From Entomortierella parvispora E1425 (lineage: Eukaryota; Fungi; Mortierellomycota), in NCBI GenBank assembly GCA_020891255.1, contig BQFW01000001.1, forward strand, positions 558,001 through 622,000: a stretch of 64,000 nucleotides of DNA, read 5' to 3'. A model generated the notes under the pieces. It saw nothing but the letters and a program-made list of their open reading frames with translations. It had not been told where the DNA came from and ran no database searches. This document shows positions 1 through 64,000 of this stretch, piece after piece. A program made the position numbers and the translations under genes. Position 1 is the stretch's first letter; every line of letters starts with the position of its first letter.

Positions 1-2
1 AT

Positions 3-71
3 CGCAAGGGAGAGCACGAATGGATGTTCAAGCCCGAGATGGAGACCAGTCGTCGCAAGTTCTTCTTGTAA
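3..71 (+). CDS. 3' end of a gene entering the window (...RKGEHEWMFKPEMETSRRKFFL*), product unknown
   Basis: Open frame with GC3-rich codons ending at TAA 69-71, followed by AT-rich UTR-like sequence; too short to identify. Confidence 0.4.
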   Translation, partial: RKGEHEWMFKPEMETSRRKFFL

Positions 72-1820
72 ACAAACAGAGAACGAAAACAATACTGCAT
101 CTTGGCATCTCGCACCTTTCTTTACTTTTCATCATCCCTCTTTTGCATTGATATTGCCATCCCAAAAGAGAGACTACAAAAAAGAACCCTATTGCATTGT
201 ACGCTCCTCTCTTTCTCATTTTTTTTTTATATCATCGATCTACACATCATACCTGTACCATAATCCTCTCATAAAATAAAACAGAAACAAACAAAAAAGC
301 AGGACCAAGGTGAATTTGTGTATTTCAGTCAGGATGTGATGTGGTCAAAGGAAGGGTACTGCTAGCGAAGCGTTTTGAACAATGAAGTTGTTTGGACAAC
401 CCTATTTTTTTTTTCACTCTGCTCTTGACATTTGTATGCGCAGGTGAAGGGGTGAAAGTTGTAGGATGTTATGTCCCCCTCCCACTTTATGTGCAGTGCG
501 AGGGTGGACATGCACGCCCCCAAAAAAGTACTCCCGGGACGTAGCAGAGGGCGCAGATAAAATTTCAAGGGGACCGAGGACAAGGACAATAGCCTGCCAT
601 CTTTCTTCGAGTCCAAGAGAATATTCTCTTGGGCACACAAGAAAGGAGGGCGGCTAATATATCAAGGATAACGGACCATGCAGTGGCTGGGCGTTACAAA
701 CTGAGAGCACCATTTAATCCTCTTGTGTCAGTTCTGTTACTACTACGAAGATATTGGTCGAAAGGAGTACGACCAAGCGCAGGCTTTTCCTCATTTTTCA
801 GCGGTCGTCTTCGACTACGATCCTTGCCATTGATCTTCTATAGGCCATACCTGATCCAAGGACTGCTGAAATACTTTCGAACCCCACGACATATCTCAAC
901 CGTCTCATCCCGTGTCCAACAATACGCTGCTATTTCTCGACATTTGTTCTCCTGTTGCCCATGCGAAGGAAAATCTCGATCATAATCAGACAAATGTGGA
1001 TTGGTCAGTGCAGCTTGGATCTTGCTCGTCCTAGTATAAACTTCAAAAAAAACCTAGGATCATTGAGAGTTATATCGTCATCAGTCTTCACGGTCCAAGG
1101 CGATTCGACCATCGCACGATGGCGCTTGATCCAGGAGTGCCGCAGCCCAGTCTCAGGTGGGAAGTACATAGACCATATTTCCAGTGCAACTGAGACGCGA
1201 GTCCCGAGATGGCGCAGTTGTATCCTGTGTCTACGACATGGAATGACATCTCGGCATTGAATGGTCGACGAAATTGCCTCCTTGCATGAACAATGGATGC
1301 TTTGCATGGCACATGCGCCGGTCTCGGGTCGTGAATCTGATACATCTCAAGCACTTCTTCCCATCGAGTCCTGCATTTAGCTGCCCTTCTGCATGCGTCT
1401 CGCCGAGCAATCTACAGGATCAAACATGTAAGAATCTCGAATGGATGGTGCAGACATTGAGTGACGTGCAAGCGGACCTTAACCTGGCACATACCGCGAG
1501 GGAGACTTGCAAGGGCATCCACCCGATAACCAACCTCGGGGGGATCTGCGGAGAAGGGGGGGGGGGGACAGAGAGAGGACACAAAGAGAGTAACGATGGA
1601 ACAATGGGGGGCGCGTGTCCCTCCCTGAAGGGATGAAAATCAACGACCGCGACCAGGCGCAGGCACGGACCGCTTCTGTTCGCGAGATATGGTTGGGTGG
1701 CTTGTTGGTTGAGACACGGATTCCCTCTCTTTTTTTTTGTTGTCTTGTCTGACCACGTTGTATTTCTCGACGTTCTTCCCTTCCACCTCACGTAATCCTC
1801 TTCTTGACGTCCAAATAAAC

Positions 1821-2753
1821 ATGTCTCACAAGCTCATCTTCGTCGTCTTTGGTGCCACCGGCAACCAAGGTGGAAGCGTCGTCGACACTTTTCTACAAGA
1901 CCCCGAGCTCGCCAACAAGTATCACATCCGCGCTGTCACGCGTGACATCAACAAACCCGAGGCCAAGGCCCTCCAGAGCAAAGGTGCTGAAGTGGTCCAG
2001 GGAGATTCTGACGATGCAGCCTCCCTCCCCCGCGTTCTGCAAGGTGCCCACTCTGTCTTCATCACCACCGTCAGCGTCTTTGATGAGCAACTCATGGAGC
2101 GAGAGTTCCGCCAGGGAAAGGCCATGGCAGATGCGGCTGTCGCAGCCGGAGTGAAGCAGATTGTCTTTAGCTCGCTCCCTCCTGCTGCAATCATTTCACA
2201 CAACAAGTACAATGTGGCCGTGTTCGACAGCAAGTACAAAGTGCAGCAGTACATTCGTACTTTGCCTGTCAACAGCACCTTTTTCGTCCCAGGCTCCTTC
2301 ATGCAAAACTTTAAGCATGCATTGCACCCCAAGCCCGTCGGTGATGGTACTTTTGTCATCTCGGCGCCCTATGATCTCACGACAGAGTTACCCTTGATGA
2401 GTGCAGTCGATTCTGGCAAGTGGGTTGCCACCCTTGTCGAACACCCAGACAAGTACAAGGACGCGGAAGTGAGGGCGGCAGCGGGTATGTACACTGTGGA
2501 TGAGATTATCAAGACGATTAGCAGGGTCACAGGAAAGGTCGTCAAGTTCAACAAGATCTCTATTGATGCTTTCAAGAGCAGCCTTCCTCCTGGAGTGGCA
2601 GGACCCTTGGCAGACCAGTACCAATACATATCCGAGTTTGGGTATTTTGGACCCCAGACAAGGTCGCTGATCGAGGCTTCGATCAGGCTGGCTAGAGGCC
2701 ATCTGACAACCTTTGAAGAGTACGTTGCCAAAGACCCTTTTCAATTGGAATAG
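1821..2753 (+). CDS. NmrA-like NAD(P)-binding (atypical SDR) protein, intronless
   Basis: VFGATGNQGGSVV Rossmann motif, RAVTRD, GKAMADAAVAAGVKQIVFSS, FDSKYKVQQY; best start is ATG 1821 after caaataaac. Confidence 0.9.
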   Translation: MSHKLIFVVFGATGNQGGSVVDTFLQDPELANKYHIRAVTRDINKPEAKALQSKGAEVVQGDSDDAASLPRVLQGAHSVFITTVSVFDEQLMEREFRQGKAMADAAVAAGVKQIVFSSLPPAAIISHNKYNVAVFDSKYKVQQYIRTLPVNSTFFVPGSFMQNFKHALHPKPVGDGTFVISAPYDLTTELPLMSAVDSGKWVATLVEHPDKYKDAEVRAAAGMYTVDEIIKTISRVTGKVVKFNKISIDAFKSSLPPGVAGPLADQYQYISEFGYFGPQTRSLIEASIRLARGHLTTFEEYVAKDPFQLE

Positions 2754-3002
2754 TAAAGTATCGAGATCGTGGAGTGCGGTCAATGGGTGCACACTGAGAT
2801 TCAACAGTCAGGCGAGATCGAAAGAACAGCAATATAGATGAGATTAGAGAAGGGTTAGAGGGAATAAATGAGAGACGGAGCAGTTGAAGAAAACTAAGTG
2901 TTGAGATTAAGCTGGCCCAATGCATTGGAGTTGTGGCTCCCTCCATAGTTTTTTGTTCCACCAGTGACTTTATCGTATTGTGCCTCTCTGCATGAGATCT
3001 CT

Positions 3003-3417
3003 TCAGACAATAACAGGATCGGCACCAGTTGGGGATGAAGAGGACGTCTGCTGTTGCTCCCTGAGAAGTGCCTCGAACAGGGCCCTGGTCTTGGTCAAAC
3101 TGAACTGCCGTGTGGGAGGGACCATGCCCTTATCTTCAGCCAGTTCCAAGAATGATGCCTAGGGACGATATCCCACCATCTTTTCAAGTAAAACACCCAC
3201 ACCCACCTTGACATGTTGCTCTTAATGAACCGAACAATGGCTCTTACAGTGGTCCTCTCAAGCATCCATAAGGCGAGGGTAACGCTCATCATAGTATTCT
3301 TTAAAAGTTGCCTCGAGATCTTGAACGACGAGGGAGGGAAAGACATTGATCCAGTTGGCGAGACGGATGGCTTCATGAATCGCCGTCAGAGCTCCAGCTC
3401 CAGCTGCAGGGTTCAGC
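3003..3417 (-). pseudogene. Isolated, frameshifted last exon of a FAD-dependent monooxygenase
   Basis: LNPAAGAGALTAIHEAICLANWIN...DPVIV* preceded by a ttag acceptor; frameshifts; no upstream exons between 3417 and the stop of the neighbouring copy at 3712. Confidence 0.8.
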
Positions 3418-3711
3418 TAAAGTTTGCATGCCTTGTTCATCAGTACAAACAGTCAGTCGAGTCAACGTGCACTCAAGAGCAAAAGGCGAGTTTTGATTCC
3501 CAGCCATGCCTCAGCTGGAAATCAGCACAATCCATGACATGCTTCTGCATCTCGAGAGATCATGTTTGCTGTTTGCCTTGACGCGTTGCGTCCGATCCTG
3601 GTCCCTACTTCCAGCACTAGTGATGTGGTGGCGCCAAAAATTAATTTTACCCGTTTGCCTTGCACGGCAAAATTTTACTGGGAACGATTCATCTGGTTTT
3701 TCTAATCTCTT

Positions 3712-5676
3712 TTAAACAACCACAGGATTGGTTGGAGTGGTCGGCGGCAACGGTGTTGGGGCTTTTGCCTGTTGCTTCTTGAGTAACGCTTCGAACAAAA
3801 GCCTAGTCTTGGCCAAACTCGGCTGTCCTTTGGGGCGGACCGTACCCTTGTCCTCAGCAGGGTCCAAAAACGAGGCCTGCGGACGATACGCAACCATTTT
3901 TTTCAAATACATCACCCACAGCCACTTTGGCATGTGCGAGTTAATATAACGAACGATCGCGCCAAGGGTGTTCTTCTCAAAGCCCTTGGCAAGCGTCGCA
4001 CTAGATCGATAGTAACCCATCACCAGAGGATATCGCTCAGTATGGTATTCTTTGAATGCAGACTCAAGATCCTTGACGGCCAAGGAAGGAAGGACATTGA
4101 TCCAATTAGCGAGACAGGTAGCGTCTTGAATCGCCGACAACGCTCCAGCTCCACCTGCGGGATTCAGCTAGAGTCAGAAAAAAAAAAGAGAATCATCTCA
4201 TTCGTTAGTACCACAGCCAGTATCATATCACACTGTACCATCGTCCTTTCAACATGTGAACAGCTTACCTTGTGGCAAGCTGGATACCAAAGCAACGGCA
4301 TTATTATTGTTGGTAGCACAAAGGCACAACAAAACAACGTTAGGCTTATTTTCTTGTGCCTGCTCTCAATTCTTTTTCAACATCTCCAGCCAGTCATAAT
4401 CATCCTTACCGTCACCCAGAAGAACAGTTCGACCACCGAACCAGGTTTTGAAGACCTTCTCTTCCAAAACAACCTTGGAAATCGCATTCTTGTCCGTCTT
4501 GTCGATCAAATGGCCCAAGGTCGTTCCAGACTTTCCTCCATTCACGATTGGAAAGTCGCGGGCTATTTGGGCCATGGCCTCGGCCGCCTCAAGGCCCCAA
4601 TCAGAGTTTTTGGAGATATCATGCTCTTTGCTCGAGGATTTGTTCAAATGTTCGACCACCATCCAGCAGAACGTACGTTGCTTCGTGGTAAAGGTTGCCC
4701 ACTATGATAGGTTAGAGGGAAAGGAGGAGCGTGTTCAATCAGTTATAGCCGTCAATGTCAATGGCTCATGGCAACTCATCCCATCTGGGTATTACTGTAT
4801 ATGGGGTTGTGGTGCTCGTCATGGAATCAAAAGAACAAAGGCTCTTTCCAATGTCCGGAAACTCTTCAGGATTGAGCTCTCTTGTCTGTCCGACCAGACA
4901 GACACAATTGTACGGGAGAGGAACATCATCAGAAGAAGGCAAATTGTCATTCTTCTTCAGCCACTCAAACAGACCCTGTCTCACAGGAGAGTACGCTCCG
5001 TCAGCTCCTACAATGATGTCTCCCTCAAAAGAAGAACCATCGGTGCAATCGACACGTGCGCGATCGTCCCCGTTCACAATGGAGACGACGCGCTTGTTCA
5101 GGAGGATCTTTTCTTTGGGTATCTTGTCGTAGATGATATCGTAGAGAATAGGCCGGGCAATGATATGCCAATCGGTGCCAGTCCTGGGAGAACATGGTTC
5201 AACACAATTAACAGCATGAGTGAAAAGAGAAATAAACGTTTTCGTATTGTTCCACAATCACACTTACATGGGGACACTGGGCCGTAAATCAATCTTGCTG
5301 ATGGGCTTGCAGTTGCCATCATGCCCTCGAACTTCTTCATATACCAAGGACTTTTGTTGAAACTCTTCAAAAACACCGAGCTGACGGAAAACATAGGTCG
5401 CTTGCCCAGAAAGAGCAATCGCTGAGCCTGATGCAGCGCACACACACATTAACAGGGAGCAAAATTAGCTGCTTGAGTTTCCCTTCCTATTCATTTGAAA
5501 TTTGGAGGTCTTCCTTCCTCACCTAGTGGTTTGATGGATGAGGTCTTTTCCAAGACGACATAGGAGACGCCAGCACGCTCCAAAAGTAGGGCAAGAGTGA
5601 GGCCGCCGATTCCAGCCCCGACGATGACGACATGGGGCCTGGCCCCCGGGGAAATGGGTTCGGTTCTGTCAGACAT
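3712..5676 (-). CDS. FAD-dependent monooxygenase (FAD_binding_3, aromatic hydroxylase-like), copy A, 6 exons
   Basis: VVIVGAGIGG, IIVGADGAYS and LLGD-ACHK-LNPAGGAG motifs; exons about 5676-5523, 5427-5268, 5183-4796, 4701-4410, 4279-4269, 4167-3712 with GT-AG introns. Confidence 0.9.
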
Positions 5677-6402
5677 GAGATGTAGGATGCTCAATCAAGG
5701 CAAGGGTGTAAGCTCGGAATTAAGGATGAGAGATGAGAAACGAGAGATCGAGAACGGGAATGGAAGAGATGGAAGAGATGAAAGCTGTTCGGGATGAGAG
5801 AATAGGCCAGCAATCAACCTGGACACAAGGTGAGCAATAGAGTCTGATGCAGCGAAAGTTTGGAAAGTGCCACACGCAAGGGTCATGGCTTCTCCTCCTC
5901 GTTGATTTCATGGGAGACCACTTTGTGACACTTGGATCTTCCGCGTCCACCCAGCTTCAGTCACGTCAAGAGTGGCCGGTGCCTGGCACGTCGCGTCTCT
6001 TCGCGTCTCTTTCGTAGTCAATTCTGGTTCATTTTGTTTTTTTTGCGTTCTCTTTTCCACATCGACAGAGACGCAGTTGTAGAAAAACGATGCCACAGAA
6101 TGTGATGTGAGAGCAGCCTATGTGGGAAGGAGCAGCTTGCGTGGGAGCACTGGCTGAGAATCAAATTTCTCTCTTGTGCATGCCTTGGCTCGAATGACCG
6201 TTGCACAAGAACCAATTGCTCCCCTGTGTCACCACCATGGCACCAGTGCACTGGGCCATCTCAATGCAGCTCATCATCTCTTTTACCTCTCATCCCTCTT
6301 CTCCCATCTTTCATCCGTCATCCCTCGCCCCAGCCTTCATCTCTCAACTTCATTTCGTCTTCCCCTCTGTCTGGAGTGTTGTACAGTACATCAACTAGAC
6401 CT

Positions 6403-7354
6403 ATGTCAACCAGTGCCAACCCCGTTTCTCCCGGTGCCAACCCCCACGTCATTATCGTCGGGGCTGGAATCGGTGGTCTCACTCTTGCCCTGCTCCTGGA
6501 ACGTGCGGGCGTCTCCTATGTTGTCCTTGAAAAGACAAAGTCCATCAAGCCTCTGGGTATGTAGAATGGACTCCCAGTGACCACACGAATAGCCTGCCTG
6601 TAGGGGATGATCTCACGGATGAGTTCTCATTTTCTTTGTTCTTCGTCTCAGGTTCTGCACTCTCTCTGTTTGGGCAAGTGACTTATCTCTTCCGTCAGCT
6701 CGGTATCTTTGAAGAATTTGAAAGCAAGTCTTTGAAGTACGATGAAATCCGTGGATATGACGACAATTGCAACTATGTTAGCAAGTTGGATTTAAGGCCA
6801 GGCGTCCCGATGTAAGTATAACAAGGCTCTACACCCAAAAGTCTTGTCCATACAGTTCAGGCCCTCATTTTTTTTTAACAATATTATACGATAGGACCGA
6901 TTCCGAGTGGCGCATTGTTTCACGACCCGTCCTCTACGACATGATTTACGACAAGATCCCAAAAGAAAAGATTCATCTGAACAAGCGTGTTGTCTCCATC
7001 TTGAACGGAGATGTCGGCGCTCGTGTCGACTGCACGGATGGATCCACCTTTGACGGAGACATCATTGTGGGAGCCGATGGAGCGTACTCTCCCGTGAGAC
7101 AAAGTCTTTTCAAGTGGCTCAAGAAGAACAACAAACTGCCCTCATCAGATGATGTCCCGATGCCCTACTGCTGCGTCTGTTTGGTGGGACAGACTGAAGA
7201 GTTGGATCCTAAGGAGTTCCCTGATATTGGAAAGGACCTCTGTTCTTTTGAATCCATGTCGAGTGCTACAAGCCCATACACGGTAAAGTTGTTTTACACA
7301 GATTGAGTGGCGTTCGGTTGTTCACTGATCTTGAGTTTGGCGACTGATTAGCCC

Positions 7355-7388
<34 letters not shown>

Positions 7389-8365
7389 TTGAAATATCAT
7401 AGTGGGCTACATTTACCACCAAGCAAAATACCTTCTGCTGGATGGTGATCGAGCATTTGAACGAAAAATCAAGCAAAGAGCACGATAGCTTTAGGAACTC
7501 TGACTGGGGTCCTGAGGCGGCCGAGGCCATGGCTCTGGCAGTTCGCGATCTTCCTATCCCCAATGGTGGGAAGTCGGGAACGACCTTGGGTCATCTGATT
7601 GACAAGACTGACAAGAATTTTATGTCAAAAGTTGTTCTGGAAGAGAAAGTCTACAAGTCTTGGTACGGTGGCCGAACCGTTCTTATGGGCGATGGTAAGA
7701 GGATGAACAGCTGATGAACTGCAAAAAAAAAAGAGAGATGGATACAAGAAGCTGCTCTCCTAACATTGTTTATATTTGGTCATCCTCACCCATTTCATCT
7801 CGCTTGGAATCAGCATGTCACAAGGTATGTTCTCGCTTGCTTGCAATGACAACGCAAGAACACTACATGGCGTAAACTGACATAGGCGCCACTGCATTCT
7901 TTACATTAGTTGAATCCCTCAGGAGGAGCTGGAGCATTGTCAGCAATTACCGACGCCATCTGTCTTGCCAATTGGATCAATGTTATTCCCTCTCTTGCTG
8001 TAAAGGATATCGAGTCTGCGTTTAAAGAATACTACAATGAGCGCTATCCTTTGGCTATGGTCGCCTACCGATCCAGTGTGGCTCTCGGTAAAAGCCTCGA
8101 AAAGAACACGGCTGGTGCCATTGCTCGCTACATGAAGAGCCACTTGCCAAAATGGCTATGGGCGATGTATTTGAAGAAGATGGGCTCATATCGTCCCCAG
8201 GTATCGTTTCTGGACCCTGCTGAGGACAAGGGCACAGTTCGCCCTAAAGGACAGCCAAGTTTGGCCAAGACCAGGATCCTGTTTGAAGCACTGCTTAAGA
8301 AACAACAGGAGAAGGCCTCTTCGCCAAAAGTTCCAGCAGCCTCCACGGATCCCGTTGTTGTCTAA
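6403..8365 (+). CDS. FAD-dependent monooxygenase, copy B, 6 exons
   Basis: Same motifs and intron positions as copy A; 11-nt microexon at 7814-7824. Confidence 0.9.
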
Positions 8366-8745
8366 AGTAATAACAGTATGAAGACATCTCCGTTAGCTAG
8401 ATATCCTAAGTAGCCAGAGAGATCGTTCTCAGTAAAATTGCCATGCGGAAAATTTAGGGACGAGACAAGTTAGTTTTTGGTGGCGCAACACAGGCCAAAC
8501 AAACAGCCGCAACTGCTGAGAATCAAACTTCTCTCTTGTGCATGCCTCCATGGATTGAAAGATCGCTATATAGGAGCCAACTGCTCTCTGTGTTACCGAT
8601 ATGGTCCCTCCGCCCAAATCCGAATCGCGCTCATCATCTCCCATCTGCATCTCATTGTTAATCAGTTGGCCTCCATCCTTTCATCTCCGAGCTCAACACT
8701 CTCATTCTTCCTCTTTGCCTTCAGTGTTATACATCGACTAGACCT

Positions 8746-10629
8746 ATGTCAACCAGCGCCAACCCCGTTTCCCCCGGTGCCAACCCCCACGTCATTATCG
8801 TCGGGGCTGGAATCGGTGGTCTCATACTTGCCCTGCTCCTGGAACGTGCGGGCGTCTCTTATGTTGTCCTTGAAAAGACAAAGTCTATTAAGCCACTAGG
8901 TAAGGAGAAGAGAGTTCTAACGATCAGGCGAATGGTCTACTCACGAAGGGGAAAGAATAGCTAAATTCGATTGTTCTTGTTTAGGCTCTGCTCTCTCTCT
9001 GTCTGGACAGGCAACGTATCTTTTCCGCCAACTCGGAATCTTCGAAGAGTTTGAAAACAAGACCTTGCTGCACGAAGAGCTCCGTTCATATGATGGCGGC
9101 TGCAATCTCACCAGCAGGTTGGACTTGATGCCAGGCGTCCCAATGTATGTGAACATATCAGCCCTGTATGTAAAAGTCCGTCAATGTTATTCAAACCTCA
9201 AATACTCTATCTTAGGACTGGCGCCGAATGGCGCATCGTTTCGCGACCTGTACTCTACGACATCATCTATAACAAGATCCCAAAAGAAAAGATCCATCTG
9301 AACAAACGTGTTGTCTCCATCTTGAACGAGGACGATGGTGCTCGTGTCGATTGCACAGATGGATCCACTTTTGCCGGCGACATCATTGTCGGGGCCGATG
9401 GAGCATACTCCCCCGTGAGACAGGGACTCTTCCAGTGGCTCAAGAAGAACAACAAACTGCCTTCTTCTGATGATGTATCGATGCCCTATAACTGTGTGTG
9501 CCTTGTCGGTCAGACTGAAGAGTTAGATCCAGAAGAGTTTCCTGATATCGGCAAGAGCAGCTGCTCTTTTGAATCCCTGAGTAATATTGGATCTCCATAC
9601 ACGGTAACAATATCAAACATGAGAGGATTGCTGACGAAGACCAGTCCGAACCTCGTTGACCGATTTTTTTTTTTGGATAAACGTAGTGGGCGACCTTCAC
9701 CACCAAACAGCGTACGCTCTGCTGGATGGCGATTGAGCACTTGAATGAATCCTCGAGAAAAGAGCATGATATCTTCAGAGACTCTGACTGGGGTCCAGAA
9801 GCGGCTGAGGCGATGGCCCAAACAGTCCGCGACTTCCCAATTGTGAATGGAGGAAAACCAGGCACCACCTTGGGTCACTTGATTGACAAGACCAACAAAG
9901 ATCTGATCTCCAAAGTTGTGCTGGAAGAGAAGGTCTTCAAAACTTGGTACGGTGGTCGAACAGTCCTTCTAGGCGATGGTAAGAGACATGAATGATAAGG
10001 CTTAAAAAAAGAGAAAGCAGAAGTAAGAATCTAACCTTGATGTCTTGTTTGGTAACCATATCATCACGTCAATCAGCTTGTCACAAGGTAGCTGCAGAAG
10101 GATCATAGAGGAAGGGATGAAACGATATGGAGCTGAACATAATATTAACAGCACTCCTCATTCCTTCCATTAGTTGAATCCCGCGGGTGGAGCAGGAGCT
10201 CTGACAGCGATTCATGACGCCATCTGTCTCGCTAATTGGATCAATGTCCTCCCCTCGCTTGCCGTAAAGGATCTCGAATCAACGTTTCAAGAATACTACA
10301 ATGAGCGTTATCCTTTGGCAAAGGTTGCCTACCGAGCCAGTGCTGCGCTTGCCAAAGGCCATCAGAACAATACTGCCGGTGCCATCGCTCGCTATTTGAG
10401 ATTGCACATGCCAAAGTGGCTGTGGGCACTGTATCTGAAGAGGATGACAGTGTATCGCCCTCAGGCGTCGTTCTTGGACCCAGCTGAGGACAATGGCACA
10501 GTCCTACCCAAAGGCCAGACCAGTTTGGCCAAAACCAGGATTTTATTTGAGGCGTTGCTTAAGACGCAACAGCAGAAGGTCTCCTCACCAGTGCTGACAA
10601 CTCCTTCTGACGATCCTGTGGCTGTTTAA
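8746..10629 (+). CDS. FAD-dependent monooxygenase, copy C, 6 exons
   Basis: Exon 1 nearly identical to copy B; same motifs and intron positions; microexon at 10077-10087. Confidence 0.9.
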
Positions 10630-10789
10630 AAGAGATAATAAGTAGACACATCGATGATTCTCAGTAAAGTCGTGTGGCGAGATCAAGGGAGCGAAATTTA
10701 TTTTTGGTGGTGCTGCATGCGCACTAGGCGCAGCATGGGTAATTATTTGCTACGATGGCTTCCCGAGGGAGATATGAGTCAAACACCCA

Positions 10790-10905
10790 TTTGCTATTGT
10801 GCATTCCTTGGTTCGAAGATCGTTGCACAAGAACCAATTACTCCCAGTGTGACCAGCGTAGCGCCCTTGCGGGCAATCCCAACTCAGCTCGCTATCTCTT
10901 TGATC
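10790..10905 (+). promoter_or_regulatory. Relic upstream region of a lost further monooxygenase copy
   Basis: gtgcattccttggttcgaagatcgttgcacaagaaccaattactcccagtgtg resembles the upstream blocks of copy B (about 6176-6235) and copy C (about 8537-8600), but no CDS follows. Confidence 0.55.
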
Positions 10906-10910
10906 TCCTC

Positions 10911-11650
10911 CCGTCCCCCTTCCTTCGCTTCTAGACTAGTTAGTTTAGCCGTAGTGTAGTTAGGATAGTGGGCGGTCATCCATGATGCCGATGTGATGAG
11001 GTGATGGCTCAGAGTCGTCAGCGAACATCGGGGACTTGGTACTGCTCTTTTGTTTCTTCCACAAATCCATGCTCCCGATGGGATGTGGTGATGGCACGCA
11101 GTCGTCAGCATCTATAACAAACATCGGGTGACTTGGTACGCCAACTCACTTTATCCCTTCCACAAACCATTTTTTTTTCTTCAAAACTTGCCTTTTCTCC
11201 TCTTCTTTTCCACTTCTACAGCACTCTCATCCCTTCAAAAGCACCCTCTTCACTTCCATAGTCTTCCTTTCAAAGCAATCTATTAAAATTCTTGTTTTCT
11301 CTCTTTAATTCTGACCAAAAAAAAAATGGACTTTAAAAAAAAAAAGGGAACAACTTTACAAAGTTGGTGATGAATGAACATCAGACCCTTTGACCCACTA
11401 CTAAAATTGACCTCTTGTGGGAATGATCTTGTTTGAAGCTAGTGAGGCAGCCAAGGCAGCAATTATGAAGGAGACCCGCCGTCTTAGACCTCAATAGCCT
11501 GCACAAGTGCTGCCAAACGCGCCAGGGTATGAGAATTGAGAGATGCATCGAGTCAAAGACTGAGAGATGGAGTGATGGAGTCAGTGCAAGGCAAATGTGC
11601 ATGCATGCGCATGACTGAATGGAATGCTGGAAGAAGGATGGAGAGATGGA
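10911..11650. repeat. Dispersed non-coding repeat, copy 1
   Basis: First ~400 bp nearly identical to 54362 onward (ccgtcccccttccttcgcttctagactagttagtttagcc...), with weaker similarity for ~300 bp more. Confidence 0.85.
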
Positions 11651-13349
11651 GAGATGGAATGGAAGCATGGGGAGAATGAACACCGAAGTCGACGCGCTTC
11701 GCCCAAAGATCAAAGAAAAGAGCCCATTTTTTTGTCCTCTGGCACACACACCTTGCCCTCGATATTTGTTGAGGGCAGCCAGCTCTGGTATTGCATGTCC
11801 ATTGGCCCGAAGAACTTCTCACTTTGACGTCCTGCATGGACAATCAAGGGTTTAACAACAGAGTCTTTCTCGTGTTTTTTACTTAGTGCTTGCCATCTTT
11901 TTTCCTCTCTCCGATCGCAACAGAGTGCCCAAGTTCAATTAGGTGCTAAAGTAAGATTGATTGCCACTACGATACAAAAAGCACCCTAGCAAGCCTCTGA
12001 CTAACCTTTATCCAACTGTGACCTATGAGGATAGAATGGATGAACCGATTCGCGAAAGTATCTCTGTAAAGTGAACGATATGCCGACCACGCCTTCAATA
12101 AACACTACGGGTCCAACTGTACTGGCGTAAACGCTAAGCAAGGCGTACGATCAAAAAAGCCAGTGGACTTGTCCAGATTGTCTTGGCGCCAAATGACAGA
12201 TGGTAATGATAGTGTCGACAACTAGTGGCGGCACAAGTGGCGCGCAAGAAGATCGATCCCTCGAAGTTGTTGGATCAAACATTTTGTCCACTTCTAACAT
12301 GAAGAGCAGAATTCTTCACTGAGAATTTTTTTTCTTGCTGAGTGCATTCTTGAGTCTCGATATTGTAGCCTATCCCTCGCTTGAGACGGATAGTGAATGG
12401 AGAGGAAAGGTGAATTCATGCTTGACCATAATGAGCGCGGTCGTGATCGCGATGCGTGAGATTGGTGAGGCCGCCTCATCCTCTCTCGTACTCCAATCAT
12501 AGGAAGGATGTAGAGAATGCAGGTTCGAGATCAGAGATTTGGGCAATTTGGTGCGGACTCCTTTCTGCATCGCCATCAGTTGCTCCTGCGTCTATCGTAG
12601 AAGTTTCAGCATTGTTGGCCATGTCTGCTTCATCTCTTCCTGGTCATCCAGATTATCGATGATCGGGAAGTTGGGGCTATTGACTGTATTTTCCATAATG
12701 TGCGGGCCACGTATCCTCCTTGTCGACCTCCCTAAGAAAGACAGAAAAACTCGTGAGATGATATGAGGCTCATGTGAGGTTCTTCAAGGCAAGATTCTTT
12801 GAGGGATCCAAGTCTAGAGCAGTAAGCGATCCGCAAAAATCTTCGGGATAGGTAAATGAGATCAGGCCACTTACTATGTCAAGTTTCTGGGGATGATGAA
12901 GGGGTCTTGCTCAGGACCTTTTCAGAGACGGCATCATTGAACTCCCTGAATTCAAGTGAATCTGGGCTTGAGTTCTAGTTGGTGCCTGTGTCCATGTCCA
13001 CGATATCTTTACTGGTGCCGAAAGTGAACGACTGATGAAAGAAATCGCTCATCCCGAGGTTCTGGTACAGTTGGAGGATGAGTACGCATGAAGGAGGGTG
13101 TATTGGGGCATGGGTAGGAAGATGAAGGACAGAAAGAGAACGTTGCCTCGAAACAGAAGGAAAAAAAAAGGGCGAGGTGATTGCAAGCAGGGGTCGCACC
13201 ATTTCAACTGGACCCCTTAACTGTTGCACTGCCCAGTGCCCAGTGCCCACTGTCCATCGACCATCTCGCGGTGAATCTCGGTCCTGTTTTACATCAATGC
13301 AAGCCCCCATGGACTCATTTCTTTGCCTTCTCTAACCGACCTCATTGCT

Positions 13350-15040
13350 ATGATTGCTAAGGATGTGCTCCCTGAGATTCTCCTTAGCATCGCCCTCATG
13401 CAGACCTCGCAGGATGTATCCGCGTGAACAAGGCATGGTACCAAGTGCTCGTGCCTCTTCTCTATCATTCCATCGATGAGACCATGATGCAAAAGCCATC
13501 GCCTGAAGCCCTAGATAAGTACATGCATCTGATTCGGGATGCCAGGCTCATCACTGAAGGCTCATACATGGAGCGCTTCACTCAATGTGACCCGGACAGG
13601 TCTTAGGCTCCCAGTCTTCAAAGACTTACCCTTATTCCCGATTTCGAAGCTTCGGACTTTACAGGACAGCGGAGCTGATCAACGCTTCGCCCACTCTCTT
13701 GAGTCTGACTGTGGGGGGAAACTACTCAATAGGGGAAGAATTCCCCTGGGAAGCAATTTTGGGCCACTGTCTACCCGGCTTGGAGGATCTCTGCCTAAGT
13801 CGCGCCTGTATCTCTTAGAGTACCTTGAGACTTGTCACAGCTCGCGGATCGACCTTGAGGCGCCTCGTTCTCGATAACTGTCAACGGCAATCGCTCGACT
13901 CTTTGACTCTTCAGGATTCTACCGTTGAAGACTTCTTGTTTTCGGATTTGATCAAACTTGCCGTCCAAGGACCTGGAATCGGGGTCGCTCTAGAAGTATG
14001 GCTGAAGAACTACCCCAAGCCTACGCACGTTACTTTGGGATGTTGACTCACTTTTGCCATTTTCTGGATTTGGACACACTTCTCTGGGTTTCAAAGCACC
14101 GCTTTCATGTCACATTCAGGACCTGACGCTGAGCGGCTCCAGTTAGGGTCTTTTGACGGACAAACGAATTACGAATTTCGCAAATATTGGACTCTTGCGC
14201 CTCTTTGACTCGCCTCGACATTCAACTTGCGGATTTTTGGGCCAGATCGTATTTTTCTCTGGAGCGGCACTTTCCGACACTGGAGACTCTGTGTCTTCAA
14301 TTCTGCGATAATGTGCAAAGCTGGATGATCCAAGGCGCCATGTCCTCATGTCCAAGATTGGTAGATTGGTATCGGTATCTGCACCGAGGGTAGACTCGTT
14401 TGATCTTGTGGATGAACCTCTGGCGGAAAGCTGTCGGAAAGCTGTGGCAAGTCTCTATTGGGAAAAGGCAGGACTCTGCGGATGCGACAAAGAGGAGGTG
14501 AGCCCTGAGGTTGAGGAACTATACCACAGTCGTGATCTCTCTAAAGTTCGCCCTTGGGTTTGTCTTGGACTAAGGTCGCTTAATGTGGGGATCGTAGAAG
14601 TACAGGATCAATGGCAGGAAGCTCTCTTCAGGCGGATCTCGACATTAACAGAGTTTGGAACATGGACTTTGCCCATTCCCAACCGATATAACGGAGACCG
14701 CAGTTTGTATTTTCGTTTGGAGTCTGGACTAGGAATTTTACAGCCACTTGAACACCTTCAGCATCTGTGGCTTTATGGAACACTTCAAAACATGAACGAC
14801 ATTGATGTTCAATGGATGTTGGATGCCTGGCCACGGCTCAAGATCTTGGGGGCCCGATTTCACCAGAACCAGAAAGAAAATATGAAGCTTGAGAAGCTTG
14901 TCAGAGATCAGTTATCAACACGCACGCGGACGATGCACGCTGAACTTCTAAAGCATAATAATATTGGAGCTGTGGCAAATCACTGTGCTGAGTATCCTTC
15001 CTTTTCTTTTTTTTCTTTGTCCCGTCTCTTTTGTACCTGA
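13350..15040 (+). pseudogene. Degenerate F-box/RNI-like (LRR) gene
   Basis: LPEILLSIA...RVNKAWYQVLVPLLY N-terminus and VQSWMIQGAMSSCPRL, PWVCLGLRSL, LESGLGIL..LEHL, DVQWMLDAWPRL blocks match the 44094-45622 gene; several frameshifts and stops. Confidence 0.7.
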
Positions 15041-15252
15041 ATTCATGACTGGTTTCTTGGCTGCAGGCACTGTAAGAGCTGGCTGTGGTGGAGATCCAAC
15101 ACGATATCCTTTCGGACCCCTTTTGTGCGCCTGACGCTTCTGATTTACAGTAGTAGTATCAACAAGGTGTTCGTTCGATGCTCGTAGTTTCGGGACGATC
15201 CTGGCTTTAAGAGAGGGATTTATTCCAAATTCTGTGCGTAGTCCATTATAGA

Positions 15253-15894
15253 CTACGAATGACTAATGTGCTTTAATACGAGGTCCACAAATCTGGCGTC
15301 GTCAATATTAAGGTGACAAACCGCTGGTTCCTTTGGATTCAACGCGTTTTCAATCGCTTCCCTGTTCGGATGAGGAGGAAGTTTCAATGGTATAGGAGCA
15401 GCTCCATCAATAAGTCCAATGATAATTTTAAAGTCGATGATTTCAGCCAAAGCTGGCGCCGGATTGAAGAACATGAAGATTTCGCTGTCTTCTGGCAAAT
15501 GTCCATTATGCTGTTTAAGGACATCTTCCTTGTACATCTGCTCCAAGCTCTTGATAAGGCTGGCATACTTCTTAAAGGAGCGGGATGCTCCTTGTATGTT
15601 GCCACCTAGGAAAAGGCGCATTCCATCAATAAAATTCACATATGCTCCGGATACAGCGGCTTTTGGAACGCAAACGTCGCGCCTGAATCCGACATTTTTG
15701 GCACTCGTGTCTGCGAGGTGTCTCGCTTGAGCGATTGTTGCAGGAGGAACACGCTGCAGGATTGCCTGCGAGCCCTGAAAGTCTCCGATCAACATCTTTT
15801 GAAAAGCGGCGCTCAAGTCTTGGTTGAAAGCATTAACTGCCGCGCACCCACACAAAAATAGAAGAGTGGAGCTCACAAGCTTATTCAACTTCAT
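15253..15894 (-). CDS. Predicted secreted protein of unknown function, 213 aa, intronless
   Basis: Uninterrupted ORF with signal-peptide-like N-terminus MKLNKLVSSTLLFLCGCAAVNA; no family recognised. Confidence 0.7.
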   Translation of the reverse strand: MKLNKLVSSTLLFLCGCAAVNAFNQDLSAAFQKMLIGDFQGSQAILQRVPPATIAQARHLADTSAKNVGFRRDVCVPKAAVSGAYVNFIDGMRLFLGGNIQGASRSFKKYASLIKSLEQMYKEDVLKQHNGHLPEDSEIFMFFNPAPALAEIIDFKIIIGLIDGAAPIPLKLPPHPNREAIENALNPKEPAVCHLNIDDARFVDLVLKHISHS

Positions 15895-17618
15895 CGACTA
15901 TTTTTCCGTGTGTATGTGAAAAGTACGGTGGTGTCAGCAATCGACCAATGGAGTATGACACTGTCAATGCCATCTATACAGTACTAAAAACGTAAACCAA
16001 GAGCAAATCTTACAAAATATGGCTCTTGAGAAATGGATTACGTGCCCGGTGAGTTGCTCAAATTTAACTACTAGGAAAGCTACTCAGGGGTCTTGCGCGG
16101 TAACTCTTGAGATGATTAATGTATAACACCAGTTCTTGTCGCGGTTTCAGGAGGTGTTAGGAGTGCTGACGCGAGTATGAAGGTTCGAGATAAGTGAAGA
16201 AATATGTCGGAGCAGACAATACAGACATGAAAGAGTGACTAAAAAGATGGAAATAGATGAAAGGGCGACTGAAGAGATGGTTTTTGCTTGCGCGTGGTTC
16301 CTATTTGCCCTTGATTTTTGTTTGCTCTTGATTTTTGCTTGCCCATAAGATTCCGATCCTTGAACTTCCCTGTTCTTGGAATTTCATGCATTTCTTTCTT
16401 TTCTCTTTTCCTTTCTAGTCTCCCTACCATCCCTCTCCTTTATTCCTTTGATCCTGCCATTTTATTTAGCCATGCCTGCCTTTGTTTCTCCCTTTTGTTG
16501 CCTTTTACTTCTCTGGTGTGGCCCCTCGAAGTTCTTTCTGGTTCTGTCTTGGGGCGTGGTGGCTCCTTAGTCCCTAAGTTTATCTCTAGTGTTGTCTCGG
16601 GTGTTGTCTCTTTCTTTCCCTGTCCTTGACTCACTGTTTCCCAATGACGGTTTCCACTTATGTTGTCTCCTGTGTTTTCTCTGGAATTGTATCAAGGACA
16701 TAGATAACAGGTGTGACAACGATGTTTTCAGGAGGGGAGTAGGTAAGGTACTAGACTAAGGTTTGAAGGTACTGCAGACTAAGGAGAAAGGTAATGAGGA
16801 TCTATTTGGTGTTTATACGAAAAGGGGAAGGAATGTTCGGTCCGAGAAGCAGGGTCTAGAACAGGACTACGGTAATACCGAGCTGGGGCTTGGCGCGCTG
16901 TTATCCTATGCAAAGGACAAAAGGGAAAGTCAAGGCGAGAACTCTTTCAGGCTGTGATGTCTGTGATGTATCTTTGGGCAATTCGATAGACAACAGAGCT
17001 TGGTGGTGCTTTTCAATGAAGGTAGTAAATCTTGGGGAAGATATATTCCTTTCCTTATCGCATTTGCTGCTCCAATGAAGTAAATGCGATTCGGCGAAGA
17101 ATGTCTCTTCCCTCCGACGATCAACAGATGTCAAGACAAGTCCGTGTTCCCGATGCGGTACAGCAGGTTTATGTCGCTTGTTTGCATGCCATCACTGCAG
17201 GTCGTTCGAAAAATGAAAAAAAAAAAAAAAAAAAAAAAAAACGATGTTCGCGAAATGAAAAATTGCATCTCTCGCGACGAGATGAAAATTACCTTTCATC
17301 GTACTTACTACTCTGCAGCAAATACGATTTTAGGTAGAAAATCTTCCTGAAATCGCAATTGCTGCGTCACCAAGTTGGGTGCGTTGCAAAAAAAAAAAAA
17401 AATCATTCCACTCACGGCGTCGAGAGAAAAGTGCGACGTGCTGTTTTGGACTACCAGGACGAATGGTGCTGGTGAGAAAGTAATGTGTGCAGGATGAATG
17501 TGACAGAGATGGAGGTCAGAGTGTGTTGATGCGGCAGCATGTCAGGTCCTGCAGGGTGTGTCCTGTGCAGATGATCTCAGATGGTAGCTCCATTAGTGAC
17601 TGAAAGGAACGAGTTTCC

Positions 17619-17706
17619 CCCTCCTCCTCCTCCTCCTCCTCCTCCTCCTCCTCCTCCTCCTCCTCCTCCTCCTCCTCCTCCTCGTCGTCGTCGTCGTCGT
17701 CGTCGT
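17619..17706. repeat. Compound microsatellite (CCT)n followed by (CGT)n
   Basis: Direct reading of the sequence. Confidence 0.95.
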
Positions 17707-17742
17707 CCCCTGCCTCATCCCTCTGTCCTGTCTCTCATGCTA

Positions 17743-18200
17743 ATGGAATTACCATCTGAGATCATCATCTGCATCGGTCATTTTCTTTCCCTGCAGGACC
17801 TGACCTTGTTGCATCCGCGTCAACAAGACATGGCACCTGCATCTTTTGCCTGCGCTGTTTCGGTCTGTCCACGAACGCATCAAGCAAAAGCCCCTAATTA
17901 CCTCTCTCAGCAGGTGCATGAATCTAATTTAGGACGCCTGGGTCATTGCCGAAGGTCCATACATGAACCTGTTTAACCTCGAGGGAGCATGCTCAACTTG
18001 AATCGTCTCTGCTTGTCCGTCAATACAGCGCTGTCTTTACTCAGGCAACGAGTGATCTCTTCAGGCTAACTCCGCGTCTCTCAAGTCTGTCAGTCATCGG
18101 CACCGTTGGAACAGATAGGAGCATTCCCATTCAGTCCACACCTATTCAAATTCAAGGACCTGCATGCTTGCATCTTCTCTGTTGCACCATTGCACAGGGC
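17743..18200 (+). pseudogene. 5' fragment of an F-box gene, frameshifted and truncated
   Basis: MELPSEIIICIGHFLSLQDLT then, in a shifted frame, IRVNKTWH; matches MNVPPELLTCIGKFLTHQDLTCSIRVNKTWH at 45622. Confidence 0.65.
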
Positions 18201-18375
18201 TTGAATTTGAATAGGGAAATAGAGCGAACAGCTGAATTGGCCAATAGAAATGCAAGTTCACCTATCAGTTCCGCATCGACTGAAATTTTTCACTCGATGT
18301 GGGTGTGGACTGTATGACCTTTTTTTTTGTTTTTCTCATACTGTACTACACAATGGTTGTAAATTGTGGACTAGA

Positions 18376-18491
18376 CTATTTGTCGGCCCGTCCGACAATT
18401 CTTATTTGTCGGCTCATTGCTCTTATTTGTCGGCTGCTCCCCCTTATTTGTCGGCTGCTCCCGTATATGTCGGTCGCTTTATTTAAGTTAA
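18376..18491 (+). repeat. Left inverted repeat (putative TIR) with five (t)atttgtcgg-type motifs
   Basis: ctatttgtcggcccgtccgacaa...tttaagttaa is the reverse complement of 32582-32706. Confidence 0.85.
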
Positions 18492-19537
18492 ATTGAGCCC
18501 CACTTAACTACAAATATTCTAGAGAACAAAAGTTGAAAGTGTAGTTGGATAGAAGTTGGAATCAAAAAGAGGTTGATGTTAAATAGCTGGACACGCGTAC
18601 TGATCCAGTTACAAGGCCCTCAGAGAAGGGATCATCAGCTTTGGACGAATATGAAAAGACGTTTTCACTCTCGAACTAAGAAAAATCATGACAAGTACGG
18701 ATGTGAGCGTGGCGAGATTTTGACAAGGTCATCGTATTTGCAGCTCTTTCGCTTGTTCATCATTTTAGCCAGTTGAAGCTCGGTTAGTACCAAAAAGAAG
18801 CATCTAAAAATGATGCAGTCTATCACTAAAAGAGACCTTTGGATTCTCAATACGGTATCTCTTGTAGGGAAGGTGTCTTCCTCATCATCTTTGTTTTCTT
18901 TGAACTGCTAAACTGCATTCTAGACGTTTGGGATTTGGGAAGCGAATTCTCATTTTCAAAGTACGCGAAGGCTGTTGAAAGCCATGCCATTGTCCTTCAC
19001 TAATATCATATCCATTGACTACTGCCGTAGTATCTGCAATTGACCCAGAAGGCACACTTGTATGATGAACAAGGTGCAAAACTACAGCCAAGGTTGTTTG
19101 GATCTGCCTCTAAGCCAACACTACCCTGGTGTAAAAGGGTGCAATGGGAGAAAGATAGGGGAAAGTTGTCTTTGTCACATACTTCTTTCCTACTATTTCT
19201 TCGCTGCTGCTTCTGCTACATGGACACTGGTTCCATACGAGCAGGCGAGAAAACTTCAGGAAAACCCGGAAGAGAACCAAAAAAAAAAAAACAGAAACCA
19301 TCTATTTGCGAATATGACCACGCCAGGTTCGAACGACAAAGAGAGAGGGCTCGACCTCGACGAGAGCGCCTTCGGAGCGGCTAGCCCGTCTTTCCCTCCT
19401 CATGGTCCAGGCACGGGGCGGCTCGGGGCCGCTGCACCACCAGGGCATCTTTCGACTATAGTCACGTGACCACGCGATGCAGCCCTCCAACACAACAATT
19501 GGTTTCATTTTATTACGAATCCATCACTCACAACGAG

Positions 19538-21098
19538 ATGTCTCAAAAACGAAATCCATCCCCACAACCTGCTTCTGCGACGCTCTCGAGAGAACAGACT
19601 GTCCATCTGAAGCACTACCGGAATATATTTGAGGATCCTGAAGATGTCGATTCACTCCAGTCCGGTAGGGTTCTTTCAGTGGAAGACAGCATTCGGGAAG
19701 GTAATTAATTGAGTCAATTGAGATTCCTTTGCTCTCCTGGCATTTCACTGAACTACCCTTTTCCTCATTTAGCTGACCTCTCAACTGAAATGCCTGCCAC
19801 TGGGTCAAAGAGGTACTGTGGACTAAAAGCCCTTCCCAGTGGTGGAAACCAACGGAGGATATTCTTGGCCGTCCAATTCCTTGTTCAGCGACTCCAACAA
19901 TTCTGTGCTAGTGCGCAGGATGAACTGAGAGGCATGAGTCTGACGAGAGGCGGCGAATTGTATACCCAGCTTTCTACAGAGCTAGAGCGTGCCGAGCCGA
20001 GTCTGAGAGGCGTTACAGCAGGTGCCCTATATTCGGCTGTTGGCAGACTCTGTGCTGACTACAACGCCTATGAGAAATTAGCCACTTCCGCGACTGGGGT
20101 GGATCTCGCATTCTCAACTCGGTTGTTGGAGCTCTGTCGTCTTTTGCGCGATTACGACCGAACTTTATTAAGGATCAAGCAGGAAACATCGGAACTCACG
20201 GCGGAAGAGAGGGCGCGCGTGGCATCTCCCGCAACAGCAACCCGACAGAATCTTGTCACAGAGGATCGCAGACGGAGAATCAAGAAACTAAGATTTGATG
20301 ATACTGTATCGCGCGGCAGTGAAGACGATGACAACGACGATGAGCCGGAAGACGAGGAAGAAGAGAATGAGGATGAGGATGGACATTCAGCGGGCGAACA
20401 ATATGATAGCGAAACACGAAGCTCCAATAGGGCCGACGTCACGCATGTTCGAGCTGCCCCAGGCGATACGAAAAGTCATCGTGGAGTTGCTTTGCCCATT
20501 CATCAGCAGCAACAAGAGCTACTCTACCCTCCAGCTACGTTGTCAGCCATGGTACCTTCGCCCAAACACCGCTCTGTGACACCACCTCGGAGCACAAAAA
20601 CAACAAAAGACAATGCGGATGCCTCGGGGATTTGCGAAGGAGCAAAGGAGAATAGCGGACGAAGTGCAGTCAATAAGACAGGTCGTAGCGATTGAGACTA
20701 CCGCTAGAATTAAGGAACTTAGAAGGAACATGACAGACAACACAACCATCATTGAAGATCTCGGCAGGAACACAGTATCCAAGATCGACGATTTGAATAG
20801 GAGTATCGACGATTTGAATAGGAATATCGACGATTTGAATAGGAATACCGTTGCTGTCATTTCAGTGCTGTCGGATTTGAGGTCAGAAATGCATGGAACG
20901 TTTCTCACATTCAGAAATGAAATCCGTGATTTACAGGATATTGTATGGAAATCTTACTCAAGGACTTCTGGCCTACCTCAGCCTCAGCCTCACTCGACCT
21001 CCATACAATGGCCTCCAATGCTGGCGCGCCCTCAGACAACATTTCAACCCAGTATATCTCTGGCCACAGCCGCAGCACCACGGCGACCAGAAAGCTAG
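19538..21098 (+). CDS. Harbinger-associated Myb/SANT-like ORF with acidic tract and C-terminal coiled coil
   Basis: Intron 19701-19772 (GT..AG, joins in frame); LCADYNAYEKLATSATGVDLAFSTRLLEL resembles the SG-x-D/E motif of Harbinger ORF1 proteins; one frameshift near 20620; tail-to-tail with the transposase; may start earlier at 19314. Confidence 0.5.
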
Positions 21099-21121
21099 CG
21101 ACCATGCAGTGATACAATTTA

Positions 21122-22162
21122 TTACAATAAATCTTGACTTGGAAGGGATTCTGGCATCCACTGGTGTTTTGGAGTAAGGTAATTTTCAAGAGTTGGCGGA
21201 TCCATCCCGAAATACGAGGTGACGCTGTTCCCTCTACGAATGCAAGTGAGAATATTGGCGAACAGAGCAGACACGATGTAGTACTTAGTCTGTCTCATTT
21301 TCAGAATGTTACTATGGGCCAACCAGCTCCAGTTATTGTCAATGAAGTCAAATCCTTTGTCAGCACAAAGAAGGGGACGTCTCATGGATAAGTTGAAGCG
21401 GATCTCGGACTTGCTGAGGACTGGACCGCGATATGGACGACAAACTTGAAAGCAATCAGGATAATTCCCATCACCATAAATGACCATCGGAGCGCCAAGA
21501 GTGTTATGACAGTGGGCATTCAAAATGATTGGAAGACAAGACTTGGTCAAAGTGACCGTGTCAGCTTCTGCTCCCGGATGAGGACCGCTCAAATGGGCAA
21601 TTATACCATCTGGACAGCAAACCGACTGATATTTCATTGAGTGCATCTGTTTCTGGGTAGAATATGTCAGGTTTGGCCTTTCCTTAGGTCGGCAGATCTC
21701 AATATGAGTCCAGGAAACAAATCCCCAGCAGTTTGTCAGCCTCCCTTTCATAAACTGAACTCGCGCTGCTAAACCCTCCAGATATTCATCTCGTAGGCGG
21801 GTGTGGTCAAACTCCAAAAGATGCTTCCATTCGGAAAGGATGTACTCGTTAATGGTCTTGATTGCGTGCGACACAAAAGGAGAATCACGAGAAAAGAGAG
21901 CGGCCATATCCTTGATAAGATGAGGATAACTCAATCGAAAGCAAAGCATGCATAGCGCCTGCAGTCTTGGAACGATCGCTCCATTTGACAACTTTAAGGT
22001 TATTGGAAGAGCCAAGGCATTAGCAACCTAGAGGAGCTCAGTCCAAGTGAACCGATACGTCTTTTCAGGGCAGAGAGCTAACCAGGGAGCATCAAAAGGG
22101 AGGTCGTAGGCCAATGCAACATGGCGGCTAAGCTCGGCAAAGAAAGGGTGATCCTCGTCCAT
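21122..22162 (-). CDS. PIF/Harbinger (DDE_Tnp_4, HARBI1-like) transposase homologue lacking canonical catalytic residues; one in-frame stop at 22028-22030
   Basis: ALCMLCFRLSYP, HLLEFD, NCWGF, ICRP, KYQSVCCPDGIIAHLSGP, IYGD, GNSVTSYFGMDPPTLENYL; ATG 22162 is in frame. Confidence 0.8.
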
Positions 22163-22621
22163 CTACTGTCCAATAAAAAAAAGGAAGTTAGAGCAATTGA
22201 GAGTGAGTTCCACGGACAAGAGGTGTACTTAACTCACCTGAAGATTCACAGTAATGGGGTTGATTGTAACTAGGTAAGGCAGGTGCAGATAATAGTAGTA
22301 GAAAAGACGAAAGTATGTGCCGTATTTATTGCTCAGCGGAATGTTTCTTTTTGGGCAAGAACTTGAACACGAGAAATAAATTCAAGAGTGAAGTGCGAAA
22401 GTAGGCACCTTCGACTCAAAAACGAGAAGAAGGTTCAGGGGCTCAGGGGTAATTTCTTGTGAGCACCGTGAGAATCGGCCAAAAATCAGTACTTGACGTT
22501 TTTTTTGTGGCAGCCGTTACGCGTTTAAGGCACTAAAAGGCCTTGCGGCCAACTGAACCTCCACCACCACCTCTTATCTCCCTTAACCACCAAATACCCT
22601 TTTGCTTGGAAACCTCACCTC

Positions 22622-24452
22622 ATGTCGCTCCCTGAAAGCCATGTTAACGGCTCGCTCGAGCTTCTCGACGACGCGGATCTTCTTGAATTCTGGTGGCAGA
22701 GACATCTCACGGGCTGGGAGTTAATCCATATGGAGTTCCCACCTGTCCTTACGAAAGTCACTCCCACGTTCTTCACCAACGAAGAGCGACTTGCGACCTA
22801 CTTCGACGAGCTTCAAGTGACACTATCTGACCTGAGTATCAACAGGCCGATCCCTCACCCAGCATCAGTCGCGGCCGCGATAGAACTGATTAGTAACGAT
22901 TCTCGACCGGGTGTCGTACTTATTGGCAAGGTGGGATTCGTCTCCTTTCCCGCCCTTCAGGCCATGAAGCAAATCCATGACCTAATGGATATGTCAGCTT
23001 TGCTTCGTGATATGTTGACTTGGTTAAATGGCCCTGTTAAGATCGGAGCGGAAGTCGTTCGGAAAATGAGGTCCATTCTTCTTCAGAGTCCCAACATTTT
23101 GGGGTGAGTTATACTGTACATCCATAATCCCTGGCCATGGCAGTTTGTTTTTAACACATCTAATCTGGCCGTTTTTATCCTTAGACACGGCTTTAAGGCT
23201 TACAATGGTACCGTCACCAGTATCACCGACCTCCTCCAGCTTAGGCACGAAGAGTGGCTGTCGGGACAAGTCATTGACGCGGTTATGAAAGAGTTTGCAG
23301 CTCAAACCAGCGGCGATGATATCTTCGTTCCTTCGACAGCCCTTCGTATTAATCTGAATGTCCATGAGCGGGAGCAACAAAAGAAGCAGTGGGACTACAT
23401 CAAGACCGCCATCCTTCATTGCGCCATTGCCGAAAGGAAGGCATTTGCGATTGTCAACATTGGACGCCATTGGGCTCCTGTGGTCATCGACTTTGCCGCC
23501 AAACGAACGTCCTTCGGCCACTCGCTGGATGGGGGACAATCGGATAAATTAGGTGAGGAGGTTGGTCGCACCATTGCCAGGATGTTGAAACATTGCATGG
23601 TGCCAGAATATACGGCATTCAAGAAAGTCCATGAATTGGAGGTACCCCAACAAGGCATCGATGGAGGTCCTGTGGTGTCATTGCTCTTAATGTTATTGAG
23701 AGCGAGTGCCGGCCATTTCATCTCATAAAAGCCTGGACGGTGGCCACTAGCAAGAACCATCGGCTGTGGTATATGTATGTTCTGACCGGACAAGACTGGA
23801 CGAACAAAGTACGTATATGTTGCCGTTGATCACTTTCTACTGAGTCCAATTACTTACATACTGTCCAATTGTCCTTGCAGGGCGTGTCTTCCTTGTTTAT
23901 CGAGGACCCCACCCCTCCAGACCAGTCTCAACAGTCACCTTTTATCATCAGAAAATCTCACGGAATAACTCAGGTGACTCACAATACCGCCATAAAAAGG
24001 CGCGATGAAAGAGTTGCCGACAGAGTTGTCAATATCGCTTCCGATATCCCGGTTGTTCAAGGGAAGGGCGGGGATCATGACATCCCTGTTATTGAAGAGA
24101 AGGAGAAGGAGAAAAGAGAGGGAACCCCTGACATCCTTGATGCTCAGGATGGGGAAGACCTTTATATCTACTACGACCGATATCTCCTCAGCGATAATCG
24201 CTTTCATTGTCCATCGGAGGATTATGATGACGACCTTGATGACAACGACCATGATTACGACGATCGGGATCTTGAGGGCAATCTCTATTCCAACTATGAA
24301 AGCCCGTGTGGAGGGGAGGCTGATGCTCGTGAAGATGAGCGCGAACCCTGGTATGAAGAAGAATCCGATTGTGAGGACCACCAGGACTCCAAGAATTTCC
24401 AGGATACAGAACATGAAAGGGTTTTCGTTCCTATCGAGAAGGTTCGTTGCAC

Positions 24453-24484
<32 letters not shown>

Positions 24485-27400
24485 GCTGTGTCTGATGTTG
24501 TTCTGTGCAATAGGAGTATCGAGGGTGGAGTGGAGACAAGAAGTGAGTTTTATTATATTGCAAGTTTCTAGCTTTTGTAGGTACACATCGCGTGATGTCA
24601 CCGTATTCCTGTTACACCTTCCCCTTTTAAAAAATGATACCGTGCTGCTCTTTGAAGGTTGTGACCAAGTCCATGCAGTTGTCCAAGTTGCTTACTGGGA
24701 GCCATTCGTCAGCTTCTCTGCCGTAGCCTTTGAATGACACTAGGAACTGGTGTTGTCTGCGGTAGAAGCGGTACTTTAAAATTTCGTCCACTTCATACTC
24801 CTCTTCGCCGTCAATTACAGTGGGATCCACGGGGGCAGGAGCTCGAATGCCGAGTGACTCCGGGGACGGCAAATAGGGTCGAAAGGTATCAACGTGGAAG
24901 ACGTCATGGATTTTGTAGAATGGTGGCAGCTCGACGCGGAAGGTGACAGGTGAGTGTTGCTCCAAAAGTGTGAACGGGCCAAGGAATTGAGGTCGAAGTT
25001 TATCGGCTGGTCTGATACTGTCGGCAGGGATGGTGATATTGGTGGCACGCAGCAGGACCTTATCGCCAACCTTGTACTTGTGATCCCGTCGTCGCTTGTT
25101 TGCCTGTTGCTCCTGATGATCCTGAGCACGCTGCAGAGCATCCTGGGCCAGGGCAAGGGTGGTCGCCTGCTCAGTCAGGAAGGTATCGACAGTGGGGACT
25201 GAGCTGCTGGGTTTACCGAGGAGAGCGGTGGGGGAGACGAGGGTGCTGGCCAGAGTTGAGGAAGAACGGCGAGTATCCCGTGGATGCATTGACAGCGTTG
25301 TTATAGGCGAATTCCAGTGACGGAAGGAGCTGGTCCCAGTTAGACTGCTTGTTGTCAATAAACGCTCTCAACATAGTCTTCAGCGTCTTGTTCATAACCT
25401 CTGTCTGCCCATCCGTCTGTGGGTGGTAGGCGGTTGACAGTGCAAGTTTGACATCCATTAGCCTGTGCAACTCTTGCCAGAATCTACTAGTGAATCGAGT
25501 GTCGCGGTCCGAGATGATGGATGTTGGTGTGCCATGCAGCTTAAAGATGTTGTCAAAAAACTGGTGGGCGACGTCGACGGCTGTGGCAGAGGTAGTACTG
25601 GGGACGAAGTGAGCTTGCTTGGTCAGCTTGTCGACAAACACTGTGATGGCGTCAAAATTTCTAGCTGTGGGCGGAAGAGGGCCGATGAAGTCCATGGTGA
25701 CTACCTCCCAACGTTGCGAAGGAATGGGTAGCGGTTGCAAGAGTCCAGCTGGTCGATCCTGTGAGTCCTTGTTCCTTTGACACTTCTCGCAGGTTGCTAC
25801 ATACTGCTGGGTATCCTTGGCGATGTGGGGCCAATATACGAAACGGCGCAGGTTGTCGTAAGTCTTTTGAAAACCAAAGTGTCCAGCAGTGGCAGAGTCG
25901 TGAGCGTCGTGCAAGAGAGTGAGGCGGATCGGGGAGTGCCGAGGGATGGCCAGGGTGGTTGCTCCACGTCGGGTAAAGTAGAGGAGGTTGTTCTGGAATG
26001 AATATCCATTGGCAACCTTCCCATCCAGGCAATCCTTGTAGATGGGTCCAAGTCGAGGATCGTCGTTGTAGTCCTGGACAAGCTGGTCACGGACGTCCGG
26101 GGACAGGGAGACGCTGAGGTTGTATAGCTCAACAGGGTCAGGCTCGCGGTAGTCCGGTCGTCGGGAGAGAGCGTCTGGGACGATGTTGTCAACTCCTCGC
26201 TTGTACTTGAAGTCAAAGTCGTATTCCTGAAGCAACTCCATCCAGCGAGCCTGTCGACGAGTGAGTTTGGGCTGTGTGGGGAAGTGGCGGAGGGTGGCGT
26301 GGTCGGTGTGGACGCTGAACTTGGTTCCATCGAGGTAGTAGCGCCAAGTGCGGAGCGCATGGATGACAGCCAACAGTTCCTGCTCATGGACAGGGTAGTT
26401 CCGCTCAGCTGACTGCATTTTTCCTGGAAGTGAATGCGATGGGATGGGTATTCCCTTCCCGGTCAGTCTGCAGCAGCACTGCACCGATGGCGAAACCGGA
26501 TGCATCTGTTTCGACAAAGGTGAGAGATCAGGGTCGAAGATGCGGAGGACGGGGGCGGAGCAGATGGCGCGTTTGAGCTGAAGGAATGCAGATTGTTGTT
26601 CGTCGGTCCATTTGAAGGGAGTGTTGTTGGCGAGGAGGGAAGAGAGAGGGAGGGCAATCCCTGCAAAGCCCGATACGTACTGTTGATAAAATTGCGCAAG
26701 CCCCAAAAATTGCTGGACGTCCTTTGTGCTCTTGGGGGTGGGCCAGTCACTGATGGCTTTGCTGAGCCCGGCCGATGTTTTGATCCCGTCCTTCGTGATG
26801 GTGTGGCCCAAAAATTCAGTTTCGTCTTGCATGAAGGAGCACTTGCTCAATTTCGCGTACAGACCGTTCTTGCGGAGGAGAGCCAGGACGCTTCGGAGAT
26901 GCTGCAGGTGTTCTTTCTTTGTCTTGGAGTAGATCAACAGATCGTCGAGATACACGACAACCCATTTGTCCAAGACTGGATCGAGCACTCGCAACATCAT
27001 ATTGGAGAACGAAGCAGGAGCGTTAGTAAGGCCAAAGGGAACAACATTGAACTCAAAGTGACCATAGCGACAACGGAAGGCAGTCTTGTGTGTGTGTGGT
27101 TCAAAGATACGCTGCTGATGATAACCGGATAACAAGTCCAACTTGGAGTAATAGCGTGCTCCACGGAAGCGGTCAAGTAGCTCGTCGATACGGGGCAGCG
27201 GGTGTCTGTTCTTCCTGGTGATCTTGTTGAGGCCACGGTAGTCGACGCACATTCGGAGTGTGCCGTCCTTCTTCCGCACAAAGAGCACGGGGGCGCCATA
27301 GGGAGAGGTACTGGGTTTGATAAAACCTGCTGCTAGCAATTGGTCCAGTTGTTTGCGAAGTTCGTCAAGCTCGGCGATTGAAAGTCTAATGACAGGGCGG

Positions 27401-30400
27401 AAGGGTGGGTCGGCTGTCGGGTCGGTCTCGATCTTCATAGCATCACCACGGTCTGGGGGCAGGCCGTCCGGGAGTTTCTCCGGAAAGACATCAGCGAACT
27501 CTTCCATGACAATGGACCGCACCTCTGGGGGTCATATCGGGAATTGTACGCGGTTGGTCAGTTTCTTCAGAGGGCTCTGGGGTGTTGCGAATAAGGGCCA
27601 GGAACACCTCCGAGCCGGGCAGGGTTGCCATGGAATGAAAGTGCATGTGTGTGAGGAGGAGTCCTTTGGTGCGGCTTTGGATGTGATCGGCCTTGAAGCC
27701 GCGGCAGCTCCATTTGACATCGATTCCATTGTGAGTGAATGAAGATCGTTGGTGCGCCAATTGATGCAAGGGTTAACTTTGGTGAGCCAGGGTTTGCCAA
27801 GGATGAGGTCGTATTTGTTGAGAGGATAGAGAATAGGGTTGAGCGAATCGGAGTAGTCGCTGCGGTTGAGGGTGATGGGGACGGTGTGTGATGTGAGGGA
27901 GGAAGAGCCATTGGGGAGGAGGATGGGGATGGGCAAGCATTCAGTGCGGAGGAGCTGGTGTCGCTTTTGAAAAGACGAACTGATAATATTACCTTCTGCA
28001 CCACCATCAATCAGGATTCTGGCAGCGTGGCCATTGACAGAACCGATGAAAGTGAGCAGTTGGCTCTCTGCCTTTTGGACAGTGAATTCGTGTAGGCGAA
28101 TCGCACGACGCTTCAACTTCTTCAACTGACTTTTTGGACAGAGGTACACTAGGTGCCGGCGGTACAGCGAGAGGGTCCGGTTCATCTGTATCGGAGGATC
28201 TAGGTAGAGGAGCGGACAGGGCAACTGGAGCGGGCGAGGCAACAGGTTTTTTGGTTTGGTTTTGGTTTCGGTCCGATAGAACAACCAGAGCATCGTGGAT
28301 GTGAGTTCGCTTGTCATGATTGGAGTCATGTTTCTGAGGTGTAGAATCAAGTGAAGTTTTATTTGAGGTACTTAGCTCAGGGTTGTTGGCTACAGTTTCG
28401 ACAACTGGGGTCCGGACCGACCCTAGTTGCCGGAGGCTTTTCCCGAATCAGGGGATTCACCCGCGGTTACTTGATTAATTCCTCGGCTGCCGTTGCCGTA
28501 CTTAGGGCAATTGGGACTGATGTGACCCAATTCGCGGCAGCGGAAGCAGCCACCGTTACGTACAAGGTACTCTCGGTCGGCGGCGGTCAGGGGTGCGGGG
28601 CGATCTCGAGAAGGGTTGTTAGTACCGTTGGTGGGGCGGTTCTGTAAGGAGCGGTGAAGGGTGCCGAGTTGCTTGTGGATATTGTTGAGTTGGATATGAA
28701 TATTGTCCACTTCCATTGCGTTGGGGTCGGTGATACCAGCAGAGGATCCCGAGGCAGCCAGTGCTTTGGCACCGAGTGATGGGTCTTCAGTGTGGAAGAT
28801 ACGACCGAACTCCTCCGCGGCCTTAAAGAGTCTGGGCAGATCTATGGTGTCGTTGCCTGCATTAACAATGGCCACTTCCAGCATCTGGCGAAGCTGAGTA
28901 GGTGCACCACTGAGAAAGGCAGTACGGATAGTATCGTTGAGAACTGCGTTGTCGGCGTAGTAAGACTGGAGGAGTAGGTGGTATTCACGGGCTTTGGTAA
29001 TATAGGCCATGACGTTGGAGATGTTCAGTGGCAGTGTCATTTTCATTTGCATTGTGAGGGCGAGAATGTGCTCCTTAAACTTCGCAGGGCTGAACTCGGC
29101 GGCAAGGAGCTCGCTGAAATCCGGGAATGAGGTGTCGGATGGCTTGTTTAAGAGTGCCCACCAGCCGATAACCTCATCGCCGGCAAAGGCAAGGGTAACC
29201 CCGACCTTGCGAGATTCGGCAATTCCAGCGCCATCGAAGAAAAAGGTCATGCGTTTCAGAAAACCGAGAACAGAGAATCCGTCGCGCTTGCCGTTGAACG
29301 GTGTTGGATGAGGGAATTTGAATGACGGTGTCGCGGAGTCCATGTTGGGTGAATTGTCGAGGGAGAGTTGATCGAAGAGGGATACGAGGGGGTCCAGGGT
29401 GTGAGTGTGTCGGAGGGTCAGTGGGTCAGTGAGGTCAGTGGATCGAAAACCTTTGCTACCATGCAATAGGAGTATCGAGGGTGGAGTGGAGACAAGAAGT
29501 GAGTTTTATTATATTGCAAGTTTCTAGCTTTTGTAGGTACACATCGCGTGATGTCACCGTATTCCTGTTACATTCTGCCATTTCTAGAATCCACACACTC
29601 CTTTGCCCGAGGAACTGGACTCTCAAATCTTCAATTCTTTCTCGGATGCCATAAATGCCGTTCGACAGTGGTCCCTTTCGTGTGGATTTGATATTCGAAT
29701 CGCCTCAAGCAAAAAGCTATCACGCGAGTGGATGAGTACGTTTCCTTGCAATGCTGGCGTGTGCGAGGCAAGGCCGAACGACTAACGCAGTCCCTTTTTT
29801 ACAGAGGTTCTAGAATGTACAAAAGGGAGGAGGCATAGTCCTAAGAAGACCTCTGTACCTGAGTTGGAAAGAAATAAGACCTCGATTCGCTGCGACTGCA
29901 AATGGTACATTCAACTCCGTGCAGCAAGCAAGGACGGGAAGGACTGTACCGTTTATCGGAAGAACGACACTGCGGCTCACAACCACAAGATGATAGCTCA
30001 CGCCGAGATATTTAGTCCCTCGAGACAGAGGTTAACAACACCCATGAGGGAATGTGCTCAAGAACTTTCAGCAGCAGGGGCGAGCATGCCTGTTATCAGG
30101 GAAGTTCTCAAGAGGCGAAACCCCGAGCGGTACTTCTCTGGGAGAAGAGTGTCGAACGCAATGGCAAGACGAACTACCGGCTCTCACGGCGCGAACAACG
30201 CCCAGCGTCTGGTAGCAATGTTGACGGGTTTCCGCAAGAAGGATGAGCGATGGTATGCTAAAGTTCAGACGGACAACAATTCGGTCATCAGACGCGTCTT
30301 TTGGATGGATCCACTCCAAAGGGATCTCTATTCACGATACCATGATGTAGTGATGAACGACACAACATACAACACCAACCGCTTCAAAATGCACCTCAAC

Positions 30401-32060
30401 GTCACCACGATTGTCGATGCTGAGGGTGCAACCAGAGTTGTGGCATGCGCCCTTCTTAGCAAGGAGACAAGATCAGATTTTTTATTTGTTCTTTACCATT
30501 TATTCAAGGCGAACGGCAATCGGCATCCGCATGTGGTCGTTAGCGACGATGACAAGGCATTTGAGTCGGCGCTCATTAAGTTGTCCCCCAATACTCACAT
30601 GGTAAACTGTCTGTGGCACTTTTTCGAAGAATCTTTCGAACATCTCCTGCCAGGTCGGAAAGGAAGAGTACGAAAAGTTCAAAAACGGATTCTGGATTGC
30701 TCAGCGAACTATAACTCGGCGAAATTTTGAAGAAGAGTGGCAGAGAACTCTGGACTTTGCATTCCCTGATTTGGTCCCCGGGAGTCCACTTGACAAGAGG
30801 CTACAGTATATCTACAGTCGAAGCCCTTATTGGGCTAAGCCATGGGTGGGGACACTCCTCACGCTTGGGATACAGGCTTCACAGCGAGTTGAGAAAGCAC
30901 ACCATCTGATCAAACTCAAGGCGAACGGCAACACAGGCTTGGATGAACTCTTCCAAGTCATTCAAAAGAAGATCGCGGATGAGAGCATCCAAAATAGGTA
31001 CCTCGCTTTCCTCGACGACTCCAAAGACGGTGTCAAGGAGAGGTATAAGGGATATGATACCTTTCAAGCCGTCATATCGGAAAACGAGCGATTCCTAGGA
31101 CGATTCGGTCAAAACAAGATGAAAGAGGAAATCTCCTCTTCTTTTTCTTATGAAGCAGAACTCCATGAGCACGATGAAGTAAGTAGAGTAAATGCTGGGG
31201 AACGGTCGCCTGTCAACTATAATCCATCTAACCTTTTTTTTTTTTTTTTGTAATGGCTGACCAAGTTGCGACGATATTTTAGGGACCCAGAGGACGAGGG
31301 GCAGATACGTCTATCTACTCGACAAGAAGTTCGCCTGTCGACATTGGGGGCCTTGCTAAGTGAACTGAGCGACTCGGAGATTGAGAGTATCCACCTTGTT
31401 TCTCATCTCGAAGAAAACGACGCATCGTGGGTTCTTCTCTTCAGGGATGGAGGATATCTGTGCACATGTCTCAAGTTGCAGAATGTGGGGATTGTGTGCA
31501 AACACTTTTTCTACATGATGCGGAGAGATCATGCCTTTAGATACCATATCCAACTGGTGCCCATGCGGTGGTTCCAAGAGCGCTGGCAAGACACCGAGAA
31601 CCTCAATCTTTCGTCTCGGCCCTTCTTGTCTGTTTCTCCGGTTACAAGAGGACCCGACCTTGCCTTCCTAGGTCCCCGACATCCTTCTCTGTCCGAAAAG
31701 CGCGTTCGGACTCCATGCTTGACGTATATGGAATCTGCTTCGAAGCTATTCCCCGAGTACGGTGCTATCCCCGCTGTAGAACGAAGAGAGCAGGCTCGGC
31801 GAAGCCGTTTTGCTGAGTTGCAGGGCAATTCAAAGGAGTTGGTGCGAATGGGAGCAGACCATCCAAAGCTGGCAGCTATTTACGCTAAAGCGATGAAAAA
31901 AGCCGAGGCACAGATGAAAAAAGTAATTGAAGAAATGACGGGCCTGCAGATCGTAAAAGACCCGATAGTTTTACCGCCCAAGGGGAAGGTCCCAACAAAA
32001 AGGATCAAGTCCAGCCAAGAATTATCCATGGCTTCCAAGAAGTCCAAAGGCAACTTCTAG
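22622..32060 (+). CDS. Spliced fusion gene: Ulp1-like (C48) protease, acidic linker, FAR1 DNA-binding domain, MULE DDE transposase, SWIM finger
   Basis: Exons 22622-23103, 23185-23808, 23881-24441, 29588-29735, 29805-about 31170, about 31266-32060 join in phase; motifs WLSGQVID, HW, SCG; RCDCKW; MNDTTY, VSDDDKA, CLWH, QRVE; CTC..CKH; single-base frameshifts near 23667 and 30620. Confidence 0.75.
24627..28444 (-). CDS. pol: pol: aspartic protease, RT, RNase H, integrase, chromodomain (several single-base indels)
   Basis: LIDGGA, YLDD, SPYGAPVLFV, HPQTDGQTE, GPF, EYEVDEIL...WLP. Confidence 0.95.
28423..29342 (-). CDS. gag: gag with CCHC zinc knuckle
   Basis: PTPFNGKRD...WW, CFRCRELGHISPNC. 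Confidence 0.9.
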
Positions 32061-32186
32061 ATATCTACATACAACGGCCTGCAGATAGTGTAGAATTAGA
32101 GCAGGAAAGAGGAGAATAAGAGGAGAATAATATCCCAATCTTGAGAGGTGGTAATGGATAATTTTTGTAAAGCCCTGTTTTCCTAA

Positions 32187-32284
32187 TAAAAGAACATAAA
32201 CTTATATTAATAGTGTGGAGTATTACTGTCTTCATTAAAAGAACATAAACTTATATTAATAGTGTGGAGTATTACTGTCTTCAT
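32187..32284. repeat. Perfect 49-bp tandem duplication
   Basis: taaaagaacataaacttatattaatagtgtggagtattactgtcttcat occurs twice in a row. Confidence 0.9.
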
Positions 32285-32581
32285 GCAGCGGACAATTGTA
32301 GGAGAGATGATCATTGAAGCCATGTCTCCCAAAAAAAAAAAAAAAAAAAAAAAGAAAAAAAAAGTTGTGCTTTTTTGAGCTGCAGGCTTCAGAAAGGATG
32401 GATACCAGGAAAAGAGGGTGAGAGGACTTCAAAGAGCAGAATGGAGATGCCCCTACGACCGGAGTCTTCTTCGTGATATTTACAACTGAAGTAGGATGAA
32501 GGTCATGATCGTAGGGGAGAACGCAGGCTGCTTTGCCAGTTTCGTATTGTGGCGTCAAAGCGCTTGGGAATGCTAGTGTAG

Positions 32582-32706
32582 TTAACTTAAAATCAGCGGC
32601 CGACAGATAGGGACATGGCCGACAAATAAGGGGGAACGGACGACAAATAAGAGCAATTGAGAGCAGGGACGACAAATAAGATCTTGTCGGACGGGCCGAC
32701 AAATAG
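32582..32706 (-). repeat. Right inverted repeat (putative TIR)
   Basis: Five cgacaaata-type motifs; reverse complement of 18376-18491. Confidence 0.85.
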
Positions 32707-34203
32707 ACGCTTCCCAGGGACAGGAGGCGGATGTGGTTTTTGTGGCTCGTAAAGATAGAACGATCTATCAAAAAAACGCACAGACCCAGTTTAGCGAGGC
32801 AGGCTCATTCCTTTCTCACGCTCATCTCAAAGCAGGATCTCGTTTGATTTTTTTCAACCGCTTCTCTCTTTTCCCCAGGCCCTGGCATGCCCCCATTGTC
32901 CTTTTTTCTGTCCATGCACCGTGCGTACATTCTTTTCTTCGTTACCCACGTTATAGCACGTTCCCAAGCTCTTTTGTTCGTTACCCACGCTAGTGCACGT
33001 TCCCAAGCTCTTGTTCTTGTTCATGCGCAGATGCATGCTCATTTTCTCTTTTGCTGCCCACACCTTTGCACATTCCCACAATTATGTTCCATCATGTACT
33101 GTACGTAGGGGGTGCAAAAGCGCAAATGGCACTGGCGGGAGGCGGGGTGTTGATCAGTCTTCCCTGGAGACGATAGATGGTGAGGGTTTCGCTGAGACAT
33201 TGATGCGCCATATTACACCTGGCAATCGGGTGTACTTAAAGAACCCGAGAAAAACGTCGACTTACAATGAAAGAGACAGTAAAGTCTCCCATTTGAGAAC
33301 AAAATCAGACCAGCGCGTCCCAACTGCACATCCACGTGCACTCCCGTCGATACATCCACAAACACCATCGGCACGACCTCGTCGAGTGTTGCAGACTGAG
33401 TACATCAGCGCGAATCCACCTGCAGTAAGAAACAGCAACAATCCCTGCCATGCTGTCAAGTTGTAACCCGGTACTGTTTGAGGAGGCTCTAGCCAAGATC
33501 TCAAGAGAGATTGTAAGCCAATCCAGCACGCTTTTGTTTAAGGAATGGGGTTCAATTTCAATTGCTGACACGTATCAATGCTTTCTTTAGATTCTCAGGC
33601 TTGCAAGTATAACATGGACAACGGCCAGTCAATCGCTGAGGACGGTGAGTCTCATGGTTGCACAAGAAATCATGGCACATCCCATTCAACAAACTTTCTG
33701 TAAAAAATATAAGAGAATACAATACCTCTGGGGGGATTCTAGCGATAATTTTTTTTCTCCCTTTGCCTTCCTCGCCTCTCGTCATTTCTCGTCATTTCTC
33801 GTCATTAACTATTACCCAAGCGACGCTCGATCACATGCCTGCTTTTTGTTTATCAATTCATGCGTTGTGCATATCCTTCTGCCTTGGGCCGTTCCCTTTG
33901 CGCATTCCTCATCTGTCACGATGTTCCTCGCAGCGCGTACAGGCTACCTCCTGGACACGCGTGAGAATTTTTTTTTTTTTGTTATAATTTATAAGGTATT
34001 TAATAGATGCATAATTTTTTTTCTTTTTTTTTAAGGCAGCATCCGCTACTCTTACCATCCTTTTCCATAAGTAAGTTCATTCTCTTCCCAGTCATCCATT
34101 CTCTCCCTAACGAAAATTCGCAGATCATAGCCACATAAAAGAGTGCATCACCCTGATCAAACATTGCCTATTTTACACATCATTCGACCCACAAGAAACC
34201 GAC

Positions 34204-35268
34204 ATGAAAACCGAAGAGTTCCAATTCAAGCTCGATGCAAGAACCATGCCAGCCGATCCAGTGGAGCTGCGTGGAAAGTCTCGCGACAGTGGGAAAATGA
34301 TCATCCTTGATCGCTCGGCTGCAACAATCGAGCACTCTGAATTCCCAAGTATCTGCGACCACCTTCAGTCTGGCGATCTTTTGGTGCTGAATGATAGCTA
34401 CATGCTGTCGAACACGCTGTCATTCCGGCATGGCGAGGAACTCGTGAAAATCACTCTGTACGGTCATGAGCCTGATGAGTCCAGTATTGTATTTATTGCG
34501 TCAGGGCACAAGATGTCGCTAGGACTTACCTTAACATCATCGGATGACGATCAGCTCACTTGCGTCTTCATCGCTCCATTACCTGATCAGCTCTGGCAGG
34601 TCAAGTTCTCATCGGCTGAGCGACTAATGGAGACACTCGACAAGTTCGGTCTGCGCTGTGATGAGACAATCCATCTCAATCCAACTTATTGGCGAACAGC
34701 ACCTGAAGCTTACCGCTCAGTATACGCCAAGAAGCCTGGTTCCCTCGAGATTCCTTCGGCCGGTCTTCACTTCTCCTCTGAGCTCCTGGCCCGCATCGCT
34801 GACAAGGGGGTCGAGATCGCCAATATCACTCTGCATGTTGGGGCCACTGAGATTCTGGCCGTTCGTCATATCAGTGAGGAAGAGATCGAGAACCACAAGG
34901 TGAGATCCGAGTATTTTGAGGTCAGCGCCGAAAGTGCCGCGCAGATCAGTAAAGCAATGGATGAGAACCGTCGTGTTGTTGCCGTTGGTACGACAGTCAT
35001 GCGAACCCTTGAATCGCTTGCTCTCCATAACTCGCCAAAGGTCACTGTGCAGGCTCAAGCAGGTTGGACCGATCTCTACATTTATCCTGGATTCCAATTC
35101 AAAGTTGTCAATGCTCTCCTTACGAACCTCCACCGGCCCCGATCCAGTCACATTGTTCTCACGGCAGCTTTTGCGGGTAAGGATCTTGTCATGCGCAGCT
35201 ATGCCGAGATCCTTGATAGAGGTGGATACGAATTCGACATGTTTGGGGACAGCATGCTGATTGTGTAG
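34204..35268 (+). CDS. queA: S-adenosylmethionine:tRNA ribosyltransferase-isomerase (QueA) family protein, divergent, intronless
   Basis: Full-length collinearity with bacterial QueA: F.F.L, GDLLVLND, Y.KKPG...P.AGLHF, ITLHVG, RVVAVGTT..R.LES, IYPGFQFKVV.AL.TN.H.P.S, AFAG, Y.F..FGD.MLI. Confidence 0.9.
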   Translation: MKTEEFQFKLDARTMPADPVELRGKSRDSGKMIILDRSAATIEHSEFPSICDHLQSGDLLVLNDSYMLSNTLSFRHGEELVKITLYGHEPDESSIVFIASGHKMSLGLTLTSSDDDQLTCVFIAPLPDQLWQVKFSSAERLMETLDKFGLRCDETIHLNPTYWRTAPEAYRSVYAKKPGSLEIPSAGLHFSSELLARIADKGVEIANITLHVGATEILAVRHISEEEIENHKVRSEYFEVSAESAAQISKAMDENRRVVAVGTTVMRTLESLALHNSPKVTVQAQAGWTDLYIYPGFQFKVVNALLTNLHRPRSSHIVLTAAFAGKDLVMRSYAEILDRGGYEFDMFGDSMLIV

Positions 35269-35600
35269 TCATCAGGTGCTCAAGAATTTTAGCGGCAGTG
35301 CGTCTTTCTGTCGCCTTTATTACGGTAGAGGAGATATTATAAATACATTCTATGCAAAACTCGGATTTTTCCCATCGTTATTCTTCCGTCGAACGACCCT
35401 AAAAACGCACGATCTCTCTCTATTTTGTGTCATTTCTGACAAAGGGTCGCTTTTTGTGCTCTATTTTCGCTCCTGACAAATGGTCAAATTTCACGCTCTG
35501 TTTTCACTTTCAGTGTTCAAAGACTCCATCAGAGCCCAGGGTGTTTGAACCCAAGAGCCCTAGTCCTCTGATCTTCGCGACGGCATCACTGGAAGTACTG

Positions 35601-38600
35601 TGCAATAGGAACGCTGGGAACGGAGTGGAGACAAGAAATGAGGTTTATTCTATTGCTAATGACTATCTTATATAGGTGCGCACCGCGTGATGTCACCGTA
35701 ATGTTATACATGTGTTACACCTTCCCCTTTTAAAAACTGAGTCCACGCTGTTGTTTAAAGGCTGCGACCATCTCAGCGGAATGATCCAAGTTGCTGAGTG
35801 GAATCCATTCGTCTGCTTCTCTGCCATAACCTTTCCAGGATAAAAGGAACTGGTGTTGCCTGCGGTACTTTCGGTATTTCAAAATTTCGTCTACTTCGTA
35901 CTCATCTGCGCCGTCGATGATGGTAGGATCCGGGGGTGCAGCGCTTCGAGATCCGAGTGATTCGGGCGACGGCAAGTAGGGTCGGAGGACGTCGACGTGG
36001 AAGACATCGTGGATTTTGTAGAACGGCGGAACTTCCACGCGGAAGGAGACGGGAGAGTGCTGCTCCAAAAGTGTGAAAGGGCCAAGGTACTGTGGTCGCA
36101 ATTTGTCTGCGGGGCTAATACTATCGGCGGGGATCGTGATGTTGGTGGCACGCAGCAAGACCTGGTCTCCGACTTTGAACGTGTGGTCGCGGCGTCGTTT
36201 GTTTGCCTGCTCTTCCTGATGGTCCTGGGCACGCTGTAGAGCATCCTGAGCAAGGGTGAGCGTTGTTGCTTGATCGTTAAGAAAAGTGTCGACGGTGGGG
36301 ACGGTAGAGTTGGGGACACTGAGGAGAGCTGCTGGAAGTCGAGGATGCTGTCCACTGTTGAGGAAGAACGGCGAGAATCCAGTTGAGGCGTTGACGGCAT
36401 TGTTGTAGGCGAACTCCAGTGATGGAAGAAGCTGATCCCAGTTAGATTGCTTGTTATCGATAAAAGCCCGTAACATTGTCTTTAGGGTCTTGTTCATAAC
36501 CTCCGTCTGCCCGTCGGTCTGTGGGTGGTAGGCCGTGGAGAGCGCCAATTTCACATCCAGCATTCGGTGTAACTCCTGCCAAAACCTACTTGTGAATCGA
36601 GTGTCGCGGTCGGAGATGATGGAGGTGGGGAGGCCATGCAGCTTGAAGATATTGTCAAAAAACTGGTGTGCCACATCGAGAGCGGTGGCCGTGGTGGTGC
36701 TGGGAACAAAATGTGCGAGCTTGGTGAGTTTGTCAACAAAGACTGTGACGGCGTTGAAGTTGCGTGCTGTTGTTGGGAGGGGACCAATAAAGTCCATGGT
36801 GACAACTTCCCATCGTTGAGCTGGGATAGGAAGAGGCTGCAACAGTCCAGCAGGTCGCTCCTATGACCCTTTGTTCCTCTAACACTTGTCGCAGGTGGCC
36901 ACGTACGTCTGGGTGTCATTGGCGATGTGTGGCCAGTATACGAACCGACGCAAGTTGTCAAAGGTCTTCTGAAAGCCAAAGTGTCCAGCTGTGGTCGAGT
37001 GGTGGGCATCGCGCAACAGAGTGAGCCGGATGGAAGACTTTCGAGGAATGGCTAGTGTGGTGGTTCCTCGCCTAGTGTAGTAGCGGAGGTTGTTCTCGAA
37101 CCGATATCCATTGGCAACTTTTCCTTCCAGACAGCCCTTGTAGATGGGTCCGAGGCGAGGGTCGTTCTCGTAGTCCTGCACAAGTTGGTCACGGACGTCG
37201 GAGGACAGCGACAGACTGAGGTTGTGGAGCTCAATGGGGTCAGGGTTGGGGTAGTCCGGTCGGCGTGAGAGGGTGTCAGGGACGATATTCTCAACTCCTG
37301 GCTCGTACTTGAACTCCATGTCGTATTCCTAGAGCAACTCCATCCAGCAAGCCTCTCTCGAGTGAGTTTGGGCTGGGAGGGGAAATGTGGCGAAGAGTGT
37401 AACGGTCGGTGTTGACAGTGAACTTGGCGCCGTCGAGGTAGTAGCGCCATGTGCGTAGAGCGTGGATGATTGCTAGCATCTCCTGCTCATGGGTGCGATA
37501 GTTCAGCTCGGCTTATTGCATTTTTCAGGAAGTGAATGCAACCGGATGAGCGTTGCCATGTCGGTCCACCCGGAGCAGTACTGCGCCAATGGCGAAGCCA
37601 GATGCATCCATGTCAACGAAGGTAGGGAGATCAGGGTCGAAGATGCAGAGGACGTGGGCAGAGCAGATGGCGCGTTTGAGCTGGAGGAATGCAGATTGTT
37701 GTTCGTCGGTCCATGTGAAGGGAATGTTGTTGGCGTGGAGGGAAGAGAGAGGGAGGGCACTCTGTGCAAAGCCTGATACGTGCTGTTGATAAAATTGCGC
37801 AAGCCCCAAAACCTGCTGGACATCCTTTGTGGGTGAGCCCGGCTGATGTTTTGATTCCATCCTTTGTGATTGAAAATTCAGTCTCAGCTTGCATGAAGGA
37901 GCACTTCCTCAATTTCGCGTAGAGACCGTTCTTGAGGAGTAGGCCCAAACGCTTCTGAGATGCCGCAGATGTTCTTTCTTTGTCTTGGAGTAGATCAACA
38001 GGTCGTCGAGATAGACAACGACCCATTTGTCCAAGACTGGGTCGAGTACTCGCAGCATCATATTGGAGAACGAAGCGGGGGCGCTCGTGAGACCAAAGGG
38101 GACAACGTTAAATTCAAAGTGACCATAACGACAACGGAAGGCAGTCTTGCGGGTATTGGGTTCAAAGATTCGTTGTTGGTGATAGCCTGATAAGAGATCC
38201 AACTTGGAGAAATAGCGAGCACCTCGGAAGCGGTCAAGTTGTTCATCGATACGGGGCAACGGGTGTCGGTTCTTCTTTGTCATTTTCTTGAATCCACGAT
38301 AGTCGACGCACATGCGGAGTGTACTGTCCTTCTTTCGAACGAAAAGAACAGGGGCGCCATATGGAGACGTACTGGGTTTGATAAAGCCAGCCTTCAGCAA
38401 TTGATCTAGTTGTTTTCTAAGTTCGTCTAGCTCCGCTATCGAGAGTTTGATAACGGGTCGAAAGGGAGGGTCGGCTGTGGGGCCGGTTTCAATCTATCGC
38501 GTCGCCGCGGTCTGGAGGAAGTCCGTCTGGGAGCTTCTCGGAAAAGACATCAGCAAACTCTTTCATGACAATGGACCGCACCTCAGGGGTCATGTCTGGA

Positions 38601-40754
38601 ATTGTACGCTTTTTGTCAATCTCGTCAGTCTCATCGATCTCGTCAGAATGTTCTAGGGTGTTGACTTCGGAGCCAGGTAAGGTTGCCATGGCGTGGAAAT
38701 GCATGTGTGTGAGGAGGAGGCCTTTAGAGCGGGACTGGATGTGGTCAGCCTTGAAGCTACGACAGTTTCACAGAACGTCAGCGCCATTGTGGTTGAAGTG
38801 GAGATAGTTGGTGGGCCAATTGATGAGGGGGTTGATCTTGGTGAGCCATGGTTTACCAAGGATGAGGTCGTATTTGTTGAGGGGGGAGAGGATGGGGTTG
38901 AGTGTGTCGGAGAAGTCGCCGCGGTCGAGGGTGATGGGGACGGTGTGTGATGTGATAGAGGAAGTGCCGTTGGGGAGGAGGATAGGGATGGGCAGGCATT
39001 GGGCTCGATCAAGCTGATGGCCTTTTTGAAACGAGGAACTGATAATATTACCTTCTGCCCCACCATCAATTAGAAAATTAGAACTTTTGCAGGGCGACCG
39101 TTGATCGAACCAATGAAGGTGAGCAGTTGGTTCTCTACCTTCTCGATAGTGAATTGGTATAGGCGAATCGCGCGACGCTTCAACTTCTTCAACTGGCTTT
39201 TAGACAGAGTTACACTAGGTGCCAGCGGAACAGCGAGAGGGTCCGGTTCATCTATAGCGGAGGATCTAGGTACAGGAGCGGACGAGGCAACAGGGTTCTG
39301 GTTTTGGATTTGGTCCGAGGAGTCAACCAGTGGGGCAGGGATGTGAGCTGTCTTATCATGATTTGGGGCATGTTTTTGGGGTCCAGAATCACGAGAAGCT
39401 TTCTTTGAGTTACTTAGCTTTGGAGTGCTGGATCCCCCTCCGCCACTGGTGTGACAAAGAGGTTCAGTTTCGGCAGCTATGGTCCGGACCGACCTTAATT
39501 TCGGGGGCATTTTCCAAAGGGGAGCCGCCCTTGTTAGAAGAGGTGATGTTGTTGACAGAGACAGGTCCACGGCAAGACTTGGCGTAGTGACCAGCATCGA
39601 TCTTGCGGCAGCGGAGGCAACCGTTGTTCTCGATGAGGTATTGCTTCTGTTCAGGCGTCAGTCTTTTCAAAGAGGAGTTCTGTTGGTGGGCGGGGCGAGA
39701 TCGATTGTTAATTCTAGAGAGGATATAGACCTGGATAGAGTGACTGTTGATAATCTTCACAAGTGAAGCGACGGTGATGTTATCAATGTCCATTACCATG
39801 TTGGCGTCATTAATAGCGTTAGCACTGGTAGTAGTGCAGTCAAGTCCTGCAGAGGAAGACGAAGAAGGAGGGGGGGGGACAATGCACTCGCAGATCTGAT
39901 CGAAATGCTCGGCTACGCTGCACAGATCTTGGATAGTGCAATTGGGATTGTTGAGCTTGTAAGTCAGGAGAACCTGTCGGAGAGTTCTGGGAGCACCCTT
40001 CAAAAAGCACGAAGTGGCGGCCTGTTCAAGGGTGAGACGGGCGCGGGGATCATGTCTTGGGGACAAAGGAATGACATGTACTTGCGGGTGCGTGCCACGT
40101 AGTCCGATACCGTAGAGGTCATCCTGATATCGAATAACATGTTGCGCACTTGGTCAATAAAACCAGCCGGCTGGAATGCAGCGCGGAAAGCTTTGACAAA
40201 ATCGTCCCAGGGGGCCTCTTTGTAGAGGGCATTGCCCTCCCACCACAAGGTGGCGTCGTCGGTGAGGAAGATGGTTGCATGCAAGGTGCGCTCGTGGTCG
40301 GGCATGCGGGTGCCTTTGAAGAGGCGAGTGATCGCAGTGAGCCAGATCTCACATTTGAAGCCATCTCGTTCGCCCTTGTAGTGTTCGGGCTGGGGGAAGT
40401 GGAAGGTGGTAAATGAAAAGAGACTAGGTGCAGAGGGCTGGCAGACAGGAGCGAGGTGAGCTGGTGCCTGGTTGGTGTCCAAAACAGGGTTGTCTGGGGA
40501 AGTCATGGTGAGGCGGTGGAGGAGGTCAGTGAGGGTGTCAATGGGGTCAAGGGGCGATTGGTGAGGACAGAGTGGTTCGAGGAGGTCAGAAGTTAAGGGT
40601 CAGTGGTCAGGGGATCGAAGGCCCTTTGCTATCGTGTTCTGGGAGTACTGGGGAAATTAATTTCCCCAGGTTGTCCAGTCGCTGACTTTGTGTCTTTGGT
40701 CAGGACTCTCTGCGCTGAGTCGAGTCAGACGCCTACCCGACATTGGAGTGTACA
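35601..40754 (-). mobile_element. Degenerate Ty3/gypsy chromovirus with non-matching LTRs
   Basis: gag (CLRCRKIDAGHYAKSC), protease, RT (YLDD), integrase and chromodomain with stops and deletions; LTR 35601-35719 related to the first element, next to the PPT; candidate LTR 40635-40754 next to a degenerate PBS. Confidence 0.9.
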
Positions 40755-40840
40755 AATTTCTGTCCAATCCTTTGGTACTATATCCGTCTGATGCTGTCCT
40801 TCCTTGTCTATGATATACTTTGAACAACTATTAATACTGC

Positions 40841-40872
<32 letters not shown>

Positions 40873-41151
40873 GAGGCGCGACGCGACGAAGAGCAATCCG
40901 AGGTAGGTAATCACGTATACCGTGCCAACTGGGATCGCGCGACTGTGAACGTGTACGTGACAACCCGGATCAGCAGTCACGGCTCGAAAAAAAAAGAGAT
41001 ACTCATTCCTGCGGGGACAGACACAACCGAGGGACCGACCGAGAACAGCATTCCTTTACTCCTTCTTCCGTGTTTCTTTCATTCTTGACCGTCTCCTTTC
41101 TCTGTTCGTTCCTGCGTCGCCGTACTTCTCATTCCTCGCTCTCTACTTACG

Positions 41152-43957
41152 ATGTCATCAGAACTATGCGAGGATGCCCAGGAGCTCGACTTTCTCATTA
41201 CGAGAATGAAAGATCTGCTCGTCCAATGTAATGTACCCCTCATTCCTCTTTGTCTACTGCCCTCTCGTCCTCTTGCCCGCTTCTCTGCGGCAATGAAGGA
41301 GGGGAATCGCCTTCCGATTCCTTTACGCTGCAACGTCTTTACGTCTAGATGACTCACATTCGAACAACGCTTTTTTTTCTATTCCCTTTCCGCTGCGCAT
41401 GATTGACTTTCGTGGATGACCCGAATATGGACTGATCCGAACACACGCACAAAAAATTAATCATGCAATTGCTCTCTTTTTATCCGCGCGCGTGGGGATC
41501 GGCCGCATCCATATTCAACCGATACAACCGAACAGACATGGAGCAGAGTCGACAGTGCGAGGGACTCTTGGTCGATTATCGGGAACCGGAAGAACTGGAG
41601 CGGATCATGGACTTTTCGTTGCCAGACCACGGTGTCGGACCCGAAGGTAACGTGAACGACATGAGGAGGGATTAGCCATTCTTAATTTCCACCTGTCTTT
41701 GCGTCAACGTTACACAGATTTGAGGTTGCATGCGGCGACTCGGGCTAATGACCGATCGTTTGTTTGTTGTTTTAATGTTTGACACACCATTGATACTGCT
41801 TGCTTATATCCATCTGATAGGCATCTTCCCCACCATCACACAAACGTTGCAGCACAGTGTCAACACATTCTCGCCAAGGTTCATGGACAAACTCTATGCC
41901 GGCTCAAGTCCTATCGGAGTCATGTCTGAGCTCTTGCTCGCTGGCCTCAACGGAAACTCCCATGTTTATCATGTCTCACCGGTTTTTACCCTCATGGAGA
42001 TCCACGTCACCCGAGCTATGGCTCGGCTCTTTGGCTTCAAAGGCGAGTTTGCAGGTGGACTGTCTTGCCCTGGTGGAAGTGCCAGCAATCAGCTGGCAAT
42101 GGTTACTGCTCGTAACTCGTTGTACCCAGAAATCAAGTTGTCTGGCTACTTTCCACGCCCTTCTGTTGCCGAGGTTCAGGAGTTGGAGCAACTAGGATAC
42201 CCACCTGTGTTGATCGAGCGAATCAGTAACAGTCGAGGAAGCACGTACGGAAAGCTGATTGCATTCACGAGCAGCGCTGGACATTACTCTCTCGAGAAAT
42301 CGGCTGTTATCATGGGTCTTGGAACAGAAAACATTGTTGGCGTGCCTTGCGATTCTTATGGCGCCATGATGCCCTTTGAACTGGGTAAGTTTTTTATTTA
42401 TTTATTTTTTTAATTTTTTTTTAGTTTATATGAAAGCTGGAGTTGGAAGCAACTCTGCAAGAATGTTCAGAATGGCGTGCTTGGATGTGCACTAACAGGC
42501 GCACGAACCCCTCTTCAAATCTTTAGAGCGTTTGATCCAGGAGCATATCGCTTGCGGACACACACCCTTTTTTGTGAATGTAACAGCAGGAACTACGGTC
42601 TTGGGCGCTTTTGACCCCATTCGGCCCTGTGCTGAGATTGCGAGAAAATACAATATCTGGCTTCATGTGGATGGATCGTGGGGAGGATGCACTGTCTTTG
42701 TTCCGGAATTGGCAAGGACTTTGCTCGATGGTACAGAGTTGGTAAGTGCACACTGGGAAAAGAAATCGAATGATGGGTCGAATCGCGAGGGCGATCGCGT
42801 TTTGACGGTCGGAGTGAAATGTGGGGAACCAAAAAAAGAAATCTTCTCTCAGACTCATCGATTTTTTTTTTTGTTTATTTCAGGCCCAGTCAATTACTGT
42901 GAATCCACACAAGATGCTTCAAACATCTTTGCAGTGCTCGTTGCTCTTGGTGCCAGATTCGTCCATCTTCCCTCGTGCGAACGCCCTCAAGGCCAACTAC
43001 CTCTTCCATGGACAAAGCCACGATCTTGGTGACGGTACTCTTGGCTGTGGACGAAGATCGGATGCCATCAAGCTGTTTCTCGGATGGAAGTACTATGGAA
43101 AACTCGGATACCAGGCCAGGATTGAAAAATCATTATCCAACGTCCGTCGCTTCATAGAGTTGCTTCATCAGGACGACATGAGGGGACAACGGATTCAAAT
43201 GTTAAGGCTCGGCAGCGAAGACCATGATCTGGAGGAGAAGCTTGTGAAGGAACGACAACATACCCGGGACAAGACCCAGCCTAGTCTTTTGCAGATCTGC
43301 TTCTGGTACCGACCCAAGGGGAGCAAGAAGATTGATTGGCGTGGCACAGAACGTCTTTGGAAGCGCTCCGTCGACTCTTTGACTGTTGCAAACGCTTTGC
43401 CTCAGAAAAAGAGGGCCATTCTACTTAAGGGTGATGCGGATTCTGCAGCCGTGACCCCAGTCTTGAATGGTGGTTCAGGATCGCCTCAGTTCACCAGCCA
43501 ACCTTCCTTGGAGTCTGCAACACCCATTTCAGAGGTAACTCATTCCAGATGCTCGTCAGCAGAGTCTCTGACCTCCTTTGACTCTCATGGTTCGAGCGCG
43601 ACCTCATTCTCGACGTGCGCATCCGGGACACCGCCCACGACTGGACCCAGTCTTTCCTCGACAAAGAGCTTGGGTGAATCGGACTATGGCGTCATTCTCG
43701 AGAGCCCACAGGACAGAAAGGAAGCCAAAGCGTGGATGGAGAGTGTGACTAAGGCCATCCATGCAAGGATCCGAGTCCGTGGTGGATTCATGATTGACTA
43801 TGCCCCCCTGGGTTCCTACTTGCCTGTTTTCTTCCGCGTGGTCCTGAACCCACCTACAATCCGGGAATTGGATTTGGTCAAGTTGGTAGAGGAGATTCTG
43901 GAATGTGGCCAGGATGTCGCTGATGCCTTGCCCATCCCTGAATGCTGTCGCGCTTAA
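41152..43957 (+). CDS. Group II PLP-dependent decarboxylase (GAD/CSAD/GADL1-like), multi-exon
   Basis: PRFMDKLYAG, PGGSASN, HYSLEKSA, TAGTTVLGAFDP, WLHVDGSWGG, NPHKML (PLP lysine), CGRRSDAIKLFL, FFRVV. Confidence 0.9.
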
Positions 43958-44093
43958 TTTTATATATCACATCCAGCCGGGAGAGACTTTGCGAAGGGAG
44001 AAAGAGCAAAAGCAACCACATTTTGTAGACCTTACACATTTTTTTAATATAATAATCGCGTATCATGAGAGAAATCAAACAGATGCAACCTGT

Positions 44094-45622
44094 TTACGTG
44101 CGGTTGCACCTAGAAAAGTGGGACTGGACCATTTGGCATAGCTTCACGTTAGTCGCCTTTACCGGGTGCATGTCCTCGGACAAATCTCGGAGATCTGGCC
44201 AGGTGTCCGACATCCATTGGACGTCCCTGACCTGCAAATTTTGTCCTGTGCTCAAGAAATTCAAGACCTCAAGATGTCGAAGTGATTCCAAATGACCCAG
44301 ACCAGTGTCTAGACTCAATTCCAGATATCGACTTCCGTAGTACCTGGGAGGGACATCCAGCTCCAAGTCTCTGAGTTGTGTTAAGGCCGAGATCTGCTTG
44401 AGGATCAGCTCATTCCATTGCGGTTCTACTTCTGCAATCGCCAGTCGAAGCATCCTTAGTCCAAGACATACCCAAGGTTGAGCCAGATGGCGAGGATACT
44501 GGGCTAGGTGGACCTGCCACTTCTGAACAAGCGATTCCGTCTCTCCCTCTCCATCATCTGACGTCTCTGCGGCGTTCCATTTTGGATCCAGATCCACCAT
44601 CTCCTGTCGACATTTCTCCGCCAGAGCATCCTGAACCATGTCAAACGCAAACAAGACTGGGGAGTTGAACATCATCAGTTTGGGGCAGGAGGACAAGATC
44701 ACCTGGACCATCCAGCTTTGTACATTGTCCGAGTCGTCCAGGTCCAAATTTTCAAGAGTCAGAAAGTGTCTCCCAAGGCTCCTAAATGAGCTAGGGCCGA
44801 AACCCAACCTAGGGATGTTGAGTTTGGTCAATGGGGCGCACATGTCCAACATCTTGCTGAGTAAATCGTCCGTGAACAGCGTGCTTTGATAGTGATCCAA
44901 TGACAGACTATGAATGTTAGACCAAGGCCGTGTTGAGATCTGAGAGGCCGGGAACGATGATGAGAGAGGTCCTGTCATCAGCAGAGTGCGAGTTACACTG
45001 CTTCCATTCTCGTTCATGCAGAGCGTCGTCAAGTTGGGAAGCCAAAGGCCATTGTCCTTTTCAAGCAAGAGATTCGAAGGGTCGATAATATAATCCATAT
45101 TGCAAAAGCTGAGACTTAAAACCCGCAAAGAACCCAACCGTCCAATGAGTCGGATAGCGTCCTTGGTCAGATAATCAAGAATAGCTTCCGTAGGCCAACA
45201 AACCTGTGATCCAAAAACGCTCCCCCGAAGTAATAATCGCTGCCTGGATCCTGCTCGATGGTCAACACCTGGAGTCCCAACGCCGATTCAAGCAGGGCGA
45301 CCGTCTTCGAGGCACGAGGAGTGTTGGGGGGGATATTTAGATACAGGCTTTGGAGACGCGATGGACCACCGTGATTAAAATCGAGTTGGTACAGTAACCT
45401 GACATACGGACCCTCGACAATAACTCTTGCCCTCCGAAGAAGATGTCCATACTCAGAGAGGACAAAGAGAGGTGGCTTTTGAGGTGAGGTTTCATCCAAG
45501 GTATAGTAAAGGCAAGGGGCAAGAACTTGATGCCATGTCTTGTTGACGCGGATGCTGCATGTCAGGTCTTGATGGGTGAGAAACTTGCCGATGCATGTGA
45601 GAAGCTCTGGCGGCACATTCAT
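44094..45622 (-). CDS. F-box/RNI-like LRR protein with one homopolymer frameshift near 45215, possibly intact
   Basis: F-box N-terminus PPELLTCIGKFL..CSIRVNKTWH; LRR-like repeats and PWVCLGLRML; adding one T to the T-run restores a single ORF. Confidence 0.8.
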
Positions 45623-47100
45623 GCTGAGATGGTCAGAGGAGAAAAAGGGGCAATGTCATGAGAGCATGTGCTTTGCATTCATCGCGCCGCGCGGCAGTCA
45701 ACGCCACCAATCTCTAATCACGTGTGAAGACCTGCATTCGCGTCAATGGGTCTCTGGGCAGCGATCTGGTTCATGTTGCAGCGATCTGGTTCACGTAAGC
45801 TGTAGTGTACACGGAAGCACGAAACATGACAAACATGACAAGTACAGCAATATGGCGAGATCTCTTCACACTCTTTCGTCTTTTTTTTTTTTTTTTTTTT
45901 TGAAATTCGTTTTTTTATCGAAGTCGGCTCGAGGTATATCGTACACCATCAAAATAGCAGCCACATTTTAGAGTGGCCTGAGGATGAGAGTGGGAGGACT
46001 TCAGATAGACATGGGCGAGCTGGCAGCAGTGTACGGTGGGAATTGGTGGGTATTGTCGAAGAGCGTGAGTGGGGACTGTCGTGATCCCAGGCATCACGTG
46101 ACGCCTACATGTTGAACCTCATTTCTTCGACCTCTAGGTTCCTAGGCCGGCTCCCGGCCCATAGGCCCCCTTGGATGGCCCTCCGGCTCATCAGATCCCT
46201 TGAAGCCGGCACCGCCGACGCAAACCTTCAGGATACTCCGGATCCAATGAATAAGTCCCTCATTATTACCTATAGAACATAGCAACATCTTTGTCCCGCG
46301 CTGAGTGCTCGCGCCTATAAAAGAGAGGCTTTCAGCCTCTCTGAATAAATCAGTTTTATCTTTCTTTTCATACAACTCATCTTCCTTCCCCTTTGCATGC
46401 CAAGCTCTCCCATATCCTGGGCGTTCCTTTACATTGCTGTCCTGTTCCTTGCCTTCCTTGTCGATCTTGCCTCAAATGGCTTCCCTCGCACCTTCTCAGA
46501 CGCGTCCCCGTCTCCCTGTTGCACTACTTCTAACCCCAAGGCCAAGCCACACCGCTTGTCTCGCCCTTATTCTTACAGGACAGCGTGCAGGGCACGCATG
46601 GCCGTTCGGGTGGGAGGACTGCTATTCGCCACCAAATTTTTTCTTTTTTTTTCCCCTCCTCATTCAACAATTCATCGAAAGCACCTGTAATAAAGTACAT
46701 TCCCACTCTGCTGCGGTCCTTCCACTTAATCCAAAGCTGCTCTTTTATCAATGTCAACAGATTTGGGACCATACAGCAAGAGCAGAAAGTTTGAACCCCT
46801 TGCGACTGCGTCTTCTCTCGAAAAGCTTGACTACTTTGACAGAATCTTCAAAGATCCACCCAACGCTGAAGAATTAATGGCCAGAACATACCCAACTGGT
46901 ACAGCCCTTTCACAAATGAAGGTCCTTCACACGGAGGTCACTCACACAAATCTGTTCACTCCAAAAAAATGAGCAATTGGACAGTGGGAAAGGCTCTCGT
47001 GATGTGAACTACTCGGTGCAACTCAAGAAGTCGGGTCGTTCATGAGAAGATGTTAATGCATGGGAGTGAACAATTAAATTAAAAAAGCCACTCCATGATC

Positions 47101-48440
47101 GCATGGGTCGCAAGGGTGGCGCAGGAGCATTTGCAGGAGCGCGTGGGTTGCAGGAGAGCATGGGTTGCAGGAGCGCGCAGGTTGCATGGGTCGCATTAGC
47201 GCATCAGGTCACACAGGTCACAGAGTTTGATGGGCGGTCGCATGGGTCGCATGGGTCGCATTTGTCGCATCAGGTCACAGAGGTTGGGGGGGTCGCATGG
47301 GTCGCACGAGCGCATGGGTTGCAGGAGCGCATGGGTTGCAGGAGCGCATGGGTTGCAGGAGCGCATGGGTTGCAGGAGCGCATGGGTTGCAGGAGCGCAT
47401 GGGTTGCAGGAGCGCATGGGTTGCAGGAGCGCATGGGTTGCAGGAGCGCATGGGTTGCAGAAGCGCATGGGTTGCAGAAGCGCATGGGTTGCAGAAGCGC
47501 ATGGGTTGCAGAAGCGCATGGGTTGCAGGAGCACATCAGGTCACACAGTTCACACAGGTTGATCGGCGGTCGCATGGGTCGCATGGGTCGCACGAGCGCA
47601 TGGGTTGCAGAACGCGCATGGGTTGCATGGGTGGCGCAGGGGCGGTCGCATGGGTCGCATGGGTTGCAGGAGCACGTGGGTTGCAGAAGCGCATGGGTTG
47701 CAGCCGCATGGGTTGCAGAAGCGCATGGGTTGCAGGAGCATGGGTTGCAGAAGCGCATGGGTTGCAGGAGCACATCAGGTCACACAGTTCACACAGGTTG
47801 ATGGGCGGTCGCATGGGTCGCATGGGTGGCGCAGGAGTGGTCGCATGGGTCGCATGGGTCGCATTTGTCGCATCAGGTCACAGAGGTTGGGGGGGTCGCA
47901 TGGGTCGCACGAGCGCATGGGTTGCAGGAGCGCATGGGTTGCAGGAGCGCATGGGTTGCAGGAGCGCATGGGTTGCAGGAGCGCATGGGTTGCAGGAGCG
48001 CATGGGTTGCAGAAGCGCATGGGTTGCAGAAGCGCATGGGTTGCAGGAGCACATCAGGTCACACAGTTCACACAGGTTGATCGGCGGTCGCATGGGTCGC
48101 ATGGGTCGCACGAGCAGAACGCGCATGGGTTGCATGGGTGGCGCAGGGGCGGTCGCATGGGTCGCACGGGTTGCAGGAGCACGTGGGTTGCAGAAGCGCA
48201 TGGGTTGCAGGAACGCATGGGTTGCAGAAGCGCATGGGTCGCACGAGCGCATGGGTTGCAGAACGCGCATGGGTTGCATGGGTGGCGCAGGGGCGGTCGC
48301 ATGGGTCGCACGAGCGCATGGGTTGCAGGGGCGCATGGGTGACAGGATAGCTTCAGGTCACACAGTTCACACAGGTTGATCAGCGGTCGCATGGGTTGCA
48401 GGAGCGCATGGGTTGCAGGAGCGCATGGGTTGCAGGAGCC
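47101..48440. repeat. G-rich minisatellite: 17-bp unit GCATGGGTTGCAG(G/A)AGC, 9-bp unit GCATGGGTC and recurring linker blocks
   Basis: Direct reading; linker atcaggtcacacagttcacacaggttgat recurs near 47535, 47774, 48053 and 48355. Confidence 0.95.
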
Positions 48441-50049
48441 CATGAGGGCGATGGAAAGTGCCGTTGGGCGGCCACTCGTTAACCAGTCACGTGAATCCGA
48501 GATCTCGTTGCATTGCGTTCTTCGTTTTTTGCATTTTGCTTAGCCATTCCTTAGCCATTCCTTAGCCATTCCTTAACCAACCACGTGATGCGAGGATCTC
48601 GATCTTTTTTTTGCATTTTGCTTAGCCATTCGTTAGCCAGCCACTTAAATATCAGTAGCGCCCTTGATGTGCATGGGCACGACTCGCAAAACACGGCTCT
48701 CATGGACATGTGCCTGATGACGGGCTTTGTTCACGCGGTCTGCATGGACACGGTCTGTGTGGGCATGATCTTCAGCACATGGCTCCAGTGGGTTATATAA
48801 ACTGCTGCCAGAGTTCCCATGGCCGTGTGAGCTACCATAGTTTCCATGATTGCAATAATAGGTATGGTTCCATTGACCGTATTGACTGCCAGGGCTCCGA
48901 CCTACGTATTGGTCACAGCTCCTCCATACTCTAAAGCGGACTGCAGTTGGTCCCCCATGTGTCGAAGCGACTGGGACAATTGATCAAATATCATGGTCTC
49001 GAGGAGGAGGAGGCGTATGTACCCGTGGCGGGTAGGCTGTATCGCGCGATATGAGGGGATTGGCGGGATAGCAATATTTGGTTGATGAAATGTATGCAGC
49101 GGTGTCACGGTCAGACAAGGGAAGGGTATGCAGTAGATCCATGGGGTTATATACTAGAAATGGATGCAGGCCAGGACCGAGTCTGCATTGAGTCAGAGAA
49201 GGCCCTGAAGAGTAGTCCGTACCCAAATGGGCACCAGTCGTAAGCTGGACAGCTGGACATATGGGTTGGGTCCTAGATGGCGACGTGGTCGTGATATGAG
49301 GTTGAATTCCTACGGAGGTGTTGAAATAGACGAAGGAGGCCAGTCTCACCTGGGTTGAAAATAGCCCAAAGACTTCAATTTATGGGTGTGGGGGAGTGAG
49401 GACAGCCTTAAACACAAATCTGACGGGGCTCAAGGGAGGGGGGGGGGGGTGAGAAAACTATAGTCCTTTTTTGTCCTCTTGCGCACGGTCCAAGTCAAAG
49501 AACCGCCTATTGCCAACATTGGAACCAGTGGTAGAGCGATTGGCAAGTTATTATATGTATTGGAGAGAGGGGACAGGTAGGGTGAACAGGGATCACATTC
49601 ACCCATGATCACAGAGAAGAAAGCCGCCAGAGGTCACAGACCAGGAGTGACAAACGAAAGGAGCTTTTTTCTCTGATCTTTTGATCGTATTCTGGACCAG
49701 TTATCTTTTGGCGCATGTTCATGTTCCTCTCGGATAGATCGATTGTGAGTGAGGAAGGCATCCAGACCATTTTTTCTTGTAGCTGCAAAGGTCAACAATG
49801 CCATACAGATTCGAACTGTATCTTCTCGTCGTTAACCCAAGCATCTATTTGTCTTTGTGCGTCGTATCGACCACCTATGGGCAGCCACTTTCCGTGCAGC
49901 CCACAAATTAATATGGTCCGTTGGTCCGCAAATGATGAGTCTTTATTATCTTTTCATTAGTCATCCTGGTCTTCCGTAAGCCATGATGGTTTCACCGACA
50001 TAGTTGCTACGGGAAAAGATTAGAACGCATGGAGTTCACCCAATTGACC

Positions 50050-52960
50050 CTCTCAGACAAATGGTCGGCGATGGCGCTTGAGTCCATACTGCAGCAATGA
50101 GGCAGAAATATTGGAAAAAGTCAGTGGGTGGGTCTTACTCTACTTTACGAACAACAAAGGGCAGGTCTTCACGCCACCCGTCAAATGACCACTTCATCTA
50201 CCGGAGCGACTCTTGCTCGGTACTTCTCTCCGGCATAGAGGGGAGAGGAGACCTTGAAATTCGAACCACAAAGTCTGGTTTCTTTGGTGCCACAGCATCA
50301 TCATGGTGCCTCTTCTTTGTGTCACGAGTGCCTCTTTGAGAGAGTTGCTTTCTATATAATGCGACTGAGTTTCCCGCGACTCCAACATGGGTACTTCACC
50401 CCTGGCAGCATCGGAGGCTCAGACAAGTCTTCGACAGTGGCGCTTCCGTGCACCTATTGGAGGCAGTCGGTGGTGACGCTTGCGTTCACACTAGAGCATC
50501 GAGAATACAAAGAAGTGTATTGTACCGAGGGCTGGCAGCGGTCACAGTTTCCTCAGAGAAAGGGGTAAGGCGGCAGCTATCGGGCACAGCATACGATGCA
50601 GTAGCGCTAAAAGAGACCAAAAGGGGCCTGAAAGAGGATGGTGTGAGCACCGGTGCACAGATCTCTTTCAAGGGGAAGTAGACACGAACAAAAATACAAG
50701 GAGTAGAGAGAGATTATTATATGTGTACCTTCACAATCGAATGTACTCTTGAAGAGATTATATGGTGACATCTTTGTGAGTTCAGAGGTCAAATGAAGGC
50801 AATGGATACTGGAAGACGTCGAAGGAATTGAAATGGCCAACTCCTCATCCCACCCATGCAACCAATATTCAACCTGTGACTGATTCCACCAGAACGTTTT
50901 TCTCGGGATCGAATGTAAAGCCGATAAAAGACCTTGGCTCCTTGGACGTTCCACCGATGCAAGGTGAACACCGTGATTGGCATCATATTCCAGTTGTTTT
51001 GCGCCTCTGCAATGGCTCGCCTGGTTGTGTACGTTGCAGGATGTCCAAAGCCTGTTCGGACTTGGGCTAAGCCAAACACTGAGTTTCCAAGCAGTGATTG
51101 GTCTTGCCTCTCAAGGGGAATCAGCGGACGGGTGTGCTCTCCGATGCCTGGATGATCCACATCGGCTAGGACCGACCTTAATCTGACCGTCATCTTCGGA
51201 CAGGTTGCCAAGATAGTTTCCAGCGCTTGTTCTGATGACAAGATGCGGGTTATAGAACTTATCTGGTATGACAACAATCTTAAGTACCTCTAGGTGTTGG
51301 GAGGTTGACTGGCTATCTGGAACACTGGTGTGATGTGTTTTTTCGGATTCAGCAGGCAGATCTTGTTTCCTGTCCCTGAAATAGTGCTTATTGCGAAGGA
51401 TCTTGGCCTGTCTGTCTCCGGGGGCAATGATTGCCCCTACAAGGCGCTCTATCCCCAGTGTCTCGCCTTGCATAATCACGTTAATGTGATCCTGGTTGAG
51501 CGTATCCTCACATCCATCTGGGACTGTTGGATGGTTCAAAATGTCTTTGGAGTTACACAATAGGTAAATGCTGAGAGTGATCCAGCGGGACAGTGGCTTG
51601 GAGGTGTTCTGTAAACCCTTTCAATTCCACGGAGCGTGTAGGAGAGCATCGATGGAGTAAGCCGGTCCCGCTTCTGTCCTTTGTTTTCATTTTTTGTCCC
51701 TCCTGGAGTATGTGCGAGTCCCGAGTCGAACCGGATGCCGTTGCCTTTCTGGTCCGACGATCGTGCGGTTGATCCAATGACCCAATTGTGGTTGAGCAAA
51801 GCCAGCAGCAACCGACGAAGAGGCGTTCGTTCTGACTGCGGTGGATATAAGTACTGCGGAAGTACGGAAGGCGCATCGGAATATTTGATTGTGGAGGATC
51901 CATGCCTTGCATTTATGATATCCGTCTGTGTCTGTAGTGGAGTCCCGTATACTTGTCCAGCAGTAGGCTTCGAGTGGCCATTACCAAAGACAAGATTAGG
52001 CGATTGCCCGTATGTATCGAAGTCGCGTGCTGAGCAGTTCCACAACCTCGATGAGGCCCTGAGCATGCAAATCGCCAGGTGCAAAGGCGCTCTGGAGTAA
52101 ATGAGCCATCCTGCGCAGAGAGCCCATGCCCAAGAAGCGAGATGGTTTAATGTCTCCAACAAACTTTCCCAGCGGAACCGGATATCGCCGTCCTCCAAGA
52201 CTAGGGCGAGATAGGGGACCTCGTTGATGGCCTTTTTGTCTCGAAGCCCATCCCGCGTGGAAGCTCGGATGAGATATATGGCCATTGCTTCGAGTCCAGC
52301 CTCCTTGTCTGCATTTTCGATTGTGTCCTTGAGCCACTTTCTTGCTGCGGGTCCGACCACATCCTCGGGAGAGTTGTGGGATCCTTGCTCCAAGTGGCCA
52401 AGACAGGATACAAGCTGTGGGGTATCAGCCACACGACCATCATATTCTGGAAAAGTCCATGGAAAGGCTGGGGGACAAGAGTCTTCTGGAAATATGCAGT
52501 CTTGAGCAAAAGCAATATCGGGTTCGGGCGCCGCTCTTCTAAGGAACATGAATCTCTTCTTGGCCCCTGGCCCTCTAACAATGATACCAGTAACAAAGTT
52601 GTGAGTGGTGGGCCTTGATCAAAGACCCGATGGGAACCTCCTCGCCTGAGAATCCATAGTCTAGAATATCAATGTGTCAACAACTTACCCCAACTTTTCA
52701 GCCTTCAGTCTACTTCTCTGCTGTTTGTCAGCAAACTCAAGATCGGCGATGATGTTGGCCATTTCCAGGTAGGCATTCACGATCCAATCCCTCAGGACTT
52801 GTTCTGTCATGTCGCTTTTCGCCTTGACAGACGACGACCCTACTCCGCTCACTCCTCTAGCAGTATATCCCCAAGTCCGTTTGCCTTTGCCTTTGAGCGA
52901 GGAAAGCAAACGATCCGCATGATTACAAGTCGCCAACACAATATCGGCATCTGTCGTCTC
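50050..52960 (-). pseudogene. Degenerate N-terminal part of a Mortierellaceae Arm-like-repeat (NACHT-WD40, NLR-like) gene
   Basis: LRDWIVNAYLEM...KAEKLG followed by a gtaagt donor; PEYDGRVADTPQLVSCL, ARKWL, IRASTRDGLRDKKAINEV..LALVL; many stops and shifts; no P-loop seen. Confidence 0.55.
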
Positions 52961-53974
52961 CCGTTGCGTGTTTGACTTGAGGCTAGACTTGACTCAGCGT
53001 CTTTTCGGGGTACCAACGAGGGTGCGAAAGAAAAGTTGAGAAGAATTTGCTGGTTGTTTATCCGCCTTCCTTCTTGTTGTTGTTATTGTTTTGGCGCCTG
53101 CGAAGGACATATAAAAATGAGTCAGGGTCCGTCTTTGGTGCTTCCTCCAATAATCTCTTTTCTTTCAGGGCGTCGCCGCTGACCTGAAAGACAGTTTTGG
53201 TTGGCCCCAAGGACCGTATGAGAGGTCCAGAGGTGGAGTGGGGTGGGATAGGATGCAAATTGGGGTGGCGTGTGCAACCCATGTCGAAAGCATGATTGAT
53301 GAGGTTCGTGTGATCAATTCCTACATAATTTACGTACAAAATGTTCTGTCATTTAGAGATCTAATCCAATATTTCTTGTCAGTTAAAGATCTAAGTACGC
53401 GAAATCTTTACTTTTCAGAATTTCAAAAAAAAAAAAAAAAATCAAAAACGCGTCGCCATCCGCCACCTCATTTTCATCCTCCATGGCAAAAATGGCCCGT
53501 TCACGCGCGGCCAATTCCCTTATTTTCATCCTCCATGGCCAAATGGCGCGTCTGATCTCGCGTCCACGCGCAGCCAGTTCCCTTATTTTCCACTCCTCGC
53601 CGAAAGTTAACGTCTGCTCGTTCGCCTATCTTTTCTTTCACTTGTTTCGGCGGGCCAATCGCCATCCTTCCTTCGCTGTTCTCTCACCCTTGGAACAATC
53701 GATTTCCTCCCTCCCTCATGTCGCCATGTCGTGGGGGGGGGGGGGCAGTCGATAAGTTAAGCAGTTTTCATACAAATACCCCCCGCAATCCCCTTCCTTT
53801 TTTTGCTCACTCCCCTTCCACACACACAAAGCACATAAAGCACACAAAGCACACACCACCATGCTGCCATCCTCCCCTCGGCCAGCAACAAGTGTCCCTG
53901 GTCCAACGACATCGGTTTTTCAGCTTCAGTCCTGCTCTCCTTGGCCTCGGTCCCAATGGTCTTGATCCCCCGGC

Positions 53975-54155
53975 CTACTTTTCCTGCCCTTCCAAGACTC
54001 TGGCCGCAAACCTGCCTGCCCTTCCAAGTCTTTGGCCGCAAACCTCCTGCCTGCCCTTCCAAGTCTTTGGCCGCAAACCTGCCTGCCCTTCCAAGTCTTT
54101 GGCCGCAAACCTGCCTGCCCTTCCAAGTCTTTGGCCGCAAACTTGCCTGCCCTTT
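53975..54155. repeat. About 32-bp tandem repeat (ttggccgcaaacctgcctgcccttccaagtct), roughly 5 copies
   Basis: Direct reading. Confidence 0.9.
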
Positions 54156-54361
54156 CAAGCTCAGGCCTCTGCCTCAAAGTTGTCTGCCTTCTCATGGCTT
54201 GACCTCGGCCTTCAAGACCCGTCTCGGTGACAAGGCTGCCTGGCCTGCACCCTCTCAAATGCAGTTGCCTCCCTGCCCTCTTTGGTCTTGAGGTCCCCAC
54301 CCAAGAAACAAGAAACAAGAAACAAGAAATCAAGAATCAAGAGAGAAAACTTCCTTTTCTT

Positions 54362-55080
54362 CCGTCCCCCTTCCTTCGCTTCTAGACTAGTTAGTTTAGC
54401 CCTAGTGTAGTTAGGATAGTCGGGCGGTGATCCATGATGCCGATGTGATGAGGTGATGGCTCAGAGTCGTCAGCGAACATCGGGGACTTGGTACTGCTCT
54501 TTGTTTCTTCCACAAATCCATGATGCCGATGGGATGTGGTGATGGCACGCAGTCGTCAGCATCTACAACAAACATCGGGGGACTTGGTACGCCAACTCAC
54601 TTTATCTCTTCCATAAACCATTTTTTTTCTTCAAAACTTACCTTTTCTCCTCTTCTTTTCCACTTCCATATCACTCTCATCCACCTCCAAAGCACTCCCA
54701 TCCCTTCCCAAAGCACTCTCTTTCTCTTTCATAGTACTCCCTTGTTAAGCACTATATTAAAACTCTTGTTTTCTCTCTTTAATCTGACCAAAAAAAATGA
54801 ACTACTTTACAAAGTTGGTGTCTCGATACTGAAGTTGATCTCATACGTGAATGATCTTGTTGAAAGGGGGGCAGGGTGGCAATTGTGAAGGAGATCAGTT
54901 GTTTTGGACCTGAGTGGTCTGCACGAGTGCATTCAAACGGGCCATGGCATAAGAATGTAGAGATTCATGGAGCCAGTGAATTAGAGATGGAGTGAATGAA
55001 GGCAAATGTGCATAGATGAGAGAGGAGTGATGAAGGAGGAATGGTATAATGGGGAGATGGAGAGATGCAGACCGGGCATT
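54362..55080. repeat. Dispersed non-coding repeat, copy 2
   Basis: Matches 10911-11650 in the same orientation. Confidence 0.85.
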
Positions 55081-56424
55081 GAGAGATGGAGCCATGAGCG
55101 ATGAGAAAGACAAGAGGGGGAGCAGACGGGAGAACGCCAGGGGGAAAATGTGCTTCGCCCATTTTGAGCCCGCTGTTGTTTCGCTGATATATTTTTTTTT
55201 TTTTTTTTTTTTTGGTCCCCTTATACACGGGTCCAGTCTGAAATGAAGGAGGCCCTGATCTCGCTTACTAGGCCCGCTGAATCAGATGGCGACTGTACAT
55301 GTACGTCGCGGCGTTGGTTGGTGTGGATTGCCAGCCTTCCACGCGGCTGATCTATCTGTGGATCAGCTAGCACTCATCTATTTGTTACAATTCCTTGGCT
55401 CTGCTCCTTCTTGAACCCGATGTTTCACTCTGTTTCCTACTCTGCCCCAAAATCGCGTTAGTTACACAAAGGCATCTGAGAAAACTTAGACACCCCTCGA
55501 ATTTTGCCCTGTACCCTCGAACGGACCGTCTGACCTTTCCTGAGCAATAAAAATATGTGTGAGCTGATGGCGAAGTTCAAAGGTAGGGCAAAGGCAGCAG
55601 GGCAAATGCAACGCAAAGTAAATGCAAAGTCAATGCAAAGTCAATGCACAGCCAATGCACAGCCAAAGCAAAGACAAGGCAAAAGCAGGGCAAAAGCGAG
55701 GCAAAGGCAAGGCAAAGGTAATAAAAATACGCTGCAAAGTCACTGCAACGGGAAGGCAAAGGCAAGAGATGGGAAAAGGCCCCCTTTGTCGTTACCAGAT
55801 CTGTGGGCCAAATATACCCCCTTGGCCTAAATAACTACCGATCCTGACTTCCCGGCTTTCCGGGCCTGACCATGGCCTGTGCTGTGTCGCAAAATCCACT
55901 TGTCTCTTTGCTTTTTGATCTTCAGTTTCCATCAAAAACAAAAAAAAAAAAAGAGTGCACCAAAAGCCAAAAAAAAAATTCGCCTTCCTCTGCCCCCACA
56001 TTTTCTTTCCTAACGTTCCCAAGATTAGTGAGTGGATGGGCACTTCAGGCCGCCGGGCGATATTGGATGGTGGCCAACGCCTTTGAAGAGTGTATGTCAC
56101 CATGCATAGCTGTTGCCTCGGTCATCAACATTCATGACAAACAGCAGAAAACCGGATTTCACTCTAGACAATTTTTTTCTTTTTTTTTCCCTTTCAAAGC
56201 AATCTATTGAATATCAATGAGGCAAACTCTTCATTCGTTGTGGACTACATACAGTGGAGTCCAAACAACTCAATTGCAAGAAATTGTCCATTGAAAGGGT
56301 AGATATTGGGCATGCCATGCGTGGCTCAGCACCGCCCCTCCCCCCCTCAATTTAGTCGCATGAAATTTCGACTTTTTGCGAACGAGCTGTTTTGGACTCT
56401 AAATCCCTCGCTGGCGATTTTTTC

Positions 56425-56434
56425 CCTATATAAA
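56425..56434 (+). promoter_or_regulatory. TATA-like box
   Basis: cctatataaa about 60 bp upstream of ATG 56491. Confidence 0.4.
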
Positions 56435-56490
56435 CGTACTTTCACGACCGCATCTCAGAACATTACAGCAGCCACCTCCCTCACTCCCCT

Positions 56491-59350
56491 ATGCATTTCA
56501 CAGTCGCTTTCACAACGATCCTCGGGTAAGTAGCTATAATTATGTCAAAGTTCTTGGCTGGAATGCCACAAGTTCTCTCACACTAAAAACCACTTCAATA
56601 TATACGATGATAGGATCGGTCTATGGATCGCCCTCCCCTCTGGCGTCCAATGCCTATCGGAAACTCAATCGCCCATGACTGTTCCCCACTCGATCCACAG
56701 CCCTTCACCATCCAATTTGGTCGGTGGTGAGGACATTGAACATGCGCTTTACCAGAGAGCATTGAGTCTGAGGCAAGATGTCCAAGACGGCTGGCAGCGC
56801 TTAGTGCACAGCCCTACTACAGACGGATCCTCAAGAATCGAGACCATTGCACCATCTGATCTCAGACCGACCATCGAATCCTGGGGTCTAACCAACCTTA
56901 TGAACGACAAAGTACACCATGACCTACAGGCGGTCGTCCAGCGTGCCATTGACCATGGCGTCTACGTCCGTCAAGAATTCTCCTACAATTCTCTCCCTTG
57001 TGCACATCCTGCGTGTCTGTCAACGCTTATTGTTGTTGTACAAGTACCCTACCTTGTGCACGACTACGTATGGAAGGTGGAGCTTGGACATGTCTATATC
57101 AATTCATTAGCTGATACAGTCAAAACCTGCCATAGATGTTGGTTTGAAACCTGTTGTCACTCACGATCTACTTTCTGTCCAGAAGAGCTCCAAGAGATCC
57201 AAGCAGTCATGTCCACAAGTCAGTCCGAGTGGGCCTTGAACAATCTCGCACCACCAGCACAAGTCCATGAAAACTTCCTCGCTTCTACTCACAGTTCCTT
57301 GCCTACCGATCTCGTCCGTGGTGGCGATGTGTGGTCTGTTCTACGCCGAATCGCGTTGAGGTGGAAGCAGGATACGCCAGCCGACTGGCAACGGGTGATG
57401 CACAGTCCTGTAACTAGTGGGTCTTCAGGGGTTGAAACTCTTGCGCCAGCAGACCTCAGATCAACCATCGGGTCTTGGGGTGTGGTCGACGAGATGCAAG
57501 AAAAAGCGTATCGCGACATCTACGCCATGATTCAACTCGCCGTCGACGAAGGCGTCTATATCGCGCAAGGGTTCTCCTACAATTGGCCGAGCTGCCAGGA
57601 CTCTCCTCAATCGACCTGTCTGTCCACACTCGCTGTTGTAGTGAAGGTGCCGTACGTGATACCCGGCTATGTATGGCGAGTAGAGCTTGCGCACGTTTAC
57701 ACAACCTCGGTTGCAGAGACGATTGAGCAGTTTGTATACTCCCACACGTGCCATCGGTGCTGGTTTAAAACTTGCTGTCATGACAGTAAAGACGTCAGAA
57801 GTCTCACACCCCAAGAGCTCATGGATGTTCAATCCGTCATGTCGACGTCTCAATCCGAATGGGCTATGGGGCACATCCCGCAGCAAGAGAGCTTCGATAC
57901 GCCTTCTGATATGAACGCTCTGGGGTCATTCGGGGCTTTCGAGCCGCTACTTCGAACTATACTTAACAATGACGTTGAGAACCGAGATGTGTACAAGACT
58001 CATCGAGGAGGCATACTTGAGGCTGTCCAAAACGCCACTCTTTCCCGCCACCAAACCTCTAACAACATGGAACTATCTGCGAGCGACGAAGACATCGCCC
58101 CTTTGTTGGAGGACTTATTGGAAAGTTGTTTTGTCAAGGCGGGGATCCAAGAACCAGTCAAGGAGTGGTGGGAGCGTGCCTATTCGGATAGCCAAGGTCA
58201 TCCCATTTCGGTGGAGTGTGAATTCGCGAGGCAGAGTACTGAGCCCATTGTCCCACCAAGCGCTGGGTGTATGACCAGTACCAAGGTTACTGTCGACACT
58301 GAGTATTCGTGGCTCCTGGTAGTACCACACGAAAACAGTTTCGACATTTTGCTCTTGGAGAGCGAACTCGGGATTGCATTCGAGGACTGCAAGTGTGATG
58401 GGAACGAAATTCGTAATGGAGCTTGCTCATTGTTACATGTGCGTTCCGACAATCAAGGGTCTGGCTCGAACGTCCGTTGGGGTTACATTAAATCCGATGG
58501 GTCCGTTGGCTCCGTTGAGTACCTGGCCGAGTGGAAGTCTTACCCCGCTTATGTGAGCAAGGTGCTTCTGGATCTCCTCCGTTTCGCAACCGCATCGTCC
58601 TACCTAAAGGTTCCGCCTCCTGTCCGAAGTAGCCTACCTACTCCTGCTCTCGTCCGTCAGGCGCCTATGCCTACCAGTAACAACAAGGCAGTAGAGCCAT
58701 TGGTGACGAGCCCCTCCTTTGGAGCCATTATGATGGCTATCAATCAGTTTGCCGATACCTGGGATAAAGTGATGAAAACGTTTGGGCCCAGTAGCCGGAC
58801 GGATATCAAGAGAAGGGTCTGTCTCGGTTTCGATGCCCTCGATTACAGTGCATCATCCATGGTCTTGGCAGGTGTTGATGTCAAGAACTTACCACTCCTC
58901 GTGGAGGATGTCATTGATACGGAGGATCTGCCTAAGCGAGGTGACATTAAACGCCTAATGTCTGGCGTCAAATATTCAACGAATTTTACTTGGATCGGCG
59001 AATCAATGACCTACTCGAATCCGGATGGCACGCAGTCCTACCTGTTTTTCTCCAAGTATGCAGATGCTCTCTCTGGCATGGCAGATGTCGTCTACTGTGC
59101 GATCAAGAGTACATTCACTCTTGCGCCGGATATGTTGATCGTCCATCGTCAGAAGACTGGACTATTGGGATTTGGTCGAAGCGACGAAACGTCCATTGAG
59201 TATGTTCCTCATACTCTTACCTTGAACGACACTCTAATTTTGGAAATGTTTTGGGAAATGATTGCGTTCCATCAACTGGCGCTTGCTATGGGTGCCGAGC
59301 CGCCAAAATACCCCGACCTCAGTGGACTCTGCGACCGTTCTATTCCATAG
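56491..59350 (+). CDS. Secreted 923-aa protein with a tandemly duplicated Cys/His-rich domain, function unknown
   Basis: Exon 56491-56525, intron 56526-56613 and exon 56614-59350 give the signal peptide MHFTVAFTTILGIGLWIALPSGVQC in frame with the 891-aa ORF. Confidence 0.85.
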
Positions 59351-59700
59351 GTTAGCCGGCCGTAAACTTTCTAGAAGGCATCCAGTCCCCCCTGCCTTTT
59401 TTATTATCTAAAACTGCCTTTGAACATCTTTGCTCTCTGCGAACTTCATGATCTGCCCACCCGAGGAGGACAGGTCGTCCAGGAGCACACAAATAAAAGA
59501 TCAAGACAACAAACAAAAAAAGGTCATCTCTGTGCCAAGAGGCAATGGTATGGCAGGAGAGGACATGAAAAAGTCCACGGCCAATTGACGTTGACAGAGG
59601 ATACGCTAAAACTACTCTCTGTTTTTGTTTATTGAGGGCAAACGTCCACTGCCTGGCACGATTCCGTGGCTTACTTCATCCCCCGCAAGCGACCTTGCGT

Positions 59701-62700
59701 TCAATCACAACAGTAGCGTTGGATCAACAGCGCGAGTCCCTTGGTCAACAGCGGTTTAGTCATGTACTCGTCCATGCCCGCCCGGATGCACGACTCCTTG
59801 GTAGACAGTTGGATATCTGCACTCAACCCCACAATGGGGATCCTGCCACGCGGACTCGCTCTCGAAGGACCAGCATCGCCGCTGGATCCTGCTGCCCTGG
59901 CCGCATCCTCCGCCTCAAACTCTGCTTCCAGCGCTCGCACTTTTCTGGTGGCTGCAAGACCGTCCATAATGGGCATGTGCTAAATAGAATCAATTGAAAG
60001 AAAAACAGTTATAGGAGGGGCTTATTACTCTTTCTGAAGGCAAGTGCAAGAAAGAAGGACAACGACGCCACGCCAGAAAGGAAATACTTACGTGGTCAAA
60101 GATCGCAATGGTGTAATGACCAGGTTCGACAGAGAGCCATTGATCCACTGCTTCCTGTCCATTGTTGGCAATCATGACATTCATCCCCAGCTTGGATAGT
60201 TGCCTAATAAGAAAAAGAAAAAAAGAATAAAAGAGAACGCTGTCAGCACGTTGAACCTGCATGGAACGCAACGCTGTCTCCGCTCTTGCACAAAAAAAAA
60301 AAAAAAACTCACTTTTCAAGAATCTTTTGGGACACAAAGTCATCCTCGGCCACCAAGACGTTCTTTCCTTTGCATCGATCTCTCTCTTCCGGAGTCAACA
60401 GAAGCGTCAGCGCATCATTGTTCCTCGCTGCACGCTTGGGTATCATTCGTTGGTGGTCATCGACCACCTCCTGTCGGCCAACCAGAGACCGGCCCTTGCC
60501 ATCGTCTCCACCCAACTCTCCCTCACGTCGGTGTCGCGACTGGCTATGATGATGGTGGGCGTGATGATGGCGATGGTTGCCTCCACTGTTGGCGCTCTTC
60601 TTCTTGGAAAGTGACTTTTTGCAGGACTCGATGCCGTCCGAGCAAAGACCCATGTTCCGGTCCGGGATCAGTTCTGCGTCCTGGGGGTAGCTCATCAGCG
60701 CCTCTTGGGCACACGGACTTCTGCTGTCGGGATCCTCCACTCCTGTCCTTACCCTCTTGGCATCATGTGGCGACAGAGTAGAGCTGGCACCTTCCTTGTC
60801 CATATCGCCTGACCGATCTGTAGTCATGGCATAGTCTCGTCTCCTTTTCCTGGACACTGATGCAAATGTGGCGCTTGAACTTGCAGATCTCGCCGGTGAC
60901 ACCGAGCGCGAGGGCGAAAAGTTGGAGGAATCACTTCCACTACTGCAACCCTCATGGCTGCTGTTGGTGCTGCTACTTGCTGTCCACATGGCCTCATCTA
61001 CGTCATGGCCATATCCTGTAGAACCAGCCGAAGATGTAGCATAGGAAGAGGACGAAGCAGATGATGGAGGGCGTGGCTGGCCATGCTCCTTGACGGCATT
61101 AAACAAAATCTGGAGCAGCTTCATCCTGCGAACTGGCTTGATCAGTCGACAGACCTGGAAGGTCACGGTCTCTGTAGCTACAGCCTGTTCTGCCGGTACT
61201 GTCGTCGTGGTCGGCACAGTGCTGGGTGCAGACACCGCAGCTGGTGCATCCTCCTCCTTCAATGTAGGCAGTTCCGCCAGTGTTGAGGAGGTCTCAGTAC
61301 AGCTCAAAGGAGGGTATCCTGGGGGAATGTGTCGAGTCACTGTGACATGTCCGCGCGACTTCTGCTTCATAAACAACTGTGAGGGCACACGGTTCAACGG
61401 AGGTCGAGAAGGCGTCTCGACCACACCCAAAGCCTGACCTCCCACCCCAGCTCCAGCATAGCTAGACGGCTGACCGCGACGGTCGACGCCCTTTGTCCGA
61501 GCCACTGTAACTGATGTCGACGAGGTGTCTTCATCGGTCAGTCCCCTGACCTCTCCTGTCAAAGTACGAGGTCGATCTCGTCCTCCAAGCTCTCCAGCGT
61601 TGTCTTCTTCCACCTCATCGTCCTCTTCATCTTCGTTATTGTCCTCATTGATCTCCTGGATAATAGCTGCATCTGCCTTGACACCATGGTCTCGCCCAAC
61701 CTTTCGCTGGGCATTGAATTCGGTCGCTGTTGCCGTTCGTTTTTTCTTGGAAGCAGGGGGCAGGATCCAGCGAAGAGTCTCGGTCGTTGGTGCCAACAAT
61801 AGAACAAAGGCGACTCGGGGCGAGGGATAAATGCTATCCAACTCGGCAGAGTCCAAGACATGGTCCACCAAGATAAAATCAAATGGCTCCAAGGTTCTTG
61901 GCATCGTCTCTGAGCCATCTACATCCATTGCTGTCGCGGCCGTCGTGTTGTCCTTCTTTGAAAGATCTTCCAAGGTCGAGGCGATCTTTGTTGCGGATGC
62001 AGAGTGGCTTCGATCGTACGCCAGAGCTTCATCCGTGACACAAATGGCCCCACTGGCCACAGCTGACGCCACGTTGTCAAACTCGGACATATTGTGGCAC
62101 TTCATGGTCAATCGAATCTGCTTTCTCAATTCCAAGTTGGGCGACAAGACCAAGATCCGCTTGTCTCGAACAGCCTCTGCACGCGCATTCAGGATTCGTC
62201 CACATTCAGCAAGTCGAGCCGACTCGATGGGGGATTGCTCCTGATCATATTCGGTGGGAGTCCTGACCTTGGCCGAGAATTTGAAGGTTGCGCCTTGACC
62301 CTTTTCCGATTCGACTTCAATCTTGCCATGCATGTGGGCAATCAACTGAGCGCAAATTGAAAGTCCCAATCCTGTACCTCCATATTTGCGGGTAGTGCCG
62401 TTGTCGGTTTGTTGGAACGAGACAAAGAGCATCTTTTGCTCTTCTGGCGAGAGACCAATGCCTTGGTCCTTGACAGAACAGTAAATAATAACCTCGTCAC
62501 CAATCGTTGGATCGTCCTCAGTCTTGTTCGCAAGAAGAGAGGCTACTGGAGCTCCGGCATAACTGCCGATAGCGTCAGTGCCGCTTGAGGACAACGGCTT
62601 CAGAATGCTCTTGGACGAAGGTGAAGACGCTCCTGAGATGGACAGAGGTCCCTTCTTTTTCTCCTTCTTGTTCAGAGTATGCGAGAACTCAATGACAACG

Positions 62701-64000
62701 TTTCCACGGGTCGAGAACTTGATAGCGTTTCCAATCAGGTTCATCAAGATCTGCTTCATTCGATCGGGATCTCCAATGACTATCAATGGCATAGTGTTGT
62801 CCAAAAGGATAATCAGCTCCAAGCCCTTCCTGGATGCCAAGGGGACAAGCAGATCGCAGACATCCCCCAGGATCTCCTCAAAGCACATGGGGATGTATTC
62901 CAGCGTGACTTTGTCAGCCTCCAGCTTGCTGAAATTCAGCAGGTCGTCCACGATACGGATCAACATTTCACAGGAGGCCTTGGCCATGTCCACAAACTCG
63001 AACTGTTCGTTCGAAAGACCACTAGAGTCTCTCAGCAACGACAACATGCCCAAGATGCCCGAGAAGGGCGTTCGGAGCTCGTGGGACATGTTGGCCAGGA
63101 AGTTTGATTTCAATTGAACGGCTCGTCGTTGATCGTCGATATCGATTGTCACTGTGAGCCACTGAATGATCTTGTTCTGCTCCGAGGGAGAGGTAATAGG
63201 CAACATCCTCACGATCGCCCATCGGTATGTTCCGTCCTTGAGTCTGTAGCGGCTCTCCCATTGGCAGGGAACACCGGCCTGAACACGGTCTTTCCAGTGC
63301 TGGACGTAGATGGCAACCTCATCCTCATGAGTCAAGATGCTCCAGCCAGAGTCCATGATCTCTTCCAAACTATAGCCGGTCATGTCTTTCCAGCTCGAAT
63401 TTATATATTGGCAGTGCTCTGCCGTGGCATCCCAGAGAGCAATACCACAGGGCATATTCTCCAATAATCCGTTCAGCTTGGTTTCGGACTGCAACACAGA
63501 CTGGTATAATAGAGCGTTGGTAATGGAGATTCCGAGCTGTTGGACCAAGAGGTTCATGACCAACATTCTCTTGTTCGCGAACGCTCGCTCAGGAAAGTCT
63601 TCCATGTAGAGAACACCGACCATGGCTGCCTTGTGGAGAATAGGCGCACAGAGAACCGTTCGAAGGTCTGTCCGTTGCTTCAGATAGTCGTCCGCACAGA
63701 ATCGAGGGTCGTCCTTGGCGTTGATGAGCAAACAGGGGGCCGAGGTGTTGATCACATAGTTAATGACACCATGGAACAATGAGCTGCACTTGTGTACTTC
63801 CATCGGAGGGATCACAGATTCACAGCGTCCCAAGTCTCCTTGTGAAGCTGCAAGAACCAGTTCCTGATCCTTGGAAATGATGACACAGCATCTCTTGGCA
63901 CCAACACTTTGATTCAGTACACCAAGAGACTTGACTAGTAGTAGATCTAGATCGATCTCACTGGCAATGACCTGCATGGCCTCGATGACAGAGGAGAAAT
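59701..64000 (-). CDS. Hybrid histidine kinase (GAF-PAS-HisKA-HATPase-REC), 5' part outside the window
   Basis: H-box FLANMSHELRTP, N-box NLIGNAIKFS, DQGIG, YGGTGLGL; receiver VLVAEDD, FDH-HMPIMDG, KP; introns 60312-60204 and 60091-59980. Confidence 0.95.

What the first reader, a model, noticed from the sequence alone, without database searches (positions are those of the whole stretch)
34204..35268. Bacterial-type QueA in a fungus, with remodelled substrate-binding motifs
Established: QueA transfers the ribosyl moiety of SAM to preQ1-tRNA to make epoxyqueuosine in bacteria, whereas eukaryotes salvage queuine through QTRT1/2 and are not known to use QueA. Seen: a complete, intact, intronless 354-aa ORF with host-like GC in an intron-rich genome, wedged between two transposons, so not a contaminant contig. 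Several near-invariant motifs are changed: PLPPYI to IHLNPTY, AVAAPTAG to SLEIPSAG, GAGTF to GATEI, TNFHLP.STL to TNLHRPRSSH, RFFSYGD to EFDMFGD. Inference: horizontal acquisition (soil bacteria or endobacteria) giving either a fungal preQ1-salvage route or a new SAM-dependent ribosyl-transfer activity on a different substrate.
Basis: partly seen in the sequence, partly recalled or inferred. Interest (0 to 1): 0.85.

Follow-up and report, generated by a model that had tools for sequence, protein, structure and literature searches.

The report
Divergent QueA-like enzyme gene in Entomortierella
A soil fungus carries an intact, bacterial-type relative of the tRNA enzyme QueA that belongs to a small, unstudied branch of the family shared patchily by fungi and soil bacteria, and this branch probably uses the same unusual SAM chemistry on a small molecule rather than on tRNA.

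Summary
Window 34204-35268 (+) is an intact, intronless 354-aa QueA-family gene (PF02547, 292 bits). It lies inside a 2.94-Mb Nanopore contig of Entomortierella parvispora E1425, between decayed transposons, and its composition matches the host.

It is not an ordinary QueA, and it is not unique to this fungus. It belongs to a tight subfamily (60-74% identity) found in about 30 named fungi. These are Mortierellaceae and seven classes of Ascomycota, including a tandem triplet in Actinomortierella. About 18 soil bacterial species also carry it (Actinomycetota, Burkholderiaceae, Massilia).

The subfamily scores 226-264 bits on NCBI's QueA equivalog models; canonical QueA scores 415-482. It keeps the catalytic core, 52 of 77 canonical-conserved columns. 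The other 25 columns are replaced by different residues that are nearly invariant in the subfamily. It has lost 12 of 21 conserved basic positions and is uniformly acidic.

Bacterial copies never sit in the ruvAB-queA-tgt context. About half form an operon with a class-B flavin monooxygenase, sometimes followed by a sarcosine-oxidase-like enzyme.

Best reading (about 0.55): a horizontally spread SAM ribosyl-transferase/isomerase paralogue that acts on a small-molecule amine. A tRNA preQ1-salvage role is less likely. The substrate, the expression of the gene and the direction of transfer remain open. I found no paper on this subfamily.

The parts
34204..35268 (+). Intact, intronless 354-aa QueA-like (PF02547) coding sequence, a member of the divergent fungal/actinobacterial/Burkholderiaceae subfamily
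   Evidence: ORF. Pfam 292 bits. Below the NCBIfam QueA equivalog cut-offs, 253.7 vs 324 and 230.1 vs 267.45. Matches 114 of 115 subfamily-conserved columns. Atlas model pLDDT 0.87, TM 0.87-0.90 to the canonical QueA cluster.
35730..38400 (-). Context only: decayed Ty3/Gypsy chromovirus (integrase core, SH3_Tf2-1, chromodomain, integrase zinc-binding domain, RT) in several frames, directly downstream of the gene
   Evidence: Pfam hits. Called gene with Integrase_H2C2/SH3_Tf2-1/Chromo. No LTR pair of 80 nt or more in 34100-46000.
25213..27522 (-). Context only: Gypsy-type pol ORF (RT, RNase H, integrase), about 6.7 kb upstream
   Evidence: Called gene L039:1010-3304 with RVT_1/RT_RNaseH/Integrase_H2C2/rve. 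ORF list.
41152..43957 (+). Context only: nearest ordinary host gene downstream, an intron-containing PLP-dependent decarboxylase. It shows that the gene lies in normal fungal chromatin.
   Evidence: Called gene L039:16949-19754, 679 aa, PF00282. Exon ORF 42821-43957 hits Pyridoxal_deC.

Best explanation
The gene encodes a functional paralogue of QueA that no longer works on tRNA.

Shown: it keeps the QueA fold and the conserved catalytic core. It belongs to a discrete, strongly conserved subfamily that has moved horizontally among soil fungi and soil bacteria.

Inferred: it still binds SAM and performs QueA's ylide-type chemistry. In that chemistry adenine is lost, an amine adds to the opened ribose, the ring closes to an epoxy-dihydroxy-cyclopentyl group and methionine is released. 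The proposed acceptor is a small-molecule amine instead of preQ1 at tRNA position 34.

In many bacteria the product would be processed further by a co-transcribed class-B flavin monooxygenase and, in some, by a sarcosine-oxidase-like secondary-amine oxidase. Fungi carry the QueA-like gene alone, so the enzyme must be useful by itself. Possible uses are modifying or detoxifying an environmental amine, or making a carbocyclic metabolite. The substrate is unknown.
For: 1. Distinct clade. The whole group collapses into one 50% cluster at 510 bits, and the next relatives score 305, 271 and at most 245 bits. The subfamily branch has support 100/99 and a stem of 0.84.
2. It fails the QueA equivalog thresholds. 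The subfamily scores 226-264 bits against 415-482 for canonical representatives, with cut-offs of 324 and 267.
3. The core is kept and the periphery is rewritten. Of 77 canonical columns conserved at 85% or more, 52 are retained. These include D58, N63, E236, GTT262-264, R267, E270, T307-N308, H310, P312, S314, Y333 and G348-D349. The other 25 are replaced, mostly by residues invariant in the subfamily and absent from 131 canonical sequences (P16, N70, I183, E216, E343, D345, M346). The PLPPY loop is replaced and variable.
4. Twelve of 21 conserved basic columns are lost (K/R66 to Y, R71 to T, position 76, the 99-105 patch, R343 to E). All 55 members are acidic, with median pI 5.3 and net charge -14, against pI 7.85 and +1 for canonical QueA.
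5. Genomic context. None of 18 bacterial loci shows ruvAB, tgt or yajC. Canonical loci from the same scan show ruvC-ruvA-ruvB-queA-tgt-yajC.
6. Flavoprotein partner. Six loci spanning Actinomycetota and Betaproteobacteria have a same-strand class-B FMO immediately downstream. Trinickia and Massilia add a DAO/sarcosine-oxidase-like gene.
7. A more distant member of the same signature-bearing clade is a plasmid-borne second copy in Salmonella, next to MarR, MFS transporters and a monooxygenase.
8. Copy number. There is a tandem triplication in Actinomortierella and there are multiple copies in Aspergillus tanneri and Mortierella GBA30.
9. The window copy is under constraint. It matches 114 of 115 conserved columns.
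Against: - No biochemical datum exists for any member.
- No ligand-bound QueA structure exists (PMC10491745). The roles of the changed residues (tRNA versus SAM binding) are therefore inferred, not known.
- The nearest outgroup (Verrucomicrobiae MAG, 47-51% identity) shares many signature residues. It sits among housekeeping genes (rsmE, dnaX, rmlBD) and could be that organism's working tRNA QueA. If so, the signatures alone do not exclude tRNA activity.
- Canonical QueA pI values range widely (5.0-11.3), so acidity is only suggestive.
- Half of the bacterial carriers and all fungi lack the flavoprotein partner.
- I could not test whether carriers lack tgt or have a second, canonical queA. For Actinomycetota and Burkholderiaceae this rests on general knowledge.
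- Expression in E. parvispora is untested.
Confidence: 0.55

Rival explanations
1. It is a working tRNA-level QueA. The fungal queuine-type TGT inserts environmental preQ1 into tRNA, and this enzyme converts it to epoxyqueuosine.
For: The fold and all core catalytic residues are retained. Eukaryotic TGTs can insert preQ1-type bases in S. pombe and human cells (abstract of PMC9561289). Algae are predicted to run a bacterial-type TGT/QueA/QueG route. The nearest outgroup sits in a housekeeping context.
Against: - It scores below the equivalog thresholds.
- Conserved basic positions and the PLPPY loop are lost.
- The same protein, at about 70% identity, occurs in Actinomycetota. By general knowledge these largely lack the Q pathway.
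- It is never linked to tgt, queG or queH, and is instead linked to flavin oxidases.
- It has no N-terminal extension, unlike the algal QueA, which is predicted to be mitochondrial.
- Tandem amplification is unusual for a tRNA-modification enzyme.
Confidence: 0.2
2. It acts on a free 7-deazaguanine, either the preQ1 base or its nucleoside. The product would be an epoxyqueuine-like compound that the eukaryotic TGT can insert, or that serves as a 7-deazapurine metabolite.
For: Only the macromolecule-binding part of the ancestral substrate would need to change, which fits 'core kept, basic surface lost'. The enzyme would be useful alone in fungi. Actinomycetes make 7-deazapurine natural products (general knowledge).
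Against: No preQ0/preQ1 biosynthesis or transporter genes lie next to any copy examined. Residues next to the core are also rewritten (Q171R, T172S, A183I, T185S, T216E). This suggests a changed acceptor pocket and not merely loss of tRNA contacts.
Confidence: 0.1
3. It is a silent passenger: an intact but unexpressed or functionless relic of an old transfer, stranded in a transposon-rich region.
For: It lies between decayed transposons. No RNA run was listed. Runs from other samples under the same species label hold almost none of the region's words.
Against: The ORF is full length and matches 114 of 115 subfamily-conserved columns. That is fewer deviations than the median member, which has 2. 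Its composition is fully ameliorated to the host, which implies long residence under purifying selection. The gene was called in the RNA-guided annotation of the assembly.
Confidence: 0.07
4. It is bacterial contamination or a chimeric assembly join.
For: The wild strain harbours a Burkholderiaceae-related endobacterium.
Against: DNA came from a cured line. The 2.94-Mb Nanopore contig carries the gene about 592 kb from its end, flanked by fungal retroelements and intron-bearing genes. Gene GC of 0.51 equals the host value. No Mycoavidus homologue was found. Orthologues occur in dozens of independently assembled fungi.
Confidence: 0.01

Closest known systems
Bacterial QueA, tRNA preQ1(34) S-adenosylmethionine ribosyltransferase-isomerase (EC 2.4.99.17; PDB 1VKY, 1YY3, 1WDI)
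   Same: Same Pfam domain over the full length, same two-domain fold (TM 0.87-0.90) and same length. It has 33-40% identity, and 52 of 77 highly conserved columns are kept, including the acidic, His and Asn core.
   Different: It scores below the equivalog cut-offs. Twenty-five conserved columns are replaced by other invariant residues. The PLPPY loop is lost, there is a 3-residue insert after HVG, and 12 of 21 conserved basic positions are lost. It is uniformly acidic. It is not linked to ruvAB, tgt or yajC, and it occurs in fungi and in bacteria as a stand-alone or flavoprotein-linked gene.
Predicted mitochondrial QueA of green and red algae (Chloropicon, Galdieria), working with BL-TGT, QueG and YhhQ (PMC12301720)
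   Same: It is a QueA-family gene of bacterial origin in a eukaryotic nuclear genome.
   Different: The algal genes co-occur with a bacterial-type TGT and QueG and are predicted to be organelle-targeted, that is, a complete tRNA pathway. The fungal gene has no presequence and no partner genes nearby, and it belongs to a different, divergent clade.
Uncharacterised plasmid-borne QueA paralogues (Salmonella enterica pIndS104-CTX; Sinorhizobium meliloti pRmeGR4a)
   Same: Both score below the QueA equivalog cut-offs and sit in small-molecule contexts. The Salmonella copy shares most signature residues with the subfamily (P16, R171, S172, I183, S185, E216, L309, H316, D345, M346).
   Different: They have only 34-37% identity to the window protein. 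Their partners differ: MarR, a class-A monooxygenase and MFS transporters in one; radical-SAM enzymes and a decarboxylase in the other. The Salmonella flavoprotein is not homologous to the subfamily's class-B FMO.

Membership tests
QueA (tRNA preQ1(34) SAM ribosyltransferase-isomerase), functional equivalog | Full-length Queuosine_synth (PF02547) domain and QueA two-domain fold | tested here: met
   Pfam 292 bits, profile positions 2-322 of 322. 1VKY E 1.5e-57. Atlas structural TM 0.87-0.90.
QueA (tRNA preQ1(34) SAM ribosyltransferase-isomerase), functional equivalog | Score at or above the curated equivalog cut-offs (NF001140 at 324, TIGR00113 at 267.45) | tested here: not met
   The window protein scores 253.7 and 230.1 bits. 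Other subfamily members score 226-264, and canonical representatives 415-482.
QueA (tRNA preQ1(34) SAM ribosyltransferase-isomerase), functional equivalog | Family-invariant motifs (PLPPY loop, Q-T, AAPTAG, G-TF, TNFH-P-S, RF-S-GD) | tested here: not met
   52 of 77 conserved columns are kept and 25 are replaced. Many of the replacement residues have 0% occurrence in 131 canonical sequences.
QueA (tRNA preQ1(34) SAM ribosyltransferase-isomerase), functional equivalog | Genomic association with queuosine or translation-linked genes (tgt, yajC, ruvAB, queG/H) | tested here: not met
   Absent from 18 bacterial subfamily loci and 6 fungal loci. Present in control canonical loci.
QueA (tRNA preQ1(34) SAM ribosyltransferase-isomerase), functional equivalog | Host has a TGT that puts preQ1 into tRNA, and oQ/Q is present in tRNA | not testable with these tools
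   No whole-genome search of E. parvispora or of the bacterial carriers was possible. The scan's notes hold nothing on TGT or queuine.
QueA (tRNA preQ1(34) SAM ribosyltransferase-isomerase), functional equivalog | Catalyses SAM-dependent formation of epoxyqueuosine on tRNA | not testable with these tools
   This needs a biochemical assay.
Inter-kingdom horizontally transferred gene | Fungal sequence nested within, or sister to, bacterial sequences, with bacterial outgroups | tested here: met
   The subfamily clade (100/99) mixes fungi and bacteria, and the successive outgroups are bacterial.
Inter-kingdom horizontally transferred gene | Patchy distribution incongruent with the species tree | tested here: met
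   Monophyly of the Mortierellaceae copies is rejected (AU p 0.007). Onygenales, Helotiales and Hypocreales are intermixed. A single fungal clade is not rejected (p 0.21).
Inter-kingdom horizontally transferred gene | Physically integrated in the recipient chromosome, not contamination | tested here: met
   It lies in the interior of a 2.94-Mb long-read contig from a cured line, between fungal retroelements and intron-bearing genes, and its GC3 matches the host. Read-level check not done.
Inter-kingdom horizontally transferred gene | Identified donor and direction | tested here: inconclusive
   The base of the subfamily is a polytomy. The gene is 6-14 GC points below its flanks in most Actinomycetota, so fungus-to-bacterium transfers are possible. 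No endobacterial (Mycoavidus) homologue was seen.

The most novel reading that the evidence does not exclude
This subfamily would be the first non-tRNA use of QueA chemistry. It would be a stand-alone enzyme that transfers and isomerises the ribose of SAM into an epoxy-cyclopentanediol on a small-molecule amine. It has been exchanged repeatedly between soil fungi and soil bacteria, possibly also from fungi into actinomycetes. In bacteria it is coupled to flavin-dependent amine and heteroatom oxidases. It would then define a new route to carbocyclic (aminocyclopentitol-type) metabolites or a new xenobiotic-modification mechanism.
Probability: 0.45. Interest if true: 0.85.

Novelty: new variant of a known kind. 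Interest (0 to 1): 0.62.

Why it matters
A 2023 review covers QueA under SAM sulfonium-ylide chemistry and mentions it only for queuosine on tRNA. It notes that no ligand-bound structure exists. I know of no other enzyme that uses SAM as a ribosyl donor.

This subfamily is conserved, acidic and separate from tgt. It has spread across kingdoms and forms an operon with flavin oxidases. It is a concrete, testable candidate for the same chemistry on a different acceptor.

It also offers soluble, probably tRNA-independent homologues for the missing structural work on QueA. It is a clean case of repeated bacterium-fungus gene exchange, with hints of fungus-to-bacterium flow.

For the fungus itself the practical point is narrower. 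The automatic 'queuosine biosynthesis' label on these fungal genes is probably misleading.

Tried and rejected
- Expression: no RNA run was listed for the gene.
After that I sent nothing containing those places to any search tool. I worked on 34100 onward and on positions up to 34005.
- Literature: five searches for QueA-like or fungal QueA work found nothing on this subfamily ([badly posed], 34, 79).
- Biosynthetic cluster in fungi: six fungal loci show unrelated neighbours and no partner-gene remnants.
- Plasmid vehicle: no subfamily member in PLSDB, best hit below 40%.
- Endobacterial donor: no Mycoavidus or Mycetohabitans hit.
- Kitasatospora context (AlkZ-like, QueA-like, HEAT protein, egt operon): conserved only within that genus, so treated as uninformative.
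- The Salmonella plasmid flavoprotein as homologue of the subfamily's FMO: rejected, since only the dinucleotide-binding motif matches.
- Atlas search for host identity was uninformative. Identity was obtained instead from the assembly accession and PMC8759367.
- LTR search downstream found no pair.
- A source for 'Actinobacteria lack Q' gave only indirect support, so this point is marked as inference.
Full report
OBSERVATION

Window 34204-35268 (+) is an uninterrupted 354-codon ORF. It matches Pfam Queuosine_synth over the whole profile (292 bits, E 6e-87). It aligns end to end with the three solved QueA proteins (1VKY E 1.5e-57, 1YY3, 1WDI). The ESM Atlas holds a confident model (pLDDT 0.87, pTM 0.88) that superposes on the canonical QueA cluster at TM 0.87-0.90.

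The gene lies between transposon remains. A decayed Ty3/Gypsy chromovirus sits directly downstream (35730-38400, minus strand). A Gypsy pol lies 6.7 kb upstream.

PROVENANCE

The protein is recorded on GCA_020891255.1, contig BQFW01000001.1 (2,944,119 bp), at about 592 kb. A genome announcement identifies BQFW01 as Entomortierella parvispora E1425 (PMC8759367). It was assembled from 409x Nanopore plus Illumina data of an endobacterium-cured line, into 19 contigs with 49.4% GC.

The gene's GC (0.51) and GC3 (0.56) match neighbouring host ORFs (0.55-0.63). The next host gene has introns. Contamination or a chimeric join is therefore very unlikely. After that I sent nothing containing those places to any search tool and worked beside them. 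No RNA run was listed for the gene, so expression is untested here. The strain's RNA-seq exists as DRA013164.

NOT A ONE-OFF, AND NOT AN ORDINARY QueA

The word-index search returned a compact set of full-length proteins at 59-74% identity.
- About 39 are named fungal proteins. They come from Tirmania, Mortierella sp. GBA30 (2 copies), Modicella, Actinomortierella ambigua (4), eight Aspergillus species (A. tanneri has 3), Tolypocladium, Metarhizium (3 species), Trichoderma, Cladobotryum, Nannizzia, Venustampulla, Dactylellina, Alternaria, Ophiobolus and ten lichen fungi.
- Seventeen are named bacterial proteins from Nocardia, Kitasatospora, Nocardiopsis, Spirillospora, Actinosynnema, Pseudonocardiaceae, Burkholderia, Paraburkholderia and Massilia.

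A pattern scan of one genome from each of 185,579 bacterial species, which finds close relatives only, recovered about 18 carrier species. It added Trinickia and Allosphingosinicella.

In the exhaustive search of 50% representatives, the whole group is one cluster at 510 bits. The next relatives score 305, 271 and at most 245 bits.

On NCBI's QueA equivalog models, canonical representatives score 415-482 bits. Subfamily members score 226-264 and the few intermediate relatives 253-305. All of these are below the cut-offs of 324 and 267.

WHAT IS KEPT AND WHAT IS CHANGED

I aligned 55 subfamily members, 5 intermediates and 131 canonical representatives. Seventy-seven columns are at least 85% conserved in canonical QueA.
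- Fifty-two are retained. These include D58, N63, E236, GTT262-264, R267, E270, T307-N308, H310, P312, S314, Y333 and G348-D349.
- Twenty-five are replaced, nearly always by a different residue that is itself invariant across the subfamily. Examples are A16P, Q171R, T172S, A183I, T185S, T191S, T216E, F309L, A336I, R343E and S346M.
- The PLPPY loop is replaced and variable.

Most signature residues never occur in the canonical set. They are shared with the intermediates and with a Salmonella plasmid paralogue. Only G74F, Q171R, T191S, L317I and A332S are specific to the subfamily. The 'remodelling' is thus an old property of a divergent QueA-like clade, not something that happened in this fungus.

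Of 21 columns that are conserved K/R in canonical QueA, 12 are lost (K/R66 to Y, R71 to T, position 76, a patch at 99-105, R343 to E). All 55 members are acidic, with median pI 5.3 and net charge -14. Canonical representatives have median pI 7.85 and net charge +1, though with a wide range.

The window copy matches 114 of 115 columns that are at least 95% conserved in the other members. The only deviation is V34I. This indicates purifying selection.

GENOMIC CONTEXT

As a control, canonical QueA loci fetched by the same scan show ruvC-ruvA-ruvB-queA, and in L021 also tgt-yajC. None of the 18 bacterial subfamily loci shows any of these genes.

Instead, six loci have a same-strand gene starting 15-45 nt downstream. 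The loci are from Nocardiopsis, Spirillospora, Actinosynnema, a Trinickia MAG and two Massilia species. The gene encodes a flavoprotein of 420-450 aa with two dinucleotide-binding domains:
- Pfam families Pyr_redox_3 and Lys_Orn_oxgnase.
- Nearest NCBIfam model MSMEG_0569, below its cut-off.
- Nearest solved structures are the type-II FMOs 4USR, 4USQ and 4A9W.

That flavoprotein's own tight family (54-80% identity) contains only bacteria, from the same genera. No fungus is named among its hits.

In the Trinickia MAG and in Massilia rubra a third gene follows. It is a DAO-family oxidase whose nearest solved relative is monomeric sarcosine oxidase, a secondary-amine oxidase.

Fungal loci show the gene alone, in unrelated surroundings. 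These are the window and loci from Tirmania, Tolypocladium, A. tanneri, M. album and Actinomortierella. They hold no remnants of the partner genes, and every copy is gap-free and therefore intronless. Actinomortierella carries three tandem copies.

PHYLOGENY AND TRANSFER

A careful IQ-TREE of 59 rows gave these results:
- The subfamily is a clade (100/99) on a long stem (0.84). Its bacterial outgroups include a Verrucomicrobiae MAG.
- Thirty-four fungal copies form a supported clade (95/92) whose internal order ignores taxonomy. Mortierella GBA30 falls among Ascomycota, and Nannizzia groups with Trichoderma, Metarhizium and Venustampulla.
- The window's copy and Tirmania's fall outside that clade, in a basal polytomy with the Burkholderiales and actinobacterial groups.

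AU tests do not reject a single fungal clade (p 0.21). They do reject monophyly of the eight Mortierellaceae copies (p 0.007). The history therefore includes transfer or ancient paralogy with heavy loss, not simple vertical descent.

The gene is 6-14 GC points below its flanks in most Actinomycetota. Examples are Nocardia 0.54 vs 0.65, Pseudonocardiaceae 0.53 vs 0.68 and Kitasatospora 0.63-0.67 vs 0.73-0.74. It looks recently imported there from a donor with moderate GC, so fungus-to-bacterium movement cannot be excluded.

No homologue from Mycoavidus or another endobacterium appeared.

INTERPRETATION

Shown:
- A distinct, constrained QueA-like subfamily.
- Horizontal spread across kingdoms.
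- Retention of the catalytic core.
- Systematic replacement of peripheral conserved residues and loss of conserved basic positions.
- Separation from tgt.
- An operon with flavin oxidases in bacteria.

Inferred: the enzyme still carries out QueA's SAM ylide, ribosyl-transfer and isomerisation chemistry (mechanism as reviewed in PMC10491745), but on a small-molecule amine. Its secondary-amine product would be a plausible substrate for the linked FMO and sarcosine-oxidase-like enzymes. In fungi the enzyme works alone.

I put this at about 0.55. The main weaknesses are these:
- There is no biochemistry.
- No ligand-bound QueA structure exists to say what the changed residues do.
- The nearest outgroup has a housekeeping context, and it shares many signatures.
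- I could not test for tgt or a second queA in the carriers.

The tRNA-level preQ1-salvage reading remains possible (about 0.2). Activity on free preQ1 has about 0.1 and a silent relic about 0.07.

COMPARISON WITH KNOWN SYSTEMS

The closest characterised family is bacterial QueA. The protein passes the fold and domain test but fails the equivalog score, the motifs and the context.

Eukaryotic QueA has been predicted in green and red algae, together with BL-TGT and QueG in mitochondria (PMC12301720). The statement that eukaryotes never have QueA is therefore too strong, but that case is a complete tRNA pathway of a different clade.

Two plasmid-borne paralogues, one in Salmonella and one in Sinorhizobium, also fall below the cut-offs and sit in small-molecule contexts. 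They suggest that diversification of QueA beyond tRNA is broader than recognised.

I found no paper on any of these.

VERDICT

It is a new variant of a known kind, of moderate to high interest. The value lies in the subfamily as a whole more than in this single locus.

Noticed in passing
L042:7001-8080 (Salmonella enterica plasmid pIndS104-CTX, CP101356.1 283028-284107): A plasmid-borne second QueA-family gene, 37% identical to the window protein and below the equivalog cut-offs. It sits behind a MarR regulator, divergent from a class-A FAD monooxygenase (rifampin-monooxygenase-like) plus MFS transporters. It shares most signature residues of the fungal/actinobacterial subfamily.
   Followed up: partly
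L043:6992-8017 (Sinorhizobium meliloti GR4 plasmid pRmeGR4a, NC_019846.2 8165-9190): Another sub-threshold QueA paralogue, embedded in an apparent biosynthetic cluster. The order is NTF2-like, QueA-like, hypothetical, two radical-SAM proteins, a diaminopimelate-decarboxylase-like protein and a CPBP protease.
   Followed up: partly
L005:6704-7835, 10001-11065, 14912-16045 (Actinomortierella ambigua): Three tandem copies of the QueA-like gene within about 9 kb, all gap-free against the window protein. The amplification suggests selection on dosage.
   Followed up: partly
L006, L008, L009, L010, L020, L034 (actinobacterial loci), gene at 8001-9065: The QueA-like gene is 7-14.5 GC points below its flanks (GC3 as low as 0.62-0.64 in Nocardia and Pseudonocardiaceae). 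This implies recent import from a donor with moderate GC, possibly a fungus.
   Followed up: partly
L013:7009-7839 and L014:6981-7895 (Massilia): An OAA-family lectin with four sugar-binding repeats lies directly upstream of the QueA-like/FMO pair in both Massilia species. Its relevance is unknown.
   Followed up: no
window 33400-36000: Runs from nine other samples under the same species label hold 0.00-0.01 of this stretch's sampled words, including a 1.1-Gb run. The locus may be strain-specific, or those runs may be RNA, amplicon or low-coverage data.
   Followed up: no
window 60309-63977 (-): A long intron-free ORF (1222 aa) encoding a GAF-PAS-HisKA-HATPase sensor histidine kinase. Its nearest Atlas feature clusters are all bacterial, but that listing is not evidence of transfer.
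   Followed up: no
P0313, P0315 (Sphaeroforma arctica, Creolimax): The closest eukaryotic relatives (42-43% identity) of the bacterial class-B FMO partner are from ichthyosporeans, not fungi.
   Followed up: no
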